Assembly: GCA_965644295.1 (NCBI GenBank) | Contig: CBFFRP010000435.1 | Location: 201,486-265,485 of the forward strand | Length of the DNA stretch: 64,000 nucleotides | From: Paraphysomonas bandaiensis | Taxonomy: Eukaryota > Protista > Chrysophyceae | Direction: 5' to 3' | Part shown: positions 1 through 64,000 of the stretch, one piece after another | How positions within the stretch are numbered: position 1 is the first letter of the stretch | Layout of the letters: each line of letters begins with the position of its first letter | Position numbers and translations under genes: made by a program | The notes under the pieces: model-generated | What the model was told of the DNA's origin: nothing | What the model saw: only the letters and a program-made list of their open reading frames with translations | Database searches by the model: none

Positions 1-2478
1 ACCTTCTTCCACCATACGATCTTGGACCCTGTCCTCACATGACAGGTTTGCATATGCTACGAGACACCGTTGGCGAGTGATGTCATCAGTCATTTCCGAC
101 AGGTGGTTTAATGCCGATATGATATTGTTGTCACACAGAGACTCACGGCACGTCTCATAGTAGGAAAGTGAGGACAGAACTGCACAACAAAATTGTTTCG
201 TGATTACATCACCTTCGAGTGCACCTTGAACCACATTCGTCACTGCACCCGACTCAAGAATAAGAACGCAGTTTTCGACTGTGGTGCAGAGACGACACAG
301 TGCAGCGCATCCATACCTTACCGTCTCGATATCATCAGCAACTAGTAACTTGACAAGGGCAGGAATGATACCATCAGCCACCATGCGTTGCATTCCTATC
401 TCATAGGTGGCGATGTTACATAGGGTTGCTGCACATCGACGTTTGGTGATGGCGGAATTGTGAGATGCAAGGTTTATGACCGACGTAATCGCCCCTGCGT
501 TGACGATATGCTTCCTTGAGTCCTCCGCACAACTGAGATTAAAGTATGCTAGGGCGCAAAAGTCCTTCAATAAAGGGCTCTCATGAGCACTGAGGACAGT
601 AAGAGTTGTCACAAGGCCTTGTTGAACTATTGGTAAGTGGTTATCAGGAGAAGATAACAGGTTGCAAAGAGCAAGCAAGCCATGCTGAAGAGTAAATATA
701 TCGCCCGAGAGACGAAGCAAAGACGCAATTGCTGCCACGCTTCCCTCCTGCACAATGGTGATACGTACTGACGGTCTGCTGGAGAGAAGCTGGAAGGCAA
801 CAGCTGCTGGTTGCGATATACCGGGAATGGTGGGATATTTGACAGCAATATTACACAGAGCCATGATTCCTCCATCACTGATAACGCGAGTGCTATTCGA
901 AGACTCGAGGGCCAGACGAGATAGAGCAAGACCAATACATCTAAGTATAATCGGGTCTTGGTCAGAGGACAGACCATACGCTACTTGAACACAGTTACGT
1001 GACACCATTTCCGTGCGACAGGCTTTCGTAGCTGTCAAATTCTGTAGAATGACGGCACATACACGACGGGTACGGGTTTCCGCCCCCCTAGCTAGAGTTC
1101 CCAGGACAGAGATAACACCCTCTTCAACCATACGTAGACGGATTCCTTTGAGATCTGCTAAATTACACAGCGCCGCTGCGCAGAGGTGCTTTACACTGGC
1201 CGTGCCCGAAGAAGACAGCGTAATGAGGGCCCGTATAACTCGTTCCATCATTGGGTAAGAAGTATCTATGCAAGTCAAATTATAAAGACCTCGACAGCAT
1301 GCAGAGTGTAAGTCGGATCTTTGGCTGATAAGATTCATGAAACAAAGCACAATACTGTCCTCTACCAATTGCCACTCTCGTCCAGTTATGCGCGTTAAAT
1401 TCAGAAGACAAATCGCCAAATTTCCCGAAATGAAATCATCATTGCATGATGTGATCATTTCAGATATAACATTTACACACTTTTCTTCAATCATCTTTTC
1501 TGCCAATATCGTGTGCTCAGACATATATCTAAACGCACCAGCACAATACACAGATATCTTAGGGACCTTCTCATTCGCAAGCAGGATAATAGCACGAACT
1601 GCTCCTTCTTGAGCGAGTCTTTGGGCATTAGAAGGGTTTCGCGCCCAATTACAGAGGGCAGTTGCACAATACAGCTTGGAGCTAATCTCCGTTGCGTCAT
1701 CATCACCACTGTTTTGAACGACATTCCTTACCGCTAAATCAGCTTCATCATCGGGCCCCTGAGAGTCCTCCATCTGCAGAGTATTCGCTCGGGAGAATGA
1801 TTTCAAAGTAGCTGTATCTTGGGATCGTTTGGGAGGCATTCTCGAGAGGTAAAGCATACCACCCATATATTCGCCAGCCGTACCGAACATATCACCTTCG
1901 TATTTCGGAAGGATATGCTTCATTCCAGCGCCAAAAATAGCTTTCATTTCCTTGGCACTATCATGATCATCATCTTTAGCGGCTTCATCTTTAGCAGCCA
2001 TGCGTTGGGCACGCTGTTTGGCCAGTTTTTTCTCCAGCTTCACAGTGGCTAAGTTCTTTTCCTCGTTCTCCGGTAAACGGAGGGGCTTTCCGCGCTCCCT
2101 TTGTATATCCAACAATACTCTTGGCGGGGGGGACTCTGGTATATGGAGGAATCTCTTGCGAGTATTTCTCATACTCGATGAAGTTTTCTTTTCACTCTCG
2201 TTGACTTTTGATATAGCAATGGAAGACGCTCCAATAACATGCGACCTGAACAACATATCTTTGTACCGTTTGTCACCCGCGTGATCAAACCCTGCTTTAT
2301 TCTTGTTTTCGCGGCGCTTTTTATCGGCTTTCATGTCATTCAAAAGCTCCTGAAGGTTAACCCCTGCAAGTTCGGCAAATCGCTCTCGAAGCTCATCACC
2401 AGCAGGGTTTCCTGACTCATGTCTTATTTTACATGGTAATTTCTTTCGTTCCCACTGCCATAATTTGTCCAATTCCAT
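1..2478 (-). CDS. Armadillo/ARM-repeat protein (Vac8-like repeats), 3' end runs off window
   Basis: Manually translated open frame from ATG 2478 (MELDKLWQWERKK...) to base 1, with repeated ARM units such as CAAALCNLA, MVEEGVISVL, CAATLCNIA, GIIPALVKLL. Missed by the ORF track because no stop lies in the window. An upstream exon is possible (TGCAG just before the ATG). Confidence 0.88.
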   Translation of the reverse strand, partial: MELDKLWQWERKKLPCKIRHESGNPAGDELRERFAELAGVNLQELLNDMKADKKRRENKNKAGFDHAGDKRYKDMLFRSHVIGASSIAISKVNESEKKTSSSMRNTRKRFLHIPESPPPRVLLDIQRERGKPLRLPENEEKNLATVKLEKKLAKQRAQRMAAKDEAAKDDDHDSAKEMKAIFGAGMKHILPKYEGDMFGTAGEYMGGMLYLSRMPPKRSQDTATLKSFSRANTLQMEDSQGPDDEADLAVRNVVQNSGDDDATEISSKLYCATALCNWARNPSNAQRLAQEGAVRAIILLANEKVPKISVYCAGAFRYMSEHTILAEKMIEEKCVNVISEMITSCNDDFISGNLAICLLNLTRITGREWQLVEDSIVLCFMNLISQRSDLHSACCRGLYNLTCIDTSYPMMERVIRALITLSSSGTASVKHLCAAALCNLADLKGIRLRMVEEGVISVLGTLARGAETRTRRVCAVILQNLTATKACRTEMVSRNCVQVAYGLSSDQDPIILRCIGLALSRLALESSNSTRVISDGGIMALCNIAVKYPTIPGISQPAAVAFQLLSSRPSVRITIVQEGSVAAIASLLRLSGDIFTLQHGLLALCNLLSSPDNHLPIVQQGLVTTLTVLSAHESPLLKDFCALAYFNLSCAEDSRKHIVNAGAITSVINLASHNSAITKRRCAATLCNIATYEIGMQRMVADGIIPALVKLLVADDIETVRYGCAALCRLCTTVENCVLILESGAVTNVVQGALEGDVITKQFCCAVLSSLSYYETCRESLCDNNIISALNHLSEMTDDITRQRCLVAYANLSCEDRVQDRMVEEG

Positions 2479-3010
2479 ATCTGCAGAGGTGTATATAAGA
2501 CAAGCTCTTTATCGTTGAATAAATCGTTTGTATCTGTTTATCATTGACAGAGACTGTGTAGCAGTTACTCAGTTCGCTATCTTCAATAGCAGTACACAGT
2601 TAATGCAGTGTGTAATAGATGTTATCACTCTCTTTCAGACATCTACTGATAGATGCCTCTCTCCATATATATATATATGTATATATGTGTATGTATGTAT
2701 GTGTATGTATGTATACAGTGCTCTCATCCGCTGTATGTACCTAACATCAAGCTGTAACTGCTACTGTAGATCGTCTGGTAGTCTCCCGTATTCTGTTTTT
2801 GTAGCACTGTGTGTAGGGAAGGAATACCATGGAATACCCTGTATATCTAGGGGGCCCTTATACATATACGTACAGCAGTATTATGGGTATACATACCTAC
2901 CGGTATATGCTCTGTATACCTGTATAGGCATACAGCAGATAGCTCCTGCCTCTTGCTATAGCGAACTTAACTTATAGCCTATCGAGTCACTTATACACCA
3001 GACAAACAAG

Positions 3011-4068
3011 ATGATGCTACTCTCTATCGCATCTTTTATTTTAATTGCATGGATTGGCATCTCTATTTCAATTTTATCGAATCCAGTCTGCGATATTTAT
3101 TCCTCTCATGACACTTATGACAATCAAGATAACTCTCGTATAGTAGCTGTAGGAGATATTCATGGATCATTCACTGAATTTATGCTTATACTTAAGAAAG
3201 CTGGAATAACTGATGGGGAAACATGTCGATGGTTACCTCAGAAATACCCCACGAAGTTAATTCAGATTGGAGATGTCGTTGATAGAGGGTCCGGTGCCAC
3301 TGAAGCATGGGAATGTTTGGAGACATTGCAGTTAGAAGCACCTTCCAATGCCAATGTGATACGATTGATAGGAAATCATGAGCTTATGTGGTTGCAAGGA
3401 AACTTTCGTGATAGATCTCGCGCCGACACCAAGAAGAAAGTGGAAAAGTTAGTTGGAAAAATGAAAAGTGGAATTCGTAGTGGTACTGTGATTGCTTCAC
3501 ATGTGGAAAGAATCCACAACATTCCCCTCATGTTTGTGCATGCTGGCTTTCGTCCTGAAATGATTCAGTACCTAAAAAGCCATCATGGTAGTGATGGCTC
3601 TCCCGAAAGCTTGTCCCGGACACTGAACAGTATTGTAAAGGGGACTCTGCAAACTCAGTGTCTGTCAGACTCCAGCCCATGTTCTTTATCGGACGCTGTG
3701 TTTGGTGCAGGACCGGATAGGGGTGGAATGGGGATTGGGGGACCCTTCTGGACTGACTACAAGGTTCTTGCGAAAGCTGCCGCTGGTGGTGTGCCACAAG
3801 ACCCGTACATGATGCAGGTGTATTTTGTATTCGTTATTGTTACTTTGAGTTTTTTACTTTTCCAAAACAGATTGTAGGCCACACCGCTAGTCCGGGAAGT
3901 GTGCGATATGCAGCACACATGACTGCACTCTGCATTGACGCTGCGATGATGGTCGGAGTTGTATCATATCTTGAAATTAGTGTCACTGGCAAGTTTTTTA
4001 TTCATATGCTGAATAGTCGTACAAGTGACTGGGATACTCACGATTTGACGTCGAAAACTTGCTCATGA
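3011..4068 (+). CDS. Shewanella-like protein phosphatase (calcineurin-like metallophosphoesterase) with signal peptide/anchor; 2 exons
   Basis: Motifs GDIHG, GDVVDRG, GNHE, HAG and GGPFW. GT-AG intron 3818-3870; exon 2 supplies IVGHT and IDAAM and ends at TGA 4066-4068. Confidence 0.9.
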
Positions 4069-4363
4069 AACTGTAGTAATACATAGAGTGTATATACGTT
4101 AGCAATATTATTGAGAGGATGTTTTCTTGTTTTGTGTATATGCACCATTGAATGGAGTGCTGAATGTTAGTTCTGCAATCTTCGTGCTAGAGGACAAAAA
4201 AGGAATATGATAACATCGATCTGTGTTTTTTTTAACAATCTGAGGACTGGAATAACGACTTCTATAACGTTACGTTTTCTACCACTTAGAGCTAAGTTAG
4301 ACAGCTAGTGAACATATGTACTATGCACATTGTCCACTGTTAAATACAATATTAAAAATTATA

Positions 4364-5197
4364 TTATTTATATGGCATAATTATACGTTTCAATGACTCT
4401 GATCGTTGCATTGCCAGTCTAGCAGTATCAGGGTTGATGAAAGACAACAGCTTGTCGACGTCAGCTTGAGCGAACTGCTCTACAATTTTCCACATCGACG
4501 GGTCTCTAGATATATTAATAATACATTCAGGATCCAGTCCTTTTCTAACTACGCTAGGTGCACAAGCAATTGTCCCAGGTGACAGAACCAAACAATGTAC
4601 AAAAACCTCTGCCACTAACTGGTCCTGTTGGATGACTTTCAATATTTCATCTAAACATTCCTTAAAACGTTCTTCACTCGCGTTTTCCCCATGACGAACG
4701 TTATAGATAGCAAGCAGTAATTCAATTGATAGTGCATCTGAAATAACGCTACCAGAATTCGTGCATTTACTCCGTATTGAAGATTGTGAAAGTCGAGTCT
4801 CCATAACCTGCATTACCACGGACGTGGTATATTCCGCTGCACTACTGGGAGACCTGTGCTTCAAATACTGGCCAAAACATTCTCCAAGAACCTCTGACGC
4901 TTTCTCGTTCCATGATAGTAATGGAGATGAAATAATAGCTCTAAATATACAATCGTGGGGTGCGCTTATTATGCCTGCTATACTCATGTCCAAGAATGAA
5001 ACATCTGCTATTTTAACTTTATCTTGTACGCTTTCAGCACACACCTGATTTCCATACTTCGATACTAAGCTTGCCCATTTGAAACTCTTAGTAACAGTAA
5101 TTGGAGTCCAATTTAAGAACTTTAAGCTTCTTGTCATATGTAACACATTGAAGAACGTTACGATATATTTCTCAATAGATTCTTGCGGCGGAGACAT
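4364..5197 (-). CDS. Hypothetical protein with FANCF-like N-terminus
   Basis: 277-aa ORF. FFNVLHMTRSLKFLNWTPITVTKSFKWA resembles, from memory, the FANCF N-terminal pattern F..LL..S.....W....V..A..WA. Confidence 0.5.
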   Translation of the reverse strand: MSPPQESIEKYIVTFFNVLHMTRSLKFLNWTPITVTKSFKWASLVSKYGNQVCAESVQDKVKIADVSFLDMSIAGIISAPHDCIFRAIISSPLLSWNEKASEVLGECFGQYLKHRSPSSAAEYTTSVVMQVMETRLSQSSIRSKCTNSGSVISDALSIELLLAIYNVRHGENASEERFKECLDEILKVIQQDQLVAEVFVHCLVLSPGTIACAPSVVRKGLDPECIINISRDPSMWKIVEQFAQADVDKLLSFINPDTARLAMQRSESLKRIIMPYK

Positions 5198-5752
5198 GAA
5201 ACTGTACCCAGCAGATCGGTTGATATCGATTCGCTGGATTCACATCTCATAGCAAATGCTGATTGTGATATTTAGAGCCCCCATCTATGACTATATAAGA
5301 CACTGAGTTACTGTATTGTAATATACACACACAGTATATACTGTTGCACGTACACACGTATATCATACGGCCTGTATATCAGAATACCGTATCTACAGTA
5401 TACATACCGTATTCTACCTCACCATCTAAATATTTTTCCAAGAAATTTGTTTCAACTGTTGCCAATATTTGGTTGAAGATATCACAGTTTTGGAGTTCGA
5501 GAGTGATGTAATGTACATATCCTGGTGGTGTGTGTGGTGCTGGGCTACTATAAAAATTGTTCGAGATCATTTTGACCTGATACAAATACCACTCTCCTAT
5601 ATATATATACTGTACTACAGTATCTACAGCTGTGAAGTTCAACACCCTCACCCATATATATATACATACCACAGCACACCAGATCCTCCATACTCCACCC
5701 TCTCACTCCACTATTATGAACTAGGAAAGAACTCACATCATATACTATACAT

Positions 5753-8700
5753 ATGATGTGGATAGGAGTATTACTTTATCTCCCTCTATTAACTGTGATT
5801 AAAGGATTCTCTCTCAGTGATTACTTTAAGATCTCTGATAGTTTTACGGGTTATATAGATAACACTGTAGAGTATCATCCATATGATGTATATATCCAAG
5901 TTAATAGGGCAGATTTTCAATGGGTGTTACTTGGACAAACACGGAAGTGTCAGATACGAGTCGAGCATAGCCCATGGATGGATAGTAAGATATCTCTACA
6001 GGGTCGATCCAGTAGATTTCTACCATTACCAAAGAAACCCTATAAAGTCAGAATGTCTACTGAAGATGGGGTTAATCATGAGCTTGTATTCAAACATTCC
6101 TATGAAGATCCATCTTTTTCTCGAGAAAAGTTGGCTCAAGATGTGGTAATGAACACTGATGGTATGTCTATAGCTGTTACTCATGTTAACCTCTATATAA
6201 ATGGCGAGTACAACGGATTGTATCAGATGAGGGAGACTGTTGAGGTTAAGATGCTTCATAGATGGTTTGGAAAGCAACCAGAGGTGTGGTACAATGTCGC
6301 TGACCAGTACGGTATTGATGTTATCACACCTGCTGGAGAACAATTTACAACTAACTTGAAGAAACTGGAAAGAGCAGACACCAGCAGTAAATTCGAACTC
6401 ACAAAGCCTCTCTACGATCTCTCTAACAAGTCTGTTCCTATGCACGCTGTTGTTAATCTTACATCCCTGAATGCGGTATTGATATCTATGAAACTTTTGC
6501 TTATTACAGACGTCTCGGTGCGAAATTTCTTTCTTGCAGTTGATCCAGATACATCCTTGATACACACGATATTATGGGACGCAGATCAAACACTTGGTGT
6601 CCATCAAAACGAGGGCGCTTCTATCGAAGTCTCACCCCAATTACCTTATTTCAAAGCTGTTGGTCGTAAGTTGTGGCCATCGTCTAAAGAAAAAATCTTT
6701 AGCGGAACGAACGCTGGGCGCACCGAGTACGATACATATAATGATACCGTCTATCGGGTAATGGACAAACCGGATGGTGCGCTGAGTGTAGACTCTTTAA
6801 AAAAATTTACGGAAACAATGCGACGCGCTCTTGCGCCTTCTGCGAAGAAAGATGCGGATAAATGGAGTGGATGGTACTGCGCTGGACGTATGGATTTTGA
6901 CAGTGCTATGGAAGAGATGGAGACCGTACTTTTGGCACGTCGTCACAATTACTTGGCGGGAGATACTGGGGATCAGATTGAGGGAAACTTCTACAAGCCT
7001 TATGGATGTGATGACCAGTATGTAGGGAAAGCAGACAGCGGCATGCTTCTTTTTCTCACTTTGGTGCTATGTATAAATAGCGTTGCCTTCTTGGTGCCTT
7101 CATCTCTCCCTATGTCACTTGTATCCAAAACCGAACCTATTTCTTTCAAGCAACTGTACTCCACTATATTGCCGAGTTATATGCAAGATTGTAAGGAACG
7201 ACTACTTATGTACGATTACTGGTTGAATGTTTGTGTGGCTCTTCTTCTTTACTTCGGCTATAAGGTGTACGCCTTCTACGATGTACTTGATGACTCTGAG
7301 ATTCTAGGCAATGAGTATATGGCCGATGTAAAGTATATATGGATATACTTCGCAGTTGCTATCAATGTCACCTTTCTTGTTCGCAACAATATTTTTCGGG
7401 TTGTAATGTGGATAATCATAGTGGTCTTCACTAATATATACACTATTATTGATCTAGTAGAGTTCGTGGGTGCTGAAAGCGATGAAAGTTCAGTTAACAG
7501 TAAGGGTATATCAATATCGGTGGACAATGCGGACTATCCCGCTGTTTTTGCCCTTTTTGTAGCCTGGAGAGTAACTTCGCAGTTCGTTATCATGGCCTAC
7601 AGTCTGCGCATTCCTAGCATATCTCGTGAAATAACCTTGTTCCTTGATGCATATGATCTTGGCAAGGGAATTGTGAAGGCTTCGCTTCTGGAGCTATCTG
7701 CGGTTAAGATTGTAAAACGTGATGCAGTTGTACCACATTTGACTTCGCGTGAAGGAGACTTAAGTGGCTCTAATAGCTGTGAACATAACCAATGTGAAGA
7801 TGACGGGATTTCGAAGGAGAAACCAGCTGAGTGGAATGAAGCAGAAGAAACATCCCTACCAGACGAGTGTTGCCAGGATCTGGAAATGTGTAATTATGCT
7901 GTATTAGGATCCGATATACCGCGTGAAAATACACTTGAATGCGAGCCTACTGTAAAAAACTCCGTTGAAAATAACGCTGAGCAACGCGCTGCCTATAAGA
8001 AGTCAATGAAATCATTCATGCGCCTCAACATGGCTGTTTTTATTGCAATATGTGTCGCTTTCATAATCTATATCGGGGTCAAAGGCAAGCTCAAGAAGGT
8101 TGCGAGTGATATATTCTTTTCGACGTTTCTTTCCATTGCTATCCTGATAAATATTCGCGCATTTTACTCATGCTGCAAGTGGTTCTGGCTCTTTGCATAT
8201 GGATTTGATACGTCAGCATTGGATATAATGTTTAGTAGCAGAGATAATGATGACACCTGGTCCCTTTCTGCTGTCAAGACAATGCCTGTTGTAACCCGTC
8301 AGACGCCCTTCAATTACTTGCTACCCTTTCAAGCGTTATCAACAGAGAAAAAGGTACGCGCTGTAGATGGATGGATCAAAAAGTTTGCACATACATACGA
8401 TGGTCTGCTTGTTTTCGTCTTGAGTGCTGAAAGCTTCAGTCATGGTGGGAATTCCATAGAAACATACAGCCTCGCCTATGCGATATCACTGATATACATG
8501 ATCATATATGTTTTGACTTATAGTAGCAACAACAGCTGGTCGTGGATAATGTACGGTGCCAAGGCTCGTATCATGGATGGTTATTTGGGGAGGGAGAACG
8601 AGATATTCGGGTACATGTTCGACAAATATATGCTACCAGTCTCAGCCCCATTGTTGTTATGGCTCAATGGTATTGCTCATGGCGAAAACGAAATTATCTA

Positions 8701-9037
8701 CTTAACATGGTACATTTTTATGCCCATCATTATTGGGGACTCATTTGCGGAGATTGTGGGTGGTACTTGGGGAAAGCAACGCATCAAAGTGTTTGGAATG
8801 GGGGAGGAGAACAAGAAGAGTTGGGAAGGGACAATCGCGATGTTTGCGAGCAGTTTTATCATTCTGGTCGTAGTTAACATCTACGCGGGACTTGCTTGGC
8901 ATTGGTATTTATTTGCATTCATCAATTGTATTGTTGCCACAGTCGTAGAACTCTACGCATATCGGAGCACTGACAATGTATGCATGCTTCTGCTAAGTTC
9001 CTTATTAGCAGTTGCGTATGTCACTATAAAAAGTTAG
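5753..9037 (+). CDS. Signal peptide + CotH kinase domain + multipass TM region + CTP-dependent dolichol/phytol kinase-like domain
   Basis: CotH motifs GRSS..PKKPYKV, DPSFSREKL, VNLYINGEYNGLY, D..RNFFL and WDADQTLG. C-terminal KKFAH, GDSFAEIVG..WG, KKSWEG and E......DN are typical of SEC59/VTE5/DGK1-type kinases. Single 1094-aa ORF. Confidence 0.85.
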   Translation: MMWIGVLLYLPLLTVIKGFSLSDYFKISDSFTGYIDNTVEYHPYDVYIQVNRADFQWVLLGQTRKCQIRVEHSPWMDSKISLQGRSSRFLPLPKKPYKVRMSTEDGVNHELVFKHSYEDPSFSREKLAQDVVMNTDGMSIAVTHVNLYINGEYNGLYQMRETVEVKMLHRWFGKQPEVWYNVADQYGIDVITPAGEQFTTNLKKLERADTSSKFELTKPLYDLSNKSVPMHAVVNLTSLNAVLISMKLLLITDVSVRNFFLAVDPDTSLIHTILWDADQTLGVHQNEGASIEVSPQLPYFKAVGRKLWPSSKEKIFSGTNAGRTEYDTYNDTVYRVMDKPDGALSVDSLKKFTETMRRALAPSAKKDADKWSGWYCAGRMDFDSAMEEMETVLLARRHNYLAGDTGDQIEGNFYKPYGCDDQYVGKADSGMLLFLTLVLCINSVAFLVPSSLPMSLVSKTEPISFKQLYSTILPSYMQDCKERLLMYDYWLNVCVALLLYFGYKVYAFYDVLDDSEILGNEYMADVKYIWIYFAVAINVTFLVRNNIFRVVMWIIIVVFTNIYTIIDLVEFVGAESDESSVNSKGISISVDNADYPAVFALFVAWRVTSQFVIMAYSLRIPSISREITLFLDAYDLGKGIVKASLLELSAVKIVKRDAVVPHLTSREGDLSGSNSCEHNQCEDDGISKEKPAEWNEAEETSLPDECCQDLEMCNYAVLGSDIPRENTLECEPTVKNSVENNAEQRAAYKKSMKSFMRLNMAVFIAICVAFIIYIGVKGKLKKVASDIFFSTFLSIAILINIRAFYSCCKWFWLFAYGFDTSALDIMFSSRDNDDTWSLSAVKTMPVVTRQTPFNYLLPFQALSTEKKVRAVDGWIKKFAHTYDGLLVFVLSAESFSHGGNSIETYSLAYAISLIYMIIYVLTYSSNNSWSWIMYGAKARIMDGYLGRENEIFGYMFDKYMLPVSAPLLLWLNGIAHGENEIIYLTWYIFMPIIIGDSFAEIVGGTWGKQRIKVFGMGEENKKSWEGTIAMFASSFIILVVVNIYAGLAWHWYLFAFINCIVATVVELYAYRSTDNVCMLLLSSLLAVAYVTIKS

Positions 9038-9339
9038 ACTATTATCGAGTATCTGTACCTACTGACAAAGTCTCGAATCCCTTTTTATGACGAAATTCAC
9101 TGCTTGCTGATTTGACAATATAGATAACTGTATATTTTTTATTATTCAATTATAACGTGGCGATAATAATATCAAAGTAATATATTTGAAATATATATCT
9201 ACCGTAATGCTGGTCGTTATACTATAGGCAAGTTTACGTAGCTCAATATTTTTAATTCTTAAAAATTTAGGCAATTACATACAAAACTAAGTTAGGAATT
9301 GAAAACAATCGCGAGCATATATCGAACTATGATTATATT

Positions 9340-9618
9340 TGTTGAGTTGTCCTGTTTGAGAGCAATTAAAAGCTGTAGTTCTACGATACTCAGAATTATG
9401 ACCGTTACATATTACATGAAGAATACAGTAGTGATTAACAGTATTAAATGAATTATATAGTAGAGAAACTGAAATATACTGCTGGTATAAGATCTTATGA
9501 AAATGATTAGTAGTTGAGATAACATAAATTAGGCAAATGACAATGAATGATAAGTGAGATTGATTACAATTCATAAGTAAAGCATTGAGTGTATATTACG
9601 TTCAGCTAATAGCTTACA
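9340..9618 (+). mobile_element. Degenerate solo LTR, Copia family related to 43369-43688
   Basis: Starts TGTTGAGTTG..CTGTTTG.GAGCAATTAAAAGCTGTAGTT and shares further blocks (GAATACAGTAGT, AAACTGAAATATACTG) with the Copia 3' LTR. Right end approximate. Confidence 0.7.
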
Positions 9619-9739
9619 CCATCCTAATTGTGTCAAATACATAACCCAACCAACATCAAAATAGTACAAAATCATTAATATCACTCGTTAATCTAGATCA
9701 ATTCTATACAATACAGTAAATCACATTATGAACCCCACC

Positions 9740-12091
9740 CTACGTCAGTATTATTGTCGATATTCCTGACGCAATTGCAGCCAAAGCAAACTCCTTGCAG
9801 GATATACTATGTGACGTTGTAATCGAATGACCAGTCATTTCTGAAATATATATGGTAAAAATGTCGCATACTCAAAGTGTACTATGTGCATAAATACAAA
9901 CCTCTATCAGACGACTCACGGAATTCACATGAAGTTCGGTCAGAATCAATAGATCTCTCGTCAATGCCCAGTGATCGACCAAGGGTACAAGAGACAGGCA
10001 TCTCACCGATAATTAGGAAGTCAGGAGAATATGCAAGTGATTCTTTCACGAATTCTGAGACGACAGATTCGCGATCAGCATAAATACTCTAAATAATATA
10101 CATCAAATCAGCACTAATATACAGTATATGTAACCTTCATATCATAGCCTTGATCTCTATAAGTTTTGCAAAAATCGTATACATGAGAATGATTGACTTT
10201 CTTTTCCGTTTGGGACTCTAGCAGTCCGACGTGAATCAATACCAAGTTATCTCCTTGTTTCGCAAGGCATCTCGCGTACTAACACAATACCTCAATAACA
10301 CAGTAATAGCTATGTGACTAGTGCACTTGCCTTGAACGCATGACAGAGTTCGCCGCTGTTTGTAGGTATGCCTACAACAAAAGTTCTTTTGGACTGATAA
10401 AATTTCTCCTTTGTAAAATGGGGCAAGCACAAAACGGCTAAATCCACACGATGGGCACTTGCATTACGAAGAATGTCTTCCGCTAATGGAATCGACCCAC
10501 TGTGAGTAGTTACAACTAGGGGAAGAGTACCCGAACTACTGTTATACAAGCTATTAATTGTGCGCCTCGTCTCTTTCGCACACTTGTCTTTAGCGAACCG
10601 ATTCGTGAACTCATTTTTATTCGGTTCCGGCGAGTTCAGAAGTGACCAAATATGAGGAAATACTCTTGTATATGTCTCAGATAACAAATTTGGTTGAGAG
10701 GTAGTGCTTGAACGAGTTGCCTGACTGCTTGTCGTACAGCGATCAAAATTGACCGGCCCTGGGTCAACAATGCGTACCGAAAAGAGAGGGGATGATTCCC
10801 GACTAAGAGCGAGAACATTAGTTTTCCACGCTTCTTTAAGCACTTGTGAGCTATACGATATAGTTGTGCGGGGACTACTGAAGCAATCTTTATCGCCTAA
10901 AATCTCATTGTCGTATGGGCACACCGCTCTAGATGGCACAGTACAAATCGATGACATACTGTGTATATAATTGACACTACTGGAGAAACGTCTATGAACA
11001 GTACCTCCTGTACTAAGAGACGAAGCTTCTACTGAAGGATCACATGTTTGACAAATGAGATTAAGATGGTCGTATGCATGGCATAGCGACAGAGCACTTT
11101 GTACAAGACACATGCACGAGCACATCTCCCCGTTCTGTTTACATTGCGACGCACATAACTCTGGCCCTACAATCACAACAACTTGTTTGGAGAAGGTGGT
11201 ACGGTGACTGCGACTGGTGCTTTCTGTAGAATGTTCTCCAGAAGCATCACAACATCTTGAAGTGGCCACGCGTTGACCAGTCTCTTGCATCATAATATCC
11301 GAGCAGCGAACGCCTCTTGATATTCCGTCCACAACACCCAGCACCCACTGCGAAATTTTATGATGCATATCGGTGCGACAAATATAGGAATTGCTACGAA
11401 ATATCTCCCGATCCAATGTTCGCTTCAGAGCCCGCAACATAGATCGTGGGAAGGCTTTATGAGTGAAGACACGGTCTTGGGCGATTGTATTCAGAGCTAC
11501 AACTGTATCTGATGGCATTGTCCGGCATAGAACATCATCGCGAAACACACACCAATCAAACATATGCATACTCATTTTTAGAGTAACTCCATGTTGTACC
11601 ATGTGGGTTTGAAAAGCTCTCCAGAATCTTATTAGTCTAGTCCTTTCTAAAGGTGACAAAGACAAGTGATCCGTGAGCATATTCCCCTCGCCACTCTCCC
11701 AATCACTCCCCTGTGACCCACTGTTCCTTTCAGTGATTTCTATGTCTACTTCGAGTACCTGACGCATTATTACCGCAAAGTAAGATACAAGTATGCCGTA
11801 AAGACACTTCATCGCAGTGTTAACTTTGAGTGGTAAGACATTAAACTTAGACCACTCCTTTATATCACAGGCCTCTATTACACTGATCGGCTCAACAGGA
11901 GTCTCCATCAGCTGTATAGGCTTTATTTTACGTCCTTTCACTCTGCTGGTGAGTGGTTTACCCCCCTCTATCCTCTTAATCCCCACAGTGGGATCTGTTT
12001 CATGAGTGGGCTGTTTATTTATATCATAGAGCCTCTTTAACTCGAAGAAAATCTTCTGACTACGAGTACAGGGGTAGCTATGAATAGGCAT
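9740..12091 (-). CDS. Protein with degenerate tandem universal-stress-protein (USP)-like domains; multi-exon
   Basis: The 593-aa ORF continues through a GC-AG intron (10279-10330) into YARCLAKQGDNLVLIHV. RTFVVGI, LAEDILRNA..DLAVL and PDFLIIG are USP-like. 3' end approximate. Confidence 0.55.
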
Positions 12092-13297
12092 GAACTGTAT
12101 GGAGGGTACAGTGATTGGGTGTTACTTGTATACGCTGATTTCTATTTCCATTACAAGTATATGATAGATACTCACTGTACCATATATATCTACAGGCACG
12201 TCCTTCCGTGTGACGATACAGACACTTCTACTCGAAACTGATTCACAACTTTTACTTCCTCCAAATTTATACAGTAAATCTAGAAAACACTGATATTATA
12301 TACAAAATACTCATAAAACGCTATATATAGAGTAAATCTCCAGTTCCCATACATACTGACGATATACTATACGAGATATTATCCAATTAATTTGATCTGA
12401 CAATACGTTGGACTGACAACTGTCACTATAAACATGATGCATGAGATGGTACGTTGTGTAATAAAATGGAAAACATATCGGAGGGATATGTCCCAAATCT
12501 TGACTAAGATAATGTAAGCAGCCATATTGCAAACTGCAGAAGCCTTTGAGAGTACAGATATTGAACATGTTTATGGTTCTTATGCTCCCAGAAAACTACT
12601 TACACAAGAAAGTTTCTCGATTTTGAAAGTCTCTCACTAATTATATACTCAATTCTTATATTATTTCTTTAATCGTGTAGTTGAAATCAGTTTGAATAGG
12701 AGTGTAAACCAGATGAGTTAGATATGGTTGGTTGGTTCTGCTTCTTTGAAGAAAAGTTACAGCCTATTATTCCTCACCAATATTGTCTATAACTAAGAGC
12801 TGTTTTGGATAGAAAATGATATCGGTCCAGTCTAATCACCTGTAAAGTCATAAAAGATGACTTGGTACTAGAGAGCTAAAATGTCAGAGGGGAAATGAAT
12901 TGTATATGAACAAGGGGTGATATTATATATTATATACTGTAGAGGAAGAGCTAAATACATATTATACTTTAGAAGTACATGAAGATGACTGAGCACACTC
13001 AGCACGTAGTGGTGAACAACCACAACGATTTGGTATTGTATAACCTCCTTGTATAGAATTTACCCCTGTCAGTAATAAGTACCAAAAGATCTGAATAGAA
13101 CTTCACCACATTTTCAACTTACAATTTTGTAAAAAAAAAGTGGTTAAATTAACCCCCCTCCACTCAAGCGGTTTAATAACGTATTTATGTTTAACATTTT
13201 ATATTATACTGTATTGTTATAAAGCCGACTTAACACACACACTTGCCGATGATTCTGAACAACAGTGAGCAAGCTATACGCAAATTACACATGTATG

Positions 13298-14683
13298 CTA
13301 CGAATTATTAATTTCCATTGAACTATTAATAAGGTTGGGATTAACCGCAGTCCGCCTATTTTGTTGCTTCATTATAGCTTGGCTCTTCGACATACTAGAC
13401 CGCAACTTATCCTTTTTTTCCATATGCTGCTTTCTAATGGCCACCTCTTCACCCACTTCACATCGTCTTTCATAAAGTGTTATACAATACTAAAACAATA
13501 ACTCAAGATACTTACTCTGCATGCTCTCTAACTTTTTCTAAGTTACCAGCAAATTCGTTCCTGGCATCATGGGAGTCACACTCGAAGTCATACGTTTTCT
13601 CTGCTGTGCATATGGAAAAGCAGCGCAAGGAGTCCTCACTTTTGGAAGCTAAGGTTGACAAAGCCACGGTCTCTGCACCTAATCCACGATTAACTTATCG
13701 GTTTTTCGAGTTAATCATTGTCACATCAACTCATAAATTACAGGTAACGCCTCACCATACTGTACACTAACAATACTTTCAATCGGCACCCTATTTGTGA
13801 TCTCCTTGCCCCCTCCAGGTACGGTGGGAGCTGCGGGGTCGTACCAATATATGCTCTGGCCTTTCTCGTCCACCTATCCCATAACATTTAAAGTACGGAT
13901 TTTCTACATGAGAGATAAAATACCTTTACGATTCTATCATGTACCTTATGAAATCCCATCGCCATGTAGTGCTTCCGCTGTATCACTCATTAGAATTATA
14001 TCATTATATATATTCATTGCATTGCATAGTTAGGTTCGTATACACACCATTTTCAGTCCTTTCTGTAGTGACGAAAGTGCTTCTCTCCGCTCTTCTGATT
14101 TACGGTCGAACCAAGTTTGCATGCCTTTGTTGGCAATGCCTTGTGCGCGGAAGACCGCATCATTCGCTCCATCTATCTCATCCAAAATAGCGTCGTACCT
14201 GATTCGTCAATACAGAAGTTATAACAACGGTCGGAGATGGCATAACATACGCACCAGTGCTTCTGGTCGGCGTGGCTATCAGCGTTCAAATGGATAAGAT
14301 CACCATTACCAGCCGTAATTTGAATACCATGCATTTGATCTGCATCAATTTTCATCTTGCAAGAAGCCCCAGCTAAATCTGTTTCCCCCAAATAGCCAGA
14401 ATCTGTCGTTATCGTAAGAAACAAACAGCATTTCCATGCAGATATTACCTGGTAAACCGTGGCCCCTTGCATCACATCTCGCGCTATTGAAATAATACAA
14501 AATTCCATCAACAAGAACACAAAAAACTTTTTCCCAGCTTGATATAAGTTTATTCTCTTTCTTCATTAGCCACCCTATTCTATTAACATCGGCTGATTTC
14601 TCTATTGGAGGGGCACATGTTTCGACTGGATCAAAGGCGGTCTCCACAGGGTTCTGTTGCGATTTATCTCCAAAACAACACAT
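13298..14683 (-). CDS. Tandem PH-domain protein, multi-exon
   Basis: IGWLMKKENKLISSWEKVFCVLVDGILYYF...LNADSHADQKHW. Later exons give a second PH-like domain (SIYWYD, RCFSICTAEKTYDFECDS). GT-AG introns explain the frame changes. Confidence 0.75.
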
Positions 14684-15150
14684 AATTATATCAGAAACTG
14701 GGATTGTTTACAACAATCCTCAGTAATGATCTACCCTTTGACTATGTCAAGTGGAACCCACTGCTAGAGAAATACTTAAGCATGGCGGTATATTTACATC
14801 AGAATCATGTTGTGAATATCTATTTTTGCTACATGCAGAGGGTTTGTAGTCCCAAATCCGTATTTTTTAGGTATTGAATACATAACAAAAAATAGTACTA
14901 AGAAGTATAAAAAACAGTGTTTTCTAGTTTTTATAGTCCCAAAGTTTGCAAAGTGTTGAAAAAGGGTATTTTGTGTGTGGATATGCAGCGCAACACGCAC
15001 GGACCATGTAGACTATGCATATTATAGCAGAGTGATGCATGGTAGTATAGTGCACAGCAGAAGAGAACAAGAAGGTTTCCATACCATACACATATCAACT
15101 AGTGTGATACAGTATAAGACAAAATTAAACTTCTTCTATTACTTATAAGT

Positions 15151-15991
15151 ATGTTTGTTGCCAATTCACTAGCATTTAAGTCAATTGCACGCACGTCTGG
15201 CTTCTTGAGGAAGTCCCATGCATTCCACAGGTTGGTAACTATTCCTCTTACAACGACTGTAGCTTAGTATATTATTATAGTTCTGCTGCTGCCCTTGCCA
15301 ATCCAAAGGTTTTCTTTGATATTGATATCGCTGGAAAAGACTCTGGAAGGGTTACCTTTGAGCTTTTCTCTGATGTTGTTCCGAAGACGGTATATGGTCT
15401 ACTCCATACGCTATGCTTGTGCTCATTGTGCGTGGTGCCTACAGGCTGAGAACTTCCGTGCTCTCTGCACTGGTGAGAAAGGATTTGGATTCAAGGGGTC
15501 CCATTTCCACCGCGTGATTCCCCAGTTCATGTGCCAGGGTGGCGATATGACGGTAATGCAGCAATGCTCTATATTGTGTATGAAATCGTAACCTGCATTG
15601 TCTTATATATAGCGTGGTGATGGTACTGGTGGAAAGTCAATCTACGGAAGCAAATTTCCCGATGAGAACTTTGACATCAAGCACACAAAACCGTTTCAGC
15701 TCTCCATGGCAAACGCTGGACCCAACACGAACGGTTCCCAATTTTTTATTACCGTAGGTCAGTGGAGTGGGCATCGTGCTACGTTTCTGTAATTTGTATT
15801 CCTAATACTATCACGTTTTTTCTAATATATGCTTGTCCTATGCAGTTCCGTGCCCGTGGCTGGATGGCAAGCACGTCGTGTTCGGAGAGGTTGTTGAAGG
15901 ATCAGATGTTGTGAAAGCCATTGAGGGACAAGGATCCCAGATGGGACGCCCAAAGAACCAGATCACAATTAGAGATTGTGGTGAACTTTAG
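15151..15991 (+). CDS. Cyclophilin-type peptidyl-prolyl isomerase, probable mitochondrial presequence; 5 exons
   Basis: [53 protein letters not shown] and [10 protein letters not shown] assembled across GT-AG introns. Basic/Ser-rich N-terminal extension. Confidence 0.95.
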
Positions 15992-17637
15992 AAAGGGAGA
16001 AGAATCATGCCGTTATGGCCTTATCTGTAGTTCCTTGGATCGTTTACTTGTTAGGGCTGTAATATCGGGTGTGCTAGAGAGCAGTAATTAATATTCCCTG
16101 TGCAATCTATCAGTTGCTTTGACCTCCACGAGCAAAATTATAGTGCAATAATGTGTTTTGCAAAGTTGATAGTGAATAGTGGATGTTATAACGTTTCAGT
16201 GACACTCATTCGTCAAACCAGCTGATTATATCGACGCAATCTTCTTTGATATAGGATATAGGGATAGGGGTTATCAGTGTCGCCAATGTTACCAAAACTT
16301 TGACAATGCAACAACACGCAGCAACCGTCCATAAACAAAACAAAGAACAACATTCTAGAAACGACTGGTTTTGAAAGCAAAACTCATCTCAAAAGTTCGT
16401 TTGATACATCATCGTCATCGAGATATATGATTTAAGAATATCAGAACACATCAAGTCAACCTAGCCACAACAATCCCAAAATATTAAGCTGTATGAACAC
16501 TTGCTTCAAAACACAGTTGATACAATTTTTCTCTGAAAAAAGTAATATATTAAAAGCGACAATTTTAGCATAGCTAATTAGACAAAATTGAAATCCTTTC
16601 TATGTCATTTTACTCATGAAACAAACTCCTTGGCTTTGTCAGAATCTAATGCAGATATGTCGTAGCAATAGACTCATCGAACGGCCAATTTACTCAATCA
16701 ATACAACATAAATAGACTCATACATTCAAAGTTCATAAAAGCAGATGATGTATACTTATTTATATCTGGGAATACACTAATTCCTCAGTACATTCCCACT
16801 TGTGTGAAATATGTTATCAGCCACTCCAGTTATTCACATCAATTAATCGACACAACATAGTATCATCACCATCAAGGAATGGTCTCAAAATCACCACCAG
16901 TTGTTGACAAATTCACCGAATTAAACCTCTTCTAATAAGGTTTACGCAAGGTTGAATGAGTCAATATAGCTACTCCAGAGAACTACTCATCACTTTTGCT
17001 GAACATATCGGTGACTCTTATGCTACTGTATAACTTGTACAGTCGATCGATCAAGCACTACATGACTGGACAGGACCAAATGAAATCTCCGGTTCAATTC
17101 TCCAGTCTTGTTCCATTATTATTGTCAATCATTCTTCATTATTATTATTCTCATCTTATCATTGTCACATTATGCCCTAGATCTTGATTCATAGGTTGGT
17201 CCAATAACTGCGATAGCAGTGTCTTTGCTTTCGAACGCATGATATCATCTAGATATCTTGTATCCAGACCTCTCCACTGCAGGCAGTACTCTGTACATCC
17301 AGCTACAACACAACTGGTATACCGTAGAGTACAGTACTGCTGTATGCATTCTATGTATTCTGGAATTGTACTGTACGCCGTATACTGGTATACCGTATAT
17401 GTGAAGGACACCATATATTCAACAACGAATTCCCCGTATGTATGTATATGTATGTCAACATGGATGTACAGAAGAGTGTACTTCTGACTGACTGCACTGT
17501 TACTGTATGCCGCTTCAGTCTAGTGTATATTTCAACCCACTCACACCTCCGATACACTTATTGGAGAAGTAGATTTGTGGGATTTTTATCAATTAGTTTG
17601 CTCCAAGTTAGAAGTACTTATAGCGTGCTGGTCAATA

Positions 17638-17983
17638 ATGGATGCCAACGGTGGATTTGAAATGAAGGATCAGAGTGCCTCGGCTAAGTTGAAAAGATTG
17701 TGTACTGAACAACCCTTCGTTCCAATTGGCTGTCTTGCTACTGTTGGGTTTCTTGTGAATGGATTAAACCAAATGAGAAAAGGGAACTCAAGGAATTCAC
17801 AACTGATGATGCGTGGGAGAGTCCTCGCACAGGTGATTAATCACACAGAACTTAAAGTTACCAGCTGATGTTGTAATATTAATATAGGGTTTTACAGTAT
17901 TATGTATCTACTTCGGTGTTGCGGCAGCCAATAAAGCCAAGGAGCCGAAGAGTATTGAGGACCTTGGCCGACGTGTCGCTTAA
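17638..17983 (+). CDS. HIG1-domain protein (Rcf1/HIGD2-like respiratory supercomplex factor); 2 exons
   Basis: KLKRLCTEQPFVPIGCLAT...SQLMMRGRVLAQ|GFTV. Intron after AQ; stop TAA 17981-17983. Confidence 0.9.
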
Positions 17984-18324
17984 TCGCGAAGGCTACTTCA
18001 ATATCTCACTTTCAGTATATATTCCTGCATTTGTACTTCTTAGTTAATTAATTTCTAGTCCAAGCTTGAAAATCGTACTTAACACTACTAATTATTGCTT
18101 ATCTAACTATTTACTGCTCGAAATATTCCTGCAATTGGACTACGCTTTCGTAGCGTAGAAAATTCACTGGCATATCGATATGATTTCGACAAAACTACAT
18201 TAATAATGAATCAACTAGTTATTAATACTGACGCAGTTATGTATGAGAAGCAAGCATTTATTACTAATAATCCTCCCGTTACTTTAAAAAGAGCTTGTGT
18301 ACATGTGTATACGGCACTGTATAC

Positions 18325-18557
18325 CAGGGCTAGGAAACAATATATTGCAATACTATTGATAGATAGCGTTCCAACAATACTATTGATGGAGATTTTAAAC
18401 AGGCTCAACAATACAATTGCAATATATTGTGAGCCACTTTAACAGAAACAATATTGATGGGATTTTTGGCCGGTCGAAAAATCAATATATTTTACAATAT
18501 ATTGCAATATATTGTACAATGTAGTATTGCAATTCAATATATTGTTTCCTAGCCCTG
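18325..18557. mobile_element. hAT-type MITE, 233 bp
   Basis: Perfect 23-bp TIR CAGGGCTAGGAAACAATATATTG, 8-bp TSD CTGTATAC on both sides, internal CAATATATTG/CAATACTATTG repeats. Confidence 0.92.
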
Positions 18558-19736
18558 CTGTATACTGCTCACTTCGAATATTTACAAGTGGTTACAGTTT
18601 TACAGCAACGTTGTGAGTCGTGAGTGACTTCATAAGAAACTTTAACTATCATATTGACGAGTAATTATTATTCAAATATGCATTTAAAAAACACAAGAAC
18701 GATACATGTCTATTGTAGCTCTCTACGTGTTCAATGTCTATTGTAGCTCTCTAGAAAGGTATATTTAATGAATGCTGTAAATAGCTATTGATTCAACAAT
18801 TTAAAAAATGGTACTAAGTAAGAGCTATGAAATAGAAATGCTTTTATAAAATCTGTTACTGCTGTGAGGTTAGGTTCAGGTTTCTTCCTAACTTTGAGTA
18901 CAAAACTTTCCCATATACAACACATATCCAAACGAACTTGGCGCATACGCGCATTCCTACAATATAAGGGAGCAGATATATTGCAGTGCAGTAATGATTA
19001 TCACATTTTCATTGCTCTTGTGAATGCCAGTAAAGAGGTCTTTCGTGGGAACATGAGCAGCGAGATCCACATTGATAACAAAGTATGCAATACACCTATA
19101 GTTCTGCATACCACATTGAAATAGAATGTACATATACATAGTATGTTTGTATATAATAAGTAGGTTTGTAATTGTACTGATGACCCTCTTTTCAACCCCA
19201 TTAATCGTTTAACGGTTCAGAGACTTTAGGGTGAGTCTCATTGTAGAAAACTCATCGCCGTCGATATGGTGGTCACATATTATCGGTGTTATATGCCTCA
19301 TTCTAGTTCCTGTGAATGGTTATAAGAGCTGTTGTATGGAGGATACCCCATACTCCTATACCCCATACTCCTATACTCCTATCTATTGACCTCTTTGCAT
19401 GCTTTAAAACATGCATTAGATTGATAGGCTGGTGCATAAAACCATCATTTTTACTAAAAACATGGATTTTATATATCCTGTTCATAGAAAATTCGCGGTC
19501 TATAGATGGTGTACACAACTTCTTGCTGATCTTACTCCTGCTACATGCCGTATGCTGCTGTATGCTGTATGCTGTATGTCCTCAATAAGGGGCATACTAT
19601 CATCATATGACCATGATATGCTGCTATATATTTCCATGAACCATATCAGTGTTACTCTTACGATATCATCACAATGACTACAACAATACTATCCATTTAA
19701 TACTACTCATATATAACAATCTAATCGTAACGGATA

Positions 19737-21803
19737 ATGAAACCAGGACAAAAAATATCAAGAAACACTCAATTAGAGCTCTATTTACAGAGCATGGGAC
19801 ACGAACATGTATCAGACACACGTGGAACACACACATACAGGGATAGTTATATATATAAACTAATATGTTATATTATTTCATGTATTCAGTTATTGTGTAA
19901 TAGATGTGTATTATTGACTATTGTACTCCTCAAAACATGCAGTACACAGTGCGGTGTATACACGAAATTATATTTGCATACACATGGATATACTGGCCCA
20001 TCGGAAGAGTTTTTCTTAGAAACTCCTTTAGTTGCTCTCATGGCACTCATTTTAATTAAAGTGCTATATTTTTTCTTCTTCGTCATCACATCTTTACGTT
20101 TGGTCTATGTGGTTATCATTTCATTCCCGTGCATACTGTGTATTGCGTTTATTTCCCAATCGTTCTATATCTCTTATTTAATGGATGCAATATGTCGCAA
20201 GGCTTTTTCTCTTGAGCGGTCCACTCGAGCTTGTACTAGTGTGATTCGAAAAATGCAACTTACTTTGTGTGGCAGAGATATATTGCATCCACTGCCGCCG
20301 GTACACAAACTGGAAGAATATATTGCGATGAGGTGCACGTCGCAAGAACAAGACTATCTAGCGATGCGGGAAATGCGGATGGCTCTGTCAACTTCTCTGC
20401 AAAAGCTATGCGAAACCTTGAAATCGATTAATGCATCACAATCATATTCATCTTTCTCTGCAAATGGCAACCTGTCATCCCGGGCTCTACATACGCATAT
20501 AGACGATGTATTCCATTCGTTATTACCTTTAGTTATTCACACGCATTACAACCGTTTCGCCTCAACTACTTCTTTTGAATATAGTACTGCCAAGGCAATG
20601 GAAGAGTTTATTTCCACGCTCTCTGCAAGCTGGTCTGTATATAGAGTGTATAGTGCACTGTTGTCATATGAAAGAGTCTTGCTCTCACTGAACCCCTCAA
20701 TGCATCATAATATCGCACTTGATAACACATATTTTACTGATGATGATGATGTGAACTGCAGTAGTGTCTTAGGAGAAGATCCTTGGAAGCTTTATATGAA
20801 CGCTAGACAAGAACTAAGTACCTTGCGAGCACGGTGTGAGGATACCGCCCTCAGAGTATATCAAGCAGAGTGCAAACTCGCCGGTGTAGCTTTTTCGTGC
20901 CTGAACTCATCTAATCTTCCAAATAAAGATACGATTCGTAATAATAGTGTATCACCAGAAAGGGTTCTGGAGTTAGAAAGGGTCGTCAATATTGCGCAAG
21001 AGGCCCTCCATGTTTATACTGGGAGAGGTGTTTCTGCCCCCTATTTTGAAGAAAATGCAGAATGTTGTTCTGCTGAGAGTAGCAATGGGTCTGGATTTAG
21101 AAATTGGTCCCTTCCAACAGCGAGTGAGCTAGAGAGCACTCTGGTTAAATTGGCAGATCTTGTACGGATATGTTCTATACAGCATAAGCATGCCCTGGGT
21201 GAGGATACTGCTGCGCTACTATGTGTGGAAGAGACCCAACCTATTCCTCCAACGGATCAGAATGAAGACATCCCACAAGATCTTTCCAATCGATCCTGTC
21301 CTCAGTTCCCAGTCCCTTCAACGCAAGAGGAGTACTCCGATGGGGCTGACCGTGCGGCTCCATCCCACCTCAGTCTTATTCCTCAGCTATCAGAAGGGGT
21401 GATTGAGGTTATCACAGCCGAGGTTCTCTCTGACATTCAGATCAAACACATGACTTGCGACCCGGAGTATGACAGAAACAGAGAGGAGTATAGAGCAATA
21501 TCTCGCACAGTCATGTCGGAATTAGGAGGACATGTGGGCGTTATCAAAGCGAAAAACTCACTCATTGAAAGGGAGCGCAGTCTTGTGACAGCACCAGTTC
21601 CGGATAGTAGCCCTGCCCTCCCAGTTCTTAAACCAGCAGAACAGCCCCATGAAATGCATATTGCTCCTAGTTTTAATACTGATCGTCCTTTGTCCGATGT
21701 GGTCAGTAGAGCTAATTTGCAATGCGAGCTTTCATCATTGTTAGGTGGAATTCATCGAGAGGGAGATGTTATTGGAGATAGTTCTGATGATGATTGCACT
21801 TAG
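19737..21803 (+). CDS. Vezatin-like membrane protein
   Basis: Two TM segments followed by VIRKMQLTLCGRDILHPLPPVHKLEE, resembling the vezatin-domain motif LIQEVEL..RGY....PLPPI.RLE. The 5' part may include an in-frame intron. Confidence 0.55.
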   Translation: MKPGQKISRNTQLELYLQSMGHEHVSDTRGTHTYRDSYIYKLICYIISCIQLLCNRCVLLTIVLLKTCSTQCGVYTKLYLHTHGYTGPSEEFFLETPLVALMALILIKVLYFFFFVITSLRLVYVVIISFPCILCIAFISQSFYISYLMDAICRKAFSLERSTRACTSVIRKMQLTLCGRDILHPLPPVHKLEEYIAMRCTSQEQDYLAMREMRMALSTSLQKLCETLKSINASQSYSSFSANGNLSSRALHTHIDDVFHSLLPLVIHTHYNRFASTTSFEYSTAKAMEEFISTLSASWSVYRVYSALLSYERVLLSLNPSMHHNIALDNTYFTDDDDVNCSSVLGEDPWKLYMNARQELSTLRARCEDTALRVYQAECKLAGVAFSCLNSSNLPNKDTIRNNSVSPERVLELERVVNIAQEALHVYTGRGVSAPYFEENAECCSAESSNGSGFRNWSLPTASELESTLVKLADLVRICSIQHKHALGEDTAALLCVEETQPIPPTDQNEDIPQDLSNRSCPQFPVPSTQEEYSDGADRAAPSHLSLIPQLSEGVIEVITAEVLSDIQIKHMTCDPEYDRNREEYRAISRTVMSELGGHVGVIKAKNSLIERERSLVTAPVPDSSPALPVLKPAEQPHEMHIAPSFNTDRPLSDVVSRANLQCELSSLLGGIHREGDVIGDSSDDDCT

Positions 21804-22465
21804 TACTTTGTGTGCTTTTGAGTAAGTCCGGAAATAGTTTGCCGTTTTTATCAGAGACTAGACAAGAATATAAATATTAGTTGTGCATCGTATGAGCTGG
21901 ATTCAAGTACGTCGATAGATAATTGATATTATGTATGTGTACATGTTTATGTGCCGCTGTGGCACAGATATGAAGTAGCAGTATTATTACAGTAGTATGT
22001 AAAAGCGTTTATTGTTTCCACAGCTCGTGATACTAAAGTAATGAAAACTAATTTACATTTATTGGGAATAATATGTATTACTATAGAGTATATAACATTA
22101 AATACCATTACATTGGTTGCTACCTATTATGCGATGTATGAATGAAAATATTGCATGTAGCCTTTATACGAAGTCTTGCATATTCGTTATAAATTTTGTA
22201 TATCATGACCTGTGTAAATAATTACAGCAAGGAAATACAATGAACTACTACACCATAGTAGGTATTTATATATGTAATAATATGTACAGTCATTGTTGCG
22301 AACTATGATCGTGAGTCAACATACTACTTGTCACGTTTGATCTGGCCCTATATACTATATACCACAGGTAGACAACATTTCGTTGGTCTGTTTAAACTTT
22401 GTAGGAGAGGGTACAGCATTGAACAAGGTAAATTCAGGGTAGACATATATATCTAGAAAATTATG

Positions 22466-22900
22466 CCCTCAACAAAGTCGAACTCGCACCTTTTCGTGGT
22501 GTTCTGGGGGATAAAGGCAGCGGAAATATTTTTCCTGGAAACTAATGTGAGCCGCAAACATAGTCAGTAGATATTTTTCTGCCCAGTCATAGCCAAATGC
22601 TTGTGTAGTACGAGGGACACAAATAAGTGTCACTTGTGTAGACGTCTTTGGGCCTTGATGAATAAACAGGCATCCGGGGTTTGGGGCTGCCTGCTGAAGT
22701 CAAGCATGTGGGATGCTCACCTTCAGGATTCAATATTCCTGAAGTCAGTATTTTGTTTGCTCACTGCGTTTGTTTTGAGTGATAGAGCTTGGTGATTGCG
22801 GTGACGCAGAAACAGCTTTCGTAGCGCTAAGCAATAGGACATCAGAGTTAAGCACTAGTTAGTTATATTGTCTACATTAGTTCTGACTCTTACACGCCTA
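22466..22900 (+). mobile_element. SINE/non-LTR-like repeat, copy 1
   Basis: Closely matches 27771-28295 from the same 5' end (CCCTCAACAAAGTCG.ACTCGCACCTTTTCGTGGTGTTCTGGGGGATAA). 3' end approximate. Confidence 0.75.
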
Positions 22901-23126
22901 CGGTGCTTGTTCACTGTGTTTGCTTTGCATGTTGCGCCTTAGTACTTACACGGTGACACACAGTAGGATAATAGAGTTATATGGGCAATGTGTCTGGCGG
23001 GCCTGTGCCATGGACTATGTGAGGGGTGAATGGGGCGAGATGTATATATGAGAGTGTAATTCGGTGGTGGAGATGGTGTTGGTTGTCGAGGTGGGGTTTC
23101 GGCCACATGTAAGGAGGAGTTGTTTC

Positions 23127-23494
23127 CGCTGATGCGTTCCTACAGCTTGCGGTACAAGAATAGCTGCAGATATTGAAAAGATATATAGCCCATTCATGTA
23201 ATCCTAGAATTTCAGTAAAGTACTGGGGACTTGAAACATATTTGAAAAGAAACCTTCGGTATTTTATATATGGAAGCTTCGTTTTTTATTGCAATCTTAT
23301 CACATTGCAAATTATATACTCGTAATATATAGTTGACCAAAATGATATTTCGTAAAGTATTAAACCAAATATACATGTGGGAGAGGTCATCCAGTCCGAA
23401 TTTATGTACGTTCAATACTTTGAATACCACATAGTGTTCAGGTATCCACGCACCGCTGTTACAAAAATCCAGATAAACCTACATATATTGAAAG
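23127..23494 (-). pseudogene. Partial degenerate copy of the steroid 5-alpha-reductase gene at 42403-43203
   Basis: Aligns to about 42735-43135 in reverse orientation (e.g. ATTTCAGTAAAGTACTGGGGACTTGAAACATATT) with substitutions, a deletion and frameshifts. Confidence 0.88.
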
Positions 23495-25043
23495 AGAACA
23501 TCATACCTGTATCTTTTATCTCATATAGTTTACACTTTTCACACCTACTACTAGGAACAAGGAAGTCGATGCACAATTGTCGCCGTTTTTTCGGCCATTT
23601 TCAGGTGTCCATTACTTAACATGTTGACTTCCAAGTAATTGCTTGGCTGAACACAAAATTTATCTAACGTTCTTTTATATCGAACCAGCAGTGAAATTTA
23701 TGTGCTAAGCAGCCTACCAACAACCTAACAGGCTTAAGAAGTATGGAGAATTGCTGTGAGTGCATGATATTTTGCAACGAAGATGAGTGTTTACAGTTTA
23801 CAGGGGTGTCACTGGGTGGGTATACGGTATATTTCCGAGGTTAAATATATGTATCATGATTACTTTTTGGAACTTTTCTCTATACACATATTTGTGCTTA
23901 GCAAACTGGATATCAATTTAAGAGTAATATCAGGTGTGACGAGTAACATCAACCAACCACATCCATAATTCTAATATACCGGTTCTTTCTACTTTCTTGG
24001 TTACTGGTTCTCCCTTGCCCTTCTGGAGTTCAACTGCAAACTTATTCTGTCGCTCTCGTTGTCGTACTCGGCCAACCGTGTGATAGGACACACAGTGCCC
24101 GTCATATCCGCAACAGTGTCACCTATCTATGTTCGGTTGGTGGGGTCGGAGCAAAATTCCTTCAACACGAGGTCTTGCCAATCCCAAGTTCATCTCGCTG
24201 GGAGCGCCTCAACTGCAGCCTCTCTCTGGCCACGGCCGGCACTGTGGGCCATCCATTGTCAGTGCTGTCCAGCACAGTCAAGTGCTTCAACACCGTATTT
24301 ATAGCCTGTTTCTGGGGTACATATGCCGACACAAGGTGCCACTAGAGACAGCTTCAAGTATTTTTCCTATTACTAGGGCGTGGCTCTGAGGATTTAGTCT
24401 CATGCCGTTGTTTCCAGTATTATTCATAGATTTCTGATTAGATTGCTTTAACATTCTTCAACTAAGGAAGAATTGCATGAAATATCAAACGGAAGACAAC
24501 ATGCGACAATATGCGGTCAGCAGTATCCAACATGTGTATGGTTTGATGGGGCTGATATCTAGATATGGATATCATCATATCCATCAAACTCTCCTTGAAA
24601 CCAACAAAAATGACGTTTTTAGGTGATATGATTTCGGAAAAGCGGATATATTCGCAGCTCAAAAAAATCGCACTGCATATTTCTAATCATATTAGTTTTT
24701 CTTTGCCTATAAAATACCTCTTTTCCTATAAAATATTGGATTTTCAACAATTATCCCACTTTCCCTTCTACCACATGCATATTCTTTTCCAGTCTTTGTC
24801 CAACTGCTGTATACTCCTGCTGTATGTGGTGTGGTGTGTGTGTATATCTTCTTGCTGGAATTATGTATGTGTGTATGTTGCTGTATGTTTGTGGGGGTTT
24901 ACTATATACTTCAAGCAGTAGAAATCACGCATCAGACAGCATCTCAACCCTAGTGGTAATATAACACATAGCTGTCATCGACAACATCAGAGCTCATTCA
25001 TTAGCAGGATATCTTCTATAGTGTGTGTTGTATTGAGGTGATT

Positions 25044-26899
25044 ATGGGAAGACAAGGCTATAAAGGGATAGCAAGCATATCAGAGAACGTGTATGTTATT
25101 AACGATGATGGAGATCATGTGATTAAGCTGCTGGAGATCACTGGACCCAAAGAGTGTGTTGTTCAGGTCATAGCTGGGAAAGCAGGAGTTGAGGGGGATG
25201 CTGATGCGGAGGTTGGCACTGATGCTAGACTGAGCAGACCAGGACGGTATGGCACTTGTACGATACCGTACTACAGCATGCTCTCCTTTAGTACCCATAC
25301 AGTGTAGACTAACCATAAGATACCTGGAGAGTTTGTTTAGTTATGTGTCTAATCCTTGTTTGTGATTGCAGCATTCAATCAGATCCTCTTAGAAGGCGTT
25401 GTTACTTCGGGTGCCGTCGAAGTCAAACGATTCGAGTTGTCACTCTACAAGACCGATTTCCAGTCACCACACTTCCAGTGAGCTTCGAGCAAGTGGCAAA
25501 AGATTCTGAACTGGATTTCAATAGGTACATATTCATAGCTCACACTTGGACTCAAGAAGTGCTTGTTTCGAGTAACTATTACCAGTACACCATTTTGTTT
25601 TCCTCCTATTACATAATGTGTCGTTGTAGAATCCTCGTGAGTCCAAGCGGGTCTTCTTTGGTAGTGTTCGACAGACGTGGTCCTAAGGTATTTGTTGTTA
25701 ATGAAATCCTCACGTCCGCACCTGTAGTCAATTTAGTCCACACTGAATCGTGTGGCCTGGCCCCCCCTCTTCAAGCCGCGGCCTGGCCTGTGGTCCCTCT
25801 GGAGCCTATGTCTGTATGGGACACGAGTGTGAGGTTCTATGCGAATGGTCAATTGAAAATTAGCCCTATTGGAACAGAAAAGGGCTTGGGTATATGCACA
25901 CATTGCTGCTTCATGGCTGCAGGTTCAATGGTTTGGCTTGGTTGTTTATGTACTATATGCACTTCCAAACTTCCCTATATACCCACTGCAGATGAGGAGG
26001 CTGCGAAGAAGAAAAATAGTAGGCGGTTAAGATTGGTCCACAGTACATCCAGTGTGTCGGATGACAGTGATACCCACTCTAGAAAGATTGCCACACCACC
26101 TCGCCCTCAGCCTCTTGAGGCTGGCGAAGATGGAATTAGTGGTCAATCGACGAGCCCGGGATTCCTCAGGAAAGTGTCTGATGCAACGGACTCCTCCCAA
26201 TCGCAGGCCACCGCATCTTTATCTACTCCAGAACCTTTGGTTTCTTCTTCGGTACCTACATCTTCCCTATCCACGCTCAGTGAACACCCGGGTGTGTTTT
26301 GTGTGGCTGATATGTCTGCCATTCATCCCAAATTTTTGATACATGACATGGTAACAATTACGAGCAACACAATTTTGGTTCTCAATAGGTACTCGAAATA
26401 TACTGGGTTGTGGCAAATAACGTCCAGTAATAATTGGAATTCTGTGAGTCAAGAGTGTCGAGATGGTGATATGTCTGGAGAATTGGAGGTTCATTTTGTT
26501 GGCAATAAATCATGGTTAGCACCTCATGGAATGACTCTGTCGCCGAGTCGTAAAAAATTGTTGGTGCTCGAGACGGGGGAAGGTGAGGCTGGAGAAAGAG
26601 GGGGAATAATTAGTATCATGGATGTATCTCTGACATCTGAGGATGGACGTGTGTGTGTGAGTAATATAACACAGTTGAAGCAAACATCTCCGAAATCACC
26701 TGGTTGGAACCCACTTAAATACGATTTAGAGCCCCTTCCTCCTCACACTTCGTACTCAGATGTATATGACTTGGGTAAGTTAGGTTACAGCAGTATAAGT
26801 TTGTTTGCTTGCGACTCTGTTATTACTACATGTGCCAATATTACGGAATATAATATTTATGCAGGGAAGTCTAAATTGCCCAAGTGCGTAACAATGTAG
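25044..26899 (+). CDS. NHL-repeat/beta-propeller protein, multi-exon
   Basis: DHVIKLLEI..VQVIAGKAGVEGDAD..GTDARLSRP (NHL-like) and WLAPHGMTLSP..KLLVLE. GT-AG intron near 25246-25372. Confidence 0.65.
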
Positions 26900-27301
26900 C
26901 GGATTGAACCAAGCTACTTCATCGGGTTTTCTTTTTCATAATAGGTGTAGACGTCATTAAAATAAAGACTAAATATCCTTCCGTATTATTGATGGAAGAT
27001 TTATTTTATTATATAGTTGAATTATGTTCATGACGCATGATAGAATGAGGCGGTGGAAGTTATATTCTTGTGCTAACATTTGCATCTTTTATATAATAGG
27101 TGAGACGCTATTATGTGTTCATACTTGTCATTGTTTTGTTATTGTTTGAGATATATGGTGTTCATAAACACTTCGTACTAAGTAATGCAATGCCTAATAT
27201 TCTATCGAGGAAATGCTGAAGAAAGCAAAAGAGCTTGTTTTCAGACTTTTAGATGGTTGAAGAAAAGTTATTATTGCGCACACAATGTTATCATACTACA
27301 T

Positions 27302-27422
27302 CATGACCCACAAGCAGCTTTCGTAGCGCCAGATAGTAGGATATCAGAGTTAAGCACTAGTAGTTAGTTCTGACGTTCTGACACTTTCAGGTCTATTGCT
27401 TAGCAATAATCAGACTTTTAAT
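27302..27422 (+). mobile_element. 5'-truncated 3' tail of the SINE/non-LTR-like family
   Basis: GAC.CACAAGCAGCTTTCGTAGCG..AGTAGGATATCAGAGTTAAGCACTAGT..AATAATCAGACTTT shared with the other copies. Confidence 0.6.
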
Positions 27423-27435
27423 ACTGAGTATATAT

Positions 27436-27592
27436 CAGGGTTAGGTAACAATACATGCCATATTGTAGTATGGTATTGCAATATATTGCAATAGTATTGT
27501 TGGGCTGGTTTAAAAACTTCATCAATACTATTGATAGTATAGATAAAACGCTATCTGACAATAGTATTGCAGTATATTCTTCCTTTTCCCTG
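27436..27592. mobile_element. hAT-type MITE related to 18325-18557
   Basis: CAGGGTTAGG...TTTCCCTG ends, 8-bp TSD GTATATAT, CAATA(G/T)(T/A)ATTG internal repeats. Confidence 0.8.
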
Positions 27593-27770
27593 GTATATAT
27601 ATATCAAGTTCTTTTCTTAAAAAATAATTATATGTTCACCATCATTATTTAAACATGTCTAGATTTGACACTGATAAACATTCATATATATCTTGGATTG
27701 TCACGATACTTCTGTTTTACGAATATATTATAGCTACACCGTATTTTGACTGTGTATTACAGCTTAGCTT

Positions 27771-28295
27771 CCCTCAACAAAGTCGGACTCGCACCTTTTC
27801 GTGGTGTTCTGGGGGATAAGTACCGGAGTTATTTCTCTGGGAAACTAACGTGAGCCGCAAACATAGTCAGCAGATATTCTTCTGCCCACTCATAGCCGAA
27901 TGCTTGTGTGGTACAAGGGACACCAATAAGTGTCACTTGTGTAGACGTCTTTGGGCCCTGACGAATAAACAGGCATCCGGGAATGGGTCCACCTCAAGGT
28001 CATCCGGGACAGGGCCCACCTGAAGGGTAACCGGGGTATTGGGCTGCCTGCTGAAGTCAAACATCCGGAATGTTCACCTTAAGAACTCAGAGCGGAAGTG
28101 GTCGCACCTTGGTGCTTGTGGCGACGCACATGCAGCTTCCGTAGGGTCAAATAGTAGGATAAAAAAAGTGTGTACTGATTAGTTACAGGTAGAGGTCTAA
28201 CTAGTTTGTCGCTAGCATTAATCTAGCTACTAATTTAGTGCAGGTTGTTAACGCCTATTGCTAATAATAAGACTTTCAATATAAGACTTTCAATA
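27771..28295 (+). mobile_element. SINE/non-LTR-like retroposon, full copy
   Basis: Flanked by 13-bp TSD TACAGCTTAGCTT (27758-27770, 28296-28308). Tandem (ATAAGACTTTCAAT)2 tail and internal ~28-bp GC-rich repeats. Confidence 0.85.
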
Positions 28296-28912
28296 TACAG
28301 CTTAGCTTTTTCACATTATATAATTTAATAAATAATACTGATCTTTGAGAATTATACGTATTCTAAACTTTTTGAAGTAAAAACTCCGTTGATATTACAC
28401 ATGACAGATATCCCCTTTTCCTGTCAAAAAGTGCTTTTCGGACTAAATTAGGCTTATAACAGACTGCTCATATTAGCACCGCGAAAATAATGTAGTCATT
28501 CAACTTCAATTTTCTGTTTGAACAGAAACTACCTTCTTTCTTAATTATTATGTTATTGACATTCATTTGAAAGTGGTGATATCATTATATTACACAATTT
28601 GAAGGAAATGATGAGTGTGTATCATCCTTCGTTTGCTGTGAAAAAAATGATGTTAGGGAAAACAACAGGACTTCAGAGAACTATACCTCAAGAATATTTC
28701 AGGAGAGGTTTTAAGTGCCATAAATATATGATGCTGAAGAGGTGGCTAGTAGGAGCAGTGACACCCAGTTATCTCAGAGTTCGATTTGTATAGTGCAGAT
28801 AAGGATTATATGCCTCTCTTATCGTACATTCCCTTTGTATAATAGATACCATTTGTCATTAGTTTTCTTTTAAGAGCATGCAAGCTACAAAATAACTATA
28901 CATTCATATCAG

Positions 28913-29041
28913 TGTGACGCACAAGCAGATTTCGTAGCGTTATATAGTTGGATATCAGAGTTAAGTACTGTTAATTAGTTAATTGTCCTGACTCACGAAC
29001 TCTTATGTTGCTAATTTGCTAATAATACGACATTCACTACA
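28913..29041 (+). mobile_element. 5'-truncated 3' tail of the SINE/non-LTR-like family
   Basis: TGTGACGCACAAGCAG.TTTCGTAGCG...GATATCAGAGTTAAG...GCTAATAATA.GAC. Confidence 0.6.
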
Positions 29042-29749
29042 TTCTTGATATTATTATATATATAGTCGCACGAGGCGATTTTTGTTGCATTAAAATCATC
29101 ACTGTTATGCCCAATTTGAGTGCTGTGGGTAAGATATGAGGCACACAATCCTGATTTTTACGACGTAACCCTAAATGAACGGGTTACTACTGCTCTACAA
29201 ATAATCACCTTCAGAATCAGATGTTGCATTTGAGCTCTACCTAAAAAGTCTAAAAGTATTGTTACAAAAAGTTCTAGTTTTGCGGTAATATATTTGCAGA
29301 TATCTAAAAAGTCCTAGTTTTGCGAATAGTTTGCCCTACTAAATTCAACCGACGTTCTCTACTAAACTAAAACGTATTTTTTCTTTCTGCTAAAGTTTGC
29401 CGCCGAATTTATTATATATAAAAAATATGGCAGCTGAGCCTACTAAATTTTTAGATAATCCTACTGCTAAGATAATAAAATTATTCAAATTTTTAGCTTC
29501 GTAGAAACGAATGGATAATTAGTAGGTTTGAAAATGGCACCGCCTAGTTTTGAATCATTACACATTTGAATACACAAGGAATAGAACTTTGAGAGTTTTA
29601 AAGAGTTATGTAATAATATAATGAATTCAATTTCAAGTGGCTGTCAATATCATAATTAAGATAGAAGTTGGTTTCTGTTCGAACCGAATATTGAAAACAA
29701 AACGGAGATAGGTATCAAGATTTGACTTATCACGCGATAAAATATCAAA

Positions 29750-30018
29750 CAGCAGAACGTGATAATATGTACACAATGCTTGAAATTATTAATTATAATC
29801 AATCTCACTTATTATCATTCATTGTCACTCGCCAGATACCTGTTATCTCAACCACCAATCATTATCATACGATCTTATACAGTCAATATATTTCAGTTAT
29901 GATTGCTATCATGACATTATTTCTCAGAATACAGTTAACCACTTCTGTATTCTTCCATTAACAGTAGTCATAGTTTATATGCATTTAAACTACAGTTCTC
30001 CAACAGCAAAATTCAACA
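29750..30018 (-). mobile_element. Degenerate solo LTR, Copia family
   Basis: Ends CAGCAAAATTCAACA like the LTR at 43688. Matches 9340-9618 in reverse (translated NQSHLSFIV / VISTTNH blocks shared between ORFs 9287 and 29722). Confidence 0.7.
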
Positions 30019-30615
30019 ATAAGATCAGATCTGATAGTATTTATCGGCCCTTGAATTGATATACGTGAGGAATCCAGTATGGTTTAGAAAGTACCTGAAG
30101 AGTAATAGGGCAGCGAGTAAATATTTTAGGACACAGAGTAACAATATATATCATTATTATTGGAATTTGAAAACCAATTGTAAAACAATAGTAGAACGTA
30201 CTGTAAAATAATACAGTATCAAGTATAATAAGTAAATTCATGAATACTGCTCCAAAAACGACACCAAGCATTTAACTGCTATCCCAGCGACACTCCACAC
30301 AACTATCGTACGCACAATGTACTGCACATAGCAGTTTAAGGATATCATAGCGGAACAAACATAGCTCCAAATGGCAGCATACGGATTGCTTCACACTTTC
30401 TATGGCTTTATATAAATACTGTCGGCACACAAAAATATACCAAACATTTCGCGTACACTACACCACTTCAAATTTATAGTCAGGCAGCTTCAGAAAGGAT
30501 GGATAGAACGCAGTCTACATTCAATCATTATACCAATCCAATTCGAAGTCCAATGGGAGTCCATTTCATATCAAGGAAAATTTATATCAGTAGTTTCTTA
30601 AGGTGAGGCTGGGTA

Positions 30616-31509
30616 TTACAATGAAAAGCTGACACGCTTCTTCTTTCGTGGAGGAGGGGGGGTGGTTGAGCTATCTCTATTTCCCACTTCAATTATAACA
30701 TTCACCGTAGCGTCATCTTGAGTTGTGCTAACAATCTCCGTAATTTCATCAAGACGGCGTTTTTTGGGGGTAGCCAATAGCCAATTCATGATCATAACGT
30801 TAGCAAATACATCTACAATACAGGAAAACAAGCACACATGGCCTGGTTGTTTTCCATGATTCAGGACAATCGATAGCAGGTTTACAAAGGAGAACACAGT
30901 GGAGATACTTGCTCCTACGAGGTTTTTCTGGGCTAAACGGAGAATAGACGGCGACTCTGCTGAGTACTGCAGAAGAGGTATCAAGAACAGAGTGACAAGA
31001 TAAACACTAAATGTGGTGTCATATATCAGAAGCGGAATGGAAGCTGGATCTCGAAGCCCTATGCGGCACACCCCATGATTATCTACACTACCAATACGGT
31101 ATATAATCATCAGGGCAAATATGATGCTAAAAGCACCCATAAGAGACAAATTAAAAAAATATAAACTATATCCGTATCGATCAGTATCCATTTTGAACGC
31201 CTCATTTACTATGCGAGATTTTTCAATCAAAAAAATATATACCAAAATTTTACTACTCGCATAAAACACTATACACGCCCATACGCCTATCTGACAATAC
31301 TCTGCATCATTCTCACGTGTTTGTAGTGGGATAAGTATAACAGCTTGAGCGATAAATAATAATGATGCAATAAGTGCAAATATACCGATATAATCAACAT
31401 ATCTCAACATACTACCACTCAGAAAATGTAAACGTCTTGCTAATACAATTGTACCAAATACAAACATTATACATCCTAATGAGAGTAGTGTGATTACAAT
31501 ACTCAACAT
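30616..31509 (-). CDS. 7-TM GPCR-like membrane protein
   Basis: Seven hydrophobic segments; Cys at the top of TM3 (YCQIG) and in the putative ECL2 (GVCRIG); FYASSKILVYIFLIEK motif. Confidence 0.7.
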   Translation of the reverse strand: MLSIVITLLSLGCIMFVFGTIVLARRLHFLSGSMLRYVDYIGIFALIASLLFIAQAVILIPLQTRENDAEYCQIGVWACIVFYASSKILVYIFLIEKSRIVNEAFKMDTDRYGYSLYFFNLSLMGAFSIIFALMIIYRIGSVDNHGVCRIGLRDPASIPLLIYDTTFSVYLVTLFLIPLLQYSAESPSILRLAQKNLVGASISTVFSFVNLLSIVLNHGKQPGHVCLFSCIVDVFANVMIMNWLLATPKKRRLDEITEIVSTTQDDATVNVIIEVGNRDSSTTPPPPRKKKRVSFSL

Positions 31510-33019
31510 ATCACTCTCTCTGTTTGTGTTAATGTGTCTGGTTAATGCATTAATAATACTAATAAACTGAAAATATATAGAGAGATGACAAATGAAGTGT
31601 GAAGTTTAAATATATAGTACGCGAATTATTCACATACTTTACTTCACTTCATAAATAATGAGTATGACTATATGTGTGCTATAATTTATGTATGTATCTT
31701 TGAAATCTATGCTATCAAATATACGCATGTGTGTGAACGTCCACATACTGTACATATATAGAAACTGTACTATACCTGTGAATAAATTCGATGGATGTCA
31801 CCAATTTTAGACGAAAGTTTGGTGGGGTGTTCTGTAGGTTGAAGTTCAGTGTGAATGTTGTGATATATGTAGAGATGACGTACAGACTTTCTGTTGTATT
31901 TTTGAAATACACTACGTACGTATTATGATGATACAAAATGAATGTACATGAGGAGCAGCAGCTACAGTGTTAGAGATATATGCATCTATGAAGATACCCA
32001 GATGACAATATCTTGAATTCTCTGGTAGCTATTGGGGCAGATGTATGTGGGGTAAGCCACTTGATATCCATGAAATGCGAATTATACTGCGAAGCTATGT
32101 CTCTGTTACGATTCTCTAAGACTAGATGCTTCATCTATTACCTTTAGATCCAATTTCAAAGGCACTTCAACATGCGCAGAATTGGAGGCTCAGACGTCCA
32201 GAGATCATTACAAACACCTTTAATAATCTTAATTCCTGTATTTAATCCCTTTCTACCTTCAAATGACAATCGGCTGAATATAGAGTTATAGTCCTTGGGC
32301 AACTCAAGCTCAATGAGTACGAAGTGTCTGGAAATTCTAATTTGATATGGATTGATGTATTAATATAGTGACGTGATTGGTCTGTTGTGAATTGGATTGG
32401 CTGTGAGTTTGAATTAATTCGGAGAGCCCAAACAATAAGTTATGAAAGTCGATGTTTCAAAGTACAGGTGGGCGAACCATGTAGTCTATACTTCCAATAC
32501 ACGCGAAAGCATGTTCAGCGCAGCTAAACTCATTATCTCACAGTTTCACATGCATTCGGCTACACTGGATATGATGCTGTTTCTGAAAGGAAATCAATAC
32601 TTAGTATGGCGGGCAGGATGCATACACAATTGATGACGACAATACCGATTATGGCTCAGAGGTTGAGTACGAGAGAAAAGAACTAGGTATTTTTTGTTTA
32701 ACAGCGTAGTGGGCTTGGTGATCATGTGGACTTAATACATATGTATTTAGCTGGGTATTTAACTAATATTCTGCGATCATAGTATGAGCATTGTTGGACC
32801 GGTTAGAAAATTTCTGCAATATTTCTAATTGGACGCTACCCTACAATACTATAGCAGTATATTTTTCCATAGTCCTGGTACTTATGTATGCATTACATTG
32901 TCCCCAACACTACAAGGCTACTTTTCAGTATTCAAGATTTCAGCTCACACAGCTACTATTAACATAAAAATACTATCATTTGTGATGTAATGACATGTTT
33001 TACTCTATTATAATTTAAG

Positions 33020-34060
33020 CTATGTTGGAATTACTTCTCCTCCATCACAGTAGTAATATTCCTCTACTAGACCGCTGTCTATAAACGACTGGTTTCTCAT
33101 ACTAAACAGCTCTGCGCAACACGGCTGAGTATCTAGGGATGACCAAGTCGGCGTGACTATACTACTTGGCGGCCAAGTGGTCTCGTATCTATACGCCAAA
33201 ATGAAAACGGAGGGCACATACAGAGTGCATGCCAAAACGCATATCAGATACTTCCATATGCGTATTTTTTTAGCAGAAAATATGACGAAGCCTAAAAGTA
33301 AACCTGATAAAAATCCCCCTACATGTGCGGCATATCCCACACTAGGATTGAACCAAAAAACAAAGGCCAAGACATCTGATGCCAGCTGAATTATAAGAGT
33401 GAAAGCAAGAAACCCTCCCAGCACTGGATGGAGTGTGTCAACATTTAGAATAAGTTCTGAAAAGCAAGCCCCATACATTGCATACACACCGTGAGAGCAT
33501 CCAATCAATGCCCGATATGGCCAAACAGAGGCATGACACAATGCACCACCAAGAACACCCAACTGATAAACTATTAACGTTCTCCATAAACCTTGGCACC
33601 CTTCCAGAAGAACTCCAAACATGAATGCCATGAATTGGTTGGAGCATACATGAAGGTATCCGGCATGCACAAACTGATGACTCCATAAACGCAAGTACTG
33701 ATCCCTATTATCTGAACAGTATGGCCATCTACTTACTGTATCGAACATTAAATTACGATTAGGAGGAGATATTGGTTGATATCTGGAGTACTCGACATTG
33801 TTGACACCGATGAGATAGTAAATGCCATATATATACAAACTCAGTTGAACAATTATCATTCCCACAGTGTATATCGGATAATGCGCAAATCGTGCATTTG
33901 ACTGTGGTGGATCCGTGTTGATGACGTCTTCTGCTGATTCACCAGTGGAGGCTCCACTGCTCTCCATGTCTTGTACTTCGAAGTGATCACTGTCATCTGT
34001 AATATCTTCATATTGAGAAGTCGTTTTTGACGACGAAATACCACTCAGAAACATTAACAT
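33020..34060 (-). CDS. Rhomboid intramembrane serine protease
   Basis: RLWSHQFVHAGYLHVCSN, IGCSHGVY (catalytic GxS) and AAHVGGFLSG (catalytic His). Confidence 0.92.
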   Translation of the reverse strand: MLMFLSGISSSKTTSQYEDITDDSDHFEVQDMESSGASTGESAEDVINTDPPQSNARFAHYPIYTVGMIIVQLSLYIYGIYYLIGVNNVEYSRYQPISPPNRNLMFDTVSRWPYCSDNRDQYLRLWSHQFVHAGYLHVCSNQFMAFMFGVLLEGCQGLWRTLIVYQLGVLGGALCHASVWPYRALIGCSHGVYAMYGACFSELILNVDTLHPVLGGFLAFTLIIQLASDVLAFVFWFNPSVGYAAHVGGFLSGLLLGFVIFSAKKIRIWKYLICVLACTLYVPSVFILAYRYETTWPPSSIVTPTWSSLDTQPCCAELFSMRNQSFIDSGLVEEYYYCDGGEVIPT

Positions 34061-34463
34061 ATCTTAATATTATCATGATAATGACTTGTGTACCTGAAGT
34101 TGTCGTGAAAACAGTGTACACAGTCACAACACTTAAGACCAGGCCACAATGATTCGTCGAAGCAGAAGTGTTCTCCTTAGAGAGCACATGGACCCTTTAC
34201 GGTCTCATATGGGCCCACACGAACCCACAGGTGTACTTCAGTGTCTCATAATAGCCCATAGGTGTTCTCTGGTGTACACCTGTGAGATAGTGTATCATAT
34301 TGGTGTAAGTAGTCAAGTTGTAGCGACTATTCAAAACTCTGAACGACACTACAAGAATCCTGACTGATATCACACCATCATATTACTCCTCGCCGTTAGA
34401 CGTATATAGATTAGCAGTTCCATTCTATCTGAAACTCATACATCTGTCTACACTCCTGCAGAA

Positions 34464-34747
34464 ATACATACATACATACATACATACATACATACATACA
34501 TACATACATACATACATACATACATACATACATACATACATACATACATACATACATACATACATACATACATACATACATACATACATACATACATACA
34601 TACATACATACATACATACATACATACATACATACATACATACATACATACATACATACATACATACATACATACATACATACATACATACATACATACA
34701 TACATACATACATACATACATACATACATACATACATACATACATAC
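34464..34747. repeat. Perfect (ATAC)n microsatellite, about 71 units
   Basis: Uninterrupted tetranucleotide repeat. Confidence 0.99.
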
Positions 34748-34881
34748 TGTACATGTACATGCAAGCACCCATCTACTATGTCATTGCACTGTGTTTCATT
34801 GTATATATATCCATTCAATAGAGTAATTACATCACTACCCTCTCCATACATCATTGACAATCTCATCAGAGTATATCCACA

Positions 34882-37280
34882 ATGACTTCAAACACCAATT
34901 CCTCTGACCAGGATGAAGTTCGCCGTAAGTCTCTGCGTCCCTCTCCAGATAGTGATGTGGTCACTAGTGTGATATCAAGCAGATGGGGTCTCTCTCTAAT
35001 TAAATATAAACAACTAGAAAGTTATGATGATTGTAATTACTTCATTGAAGCTTCATCACTCTCAGGTGAACCCTCATGTTACTTGGTGAAGTTCTATAAT
35101 GGAGTGGAGAGTGAGCGGGAAGAGATGCTGAGTGCAATGGGAGAGATGAGTGATGTATTGAGTAGTGGATGCAAACGACAGGGAACAGACACATGCAGTG
35201 ATATTGATATTCCTCACCCAATCCTTTCTTTGTCCTCAAAAAATATTGAAATGATTGATGATTGTCCGATGGCTGCGGGGGGTGTTGGGAAGGTTGCGGT
35301 CAGAGTGTTTACATGGGTTGCGGGAGTCACTCTGAATGCATACGGAAGCACTGATTCGTTACTAGCAGATGTTGGAAGAGCGCTGGGACAAGCCACAAGA
35401 GCTCTTACTGGCTATGATAATGCTGCTTTTCACCGCTACCACGCGTGGGATATGAAGCAATTCGATCATGCTGCACAATTTTTTGAATGCATTGATGACA
35501 ATACTGTGCGACATCTGGTGCAGAAAGTTCACAGATGCTTTCTGGAAGAGATTATACCAGACAGCGCGGCGTTTCCTGAATCAGTACTATTAGGTACTTG
35601 AATATATATACATATTCTGCTCATGTAACCAAAATTGTATGTAGGAGACGTTAACGATGCCAACGTCATTATTCGTGACGATCCGACTTCCTCACTACCA
35701 CGGGTTGCTGGATTAATAGACTTTGGCGATTCTGTGTATAGTTGGACTGTGAATGACATTGCGATAGCCATGGCATATGCACTCTGTACTAGTCACTGTA
35801 GAGAAAGTTCCAATCCGGTTTCCGCGTTGATACTGCTATTGGCAAAGTACTGTGAGCATCGAGGATCTAGTCTGTTAGACATTGAAATAAAGCATTTGCA
35901 GGTACATATTTACTCTTTCGTGCCTACCATGTATTGGTGTGTAGAAATGTTACTTTTCATATGTTGGTGTCAGATCGATTCTGATTGACTACTAATATCA
36001 TGTACAACATCTAGATGTTAATCGGAGTTCGTTTGGCCGCATCCATATCAATGGGTGCTTATTCTATTCAAAAGGACCCCGAAAATGAATATTTGAAGCT
36101 TCATGCTCAGCCGGCGAGAGAAGCTCTAAAGATTCTGATGAGCTTTGACACTGATAAGATAACGAGTGTGTTTTCCCTTGCATGTAAAAGCGTTCAGACT
36201 ACTGGAATCAGCTGTGCCACTTCAGTATTAAGTGAATTAGTTGCTGCCAAACCAATAACCTATTTCCAAACTTGCGAGGACAGCACACCTGCTACTAAGA
36301 AACCTCGACTTGATGAGCCCGTGTCGTCTGATAAACCAGTTCTAACATTCGTTACGGGAAACGCAAAAAAACTAGAAGAAGTAATGCAAATTTTGGGTTG
36401 CGATGACTCATCTCCCGATGCATTTCCGTACCGAATAGTCTCCCGTAAGCTTGATTTGCCAGAACTCCAAGGGTCGCCGGAAGAAGTCAGCAAGGAAAAA
36501 TGCCGTTTGGCGGCTGAGCAGATTAAAGGGCCCGTTATAGTTGAAGACACAAGTTTGTGCTTTAATGCACTGGGAGGGCTCCCAGGGGTTTATATTAAGG
36601 TATTTTTATTTTGATACTGTAATGCCTGGGTGTGGTGCATTGGATTGATAACTGTCTTATACATCACTGTATACTGTAATGGTTAAGTTTTTCTTGTTTT
36701 CGTATGCGATAACATCTACAGTATGTACACTACTTACACGAATATCTGTGTTGTCACTGTGCAGTGGTTTTTGGAGAAGACAGGACATGAGGGTTTAAAT
36801 AACCTTTTGATGGGATACGAAGACAAAACTGCATATGCCCAGTGCATTTTCTCGTTCTCTTATGGCCCAGGAAAGACTACTGACGAGCCATTGTTGTTTG
36901 TGGGTCGATGTCATGGTCAAATTGTACCTGCCAGAGGCCCTAACGCTTTTGGGTGAGTAATGAGCAGGTTGTTGTGGTAAATCCCAATCTATTTTTTGAT
37001 CTACCAGTGTATATTCACGAAAGTTGGGTGTATCAGTGTCCGTGTATTTTTTTGTACACTGTTATCGTGGGATTGTAATTTTGTAGTGTTTTATCTGTGA
37101 GTACTACTTTGCTAACTACACTTCTTCAGTTGGGATCCTATATTTCAGCCCGATGGATATAGTGAGACCTACGCCGAAATGGCATCGACAGTGAAGAACA
37201 CTATCTCTCATCGCTACAGGTCGTTGTGTGCTCTCAAAGATTTCTTCATTTCTGGAAAAGCGCAGAATACAAGTTGTTAG
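34882..37280 (+). CDS. ITPA: Hydroxylysine kinase/APH-family phosphotransferase fused to inosine triphosphate pyrophosphatase (Ham1); 5 exons
   Basis: Exons 34882-35593, 35645-35901, 36015-36599, 36765-36952, 37130-37280. Kinase: [35 protein letters not shown]. ITPase: [43 protein letters not shown]. Confidence 0.9.
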
Positions 37281-37907
37281 TTAGAGCGGTGAGTGTTAAT
37301 CAGATTTTAGTTAAGCATTAATCGAATAGTTTCCTTTATGAAGAAGAGATAATTAATTCTGAAAATCTAAAATAGCGTGACTAGGTAATTCAACCAATTT
37401 GACTAGGTTGAATAATATTTCCCATTTACTATTTTAAATTGTTACTTAGTATGATACTTCTTAATAATATTAATAGTTATTAGTCTACCACGTTCTGTCC
37501 AGTGGATATGTGTTTGCTTGACATAGTGGCCCGACAAGAGACTAAGAAGAACTATATCAGCAGAAAACATTGTCTTCAAGTGACATACTGAATATACGAG
37601 ATACGAGAATATAATCCATAATCCATATATCCATATTCTAATAGTTTGTTCGTCGTTCTTAATTCTTAAAACATGAAACTATGTTAAATTATAAACACGA
37701 AAATGTTCTTATGTAATGAGCTATGTCTATTCCGAGTAAATCTCATATTTCGGTACATATACTTAGCAGTACTGCAATTCCAGAAGGTAGAGACAAGGAT
37801 CCAGATTATATACTTATTACACATAAGATATTATGAAACAAAAAACAACTATAAGACTTCACCAAATACAAACTACTGTAACGGAATATACAGCTGCAGT
37901 TCTATAA

Positions 37908-39120
37908 TTATGAATCAGAAGGATATTTCTTGTATCGTTTGAAAAAGTCAGCGACATATCCTTGAGCACGTTTAGCGTTATACTTGTTCATTTCTACTGT
38001 TCCTCGCTTAGCCTCTTTTACGTATACCTAGCAGCAATATGATTACGCTAATATATATGATATAAAGAATAGTATTTCATCATGTGCATTGCGTAATATA
38101 TTTTTAAGGATACCTTCTGCGCAAGCTTCTTACTCAGTCTCAGCATATCGTCATCTGTCGCTATTTTACCTATGGGATGAACAATGTGAGAATATTCATG
38201 TGATAATGCACTCTGGGAGAGAATATCGCGTGGCGTTGATCATTCACTTGTAAGATTAAGCCTACCTTCTTGACGATAAGGCTTGAGAAATTTACGGATA
38301 TACACCCAGCATGACTTCCACAGAGCCTACGACAGTGTTAAGAAAAGACATTAGTACACGTGCGCCCAAGTGAACATTTTCACAATATATAGCAATGATG
38401 ATACTGCGTTTCAAAACAACAATGCAGAAGCAACTTACAGTAGCAACAACGCATACAACATACTAAGGTACATGCAATGACTCATGAAAAATATATAAAG
38501 GTCATACATACTTTTTCTTGAGGAGTTCCAGGAACAGAAGAAGGAGTAGAATTAGTATCATGTGAGGCACGACTTAAATATTTGGTGGTATCTGAACTAT
38601 CACACTCATGTGGTGGTGTCACAAGCGACTTGTCTTTTCCATTTACATGATTAGGTTCCGGATCTTTTGTTCTATCTACGCGCGTACTTGTTTCATGGTC
38701 CACAGAATCCACATGGTCGCTGCGAGAGCTCTCGAGACAATCTAAAGATGTCGCTACCGGTGCAGTTGAAAGAAGTACATCTTCATTAATATTTTCAACT
38801 GTTGCATCACTAAAACGACTGCGCTTACGCCGTGGAGGTTTGTCAGTATCATCACTAGTCATCACATCCAACATATGGGACGTTTCTTCATTACTACAAT
38901 GAGTATCTTTGTTATCTGATAATACTTTCTCTTCTTCCATTCCATCTCTCTCTGTTGTCTCATCTCTCTCTCCATTTATCTCACTGTCTTTACTGTTACA
39001 TACATGTATATGAGGTGGCACTACTGGAATACTCCAACTCTTATTTTCATCATCATCATTAAAATATTCATCTGCAAATGGATCATATTCATCATTATCA
39101 TCCATGACATCATTTGACAT
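37908..39120 (-). CDS. Acidic low-complexity protein with C-terminal SRI-like (Set2-Rpb1 interacting) helical domain; multi-exon
   Basis: RRKRSRFSD motif. Spliced C-terminus ...IRKFLKPYRQE|GKIATDDDMLRLSKKLAQK|VYVKE...YVADFFKRYKK resembles SRI domains. Confidence 0.55.
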
Positions 39121-39532
39121 GATGAGTAGTGTATGGTATATAAAGTTTGTGGATTGTGAGGTATGTGTGTATAGATTGCTGTCAGATCACTGAGTGATCT
39201 CATACAACAACACTGCACAACACTATACTACCATACATACATAGGTACATACATACACATACACAGGTGTACGTAGGAAGTGTAGGAGTACTGTTATACT
39301 CTGTGCGGTATATATCATACATTACAGTGTTGTACTCCACTGCTACTGTATAGCGCCGTACATGTACATTTTATACCGGTACATGATAGGTATGTATACC
39401 GGTACACCTGCTACACCAGAACTACAGGCACATGTACATGTACAATTGATCGTATGGTTGAGTTCATTGACACCAGTATATATATATGGACAAGCGACAG
39501 TGATATCGCTATAGTGATATTAGAATATTACA

Positions 39533-40342
39533 ATGATAGAAGACACCAATGAGGAATCTAGAATTCAGGATCATGTGTACTTTGGTCCTATAATCGGTCA
39601 TAAAACTGTTTATCAGTTTAACGAAAGAGTGTTTCATGTGAAATGTTTGCAGTCAAATTCTAACGAGTCTGATAGCACTGGATTGAGAATATATGCGGGA
39701 GCGCATGTAGGCATTAGATTCATATCTCAACATCGTGAATTATTAGATGGACGTAGGGTGTGTGAGATCGGATGTGGTGCAGGTGTTGTTGGATTATGTG
39801 CATGCGAATGCACTGACCTGGAGTCTATTGTATTGACTGATGGCAGTACAGAAGCCTTGGCTCTTGCTGAGTACAACATAAATGCTTTTCAAGCTAGATC
39901 GAAAGCATCGTCGCAGACTTTAATATGGGGCGATTGTGATTCCGATTTGAAGCGTTCCAAATTTGATGTGCTCATTGGGTGCGAGTTAATGTATTATAAA
40001 TTAGATATGTCATCGTTAATATCAACAGTGGAGGAATTGCTAAATACGGATGGAATATTTATACATGCTCATATCTTCCGAAAGCCCGACCAAGAGAATG
40101 AGTTGATAGCCAGTTTAGTGTCTATTGGATGGTCGACATTAGAAGTTCCTATAGAATTATTTGTAGATGCTGGAGAATTGAAGCAGCATCCGGACTGGTA
40201 TAATGTGAGATGCCTTGTCTCGTCGAGAACTCAGAATATATTAGACCTTCGTAGTAAATACCCTGCGTGGTTAGAATTTGTTGAGGTTCAGCTTTCTGGG
40301 GATGACAATGAAGAATCAGAACTTGGCAACTTATTCGGATAA
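39533..40342 (+). CDS. METTL21-like lysine methyltransferase (Methyltransf_16)
   Basis: TGLRIYAGA, VCEIGCGAG, LTDG, LIWGD, FDVLIGCELMY. Confidence 0.9.
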   Translation: MIEDTNEESRIQDHVYFGPIIGHKTVYQFNERVFHVKCLQSNSNESDSTGLRIYAGAHVGIRFISQHRELLDGRRVCEIGCGAGVVGLCACECTDLESIVLTDGSTEALALAEYNINAFQARSKASSQTLIWGDCDSDLKRSKFDVLIGCELMYYKLDMSSLISTVEELLNTDGIFIHAHIFRKPDQENELIASLVSIGWSTLEVPIELFVDAGELKQHPDWYNVRCLVSSRTQNILDLRSKYPAWLEFVEVQLSGDDNEESELGNLFG

Positions 40343-40510
40343 TTATTAATTTGTAATTAAAGTTATTAGTTTGTACATGGCCTACATACAATATCATGCC
40401 AAGCATTAGCAACGTTAACTAATCGTTGATTTGACTTACATAGAATGTGAGAATGTGATGCATTACTAAGCAGAATACGATTCTTTTATCACCAGATATA
40501 TAGCACAATA

Positions 40511-40842
40511 CGATACTCTGCCCTAGGCCCAACTCACGGTCAGGACCATCCCAATCTACCCCCTCGCCCATATAACTCAGGTTAGGAACACTAGACTCAC
40601 TCCACAAAGTCCTGCGGTGCCCTACCCCAGTACTTCATAGAGAGCTTCACCCTCACATACAAGAATGGAAGTGACCGCATCTTGGTGCTTTGGTAAGCTT
40701 CTGTAGCGTTACATAGTAGAATAAAAGAATTTGTACTAATTAGTTACAGGTAGAAGTTGATCTAGCTTGAGTAGTCGTCATCTAGCTACTTATGTGGTTA
40801 TGATTCTTGACGTCTACTTCTAACTTCTAATAATAAGACTTT
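40511..40842 (+). mobile_element. Non-LTR-like insertion sharing the family 3' tail
   Basis: The 3' ~170 bp match 28095-28280 and the 5' part differs. 14-bp near-TSD TATATA(G/T)CACAATA at 40497-40510 and 40843-40856. Confidence 0.7.
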
Positions 40843-40981
40843 TATATATCACAATATGAAAGAGTATCTCGAAGCAGCCAAGAAGAAACCATCAATTTTG
40901 ATTCAATATAATACATTGATGGCGTTACTTTCTAGTATCCAGTAAAATATATAACTTATATCTTATATGTTATATATATAA

Positions 40982-41066
40982 CAGGGTTCGGTAACAACAT
41001 AAAATATATTGCAATAGTATTGTTGGTCCCGTTCCAAAACTTCATTAATTGATCAATAGTATAGGG
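40982..41066. mobile_element. Truncated hAT MITE copy
   Basis: CAGGGTTCGGTAACAA..AATATATTGCAATAGTATTGTTGG matches the 27436 element. Confidence 0.55.
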
Positions 41067-41403
41067 AAAAGGAATACCGTTCCTGGTCTAGATTTCAAAA
41101 CTCGGGCTTTTCGCCCTTGTTTATTTGGAGCTTTGAGCGCTGAACGATATGGTCTACTTATAACAATACGGGCAAATAAGTAAAATAGAATTTATTCTTA
41201 ACGTGTGATGTCATTAGCTCAAGTTCAAATATCGTCATCACCAATAATGAGCCACTCTTCTTCATTGGGCAAAACATAATGTACAATATCTATACTCTTG
41301 CCTATAACGTTTACTAATATAAATTGATATACCCTTTTCAATATTACCATATACGTAAATTCCATGTATATATTCCGTCAAAAATGTACATAGATTAAGT
41401 AAT

Positions 41404-41994
41404 CTACTCATGGCCGGACGACTTCAAATCTCGTCGTGGGAAAAAATGAGGGGGAACAGGTGCGGCAACATGCTTCTTCGCATGGGTACTGAAAGGACCA
41501 AGACACTTTTCAATTCCCATAAACCGCACAAATTCATACTTATTGGATAAGCCCCCTCCCTTCCTTCGAACACATCGACCCCAACATTCAAAGGAAACAA
41601 GCACCCGGGGCAGAGCCTCGTTGCCATTAGTATGTGGTCCCATTGGAGGAATTCTCTCTCCTAATGCACCTTGAATAGTTTCGTATACAAATGCGTCATT
41701 AGTGATTCTATTATGAGATGAGTTATTATACACGGAATTGTTCAATATATCAACGAGAAGATGCGTTCCGTCAGGACACTTTTTGAATGATAGAATACGA
41801 TAACATCTCCTGCTCTCAAACCTGCTCACATGTTCTGCGCAGTGGCCATTAAACGAAAATGATTCGACCCCTCCTCGACGTGAGTGTGTAGGTTTGGACT
41901 TCTTCTGACTTCTGTTATTTTCTTTGGCAGGAGATGATTTCTCGATCTCGTTATAGAGTTCAGTGACTCTTCGTATGATATTTCCCTCATGCAT
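41404..41994 (-). CDS. Hypothetical protein
   Basis: 196-aa ORF divergent from the reductase gene; no recognised motif. Confidence 0.45.
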   Translation of the reverse strand: MHEGNIIRRVTELYNEIEKSSPAKENNRSQKKSKPTHSRRGGVESFSFNGHCAEHVSRFESRRCYRILSFKKCPDGTHLLVDILNNSVYNNSSHNRITNDAFVYETIQGALGERIPPMGPHTNGNEALPRVLVSFECWGRCVRRKGGGLSNKYEFVRFMGIEKCLGPFSTHAKKHVAAPVPPHFFPRRDLKSSGHE

Positions 41995-42402
41995 GATTGA
42001 TATATCTCCGTCTTACTTCACTACACAGAGATAATATTACTATTATATGTGTATATACTTTTAAATAGTGAGGTATGTGGAGGACTGATCAAGTTGTTAT
42101 ATATGGCTGGTTATACATACATACATATGTATGTTGATCATAGGTCATCAGTTTTATATATCAATTTGGCGACTGTTGATTAGATATGTACAGGGTACCT
42201 ATCTACGTACCTAATGTACCTGCATACATAGGTACATGGGTACGTATATTAGTCACACTGCTTTCTGGATACTGATGTATCTACAGCATATTAGCATATA
42301 GCTATATGCTATGGTGCTGTCTGTACGTATGTAGATGGCAGTGCTCGATGATATGATAGCTATGAATATTATTACTCTTAACTATAAACGTATCATCACC
42401 TT

Positions 42403-43203
42403 ATGATAGTTATCACGAATTACGGTCATCCATATGACACTGTACTATTGGTGGCCTATACAACAGCTCTCCTATCAGCCCTAGCATCCGTATTTGTCAT
42501 AGCTCCATATGGAAGATTCGCAACACAGTCTTTTGGTATTGAATTAAATCCAAAATTTGGATGGTGGCTAATGGAAATAATGGCAACTGTATCTTTCTTA
42601 TATTTCTATCCACAAGGTCCTAATGCATCTAAACCTGTTCCACTGATATTTGCTGTGCTTTATCTTATTCATTATGCCAATAGAGGTTGGTACTTCCCTC
42701 TTAATATTCGTGTAGCACCTGGATCGAAATCATCGTTTTCAATATCTGTTGCTTTATCTGGATTTTTTGTGACAACAATGCATGGATACTTGAACGCTAT
42801 GTGGTATTCAAAGTATTGTACGTACTTAGATTGGGACTGGATGACCTCTCCCACATGTATATTTGGTTTACTACTTTACGAAATGTCATTTTGGTCAACT
42901 ATATATTGTGAGCATATAATTCGCAATCTTCGAGATAAGGTTGCAGTAAAAAATGAAGCTTCCAGATATAAAATACCGAAGGGTTTCCTTTTCGAATATG
43001 TTTCAAGTCCCCAGTACTTTACTGAAATTTTAGGATTCCTTGGATGGGCTATTATGACCTGGAGTCCTGCCGGGCTTTTTATCTTTTTAATATCTGCAGC
43101 TAATCTTGTACCGCGAGCTGTAGGGACACATAAGTGGTATCAAGAAAAGTTCAAGGAAGAATATCCTTCCAAGAGGAAGGCTCTGATACCTTTTATTTGG
43201 TAG
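42403..43203 (+). CDS. 3-oxo-5-alpha-steroid 4-dehydrogenase (SRD5A/DET2 family)
   Basis: APYGRF, GWWLME, HYANR, YKIPKGFLFEYVSSPQYFTE, ANLVPRA..HKWY..KF..YP..RKALIPFIW. Confidence 0.93.
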   Translation: MIVITNYGHPYDTVLLVAYTTALLSALASVFVIAPYGRFATQSFGIELNPKFGWWLMEIMATVSFLYFYPQGPNASKPVPLIFAVLYLIHYANRGWYFPLNIRVAPGSKSSFSISVALSGFFVTTMHGYLNAMWYSKYCTYLDWDWMTSPTCIFGLLLYEMSFWSTIYCEHIIRNLRDKVAVKNEASRYKIPKGFLFEYVSSPQYFTEILGFLGWAIMTWSPAGLFIFLISAANLVPRAVGTHKWYQEKFKEEYPSKRKALIPFIW

Positions 43204-43368
43204 ATATTTTCGCTATACAGAACTATTTACTCCCTACTTGTGGCTTTGTGATAGTGTTGTAAGTAAATATGCACGAATAGAAAATTTAAGTAAAATTTCT
43301 TAGTGCTGACAATATTTTAAATTGTCAATGAATGAAGAGACAAAAAGTATAGAGATAGCTATAAGATT

Positions 43369-46300
43369 TGTTAGAAATAGACATTTTTAGTAATAAGACC
43401 TTTGTTAACACTTATATGGAATATTATATAATTATAAGAGATACCATACTTCATTCATTGACGTTCACCAACTCTTTCTATCTCTACTACACCAACCATT
43501 TCTAGTACGATCTTACATCGTCACTATCTTGTACAGTCAGTATATTTCAGTTTTATCACTACAATGGCTATCATATTATTGGTTCTCATACTACAGCTAG
43601 CTACTACTGTATTCTTTGAGTAACGGATATAATTCTAATATCTTGGAAACTACAGCTTTTAATTGCTCACAAACAGCAAAACTCAACACTCCCTCTCAAT
43701 TCAAAGCTGTAACACATGGCATAACTGACGGATACGCAACCACCGAAACCGTATAGGACAAACCGGTGGACGTATGGCTCCGACGTTTCAGCTAGCCTCT
43801 CCGTAGACAACACGTTTATGAGCCTCTGTTTCGTTTGTATGAATTCTCTCTGATGACATCCACAGATGACTTCTGATCTTCTCCTAGACATCTCTTTCTA
43901 TGCTTCTCGTATATAACGCCACACAAAGATTTCGTAAATATGTCTGCAGTCTGGTTATCAGTTCCAACGTGATACAATATCGCAGTGTTAAAACGTCCTT
44001 CTGGATCTACATGTTCACGCACCCAGTGGTATTTGATTTCAATGTGTTTTGATCTTTTGTGGAACACTGGATTTAATGCTAGATCACGAGCACTCTGGCT
44101 ATCTAAAAAAAATGGAGTGGGTTCGTACAGTCGAAGTCCCAATTCGGCCAACACCCCCGAAGCCACACCAGTTCTTGCATGCCAGCGTACATAGCTTGGT
44201 ACTCACTCTGCATTGAAGACGTAGACACAGTAACTTGTAAGATTGATTGCCAGGTGAGTGGTCCACCTGCTGCAAACACAATGTATCCAGTTGTCGACCT
44301 TCGTGACACAGTATCGCCTGCCCAGTCAGCGTCTGTGAAAATATGCATGTCAAAGCTCTTACCACTGAACCGAATACCTTTCCGCACAGTACCCCTGATG
44401 TATTGTAACAAATAAGTCATCAACTTGCATGTAGCCTTTGTTGGTTTCGAAGCATATCGTGACAATAGGCCAACAGCATACGCAATATCTGGACGCGTAT
44501 TCATTGATAGATATAGCATGGCACCTAGTAAGCTACGATAGGGATAATTGTCGACTCCCTCTTCCTCCTGAGATGAGTTCTCACTATCAGTGCAATTAAT
44601 CCTGTCCATGGCATCTACAGGTAGTGGGGATTTGCGAACTTTGTTTGAAGGTCCAAGGAATGCTGCATATTTGGTGAGAATTTTTTCAGCGTATGTCGAT
44701 TGGTCAAGTTGAATATAATTCTTGGTCCTTGTAACTCGAACGTTGAGAAAATGCTCTAATTCTCCCATGTCTGACATGTCAAATCTTTCACAAAACCGTT
44801 TCTTGATTTCTGTCAAAATAGTCAGATCCGCACAAGCGATTACTATATCATCAACGTATATGGTTAAGTACACACGATGACCTTTGTACATCATATAATA
44901 TAGACATGGTTCTAAAATGCAGGGTTTGAATCCCAAAGACTTTATAAATCCATGTATGGTCTTCCACCATGAACGTGGAGAACTCCGAAGGCCATATAGT
45001 GAGCGATATAGTTTGAAACAGTGTCCTGGTGGCAACTGAAAATCGGGAGGAGGGTCCATGTACACGTCTCCTTCGATTTTAGCATAACAGAATGCATTCG
45101 ACACGTCAAGTTGATGGATGTGCATACTAAACATGAAAGCAAGGGCAATGATTAGTCTAACCGTAATCGATTTCACCACAGGAGCAAATGTATTTTCGAC
45201 GTCTATACCTGTCCTTTGACCATATCCCAGAGCGACCAGACGAGCTTTATGCTTTTTTATTGATCCATCTTTATTGTATTTTCGTTTGAACACATATCTG
45301 GACTTTAGAGGTCTAACACCAGGTGGCGTCTCAACGACATTAAACACTTCCCGCTTGAATAATGCATTCCGTTCTAATCGTCTAGCTTCCTTCCAATTTG
45401 AAGCTTCAGGACATGTCAATGACTCTTCATACGTCTCAGGCTCTCTATAAGTAGACGAGTTAGACATAAGTGCGCAATCACTCTCATCACACAAGTTAAC
45501 AATCTCCTCGTCATGGAGAAGGTTTACCTCACCCAGGGTGGACACATTAGTCAACACCCTTCGGATTCGCGTACGTTTACCACTGGTCTCCCTTGACTCA
45601 GCATGTACAGTACCACTATTCTCACTTGGCACACAAGAAGGTACATTCTCAAAGACACGATTCGCGCTGACCCCACTCGGTACAGCACCCGCACTACTCT
45701 CCGGCAAAGTACGAAGGGACATTCTCTTCCCTGGAATCTCATCCGCCGTAGACTTATTGGGCGTGTCACCCGAAGCCGGCGTAGATGACGATCCACCTCT
45801 CTTGTCGTCACAAGAACGAGGTTTTGAGTACAGCCTGCGGTTATAGTCACCAGTCAACTCGGCAATATCACGTACGTGAATAGGGACTTTTTCTTCTATC
45901 TGCTCTTTCCCAGCAGTTACTAGCGCCCTAAACGCCACAATTAGTCCTTTTCGCACCACAACTCTCGTAGTCTTGAAGAGAAACCCGTCGTCCACATGAT
46001 ACGAACCAATCAGATGTTTAAACTCTTCAACTGATCGATCTAATGGGTCAGTTTTGACTAAGGCCTCTTCAAGCTCTGCATAGTACTCCTTATCTCTTGG
46101 AGGTATACTTTCATCATACAGAACATGTACTGATACGACTTCTTTGTCACCAAGCCACACACGGGATCCCTTTTTCGTATTGGATAGACCTATGAAATAC
46201 CCAGTCTGCGACTTCTCCTGCCAGTCCTTTCGACGATCACCTTTGGGAATAAGCACATAAGCCTTGCACCCCCAGCGTCGAAATCTCGATAAGTCAGGGA

Positions 46301-48258
46301 CTGAACCTCCTGGGACGCATTCCATTGGAGACATCCAACCTCGATATGTACGTGTAGGCATTCGTCGAACTATCATGCATGCATATACATAAGCATCCCA
46401 CCAAAAAATTACGGGTAATCCTGAGTCCATTAACAGAGCCAGAGTCATTTCTCCCAATGTTCGATTCCTACGCTCAGATACACCATTCATCTCAGGGCTG
46501 TCTGTGGAGCTCCAAGTGATGCTAGTTCCAAACTTGCTCATTAAGTATTGCTGAATGGACTTGTCGATCAACTCAGCCCCCCATCCGAATGGTACTGTAT
46601 CAACCGGTGTGAACCGGGATATGTAGGGAGTTTACGCTCAACCCAGTCCTTCACGCAACTCAACACCTCATTCGCAGACCGTGTCTCCAACGGATATTCC
46701 CAAAACTCCTTGGTGGCTATATCTGATAATGTCAGAACATATTTGTATCCTTGTCTGGATGGGCAATTGAAATATACAGCAATGTCCACAGAAACCTTCT
46801 CAAGGAACTCTGTAGCTTGCAGTTCGTCATCTCTCTTTGCGGTGAATGATTTCCTTGTCATCTTTGATTTTGCGCAAGCTTTACAAATACCTTTCATTTT
46901 TCGTAAACTCTTCTTGCTGAGATGTCGTCGGGTTAATCCGCTCCCGGTAAAAAGTCTGTGTTTAAACGCTTCAATCAGCTTATGTTTGCTGACGTGTCCA
47001 CAGCGCTTGTGTAACATCTCTAACGGATCTTCATGCACCTTGTCGGACAAATATACTTCCTCCAGCATTGTCAAATTTGGAAGATCAAGTATTTCCTGTA
47101 AATTTACATAAGGCATTCCGTTGCTTGAGTAGGTTGCCTCCAATACAGTCTCCCCAGTATCAAGTCGCACAACAGTGGGCTTGTTCAACAACTGCAATCC
47201 ATACCCGTGAGAACGGAGTATTCCTCCAGAGCAGATATTCTTGACTGATCCAGGGCAGATCTTGATGTCAGTCCAATCGCCAAAGCCTCCAGTTTCCTCA
47301 TAGTGTAAACTGGATCCAGCTCTGGTTGTCTGTATATTTCCATCCTCCTTCTTGACCGTATGAAGGAAATTTCTGTCCTTAACAATGAACAGTTTATTAG
47401 AGGCACAGCTGTCTAAATACACGGGTTCATCGGAAGTGTGTAGCACCTCTTCAGAGACACATGAATCATCATGCGGTTCCTCATACATAATCATGTTCAC
47501 AGAGTCCGAATCTTCCTCTTGCTCCTCTCTCCGCAAAAAACGATTCCAATCTGTGCGTTTTGCAGGCTTTTCGTCCAAAAATGGCCGGTTTTTGTCTCCT
47601 TGGGCAGAGTCACTACGTACTTGAGCACGAAATTTGCACTTATACGCACGATGTCTGGTGTCTCCACATACATAGCAGCCATCTGATTTTTTCTTCTCGT
47701 TGTTGTCTCTGCGACTCTCAGATCGATTCCTAGCGCCACGACTCTTTCCCTGCCTTCTTAATTTCGCGATCTTAAGGTCTCTCTTCTTCTTCCAGCACGA
47801 TTTCTGTGAGTGACCCCGTTTGCCACATTTGGGATAGCTGCACACCTCATTTTCATCAGCAGTGGAATTCATGTTTACTTCGTCGGTGCCTTCTTTCGGG
47901 ACACCTTTTGCCTGATCGTATCTCCTGCATATGGTGATCATATCAATAAAGGTTATGTCACCTTGTAGGTAGAGATTGGTGTACAATTGCTCCAAATCGC
48001 TTCGTGTTTCGAGGGCAGTCTGTAACTTCGTTTTTTTTAGCGATGTCAGTGGGTGGTTCCCCCAACTCGGACATTTTTTGACAGATGCCGTTTAGTCGAT
48101 CGATTGCTGCGCACACGAGTTCCCCCGGTAGAATTTTGAATCCTGCAAACTTCTTATTCAATTCAACTAATTCATATTGGATTTCCCCTCGAAACCGAAC
48201 AATTAACCTAGAGATGAGTTCACTCGCTAACTGCTCTTTATCAGGATGGTCCTGCGGG
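43369..48258 (-). mobile_element. Ty1/Copia LTR retrotransposon, 5' part displaced by nested insertions
   Basis: 3' LTR 43369-43688 (TGTTGAG...CTAACA), PPT 43689-43699. Gag zinc knuckles, protease YLDSCAS, HHCC (LHKRCGH..CKAC), integrase D-D-E, RT KARLVALG/YVDD, RNase H DADWAG/KHIEIK. Confidence 0.95.
43816..48258 (-). CDS. Copia gag-pol polyprotein, broken by three single-base homopolymer frameshifts
   Basis: ORFs 47958-48161, 46568-47995, 44103-46571 and 43816-44166 join once the runs at ~48035, ~46580 and ~44156 are corrected by one base. Confidence 0.85.
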
Positions 48259-48556
48259 TGTAGTTGTTCTTAAGAACAACGTATGCTCAAGCAAAAACAA
48301 CACTGATCTATAACGTTTTAAAAAGATTTTAAGTGCACGCCAGCGGGCTGCTACACTGTTAAGCTCACCAGCGGGTGATGCTCCTCAACTCAGACGCAAA
48401 CCGCGAAAGAATTTAAATAAATCGTTATTTAAAACGTGTAATAGAAAAGTGAGTAACACTGCTATACAACTCTACAGTAACACACACATACAACATCATG
48501 TTCAGCATTTCACTTCAGCACACAACACACCAGATCAGAAGTATTTTATCCGGTAC
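48259..48556 (-). mobile_element. Truncated LTR (298 bp) of element family B, inserted in Copia gag
   Basis: Matches the left 298 bp of the LTRs at 54013 and 59011 with about 4 differences. Confidence 0.93.
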
Positions 48557-49537
48557 ATAGATGTAACCACACAGTCTCCTAAACTCCTTCTCCGCATCCT
48601 CATATAATCTAGGATTTACGGGTCTTGCCTTCGGCTTGATCCTAGGAGGCAAATTCTCAGCGAACTTGATGTTCAACGGATCCACTCCTTTTATACCTTC
48701 CCACCGCTCTGGAACAAATACCTCTACTCCCTTAGTCCTCAATAACTCCAGCACCGGTCGCGCTGCTGAGAACTCTGGAGACACGTGCTCACCAAACATA
48801 TCCTCGAACTCGCTCAAAGCTTCCTCTCTAGTCTTTCCAAGAAAACTTGAGGCAAATCCGAACTGCGAAGGGTCCGGAACATCCAATTCTTCAGGTGCTA
48901 CCTCCCTACTACTGTCACACCACGGCTGCAATAATTCTTCAACCGCATTCAACAACAAATCATCCTCGGTAACATCGTCCTCACGCCTTTTAATAAAACT
49001 TACTTCTGATTCAATTCGTTCAATAGTCCTTCCTTTAAGCATAAATAGAAAATAATCCCATAGATCCTTAACGATAGCCGGAAGTCCAATGATAATATCG
49101 TTGCTACCCATATCAGCAACAATGAAATCCCCGTCATATAACACGAACTCTCCCTTGGAGTCTTCTCTCTCAAACCTCAATTTTAATTTCACTACAAAAC
49201 TACACTTCATTCTCGACGTTTTATCGGCAAATCCTATAACTGTTTCTTTTTTTATGACTTTGTTTTCACACACATGATTTCTAAACGTCTCAAACAAATC
49301 CTTGGAAATGAAGTTAGATGTTAGGGCTCCAGTGTCGAACAATATTCCACGCACAGATATTATATAGTTATCATCACATACAATGCTTCCCCCAGAATGA
49401 GCCAATGTCAAGTCTTTTCGTTCTCGCGTATTACAGACATTCATCAAATTTCTGAGGAAAACTCGACTAACAGTCTCAGGATCATTCAAACCGTACAATA
49501 TTTCTTCGTGATCCTGCGAACCATTAGCCTCGCACAT
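48557..49537 (-). CDS. Gypsy aspartic protease and pre-RT region
   Basis: LFDTGA, DIIIGLP, PKARPVNP..EKEFRRLCGYIYV, then cut by the family-B LTR. Confidence 0.85.
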
Positions 49538-49540
49538 TTG

Positions 49541-51010
49541 TCAAGTCACTCCACCAGGCCTCGGCAAAATCTTTCGCGGCCCTTTGGAATCATCTGCCAT
49601 CATCTGAGACAGCTTCTTCATCATCCATTTCCGGGTTTCCGTTGCAACTGCTCCATTATGACCCTGGACATGCTTACATTCCTTCCCTTTGTAGCAGTTC
49701 CCATACAACGCATACGCAACGCAACCACGGGTTGGATTAACAGTCTTCTCTAGGTTCATCACCTGTTCTATAGCTTCCTTATCAGACTCTGGTTCGCCGA
49801 GCAACATCTCCTCAACCTCATTCTCGAAATCATCATCTGACATCCCGTCATCCTTGACCACAACTATCGGGTCAACCTCCTTGTCATCTAAATCACTGTA
49901 GAAATCATCCTCAACTCGGTCCGCAAACTGCACGTTGTTTAAAGATTTCGGTTTCTCCTTTGCAACGTATCCATTGTCCCGATTCCTCGAACTCCTTTGA
50001 ATTTGCTTCCTACTGAAATCGGACCCTTCATAAGGCACCAATCTGATGTTCTTGGACGCCTCATAATGCTCACTCGCCTTGGAAACGTATGTATCCAGAA
50101 ACTCTTCAACATTACCATAATTAGTATCCGTCACCCTTGGAATCTCAGCCAGAACTCGTTTGTTGTAAGACTCGTCGATCAACTCCAAAAATACTTGAGC
50201 CGATCCAAACTCTTTTCCTCCAACCGGCGGACACTTAGTACTATTGGCCTCCATCATGATAGTAAACGTACGCATAAAAATACTCTTTCGCTTCAAAATC
50301 TCTTGAAAAAACAGCTCATGTGTATTCGGCCGCACTGATTTCCAATCCAGTGGCTTAAAATATCTCAGCGCGTATCGCAAAGTCTCAATGAACTCCACTT
50401 TGGACAACACCTTGGTCTCCTTAGCCATCATCTCACAGAATTTCTGAGCACTCAACTTAACAAACATTTTATCCGTCAAGCTATTGTTGAACATAAGCAG
50501 GTTCCGAACACGCCTGCTAACTATCTGGGCTGGCTCAAGCTTAATCCCATTGATCTGTTCATATTCAAACCATTGGATGATAAACTTTGTAAAATCACTA
50601 AGCTCCATCGAATCCAGAAAAATATGCTTATGGGATGGCTTTTCAACATTGATGATGACATGCTTTGGAACCTCCATTCCCTCTGAAGACTCAGCCTCCC
50701 TCATGAATACAGATGTCCTTCGCTCTTTCTTCTTGCCTTTGTCGTCGGCAGCCCTGCCACTCTCTCTGGTATGTCCCTGCTGCTCTTCACGCTGGTCACG
50801 GATGGCCTCATCTACTTCCTTCTGAGCTTCCTCCAGCTCATTAACTAAAACTTCTTCATTAATAGACATTCTGGACTCCAGATTATCTACCCTACTGGCA
50901 GTTGCTACACACAACTTAGTGACGTTCTCCAAATTGAGAGCAATTCCCCGTAACATTTCCTTAACTTCATCTAACTCAGATGAACCAACAGGACCCTCCG
51001 AATCAGACAT
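49541..51010 (-). CDS. Gypsy Gag-like protein with coiled coil and C-terminal CCCH-type finger
   Basis: 489-aa ORF immediately upstream of and in frame with the protease; C-x8-C-x5-C-x5-H (CVAYALYGNCYKGKECKHVQGH). Confidence 0.8.
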   Translation of the reverse strand: MSDSEGPVGSSELDEVKEMLRGIALNLENVTKLCVATASRVDNLESRMSINEEVLVNELEEAQKEVDEAIRDQREEQQGHTRESGRAADDKGKKKERRTSVFMREAESSEGMEVPKHVIINVEKPSHKHIFLDSMELSDFTKFIIQWFEYEQINGIKLEPAQIVSRRVRNLLMFNNSLTDKMFVKLSAQKFCEMMAKETKVLSKVEFIETLRYALRYFKPLDWKSVRPNTHELFFQEILKRKSIFMRTFTIMMEANSTKCPPVGGKEFGSAQVFLELIDESYNKRVLAEIPRVTDTNYGNVEEFLDTYVSKASEHYEASKNIRLVPYEGSDFSRKQIQRSSRNRDNGYVAKEKPKSLNNVQFADRVEDDFYSDLDDKEVDPIVVVKDDGMSDDDFENEVEEMLLGEPESDKEAIEQVMNLEKTVNPTRGCVAYALYGNCYKGKECKHVQGHNGAVATETRKWMMKKLSQMMADDSKGPRKILPRPGGVT

Positions 51011-51763
51011 TTCGATATATATCTATAAACTACAATAATGATATCTTCACTTACGTGTTTTACCGTGAGTAAATTTACTATGAACAACTCAGGTCTTGCA
51101 ACCTAAGATCACTGAAAAGATATGAAATGGTTGTTTATCGAAACAACAAAACAGAAAGCTATAATAATAACTCTTTAAGAAACCAACAGCCAGAAACACA
51201 AGCTCCCCTGTATCCTGCAATCTAAAGCTCCCAATAGACAGATCAGTCAACCAACTATGTTAATTTCATAGAGAATTATTATTAAAACTAAGTTACAAGC
51301 GAAACAAAAGACAGACCCCTCTAGTCTAAAGACTCCTCCTCATACACAGGACATTGAATGCAACCACAACCGTACAATGTGCTCATACATGTACTACACT
51401 ACATACGATTCTTATCCTACATCGTTTATAGTCAAAAACTCCCTGAAATACGCCTAAATAGGTCCTTTCCAAAAAACTCCGATTTTTGAGTCCAAAAACC
51501 CAAAAATCCCCAATTTTTTGAGAATTGCAGAAAATCGCCGATTTTCGAGCCACAAACACCCAAAAATGACAATATTCGATTCCACAAAAATTGCAAGCAC
51601 ATTTCATGACAACGTGAAATACACAATCGCCAACTCATGCATAATACCGACAAAATGCAATCGGGTTCAAAAGCTTACAATCGAACGGTTAAATATCATT
51701 TCCTTGCAAGAGTGTGTACTTTAGACTGGACCATACAAATACACTCATATTCAGATCACTAAC

Positions 51764-52561
51764 ATGCCCATGACACCTCTGCATCTGCGTCCAATGGCAC
51801 CTTACGAATTCCTCCCCATTCCGGAGAAAATCAACGGAGAGTGGCAATGGAGGAACATACGTATAGTTTACACCAAAACATTGGGAAAACATCTGCAAAT
51901 ACTGAATCCCCGCAAAGGCTTGCTGATACCATACGTAGGGACATTAATCACGGAATCTCAGTATCTGACTAGGCTCAAGAATCCATCACGACGACCTAGT
52001 CCCGACTACCTGCTGGATATAGATGGTGAGATGTTCCTTGATGGCAATCCTGACCATATGACGAACGCACCAGGCTGCTACCCGGCATCGTACCTAAATG
52101 AGCCAGCAGAAGGTACCAATGCCTTGTTCAACTGCCAAATAGTCCTACTCCGGAAATCGGATTATCCGGACATGCCCGAATACCTATATATGCCCGAATG
52201 TGACATAGTCCCCTTCGTCGAATGGATGACCGATATTCCGCGCTCCATGAGAGGTCAATGGCAAACCGGATGGCTGGTATATTCCTCGAACAAGAAGTCC
52301 CACAAAACTGCTCGTAAACCATATACACCCAAAGAGTTCATCTCCGCCAACTGTGGACCTTCCTGGAAAACCCACTGGACAAGTAACTATGTATCCCATG
52401 AGGCCAAACAGCTGAACGAGCGGGCCTATGAGGAAAGATCCTCTGCACCTTCAGCTACTAAGCGTAAGAGCCTAAGACCCTTTCCTCCGAACCAGACTGG
52501 AATCGTTCGTTCCCACCGCCGGAGCCTTCGGAAATATAAAAGCCGCGTCCACGAGGGTTGA
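51764..52561 (+). CDS. Divergent SET-domain-like protein within retroelement A1 (antisense to gag)
   Basis: LGKHL..KGLLIPYVGTLI, YLL..FLDG, ASYLNEP..NC and TDI..WLVY are ordered like SET motifs GxG/EYxG, IDA, RFINH..PNC and RDI..ELxxDY. Basic C-terminus (KRKSLR, RRSLRK). Confidence 0.6.
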   Translation: MPMTPLHLRPMAPYEFLPIPEKINGEWQWRNIRIVYTKTLGKHLQILNPRKGLLIPYVGTLITESQYLTRLKNPSRRPSPDYLLDIDGEMFLDGNPDHMTNAPGCYPASYLNEPAEGTNALFNCQIVLLRKSDYPDMPEYLYMPECDIVPFVEWMTDIPRSMRGQWQTGWLVYSSNKKSHKTARKPYTPKEFISANCGPSWKTHWTSNYVSHEAKQLNERAYEERSSAPSATKRKSLRPFPPNQTGIVRSHRRSLRKYKSRVHEG

Positions 52562-52706
52562 AAATCCGTTTGATTGTTTTGCCGTATAACTAATAAACTA
52601 TTATTTCTAAAATCTTATTTCCATATCTTGCATTAGCCTGCTACTAGATTATATTATTTATGATATTAAACTTACCAAGGGTGTTATAAAAGCCCACGGC
52701 TTTACA

Positions 52707-54012
52707 ATGCGTCTGAGAGGGTATATTTACGTAAAAAGTTCATCACCCTGGGCTTCATGTCTCACAGTGGCCCCTAAGGCGACTAAGCCGTTTATCAGAC
52801 TATGTGGTGACTATCGAATCATCAATAAATATATGGAGATCCCACATTACTATATTCCGAATGTGCGTCATCAGCTGGATCGTATTATTGAGTATGAAAT
52901 CTTCCTAGACATTGATCTAACGAACGCATTCCACCAGATACCCGTGACTGAGCAAACCTCGGCCAAACTATCGATTCAGACCCCATGGGGTCAATTCCAG
53001 CCGTTATATGTTCCTGAGGGTATAGGACCGGGCAGTGGAAAGCTTCAACAAACTATTATGGAATTATTTGGTGATTTTGACTGGGCTATATGTCTGTTCG
53101 ACAACGTTTTAATATTGGCAAAGGATTATGATGATGCGTATAGGAAGCTCGACTTGTTCCTTGATCGTTGCATTGAACACAGCGTTGTATTGAAATTTGC
53201 TAAGACATGGTTAGGGAAAAGAGAAGTTCATTTTTTTGGTTACAATTGCAGACATCATTCGTATGAGTTGACCAATGATAGGAAGGAAGCTATTTTGAAA
53301 ATTCCTTTTCCGGAGAGTGGGAATCGTCAGAAAAAGGTGAGGTCAATGCTGGGTATGGGTGTGTTCTTTGCGCCATTTGTTGAGAACTACAAGGACAAGG
53401 TGAAGCATTTGACGGACCTTACAAAGCAAGATTTTAATTGGGACGAAACCACGTGGAAAATAGATTATAGGCAGGAATGGGAGGACTATAAAACTGGACT
53501 TCAAGAGGCTTGTTCAGTCTTTTACCCAGACTACGAATTGGAGTGGTTCTTGCGTACGGATGCTAGTGAGTTCGGTATTGGAGCAGTCCTATTCCAAGTA
53601 AAACGCCTCGAAAATGGTGAAGTTTTATACCAAGTTATAGCCATGTGTTCAAAGAAATTTTCACCTGAAGCTATGAGATGGTCAACAATTGAGCAAGAAG
53701 GATATGCCATCTTTTATGCGGTGAGACATTTTGCGTATTACCTGATTGGGAAACACTTCATCGTCCAGACAGACCATAACAATCTAAGATGGATGGAGGC
53801 GTCAGAAGTGCCGAAAATAGTCAGATGGAGAGTTTATCTACAATCGTTTGATTTTGTTGTACAACATATCAGTGGAAGAGAAAATACTGTGGCCGACGCC
53901 CTATCGCGTTTATTTATGATCTCCATGGATGATTCGGATCATGATAGAACAATGGGTGAAGAGGATAGTGATGATGATTGGACATTCCACGCCCTCATGA
54001 ACGTATTCGACC
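52707..54012 (+). CDS. Gypsy A2 pol, RT + RNase H segment
   Basis: SPWAS, RLCGDYR, DLTNAFHQI, LFDN in place of YxDD, TDASEFGIGAVL, EQE, TDHNNL, NTVADALSR. Confidence 0.93.
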
Positions 54013-57000
54013 TGTAGTTGTTCTTAAGAACAACGTATGCTCAAGCAAAAACAACACTGATCTACAACGTTTTAAAAAGATTTTAAGTGCACGCCAGCGG
54101 GCTGCTACACTGTTGAACTCACCAGCGGGTGATGTTCCTCAACTCAGACGCAAACCGCGAAAGAATTTATATAAATCGTTATTTAAAACGTGTAATAGAA
54201 AAGTGAGTAACACTGCTATACAACTCTACAGTAACACACACACACAACATCATGTTCAGCATTTCACTTCAGCACACAACACACCAGATCAGAAGTATTT
54301 TATCCGGTACGTATGTACAGCTTCAACACTCCGTGTATACACTGAAAGAGTAGAAACTGAATATGTAACTGAAAACTGAAAATACAAAAACACTCTGTAC
54401 GTGTTAGAGAGTACAACAGAAGAGTAACATATAATACTACTACCAACGCAGAAAATAACCAGTACTGCGTTACACTACCCTCTTTCCCCCCAGCTGGAGA
54501 AATTAGATTGTGAATACAGACTGTGATTCATGTATGCAAATACTTAAATCAGCCATACTAGATAGCGTCATTCTAAGTATAAACAAACAAAATCAGATTT
54601 AAACAGATATTGAGAATAAACTAGATAGACAAGGTAGTATGATATAATAGAAATAAAAGAATATTGCAAATATTATCATATAATATAATAGAAGAATAAA
54701 ACCTGTTTACAAGAGTATATCAGGAAAACTCTTGCAAAACTCCGCATCGACAAGCACCTGAACGCCATCAATCTGCTGTTTCCGCATTCGTAGTCGTTGT
54801 TGTTTAGCAAGAAAAACTTAACATGGCAGTAACAACATCCTCGTATCGATAACAGATTTCACTCATTTAAATAGCACACCGCAGTAAAAGTAGACGATAC
54901 TGAATTCTCAAATACGGTATAAGATATATGGATTAACTTTTGCCTTATATTGTATCCAATAACCAAATGAGAAATTCGTAGAAGAATTGGTCATTTAAGT
55001 AACACTTTCCCACATTTCAATAAAATTAGAGACATGCATCCGATCATCATAAACTTCACGCAATACCAACTTTAAGAAATGCGCTTCAACTACTCGTATA
55101 CTCGCTCAATTCACACAATGTTTTTTGACACAATCGAATATCCACGTTGAAATAGTAATGAAAAAAGAACACACTAGTATTCATCGAGATATAAGAAATT
55201 TACCATCAACAACGCATTGAGATACTCCGAGTCATAACAATAATATCACCAGGAAAATATATTTCACCATGATGAATTGTCCATCAATCAATTACAGAGT
55301 AAACTTTAGAAGTACAAAAAGTAACTCCGTTAAGAACTCATTGCAACAACATATCAATTTCATGAGAAAGAATCAAGTCAAAAGACAGACTCCCTTATGA
55401 AATATAGATACTTCCCACTGTGTATGTAAAACCAAAGAGACACTTTCATCAACTCATTGACCCTCGTAACGACATTTCAAACATCTTATTCGCACTAACC
55501 AGAACCAGATTTTAGAAATGAATAACATTTGGGTAACATAAGACGATCAAATATGATTTATTTCACCTTGGCAACTCGACTAGTTAATCTTCACGTATAT
55601 GGAAATTTTCCCATTGAAATACAAATAACTTGAGAATAACTCAGACCACATGGAATATCTAAGTTGAAAGTTCAAAATTTCCAAGATACAGATCAAAAAA
55701 TTGTAAACCAGAACACAATTACATAACCAGGAATACAAGTATAAAGTGAATCAAAGGAACAATAACCTTAGAAAGAATCTGGACAAATATCCACCGAATA
55801 CTCGTAACAACGAACGTAATTGAACAATAATACAGTCAAGTTTTAACCTTGTTGTAACCAGACAACATATGTCACAGCAACGCTATATAACTCTCATTTC
55901 ACTCATCATAAATATTGAACCGAGTTCACAAAATAACTTGATAACTCTCTTATTCCGAATGCAAATCCATAATATCAACAACCAGAACTACACAAACTCC
56001 ATAACACATACTTAAAATTCAGCTTCCTGAATTTAATATGAACTCCTCAACTTTCGGAAATTCAACTCAAACTTTAACTCTGACAACATTCTGACACCAA
56101 ACCTTCACAAGTTGAAAGTAAACTCAAAATGCTCTCAAAACATTACAAAAGTAAGTTCGCTCAAACAACACCATAATATGTTGATTCAGGCACTTGGACT
56201 CAACATTGTTGGCACATTTGTAACTTTGAATGTAAAACTGTGTATCAAGATCAGCAATCACTCCTCACTAAAGAAAAAAGCACCAATAATACTTTTCATC
56301 TTTATAATCACACACTTCCTTAATTCCATAGTGTTAAAAGCCTCAAACCTCAAATTTCAAACATGAACAACAAGTTCACACATTCCGAATGTCAAACAAT
56401 CTGATACAGTTTATTTGAACAATTGAACATGTTCCACTTTTAGAATACCGAGAATACTTGAAACCTCTCAAATATTCTTAAAGAATAATTGCACCATACG
56501 ATTGCCTCAAATTTCTTGTATCACCATTGGAATAAGACACACATAACTGAAGCTTCTAAGTGTCATATATAACCAAATTTGTATAACAAGAAGATACAAA
56601 AGAAATCCACCATCATCATCATACCAATTTCTGTCTAGGTCTAGAAAACTCAACTTTGACAAGAAGTCATGAATTCGTATATGATAAAATCAATCCATCC
56701 TCACGGTTTAGAACGAAAACATTTAATTCCACTGTGTAGATTTAACCCATACATTACCAGAATATTTCGATCTCAATATCAATGAATAATCATCAACACC
56801 ATAAACCAAAACTTATAGCGAGAATCATTTAATCGTTCACATAATCACTGATGAAATAAGCTCTGACAAGAATAATAGTATAATCTGAAAGTTTATGAAA
56901 ACATTCGATATAACACTCCATAATTGCAACTTGATATCCATCTCAGGAAAACTCTTGTCAAACTTAATCCTAATTTGATCATTGTAAATATCACCAAATC

Positions 57001-59472
57001 AATCAATAACTACCCATAGAATTCAAACATGTCACTACATAAAACAACTTTTAACCCACGTAAGCATTTTCTGAACGCTGCTACTCGTAATACAAGACAT
57101 CAGACTCAAGAACTCAAAACTCTTCTCCCAATCAAATACCAATCAATTCCGTCTGAATATATACTAAGATAGTACACTGGTCTTATATTAGTAACCATAG
57201 GTTAGTATCAATTTTCCTCAAAATAACACTAGAATATTATTGAAGATATTGCCATTCCATTGAAAACAATTCATTTGGAACCATTCCATCCATTTGAATT
57301 AGATGACACTTTGGTCAAACACTAAGTTAAATCTCAACAAGGCTTCTCAATTATTGAATCTCAGGGATGATCGATAGAATTTCTCCGATTAACCAAAAAT
57401 TAGAAAACTAATCTCATCAACCTCATCAACGCAAATCAATGAACCTCATACAAGATATGCAGTTGAATACCCCAAAACAGAAATATATATCCACCATATA
57501 GCAAAATCTTGATAACTTCCCTGAATATTGAATCACATCCTTTCTAGATTCAAACTTCCATTCGAACCAAATTTTAAATTCAAAACCAACAACAGTAGGT
57601 AAATCAAACTGATTCATTGAACTTCATCCCTTTCAAAGTTCTAGGGACTATGAAACCATCTTACAACTTTCAACAACACAACTTCAAAGAAACTTTGATG
57701 TTCTCAAACTGTTCACTCACTCGCAGACATTAATTATTGAAATACCTCAGCATAACAATCGCAACTTTTCGTAAACAAGTTGATAGGTTTAACCACTCAC
57801 TCTCACTGCAACTCGTTAACTTGCTAGCCTTTGGTAGTATAAATCACCTTCATTTCGTTTAGGCAATAGATTGAACAACAGCTGAATAATATCTTGAATC
57901 AAGATATTGGTTAATTTGCCCAACTCAAGGTTACACTCAAAATACTTCAACACCATTATTTTTTCCAACAATACCGCATTATCAAGTGTATAACAATATG
58001 ATATAAATAAATAAAACATGATGAATATTGCATTATAATAAATTGTCTTGAAATAAAACATGCTCGCTGGAATTGGAAATAGAATTATAGAAAGTACAAG
58101 GGCGGGCCTGGCCCATGTTCCTCAATTGGCACCAGCTTTTGCATCAAGAGTTGCAATTTCTTGTCCTTCACAAGCAACTGACAAACAACGCATGCTGCAT
58201 ACTGCTTCGACAAGAAAACCAAACAATCTCTCATAAGTTTTCCCGTAACAGAATGATACCTTAACAGCATCAAAGAATTCAACACTGCATTAGATACTGA
58301 AAAAGGTACAACTGACATGCGCTCGAATACATCGGTAGCATCATCGGCAGTAGTCTCTTTTCCAAAGAAAATTGGAACATCATTCTCAGCATCAATAACA
58401 TCATCTTGAATAACTACTTGGAAATCAACAACCGAATCAAACGTCTCAAGTGAATTATTAGACTGCACACCATACTGCACAACTGAATCAACTAAATCAC
58501 TGACAACTTTCTGCACCGCATAACACTCATTATCAGTAAACTCCGAATCCTCACTGGCAATATCAGTAGACAACTCCTTAATTTCACCATCCACCTCAAC
58601 AACAACAATTGCATCACTGATAACAACATCTCGCACTGACACAACAGACTCAAGCTTAGTAAAATTAGAATCCACAACGCCAACACTTAATGACTGCTGC
58701 ACTGGTATTTCTGACAACTGATCAACTTGTATAATTTCTGAATTAGCTCTCGATGACCTTCCAGATCTCCTCTGATTGATCTCCTCAAGACTCAGTTGAA
58801 CATGCTCATTAAACACCTGCTGCTGACGAAAACGCTGTTCTATATCATCGAAACGCTGCTCCATATACTCACGTTGCTCACGCATATACTGCATCAGGTC
58901 TTCTAGAGTAAGCTCTGTCTTCGCATCTCCTTCTGCAGGCTCCATGACTCTTATAACAGTTCAAAGGGCTCAATAACACAATAAATGTTCTTATCAACTA
59001 GTAATATTACTGTAGTTGTTCTTAAGAACAACGTATGCTCAAGCAAAAACAACACTGATCTACAACGTTTTAAAAAGATTTTAAGTGCACGCCAGCGGGC
59101 TGCTACACTGTTGAACTCACCAGCGGGTGATGCTCCTCAACTCAGACGCAAACCGCGAAAGAATTTAAATAAATCGTTATTTAAAACGTGTAATAGAAAA
59201 GTGAGTAACACTGCTATACAACTCTACAGTAACACACACACACAACATCATGTTCAGCATTTCACTTCAGCACACAACACACCAGATCAGAAGTATTTTA
59301 TCCGGTACGTATGTACAGCTTCAACACTCCGTGTATACACTGAAAGAGTAGAAACTGAATATGTAACTGAAAACTGAAAATACAAAAACACTCTGTACGT
59401 GTTAGAGAGTACAACAGAAGAGTAACATATAATACTACTACCAACGCAGAAAATAACCAGTACTGCGTTACA
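54013..59472 (-). mobile_element. Non-autonomous LTR retroelement B (LARD-like), 5460 bp
   Basis: 462-bp LTRs 54013-54474 and 59011-59472 (TG...CA, about 2 differences), 4-bp TSD GACC, PPT GGGGGAAAGAGGGTAG at 54475-54490, no pol. Confidence 0.95.
58085..58945 (-). CDS. Gag-like/coiled-coil ORF of element B
   Basis: 286-aa ORF just downstream of the 5' LTR, N-terminal coiled coil (LEDLMQYMREQREYMEQRFDDIEQRF). Confidence 0.6.
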   Translation of the reverse strand: MEPAEGDAKTELTLEDLMQYMREQREYMEQRFDDIEQRFRQQQVFNEHVQLSLEEINQRRSGRSSRANSEIIQVDQLSEIPVQQSLSVGVVDSNFTKLESVVSVRDVVISDAIVVVEVDGEIKELSTDIASEDSEFTDNECYAVQKVVSDLVDSVVQYGVQSNNSLETFDSVVDFQVVIQDDVIDAENDVPIFFGKETTADDATDVFERMSVVPFSVSNAVLNSLMLLRYHSVTGKLMRDCLVFLSKQYAACVVCQLLVKDKKLQLLMQKLVPIEEHGPGPPLYFL

Positions 59473-61155
59473 GACCTAACTGATATATCAGAGACAGCCC
59501 CTGAGCCTGTATCTAGATTAAGGGCCCAGGAACTCATGGAGGAAGTACATAATGCCCAATCAGGCCACTGGGGAGCTAAAGAGATGTGGAATCGGCTGAA
59601 TAAACTATGTCCTGGGCATCAGATTCCATATAAAGAAATAGCAGACTTTGTGAGTTCGTGTGCGTGCTGTGAGAAAACACGGAGAGAGCGTAAGAACCGT
59701 TTAATTAAGATCCCTAGAACACTGAAACCCCCACATGCGAGAAGTGTCATTGGTATAGATGCTGTGAAGATAACACCAGCAGGGAAGAACGGTGAATCAC
59801 ATATCCTGGTCATTGTTAATTTGTTTAGTAAACATGCATTTCTCAGAGCGATAGTAGGCGTTACAGCGAAAAATTTAGCTGCTTCTGTGTGGATATATTG
59901 GAGCAATTTTGGACATACTGACATGATTATCTCAGATTTGGGTACTGACCTTACCTCGAAGTTATTCGCAGAGTTAGTTCAGCTCATGGGAATGCGCCAT
60001 GTGTTTAGCATTGCAGATAAACATGCTAACGGTACAGAGAGGCCAATAAAGGAAGTGGTGCGGCATTTACGAGCACTAGTATTTGACACAAGGATCCAAG
60101 ATATTTTCGATGATGTTACAAAGATTCCTTCCGTACAATACATTCTCAATGATCATGTGTCCTCCGAGACTGGATTTACGCCGTTTGAGCTTGTCTTTGG
60201 ATCGGTGGACGCGGTATATAAGGATCTTTTGAAAGATTGTGAGGGTGAACCGTCCCATATGCTGCTAAAACAGCTAAATGAGAATCTAACAGTGCTCCGA
60301 GAGGCTTCGAAGAAATTTCAAGATCAGTTGGTTGAAGAAAGAGCGAGTCAAGCGAGACTTATGCCCCAAAATATGTATGCGCCAGGAGATTTTGTCTTGT
60401 TTGATGCTGGTCCAAAACCACATCCTAAACTGGCGTGTCGTCATAAGGGTCCAATGCAAGTTGTCCATCAATACAAAAACGATGTGGATTGTAGGAATCT
60501 GATAAGTGGAGCAATAAAAAAGTTTTCGGTTGAGGATCTTGAGCTATTCTATGGTTCGGCAGAGGAGGCTTTCAATGCTGCAATGCGAGATCAGGAGCAG
60601 TTCATGGTCGATAAGATTCTTGGATACAAGGGAGACTGCAGAAAGAGGACTTCGATGATTTTCAAGGTTAAGTATGCTGATGGAGAAGTTCTTGATATTC
60701 CGTATACCCCTGATATTCTATGTGAGGCGTACTATGACTTCTGCCAGAGTAAGCCTTTCCTTTTTCACTTATCCTTGGACACGGATATGGCCACAAGATT
60801 CATACGCGACAAGCGCAAGGAAAACATTACCTCAGTATCACCGGGAGATACAGTATATGTGGATTTGAGATTCTTTGGGGACCTTTTTTATGAATCCCTA
60901 CAGCTTCCAGACTGGGAAACTTCCAGCTATGTTGTTCCTTTTACCTACCTCCGTTGGTATCACAAGGGCGGGAGTCGCAAGAAAATTACCGTTCGATTTG
61001 ACCTCAACAAGCAATTATATGGCTTTGATAATTACATGGTTTATGCGTGGGGTCGTCAATGGGAATTCGATGAATCCAGCATGATTCTCGTAGATGATAC
61101 GATCACCAAGCACCACCCCGAAATCCTCGCTGTGGATGGCCCAACCCAGGAGTAG
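59473..61155 (+). CDS. Gypsy A2 pol, integrase + chromodomain segment
   Basis: HHCC (VHNAQSGH..CACC), D-D-E (GIDA, SDLG, TERPI), GPY/F-like HKGPMQV, chromodomain-like FMVDKILGYKG..FKVKYADG. In frame with 52707-54012 once element B is removed. Confidence 0.92.
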   Translation, partial: DLTDISETAPEPVSRLRAQELMEEVHNAQSGHWGAKEMWNRLNKLCPGHQIPYKEIADFVSSCACCEKTRRERKNRLIKIPRTLKPPHARSVIGIDAVKITPAGKNGESHILVIVNLFSKHAFLRAIVGVTAKNLAASVWIYWSNFGHTDMIISDLGTDLTSKLFAELVQLMGMRHVFSIADKHANGTERPIKEVVRHLRALVFDTRIQDIFDDVTKIPSVQYILNDHVSSETGFTPFELVFGSVDAVYKDLLKDCEGEPSHMLLKQLNENLTVLREASKKFQDQLVEERASQARLMPQNMYAPGDFVLFDAGPKPHPKLACRHKGPMQVVHQYKNDVDCRNLISGAIKKFSVEDLELFYGSAEEAFNAAMRDQEQFMVDKILGYKGDCRKRTSMIFKVKYADGEVLDIPYTPDILCEAYYDFCQSKPFLFHLSLDTDMATRFIRDKRKENITSVSPGDTVYVDLRFFGDLFYESLQLPDWETSSYVVPFTYLRWYHKGGSRKKITVRFDLNKQLYGFDNYMVYAWGRQWEFDESSMILVDDTITKHHPEILAVDGPTQE

Positions 61156-61157
61156 AC

Positions 61158-61300
61158 GGGAAAGGAGGAGAAGGAGAGAAAGGGTAGTGTAAACCTGTGC
61201 AGGTTTAAAGCAGGTTTATAGTCATCAGCACTATCTTCTATTCTATATGCTGGGCTGTGATATATAATTCTTTTGAAGAGTTATTATTATTACAGTTTGG
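61158..61300 (+). mobile_element. Polypurine tract and start of the 3' LTR of Gypsy A2
   Basis: GGGAAAGGAGGAGAAGGAGAGAAAGGGTAG followed by TGTAAACC at 61188. LTR end not determined. Confidence 0.75.
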
Positions 61301-62030
61301 ATGTATACATATATATATGCGTACATACTAACCTAGTTTCTCTCTTTCACCCACACATATATGTATAGGTTGTGACCCTTCTACAGAATATATATATATG
61401 TTGTATCCTTACCCTAATATATGGTATATATGTGTACATGGCTCTATATTCAACCAGTGGCCTGTAAATGCACATATGTAGCTTCTACAATCACCTATAG
61501 TACGTAAACAGTGTATACGTGCTTTTCCTGCAGTCAGTGGATGTGTCTGCGGCTTCTTTACCGTTATTATATGCCTCTGTGTGGTTCATATATCCATTTC
61601 CAATTAATGGTGACTAAGGGTTGCCATAGACCGCCTCTGTCTGGAAGAAGGACCTATATATCACCTGTCATGACTGTACGTACTGATTACATGATTTTAC
61701 GGTACCTTCCATTTGATCATCACACTGTGTGGACCCTCGTACTGATGCTGAACAGTCAATATACTATATCGCCTCGTACTCTATATCGGCAATTGAAGAA
61801 GCAGTGGTCTTTAGCGAGTACAATGGTAATGCATCTCTGGACATATTGTTCAATTTTCACGATAATCTGCTCGCTTATAAGTATGTTCGGTATGTGTGCT
61901 GCAATCACATTAAGATGGCAGTTAGGAGCGAGCTGCATCTCCTCTCAGCAACCGCACTGTATACCGTATACACTGTATATGATGTATTTGCAGTATTCCT
62001 CTATCGTATGTATGCGTCTATATCACTCGT

Positions 62031-64000
62031 AGGTACAAGGACATCCGCATTGAATTTGGAAAGCTCGTTCAAGTGAAGACTCCGAACCAACCCTCTAGTG
62101 GTACATCTGAGGATTCCCGAGTCGAGGATGCAATTGTAGTGGGACGAGACCCTAACTCCAACGGTGGTATCAGAGTATTCACACTAGACTCGTTGAGGAT
62201 AGTCTCCCGGTCGACTTTCAAGCCATGCCTATTTACCCCGACCATCATCAACACTGTGAACAGGATCGCAGACCATGATAGGTCTCGACATAGCAATGAC
62301 CCCGTGACGACGTACGAGGATCATCCCAATCCTCCTGACTGGAGCCGTGATGACGACGACGCACCAGAGCTAGTGTCAGATGACGAGTCGGACGACGATG
62401 AGGATACCGTTCCGAGTCAGTCTACAGATCACAGTCCCCCAGTACTCGTGCCCGAGGATGACCAGGTAGCAGGCCCAGACCAGCAGGACGACAGTGACCC
62501 CGAGCGGCGATCTGAACCTACTCGTGATCATAGCCGTGACAGGGATGAGGACCCTACAGCCTTCTTAACCTCGTCAGACGAAATGTTTGCATTCAACTTA
62601 TCAGTTCGTGAAGCACTAAGAGCTCATCCAGGGATAGCAGAGGACGCCATAGTCAGGGAGATGGACCAACTCTTCCAAGGAAAGCGTGCATTGATCCCTG
62701 TGAGCCATGCGGACACCAGTGGTAGGAAGCATAGCAAAATACTCCCCTCGAGCATGTTTTGTAAGGAGAAGCGCTCAGCTATGACCAACACCTTGGAGAA
62801 GATCAAGGCCAGGCTGGTCGGTGGCGGTCACATGACCGACCGCACCCTATACACCTCCGGTGACACATCGTCCCCCACAGTCAAGACTGAATCTGTCATG
62901 ACAATTCTGAGCGTTGCCGCCTATGAGAAGAGGACCATAGCCACGATGGACATCCCGGGTGCCTACCTAAACGCCGACCTTGAGCATCCCCACATCATCC
63001 GGATCCCTAAGGACGTTACCGAGGTCTACGTGCGACACAAGCCTCATCTCCGAAAGTATGTTCAACCCAATGGGACAATGCTTGCTGACGCAGTCAAGGC
63101 CTTGTACGGACTACCCGAAGCAGGACTACGCTGGCACCGAACCATTTCAGGGGTGCTGCTGGAGGCCGGATTCCGAATCAGCGACGCCGATCCATGTGTG
63201 TTTATATATGTGAGCAAACGTGGCAAGTGCACCATAGCACTCCACGTGGACGACCTCCTGGTCACCACAACTTCGAAGGAGCTCACCGAATGGCTCGAGA
63301 AGCTCCTCAGTGACAAGTTCGGAAAGGTAACCACAGAAACCGAATCCCAGATCCCATATCTCGGGATGGTCCTCACCGTGCATGACCAGGGACACATCAC
63401 TGTCTCCATGCCTGCTTACATTGACGAGCTACTTCGTGACCACAGCGACGGATCCAAGGCCAAGACTCCAGCGACAAAGCACTTGTTCCGGAACGACAAG
63501 CCTGGAGACCCGGTGGACGCTAGTGAATATCTCAGCCTCCTGATGAAACTTATGTACCTAGCCAAGAGGATCAGACCCGATATCTTGCTTGCGTGCAGCC
63601 ATTTAGCCACCAGGGCAAAGTGTCCAGACACCCATGACCGATGCAAGCTGCTGCGAGTGTTGGCATACATCAATGGCACCAAAGACCTGACGCTGACACT
63701 CGACCCAGACTCTATCACACTTGAGTGTTGGGCAGACGCGAGTTATGGAGTTCACCCAGATGGGAAAGGGCATACGGGCATCGTGATGAAGATAGGCTCC
63801 AGGAGTGGTGGAACCATACTTGCAAAGTCAGTCAAGCAGAAGTGTGTGAGCCGCTCCTCATCCGAGTCAGAACTCATCTCTGCAGACACTGGTATTCCCC
63901 CAATCCTCGTCCAGAGAACACTGCTCTCAGACCTGGGTTACCCGCAGCCTCCGACTGTGCTTTATCAGGACAACAAGTCCTCCATCTCCTTATCTGAGAA
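62031..64000 (+). mobile_element. Copia (CoDi-like) pol fragment: post-integrase linker, RT, RNase H; runs off window
   Basis: Open frame with KARLVGGG, SSPTV, DIPGAYLNA, ALYGL, LHVDD, WADASYGVHPDGKGHTG and YQDNKS. Higher GC than the flanks; no gag, integrase core or LTR on its left. Confidence 0.92.

Follow-up and report, generated by a model that had tools for sequence, protein, structure and literature searches.

To our knowledge, CotH kinases are understood in two settings only, the spore coat of Bacillus and invasion by Mucorales. The CotH proteins of Mucorales are GPI-anchored or secreted, have a single domain, and come from multigene families. CTP-dependent lipid kinases govern the supply of dolichyl phosphate, which is limiting for all protein glycosylation. 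Paraphysomonas is a silica-scaled flagellate and an abundant marine bacterivore. In dolichol kinases, a variable N-domain precedes a conserved catalytic C-domain whose active site faces the cytoplasm (PMC11542857). The literature searched yielded neither a pairing of CotH with a dolichol, phytol, or polyprenol kinase nor a description of CotH in stramenopiles. In the 64,000-nucleotide stretch of Paraphysomonas bandaiensis DNA analyzed here (the window), one gene is predicted to combine both activities. Our preferred reading, to which we assign a probability of roughly 0.63, is that this single gene encodes a bifunctional membrane protein with 14 helices, in which a secreted-type CotH kinase and a predicted CTP-type lipid kinase are joined across the membrane. 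The domain architecture is new and the component families are known.

The gene is an intronless open reading frame of 1,094 amino acids (aa) with an ATG start, located at 5753..9037 on the + strand of the window, in agreement with the position and length given in the initial annotation. These coordinates comprise the complete coding sequence and its stop codon; 11 more in-frame codons lie upstream before a stop is reached, such that the open frame extends to 1,105 aa. A single mRNA carries the gene. In four studies, metatranscriptome contigs are confined to 5639..9183 (+); beyond these limits the depth is zero, and splice joints are absent. They indicate an approximate, intron-free transcript whose 5' UTR measures at least 114 nt and whose 3' UTR measures about 80–146 nt. 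These contigs were built from short reads and alone do not prove a single molecule. A Paraphysomonas transcript contig from MMETSP (99% identical) spans residues 101–1050, and the RNA contig X1 runs from 6918 to 8769 and crosses domain boundaries, which contradicts the scenario of two separate transcripts that had been considered at the outset. Because the gene is seen in the metatranscriptomes of several studies, it is active in nature. No compositional trace of recent transfer was found, as the GC content of the gene (0.42–0.43) lies within the range seen elsewhere in the first 16 kb (0.32–0.48).

The N-terminal part begins with a putative signal peptide or hydrophobic segment (residues 1–19; 5753..5809, +; hydropathy 1.78), and a hydrophobic start is present in all seven full-length homologs. 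It is followed by the CotH domain, which covers residues 81–397 according to Pfam (5993..6943, +) and probably extends over about 20–425. PF08757 matches with 82.3 bits against a cut-off of 23.8 (E = 6e-23), covering profile positions 2–319 of 322, and the solved B. cereus CotH 5jd9 is matched with E = 2e-4. The putative catalytic loop D253-x4-N258 (6509..6526, +) is invariant in the full-length alignment and aligns to D-G-F-V-H-N of 5jd9, with D253 corresponding to D228 of B. subtilis CotH. The putative metal-binding motif W275-D276-A-D278 (6575..6586, +), in which W, D, and D are invariant in the full-length alignment, aligns to WDYD of 5jd9, and D276 corresponds to B. subtilis D251. D253 and D276 are invariant across the seven full-length members, and the spacing of 23 between them is that between D228 and D251 of B. 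subtilis CotH. Mutants of B. subtilis CotH at D228 (including D228Q) and D251 are inactive (PMC7821199). Judged by its sequence, this is a CotH-family kinase domain with its predicted catalytic residues intact, and the signal peptide and the WDAD-bearing CotH kinase proposed earlier are both upheld. Possible lumenal features include the invariant cysteines C376 and C419 and, at N225, an N-x-S sequon that is conserved for the most part.

Compared with Bacillus CotH, an atypical Ser/Thr kinase of the spore coat (5jd9/5jda), the domain shares the D..N and W-D-x-D residues with identical spacing. However, it differs in its signal peptide, the 14 attached membrane helices, the eukaryotic host, and a strong divergence, as its match to the solved structure (5jd9) scores only some 23 bits. 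The CotH invasins of Mucorales are likewise eukaryotic CotH domains that enter the secretory pathway, whereas the Paraphysomonas domain is single-copy, being the only CotH in the 62.6-Mb genome, and is fused to a polytopic enzyme. When the CotH domain by itself was used in a word search, no stand-alone relatives were recovered; the three matches were one 509-aa homolog of nearly the full CotH domain and two short fragments.

A highly conserved linker (residues 430–805; 7040..8167, +) connects the two domains. By family-averaged hydropathy it contains seven membrane helices, at about 430–448, 488–508, 526–545, 550–570, 597–617, 757–776, and 785–805, and the C-terminal domain contains seven further helices by the same measure. 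Between the fifth and sixth linker helices lies a variable acidic loop (residues 618–757; 7604..8023, +; 26 D+E versus 17 K+R), which is predicted to be cytoplasmic. Its length differs between homologs and it is missing in the two most diverged ones (P0013 and P0017). The roughly seven additional helices and the acidic loop of the initial annotation are thus borne out. The topology is based on hydropathy alone, and the short turn that connects helices 6 and 7, which is rich in lysine, does not cleanly obey the positive-inside rule. The linker matches no Pfam family above cut-off and has no paralog in the genome. DUF7702 was considered as an identity for the linker and was rejected, the match having only 15.8 bits.

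The C-terminal domain (residues 864–1094; 8342..9034, +; 231 aa with seven helices) is assigned from profiles, model, and motifs as a CTP_transf_1-superfamily domain resembling kinase-type lipid enzymes. All four of the motifs expected here (KxxH, GD..A..VG, KSWEG, and DN) were recovered. The [RK]KxxH motif is K876-K877-x-x-H880 (KKFAH; 8378..8392, +), in which H880 is nearly invariant among 69 family members. G995-D996-x-x-A-x-x-x-G1003 (GDSFAEIVG; 8735..8761, +) has invariant D, E, and G and aligns to its counterparts in the CDP-DAG synthase of the same genome and in a small paralog. K1022-S-W-E-G1026 (8816..8830, +) follows a beta-hairpin, and its spacing from D996–G1003 resembles that in the small paralog. 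The last motif, E1066..R1071-S-T-D1074-N1075 (8948..8977, +), has invariant E, R, and D, and its counterpart in the paralog is DN-L-T-I-P. In addition, a subfamily-specific R-I-R-D-G..N motif (R939..D942-G943..N949; 8567..8599, +) has R, D, and N invariant in 69 sequences. Altogether, 14 residues, mostly charged, are invariant in the 69 C-domain sequences, including D996, E1000, G1003, K1022, G1026, and D1074. The C-terminal 350 residues are 61–66% identical among close homologs, compared with 43–50% for the whole protein.

Pfam by itself does not place this domain. PF01148 (CTP_transf_1) gives 20.7–21.5 bits against a cut-off of 24, and this on short slices only; it matches neither a 350-aa slice nor any of the six fused homologs tested, and only two of the 44 A3 sequences match. 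The small kinase-type paralog of the same genome also falls under the PF01148 cut-off (9.9 bits), so the model is insensitive to the kinase-type branch. Searches of PDB sequences with one C-domain sequence and with two profiles of the domain found no match, and NCBIfam models found nothing relevant in the whole protein, the C-domain, or the 69 family members. With hhalign, the C-domain matches the small paralog, which serves as the kinase-type reference and is itself uncharacterized, with a probability of 97.3% (E = 1.9e-11). The C-domain profile A4 matches the genome's own CDP-DAG synthase (PF01148 E = 2.4e-47) with a probability of 80.6% (E = 1.3e-5); with a second such synthase, the motif alone is matched (probability 3%).

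A first AF2 model of residues 745–1094 from a seven-sequence alignment had a pLDDT of 64 and a weak top match to CdsA; it was superseded by a C-domain model from a 69-sequence alignment with a pLDDT of 92 and a pTM of 0.87. In the Atlas, this fold has a TM-score of 0.92 to a cluster named as a phosphatidate cytidylyltransferase family and 0.70 to one named as a diacylglycerol/polyprenol kinase family, these names being automatic labels on clusters that lack a common Pfam family. Among 48,161 PDB chains, CarS (5guf) ranks second (Z = 7.3) and CdsA (4q2e) fifth (Z = 6.7), with VIA Z scores of about 7 lying under the trust level of the tool for helical bundles. The highest-ranked structure is the transmembrane domain of MgtE (Z = 8.2), and TRIC channels are also among the matches. 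Foldseek comparisons of the C-domain models with the PDB gave nothing significant (E about 0.05–0.2). By language-model features, a cluster called "Dolichol kinase family protein" comes closest (score 0.90). The profile–profile matches, the fold model, and the motifs place the C-domain in the CdsA/CarS/dolichol-kinase (CTP_transf_1) superfamily. Both domain assignments of the initial annotation therefore hold, although not on equal terms: CotH is clear by HMM and catalytic residues, whereas the C-domain stays under the Pfam threshold and its assignment narrowly survives through hhalign, fold, and motifs.

Within this superfamily, the motif set of the C-domain is that of the kinase branch (SEC59/DGK1/VTE5-like) and not of the cytidylyltransferase branch. 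By regular-expression search, both CDP-DAG synthases of the genome contain KRx4KD..PGHGG..DRxD but neither [RK]KxxH nor DN, and the reverse is true of the C-domain and the small paralog. The CDP-DAG synthase CdsA and the CDP-archaeol synthase CarS are probably of the same fold class at 16% identity and share the D-x-x-A-x-x-x-G...K-[ST]-x-E-G segment with the C-domain, but the synthase signature is absent from the latter. SEC59/DOLK are similar in layout, with a variable multi-helix N-region preceding the conserved catalytic C-domain, and in the common motif set [RK]KxxH, GDxxAxxxG, K[ST]xEG, and DN. They differ from the C-domain of the fusion in that the latter has the extra invariant R-I-R-D-G..N and a longer hairpin (G-x-G-E-x-N-x-K-S), and stand-alone proteins of bacteria are closest to it in sequence. 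For the yeast diacylglycerol kinase Dgk1 and the plant phytol/farnesol kinases VTE5/FOLK, one likeness lies in domain size, which is roughly 230–300 aa in stand-alone relatives, and VTE5 presumably resembles the C-domain in its motifs. The essential aspartate D177 of Dgk1 appears to be kept as D996. The D177A mutation in yeast Dgk1 abolishes CTP-dependent kinase activity (PMC2459266).

Several protist lineages have kept the architecture as a fusion. Homologs were found with E-values down to 0, well outside what chance would give. P0002-5, P0013, and P0017 are full-length fused proteins, and the fusion occurs in three diverged subclades. In the Tara scaffold L007, all three parts are present in separate exons; the exons of L007 and of L004 were compared one by one. 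The fusion is nevertheless rare, with about seven clusters (at 50% identity) among 1.84 billion representatives, and the pairing was not found in the literature searched. The objection foreseen in the initial annotation, that the architecture might prove common and characterized, is thus not borne out. For the C-terminal part, there are 232 relatives at E <= 1e-3. The C-domains of the fused members form one clade with an SH-aLRT of 99, in a quick, midpoint-rooted tree for which SH-aLRT was the only support measure. The nearest stand-alone relatives are uncharacterized proteins of Cyanobacteria, Vicinamibacteria, and Desulfobacterales; one relative bears the JGI name "dolichol kinase." Among the relatives compared, the C-domain is probably a derived offshoot of an uncharacterized subfamily that is mostly bacterial, and not an ortholog of SEC59, VTE5, or DGK1. 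The fusion may offer an entry into this large CTP_transf_1-like subfamily, for which Pfam matches are at most weak and below cut-off. In the gene neighborhoods of 80 bacterial stand-alone relatives, no CotH open reading frame was detected within 8 kb on either side with a narrow HMM derived from the fused family. No conserved operon was found around these 80 either; the recurrent neighbors (GGT, Ser/Thr kinase, ABC, and TonB-type) were confined to close relatives. One bacterial stand-alone relative sits downstream of lpxD-fabZ-lpxA.

Several alternatives to a protein with two kinases deserve consideration. That the fusion is an artifact, with two neighboring genes read as one or a chimeric assembly, is scarcely credible: nothing was found in its favor beyond the inability of short-read contigs alone to prove a single molecule, and it would have to accommodate 1,094 codons without a stop, the MMETSP and X1 contigs across domain boundaries, and the recurrence of the architecture in independent metagenomes and three subclades. 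A different question is whether the CotH domain is an enzyme at all, as it could instead serve for binding or sensing, in the lumen or outside the cell, and thereby regulate the lipid enzyme, so that the whole would be a receptor-like enzyme. The invasin role of Mucorales CotH proteins provides a parallel, the N-terminal regions of dolichol kinase vary and are believed to have a regulatory role (PMC11542857), and the domain is very diverged, at 23 bits to solved CotH and with no stand-alone relatives recovered by word search. Against this stands the invariance of the Asp/Asn catalytic loop and the W-D-x-D site in members that are only 26–28% identical overall, a pattern expected of an active kinase and needless for a binding module. 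We regard this alternative as quite unlikely.

For the C-terminal half, the reading as a mere polytopic anchor or a non-catalytic, transporter-like module takes its support from MgtE and the TRIC channels in the PDB search. It is very improbable, as the 14 invariant residues fall on the catalytic motifs of CTP_transf_1 and this region is more strongly conserved than the protein overall. A more serious competitor, which we still consider unlikely, is other chemistry on the CTP_transf_1 scaffold, either a cytidylyltransferase making a CDP-activated lipid as CdsA and CarS do or another lipid phosphotransfer. The best Atlas neighbors bear a cytidylyltransferase name, structures have been solved for only two relatives, the synthases CarS and CdsA, and the subfamily has its own R-I-R-D-G..N motif without a described function. 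However, the Atlas names are automatic, the signature carried by both CDP-DAG synthases of the genome is missing, and [RK]KxxH and DN are common to the C-domain and the kinase-type paralog.

In the preferred reading of a CotH kinase joined to a lipid kinase, the signal peptide would lead the CotH domain into the secretory lumen or the extracellular space, where it may phosphorylate a secreted protein or glycan with ATP as donor. Because the number of linker helices is odd (seven), all conserved polar motifs of the C-domain would face the cytoplasm and its supply of CTP, and the C-terminus would be exoplasmic like the CotH domain. On the cytoplasmic side, the C-domain would phosphorylate a membrane lipid alcohol, most likely polyprenol or dolichol and possibly diacylglycerol; linker and C-domain together (about 670 aa) would resemble an entire dolichol kinase. 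Fam20 and POMK offer a functional analogy only, as they are also lumenal kinases acting on secreted proteins or glycans, but they have no sequence relationship to this protein and do not carry a fused lipid kinase. A bolder and doubtful extension is that the two halves form one trans-membrane machine, in which a dolichol/polyprenol kinase would supply the lipid-phosphate carrier on the cytosolic side and the lumenal CotH kinase would phosphorylate the products assembled on this carrier, either glycoproteins or lipid-linked glycans, such as material of the scales or the surface of this silica-scaled flagellate. In this extension, the lipid kinase of the fusion may be the main one of the cell, as a search of the genome detects only a single further gene of the kinase type. 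A conserved and expressed protein with such a covalent tie between opposite sides of a membrane would provide a handle on the substrates of eukaryotic CotH kinases and on a possible means to match carrier-lipid supply with secretory modification.

Two other fusions of the same lipid-kinase-like domain were observed in environmental eukaryotes. In P0080, the domain is fused to a Golgi-type galactose-3-O-sulfotransferase, and in P0162 to a GT34 glycosyltransferase and an MFS transporter. Under the bolder extension, the general rule would be that an enzyme modifying glycans in the lumen is physically tied to the phosphorylation of the carrier lipid.

Domain, motif, and fold evidence support structurally the architecture proposed in the initial annotation, in which the fusion protein appears to be a CotH ecto-kinase connected by a multipass region with a CTP_transf_1 domain (C-domain) of the kinase type. 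A literature search found no paper on a CotH and CTP_transf_1-type architecture, and we class it as a new domain architecture assembled from known kinds. The gene is an unbroken open reading frame (ORF) at positions 5753–9037 (+) of the window, which starts with ATG and encodes 1,094 residues; the features described earlier, from the single intronless ORF to the C-terminal motifs, were confirmed in every detail. Its GC content (0.42–0.43) lies inside the range of the first 16 kb of the window (0.32–0.48). The top database match, at 99% identity, is the MMETSP1103 Paraphysomonas transcript-derived protein (taxid 36769, genus Paraphysomonas, Chrysophyceae), which spans residues 101–1050 and crosses both domain boundaries. 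This match identifies the source as a colourless chrysophyte resembling Paraphysomonas. Metatranscriptome contigs from four studies, including a poly(A)-selected one, are confined to 5639–9183 with zero depth in the flanks, and have no joints or indels over this interval; individual RNA contigs bridge 6918–8769 and 7390–9116. Nothing suggests the two separate transcripts that would have contradicted the annotation, and the data indicate one gene with one transcript, though contigs cannot prove a single molecule. Single-base differences at window positions 6083 (C>T), 6869 (G>C), and 7714 (A>T) recur in contigs of different studies and are probably strain polymorphisms in the natural population. 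The flanking ORFs of 277 aa (4364–5197, -) and 593 aa (10310–12091, -) are separated from the fusion gene by AT-rich spacers, in converging or diverging orientation, and lack a significant Pfam match (FANCF reaches 18.9 bits, under its cut-off).

For the CotH half, the Pfam profile (PF08757) matches residues 81–397 nearly completely (82.3 bits vs. a cut-off of 23.8). The B. cereus CotH structure 5jd9 was recovered by sequence (E 2e-4), and its WDYD aligns with the WDAD that the annotation had reported. D253 matches the Asp of D-G-F-V-H-N in this alignment. Among the seven full-length members aligned (identity down to 26%), D253, N258, W275, D276, D278, P-K-K-x-Y at 93–97, and the cysteines C376 and C419 are invariant. 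The 23-residue spacing from D253 to D276 equals that from D228 to D251 in B. subtilis CotH, of which the D228Q and D251A mutants are catalytically dead (PMC7821199). Because of these invariant catalytic residues and their spacing, the domain is read as an active kinase, with residues mapped by alignment. A lumenal or extracellular location is suggested by the N-terminal hydrophobic segment, which every homologue has, by the two invariant cysteines, and by an N-x-S sequon at N225 that all but one of the five closer homologues retain. Only one CotH copy, that of the fusion, is detectable in the genome (assembly of 62.6 Mb in 669 contigs; the window is from contig C435).

Family-averaged hydropathy places seven helices between CotH and the C-domain, in agreement with the approximately seven additional transmembrane segments annotated initially. 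This linker is more conserved than the CotH domain, with motifs including D-V-L-D-D-S-E-I-L-G and K-W-F-W-L, and has neither a Pfam family match nor a paralogue elsewhere in the genome. The annotated acidic loop (residues 618–757) is real but probably a disordered spacer, because it is variable and is absent from the two most diverged members (P0013 and P0017). With CotH exoplasmic, the seven helices that follow would place the segment before the C-domain in the cytoplasm, and all five conserved C-domain motif groups would lie on the cytoplasmic face. This predicted orientation agrees with human dolichol kinase, whose CTP site faces the cytoplasm according to the title of a 2006 paper by Shridas and Waechter that PMC11542857 cites. 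Moreover, dolichol kinases combine a variable, species-specific N-terminal membrane domain with a conserved catalytic C-domain (PMC11542857), a layout common to residues ~425–1094 of the fusion protein.

The annotation had stated that domains unconfirmed by HMM would count against it; HMM confirmation was obtained for CotH but not for the C-domain. Short slices of the latter scored 20.7–21.5 bits against CTP_transf_1, under the 24-bit cut-off, and there was no match on a longer C-terminal slice or in the fused homologues (six tested); the profile matches only two of the 44 sequences in set A3. Homology was therefore checked by other routes. An exhaustive profile search with residues 745–1094 yielded 232 proteins with E ≤ 1e-3, of which the stand-alone ones are ~280–420 aa and cover ~864–1090 in fusion-protein numbering. 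In a 69-sequence alignment, 14 residues are invariant (R939, D942, N949, D996, E1000, G1003, V1013, G1015, N1020, K1022, G1026, E1066, R1071, and D1074), and D872 and H880 are almost so. A six-frame search of the genome found a single small paralogue on contig C377, of which the exon ORF matches the C-domain reciprocally (BLASTP E 9e-10, with 35% identity across 94 residues; hhalign Prob 97.3%, E 1.9e-11). The C-domain profile also aligns with the genome's bona fide CDP-DAG synthase of PF01148 E 2.4e-47 (hhalign Prob 80.6%, E 1.3e-5) over the D-x-x-A-x-x-x-G ... K-[ST]-x-E-G segment. The AlphaFold model from a deep alignment (pLDDT 92, pTM 0.87) has eight helices, seven of membrane length and one short. 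In the ESM Atlas, it resembles bacterial clusters auto-named phosphatidate cytidylyltransferase family (TM 0.92) and a diacylglycerol/polyprenol kinase family cluster (TM 0.70), and by language-model features the nearest cluster is 'dolichol kinase family protein' (score 0.90). Foldseek of the model against the PDB gave nothing significant. In a fold ranking of 48,161 PDB representatives, the superfamily's only two solved members, CarS (5guf, Z 7.3) and CdsA (4q2e, Z 6.7), rank second and fifth with the top identities (16%), although such scores are not high for helical bundles and MgtE heads the list (Z 8.2). From all routes combined, membership in the CTP_transf_1 superfamily is considered established.

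Within this superfamily, the C-domain may be a kinase or a synthase. Two canonical CDP-diacylglycerol synthases are encoded in the genome (L001 on contig C395, PF01148 E 2.4e-47; L002 on C16, E 4.1e-46). Both have the full synthase signature, K-R-x4-K-D ... P-G-H-G-G ... D-R-x-D, and lack [RK]-K-x-x-H and the C-terminal D-N. The fused C-domain and the C377 paralogue have the reverse pattern, with almost identical inter-motif spacing. Such a pattern separates SEC59/Dgk1/VTE5-type CTP-dependent kinases from cytidylyltransferases. Furthermore, D177 of Dgk1, the equivalent of D996, is essential for CTP-dependent kinase activity, as examined with D177A (PMC2459266). Based on the motif pattern and this residue, the kinase type is the best-supported inference. 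The subfamily also has its own invariant motif, R-x-x-D-G ... N. The C377 gene has two exons (L004:1462-2351 (-), i.e., C377:97671-98252 plus an exon upstream); its upstream ORF terminates in R-K-M-F-H, and its downstream ORF (194 aa) contains G-D-x-x-A-x-x-x-G, K-K-S-L-E-G, and D-N-L-T-I-P. It is a candidate dolichol/DAG kinase, and Pfam hardly detects it (9.9 bits).

C-domains were also found in other fusions. In P0080 (JGI metagenome, 587 aa), three helices connect a galactose-3-O-sulfotransferase domain to the C-domain, and in P0162 the C-domain is joined to a GT34 glycosyltransferase as well as an MFS transporter (P0162 and P0063 are JGI environmental sequences of 2,219 and 1,657 aa, respectively). 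The partners in P0080 and P0162 are secretory-pathway carbohydrate enzymes, which provides circumstantial support for a C-domain role in carrier-lipid or glycolipid metabolism. These partners also underlie the speculative reading that CotH and the C-domain work as a coupled machine.

The whole architecture is kept in P0002–P0005 (43–49% identity) and in P0013 and P0017 (26–28%). The 'short' matches P0008–P0011 are middle exons, and the Tara scaffold L007 has the CotH N-part, middle part, and C-terminal part in three consecutive frames (each compared by itself, unjoined). At 50% clustering, fusion representatives number about seven among 1.84 billion. A quick, midpoint-rooted ML tree places the C-domain of every CotH-fused protein, together with two short fragments, in one clade (SH-aLRT 99) nested among stand-alone proteins; this grouping fits a CotH fusion that arose once. 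The closest stand-alone relatives are located in dense bacterial gene neighbourhoods, with hosts among Cyanobacteria, Vicinamibacteria and other Acidobacteriota, Desulfobacterales, and Planctomycetota. The C-domain may be of bacterial origin. A narrow HMM of the fused family detected no adjacent CotH in these neighbourhoods (80 loci, 8 kb on each flank), and they offer no functional clue. The bacterial stand-alone family itself is widespread (~300 aa; P0019–P0044), with 96 ORFs in 80 loci (L017–L096) and two copies at some of them. The motifs R-I-R-D-G, G-E-I-N-x-K-S, and T-D-x-F are invariant in this family, and the members tested have at most weak sub-threshold Pfam/NCBIfam matches. In one metagenomic bacterium (L013:5690-8909), the stand-alone relative P0028 lies immediately 3' of lpxD-fabZ-lpxA, a lipid A cluster.

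Follow-up and report, generated by a model that had tools for sequence, protein, structure and literature searches.

Sequence, structural and comparative analyses of the 64-kb stretch of DNA presented above (the window) indicated that ORFX, an intact 265-aa ORF, is probably a selected SET-fold accessory gene that is carried in the long terminal repeat (LTR) of a chromovirus-like Ty3/gypsy retrotransposon, is dispensable in cis and acts in trans. In the ORF list of the window, ORFX begins with an ATG and contains no internal stops. It lies wholly inside the 5' LTR of a minus-strand Ty3/gypsy element (element A) and, as the earlier note on this DNA had already recognized, is antisense to gag. 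The features of element A are as follows.

51764..52561, plus strand: ORFX, encoding a divergent SET-fold protein whose C-terminal tail is basic and NLS-like; LTR positions 146-943 from the U3 end
51079..52706, minus strand: 5' LTR of gypsy element A, 1628 nt, TGTAAAG...TTCATA in element orientation
52592..52597, plus strand: candidate poly(A) signal AATAAA within the LTR, 31 nt past the ORFX stop
51011..51078, minus strand: leader/primer-binding region between LTR and gag, 68 nt, with matches only in 5' LTR copies of related elements
49541..51010, minus strand: gag of element A, 489 aa, without a Pfam match
48558..49537, minus strand: protease region and start of the reverse transcriptase (RT) of element A, within ORF 48515-49537

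The LTR terminus at 52706, which had been putative, was confirmed by seven copies, namely those of the window, of contigs C368 and C93, of both LTRs on C244, and of L043 and L044, all of which have sequence in common up to ...GGCTTTACA and diverge directly beyond it (C-numbers denote contigs of the 62.5-Mb, 669-contig assembly in which the genome searches were carried out; L043 is an ENA contig from another sample). The other LTR end was placed at 51079, where the sequence shared by the copies begins, and the LTR thus comprises the interval between these two ends. ORFX lies in its U3-side two thirds, with 145 nt between its end and the U3-side terminus. When the genome was searched at the DNA level with 51011-52706, two classes of matches were obtained, starting either at query base 1 (5' LTRs with the 68-nt leader) or at query base 68/69 (3' or solo LTRs). 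The copy on C93 is a solo LTR, flanked on both sides by the 4-bp target-site duplication ATTC.

Pfam searches of ORFX, gag and the protease region of element A gave no matches for any of the three, and the pol of element A ends at about 48555-48558, where it is cut by the LTR of another element. The family assignment was made with relatives of element A. An intact relative on C244, whose gag is 97-99% identical to that of element A, has two LTRs 6.7 kb apart, gag, protease (PR)-RT-RNase H and integrase (IN), and the pol of L043 includes RT, RNase H and IN zinc domains. The relatives thus display gag followed by PR-RT-RNase H-IN, direct LTRs and 4-bp target-site duplications, as in Ty3/gypsy elements, the window copy being truncated after PR. 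LTR length in the family is 1.2-1.6 kb.

In the central LTR (51400-51860 of the window), CCAAAAA-like motifs are repeated, and the contig depth of this region was 50-100 times that of gag in three sequencing runs, which indicates that the motif or this part of the LTR is far more abundant than the element. The runs that matched contained only the other allele, as contigs that carry no strand information and possibly derive from DNA. The AATAAA downstream of ORFX may possibly serve as a poly(A) signal for an antisense mRNA.

The identity of the encoded protein was established with profiles. ORFX itself matched no Pfam family at E<=1 and falls below the PF00856 gathering score, and a single-sequence search of the PDB with ORFX returned only NSD2, at E 0.68. 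A search of 1.84 billion representative proteins with a profile built from seven close sequences retrieved 60 at E<=1e-3; 13 of the 60 pass Pfam SET and four match PRDM2_PR, while the closer relatives match neither. A second profile, built only from 27 members that are negative for Pfam SET, matched nothing but SET enzymes in the PDB (16 sequences), the best being NSD2 (E 6e-4) and ASH1L (E 2e-3), with Clr4 also among them. The AF2 model of ORFX based on the 60-sequence alignment had a pLDDT of 86 and a pTM of 0.76, but since Pfam-positive SET relatives were part of that alignment, it does not constitute evidence separate from theirs. The best 50 matches of a Foldseek search of this model against the PDB were all SET/PR domains, and the clusters among the matches of a protein-atlas search were SET clusters only. 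The SET-like fold that the earlier note had proposed was thereby shown for ORFX (PF00856 superfamily, whose fold is a beta-sheet core with a knot-like C-terminal segment) by profile matches and by the predicted model.

Several searches gave results that were set aside. When the seven-sequence profile was run against the PDB, NSD2 was gone, and the remaining matches (E 0.3-2), to a ribosomal protein and to an HIV Rev construct, were taken as due to chance. An AF2 run on the seven-sequence alignment was unusable (pLDDT 33), and an amidase identity for ORFX, pointed to by the protein-atlas features (clusters at 0.87), was rejected because this score is below the trust level.

The order of motifs read earlier is real: LGKHL, GLLIPYVG, LDGNP, SYLNEP..FNC and TGWLVYS align with the conserved columns of the 60-member family, whose consensus is KGxG(L/V)F, GLLIPYGG, (D/N)(A/G)NP, NEA...YNC and GEELLxxYG. 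In motif I (GxG), ORFX retains the first Gly but has His in place of the second. In motif III, Asn112 is kept and the His is replaced by Glu. The resulting NE is found in 60 of 60 family members, including the Pfam-positive SET proteins, and is thus a trait of the subfamily rather than a sign of decay. In motif IV, Tyr173, which is nearly invariant in the family, is kept, but the ORFX clade has QTGW instead of EEL. The replacements of NH by NE and of EL by TG had been noticed earlier and regarded as possible marks of altered or lost catalysis; both are present, NE throughout the family.

These replacements bear on the alternative that ORFX is a pseudoenzyme or decoy, which would keep the SET fold without methyl transfer and bind a histone tail or a silencing factor, or compete with a SET enzyme of the host. 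Throughout the ORFX clade, GxG lacks its second Gly and the EEL is lost, and the altered motif QWQTGWLVYS is invariant in six clade members, which suggests constraint on a new function. In addition, the near-invariant Asn112 is replaced by Asp in the sister allele P0001, and this change fits, together with the losses in motifs I and IV, a relaxed or altered function. However, the window copy retains the catalytic Tyr173 and Asn112-Glu113, and PR-domain SET proteins that lack the NH motif can be active. A decoy role is rather unlikely, though the least so of the alternatives considered here, and catalytic activity of ORFX is itself considered somewhat less likely than not.

ORFX contains no pre-SET or post-SET zinc modules and instead has a conserved C-terminal extension of about 90 aa ending in the basic tail, which the earlier note had called NLS-like and which is conserved across the family. 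The tail (52430-52558, ORFX residues ~205-265) consists of PPNxTG followed by an Arg/Lys-rich run. Its weak alignment (E 1.7) to the arginine-rich motif of the HIV Rev construct probably reflects no more than compositional likeness, though it would fit nuclear targeting or RNA binding.

A search of the genome with the ORFX protein gave 74 matches, five of them near full length: the window copy, which is intact, and those on C368 (99% identity), C93 (90%), C235 (53%) and C12 (48%). In the C368 copy, another insertion has cut off the 5' end, and the C93 copy has one stop, so the window copy is the only intact LTR-borne ORFX in this genome. The other matches are remnants of 85-107 aa with frames of about 100 aa, many of them with stops, which cover only the first 85-89 residues of ORFX. 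Pairs of remnants lie about 6.7 kb apart, which places them in both LTRs of full elements. The U5-side ~790 nt of the window LTR (51079-51865) are 95-99% identical in DNA to dozens of other LTRs, and the common LTR is 97-99% identical to it only over this part and the last 56 nt; the ORFX part of the window LTR is a diverged cassette. Since no LTR version has multiplied in this genome as much as the one with the decayed remnant, ORFX is dispensable in cis.

Further LTR-borne versions were found outside this assembly. L043 contains gag, pol and a 5' LTR with the intact P0001 allele, which is 92% identical to ORFX in amino acids, at the locus that is occupied by the C93 solo LTR in this genome. 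Two Tara Oceans contigs (L062 and L063) carry the P0004 version, which is 69% identical and breaks off at 156 aa; the U5 part of the LTR around it is 95% identical to that of the window. Two Logan contigs (L055 and L056) carry the P0003 version, which is intact, 268 aa long and 50-52% identical, together with an identical 29-nt LTR terminus. At least four diverged LTR-borne versions (the window version, P0001 in L043 and L044, P0004 and P0003) thus share the LTR terminus or the U5 part, and a one-off capture, which according to the earlier note would have spoken against its reading, is ruled out. The possibility that L055 represents the same locus as the C244 LTR was rejected, since only 8 flanking bases agree. 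Metagenome and viral contigs were also scanned with the alignment of the close family, without a match.

Between the LTR-borne versions, synonymous differences are saturated (pS 0.64-0.86) and non-synonymous differences are much lower (pN 0.19-0.32). The dN/dS ratio is 0.39 for the closest alleles, those of the window and L043 (16 synonymous and 22 non-synonymous changes; one-sided binomial p 0.006), and <=0.15 elsewhere where it is measurable. The same two alleles differ by 4.8% in the ORF part, by 1.3% in the flanking LTR and by 0.27% in gag (4 of 1470 nt). This unequal divergence indicates that the LTRs are mosaics of a conserved U5-side part and old, diverged ORF cassettes. These sequence comparisons support the view that ORFX is an old, selected component of its LTR lineage. 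As to the check proposed earlier, whether the ORF is fixed in the element, it occurs in independent, diverged copies of the LTR with dN/dS<1 but is not universal, as most copies are decayed remnants.

Relatives of ORFX also exist outside LTRs. Two single-copy paralogues were found in the genome, on C235 and C12. The C235 paralogue is almost identical to a Paraphysomonas transcript in the MMETSP1103 transcriptome and has as neighbors genes for a CTP synthase, a WD40 protein, a TIR protein, a PARP-domain protein and HSP20; no LTR terminus was found near it. The C12 paralogue is intact from residue 23 onward, and the dN/dS between the two is 0.13. In the phylogenetic tree, the Paraphysomonas clade is well supported, and within it the P0003 LTR type, the LTR group of the window type and the C235 and C12 paralogues form an unresolved three-way split. 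By these sequences, the direction between paralogues and LTR copies could be either, i.e., capture by the LTR or domestication from it. In addition, a 171-nt repeat that is present in at least 40 copies with 94-95% identity begins 7 nt past the stop of the C235 paralogue (L004:2302-2472).

Neither RT nor gag was found in the contexts of the distant relatives P0007, P0010 and P0027, and a link to LTRs was seen only within the Paraphysomonas clade. A divergent 669-aa neighbor of P0007 was considered as a gag and rejected, as it shows no similarity to gag. P0027 is located on JGI lake metagenome contigs (L052 and L053) that contain 10 densely packed, intron-free genes on both strands in 8.9 kb, including genes for an IBR protein, a metallophosphatase and a fatty-acid hydroxylase, an arrangement suggestive of a large DNA virus and not of a protist chromosome.

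It might be argued from the intact cellular paralogues among ordinary genes, one of which matches a transcript, that a small cellular SET gene was merely picked up by the LTR as a passenger, of no use to the element, and that the window copy is young and undecayed. That a single intact LTR copy remains in the genome, and that the family multiplied although most of its LTRs hold decayed remnants, would be in line with this explanation. It is made improbable by the presence of at least three long-diverged LTR-borne versions with intact frames, in which synonymous sites are saturated and non-synonymous change is much lower, by the dN/dS of 0.39 between the two LTR alleles, and by a second gypsy family that keeps a SET ORF at the same place and in the same orientation in both LTRs, even where pol is missing.

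This second family was one of several combinations of retroelements and SET genes revealed by a Pfam SET search of the genome, which gave 126 matches, mostly multi-copy. Its representative on C599 (L057, C599:2500-12499) is a complete gypsy element with a Pfam-positive antisense SET ORF in both LTRs (1147-1836 and 9044-9781), whose stop lies ~148 nt from the U3 end, the same geometry as in ORFX. In a relative on C338 (L058, C338:267500-277499), both LTR SET ORFs are intact and the interior lacks pol. ORFX and the L057 SET show no BLAST similarity to each other, and their hhalign match is weak (E 0.086), though in register on every motif; the pol of the ORFX family and that of the L057 family are ~50% identical. 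In a non-LTR retrotransposon (LINE) on C440 (L060, C440:5000-14999; frame L060:2-8236, minus strand), the SET domain occupies aa 1092-1196 of a polyprotein, followed by AP-endonuclease and RT, and ~45 near-identical matches to this type of SET occur genome-wide. On C119 (L061, C119:137000-146999, ORF 693-5258), a gypsy pol of 1521 aa contains a SET domain between RNase H and integrase, and at least eight copies of this type with open frames of 1526 aa were found. The canonical His is missing in all four retroelement SETs (ORFX, L057, L060 and L061).

Element A is truncated before its integrase in the window. The C-terminal tail of the integrase was studied in an intact relative of element A and in element B, a different gypsy family in the window that is 67% identical in amino acids to the element A family. 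The features of element B are as follows.

52707..54011, plus strand: RT/RNase H of element B, within ORF 52707-54017, starting directly at the end of the LTR of element A
59482..61155, plus strand: integrase of element B, with a chromodomain-like stretch at ~60601-60745

A chromodomain-like integrase tail (about 76 aa), claimed in the earlier note, is present in both elements, and its language-model features place it with Chromo clusters: 85 of the 100 nearest named clusters are Chromo (score 0.92, with 184-188 shared features). It has no Pfam Chromo match, and no PDB sequence match was found. The chromodomain-like nature of the tail is accordingly a lead given by language-model features only. 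No SET ORF was found in the window downstream of the integrase of element B.

A SET fold and an integrase tail with Chromo-like features in one family could form a targeting circuit, as the earlier note had suggested, in which ORFX would write a methyl-lysine mark that the chromodomain of the element's own integrase reads, steering new copies into the marked chromatin. Nested copies could be regarded in this light: the window copy lies in a gypsy RT, the C368 copy next to copia fragments, the L063 copy in a copia gag-integrase region and the C244 copy beside copia. However, chromoviruses without a SET gene of their own commonly nest in repeats, the integrase tail has no Pfam Chromo match, and copies that lack ORFX multiplied too, so that such a circuit is quite improbable. 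The broader proposal that retroelements of this chrysophyte lineage routinely carry a chromatin writer (with SET domains acquired in at least four separate architectures), with an LTR-borne SET and an integrase chromodomain forming a write-and-read circuit for an integration niche or an anti-silencing shield, is likewise speculative and has a low probability.

The favored explanation remains that ORFX serves a chromovirus-like Ty3/gypsy family as an accessory gene, placed antisense and entirely within the LTR. As the whole frame is inside the LTR, each LTR, solo LTRs included, carries a complete ORFX, and the LTR possibly also supplies the start and poly(A) signals of the gene. ORFX encodes a divergent member of a distinct SET subfamily, with NE for NH, the conserved C-terminal extension and a basic tail that may target the protein to the nucleus, where it most likely acts in trans. 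It could be a lysine methyltransferase, or a SET-derived binder of a lysine-bearing substrate such as histones or another nuclear protein. Its action may alter how host chromatin handles the element, through silencing or the choice of integration sites.

The fold is shared with the SET lysine methyltransferases SETD8/SET8, NSD1-3, ASH1L and the PR domains of PRDM proteins, from which ORFX differs in having NE for NH, altered GxG and EEL motifs and no Pfam match. The best viral structural matches to ORFX were SET-like proteins of phaeoviruses (FirrV-1-J1, EsV-1-28 and that of Feldmannia species virus), with Foldseek E values of 8e-6 to 8e-5. The 215-247 aligned columns cover nearly the whole protein at an identity of only 14-16%. 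The phaeoviruses also have stramenopile hosts, but their SET genes are encoded by large DNA viruses and not by a retrotransposon LTR. With chromoviruses, the element A family shares the order PR-RT-RNase H-IN and an IN in which a chromodomain-like stretch comes after the zinc-binding and core domains; it differs in that this putative chromodomain is too divergent for Pfam and in its long (1.2-1.6 kb), protein-coding LTR.

Retroviral LTRs can also contribute to coding or antisense genes. The sag gene of MMTV lies in U3 in sense orientation, and HBZ of HTLV-1 is expressed antisense from the 3' LTR and coded mostly outside it; neither is a SET gene. Like ORFX, for which antisense transcription is predicted, these genes use LTR sequence or antisense LTR transcription, whereas the ORFX frame lies wholly antisense inside a protist LTR. 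A proto-Helentron of Phytophthora infestans carries a Clr4-like SET ORF (smart00317, E 3e-24) and is, as the ORFX element, a SET-bearing transposable element of a stramenopile, but it is a rolling-circle DNA transposon and its canonical SET is located outside the terminal repeat (PMC4067079). Additional or antisense ORFs are known in the Retand lineage of plant gypsy elements (PMC11963269), and gypsy elements of orchids gained an AlkB-type demethylase domain (PMC9289625). These accessory ORFs are located inside pol or in the interval from pol to the 3' LTR, whereas ORFX is within the LTR, and none of them is a SET gene (PMC11963269, PMC9289625). In the literature searched, no SET gene was found to have been described from within an LTR, the nearest case being the Phytophthora SET ORF in the rolling-circle transposon.

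Transposable elements are usually regarded as targets of host histone methylation. The element described here has a gene belonging to the very class of enzymes with which hosts silence such elements, suggesting that a mobile element may bring its own chromatin-modifying tool, and owing to the location of ORFX inside the LTR, each insertion or solo LTR leaves a complete copy of the gene. A genome with several independent combinations of retroelements and SET genes, and with cellular paralogues, offers a natural system for the manipulation of chromatin marks by transposable elements, for domestication and for the coexistence of coding and LTR functions in one sequence.

The surroundings of element A are themselves rich in mobile elements. 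Because the RT of element B starts directly at the end of the LTR of element A, element A was apparently inserted into element B. The pol of element B is interrupted between RNase H and integrase by an LTR-flanked insertion of ~5-5.5 kb. Three direct copies of a 300-nt LTR-like repeat, 97-100% identical, are located at 48258-48557, 54012-54311 and 59010-59309. The latter two flank a low-GC, ORF-poor segment inside the pol of element B, which is probably a non-autonomous LTR element, and the first borders a Ty1/copia element at 44103-47995 (minus strand) that has gag-pre-integrase, integrase core and RVT_2 domains in two ORFs of 475 and 822 aa. The pol of element A is cut directly after the codons for RLCGYIYV, and the RT fragment of element B starts with RLRGYIYV. 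The two breaks (48555-48558 and 52707) thus lie within ~23 nt of the same pol position, which could be due to chance or to a preferred insertion site. Elsewhere in the window, a tandem array with an 8-nt period and at least 36 copies (34373-34800) overlaps the ORF at 34411-34866, and an ORF of 1094 aa on the plus strand (5753-9037) encodes a CotH kinase domain (E 6e-23), which is unusual among nuclear genes of protists.
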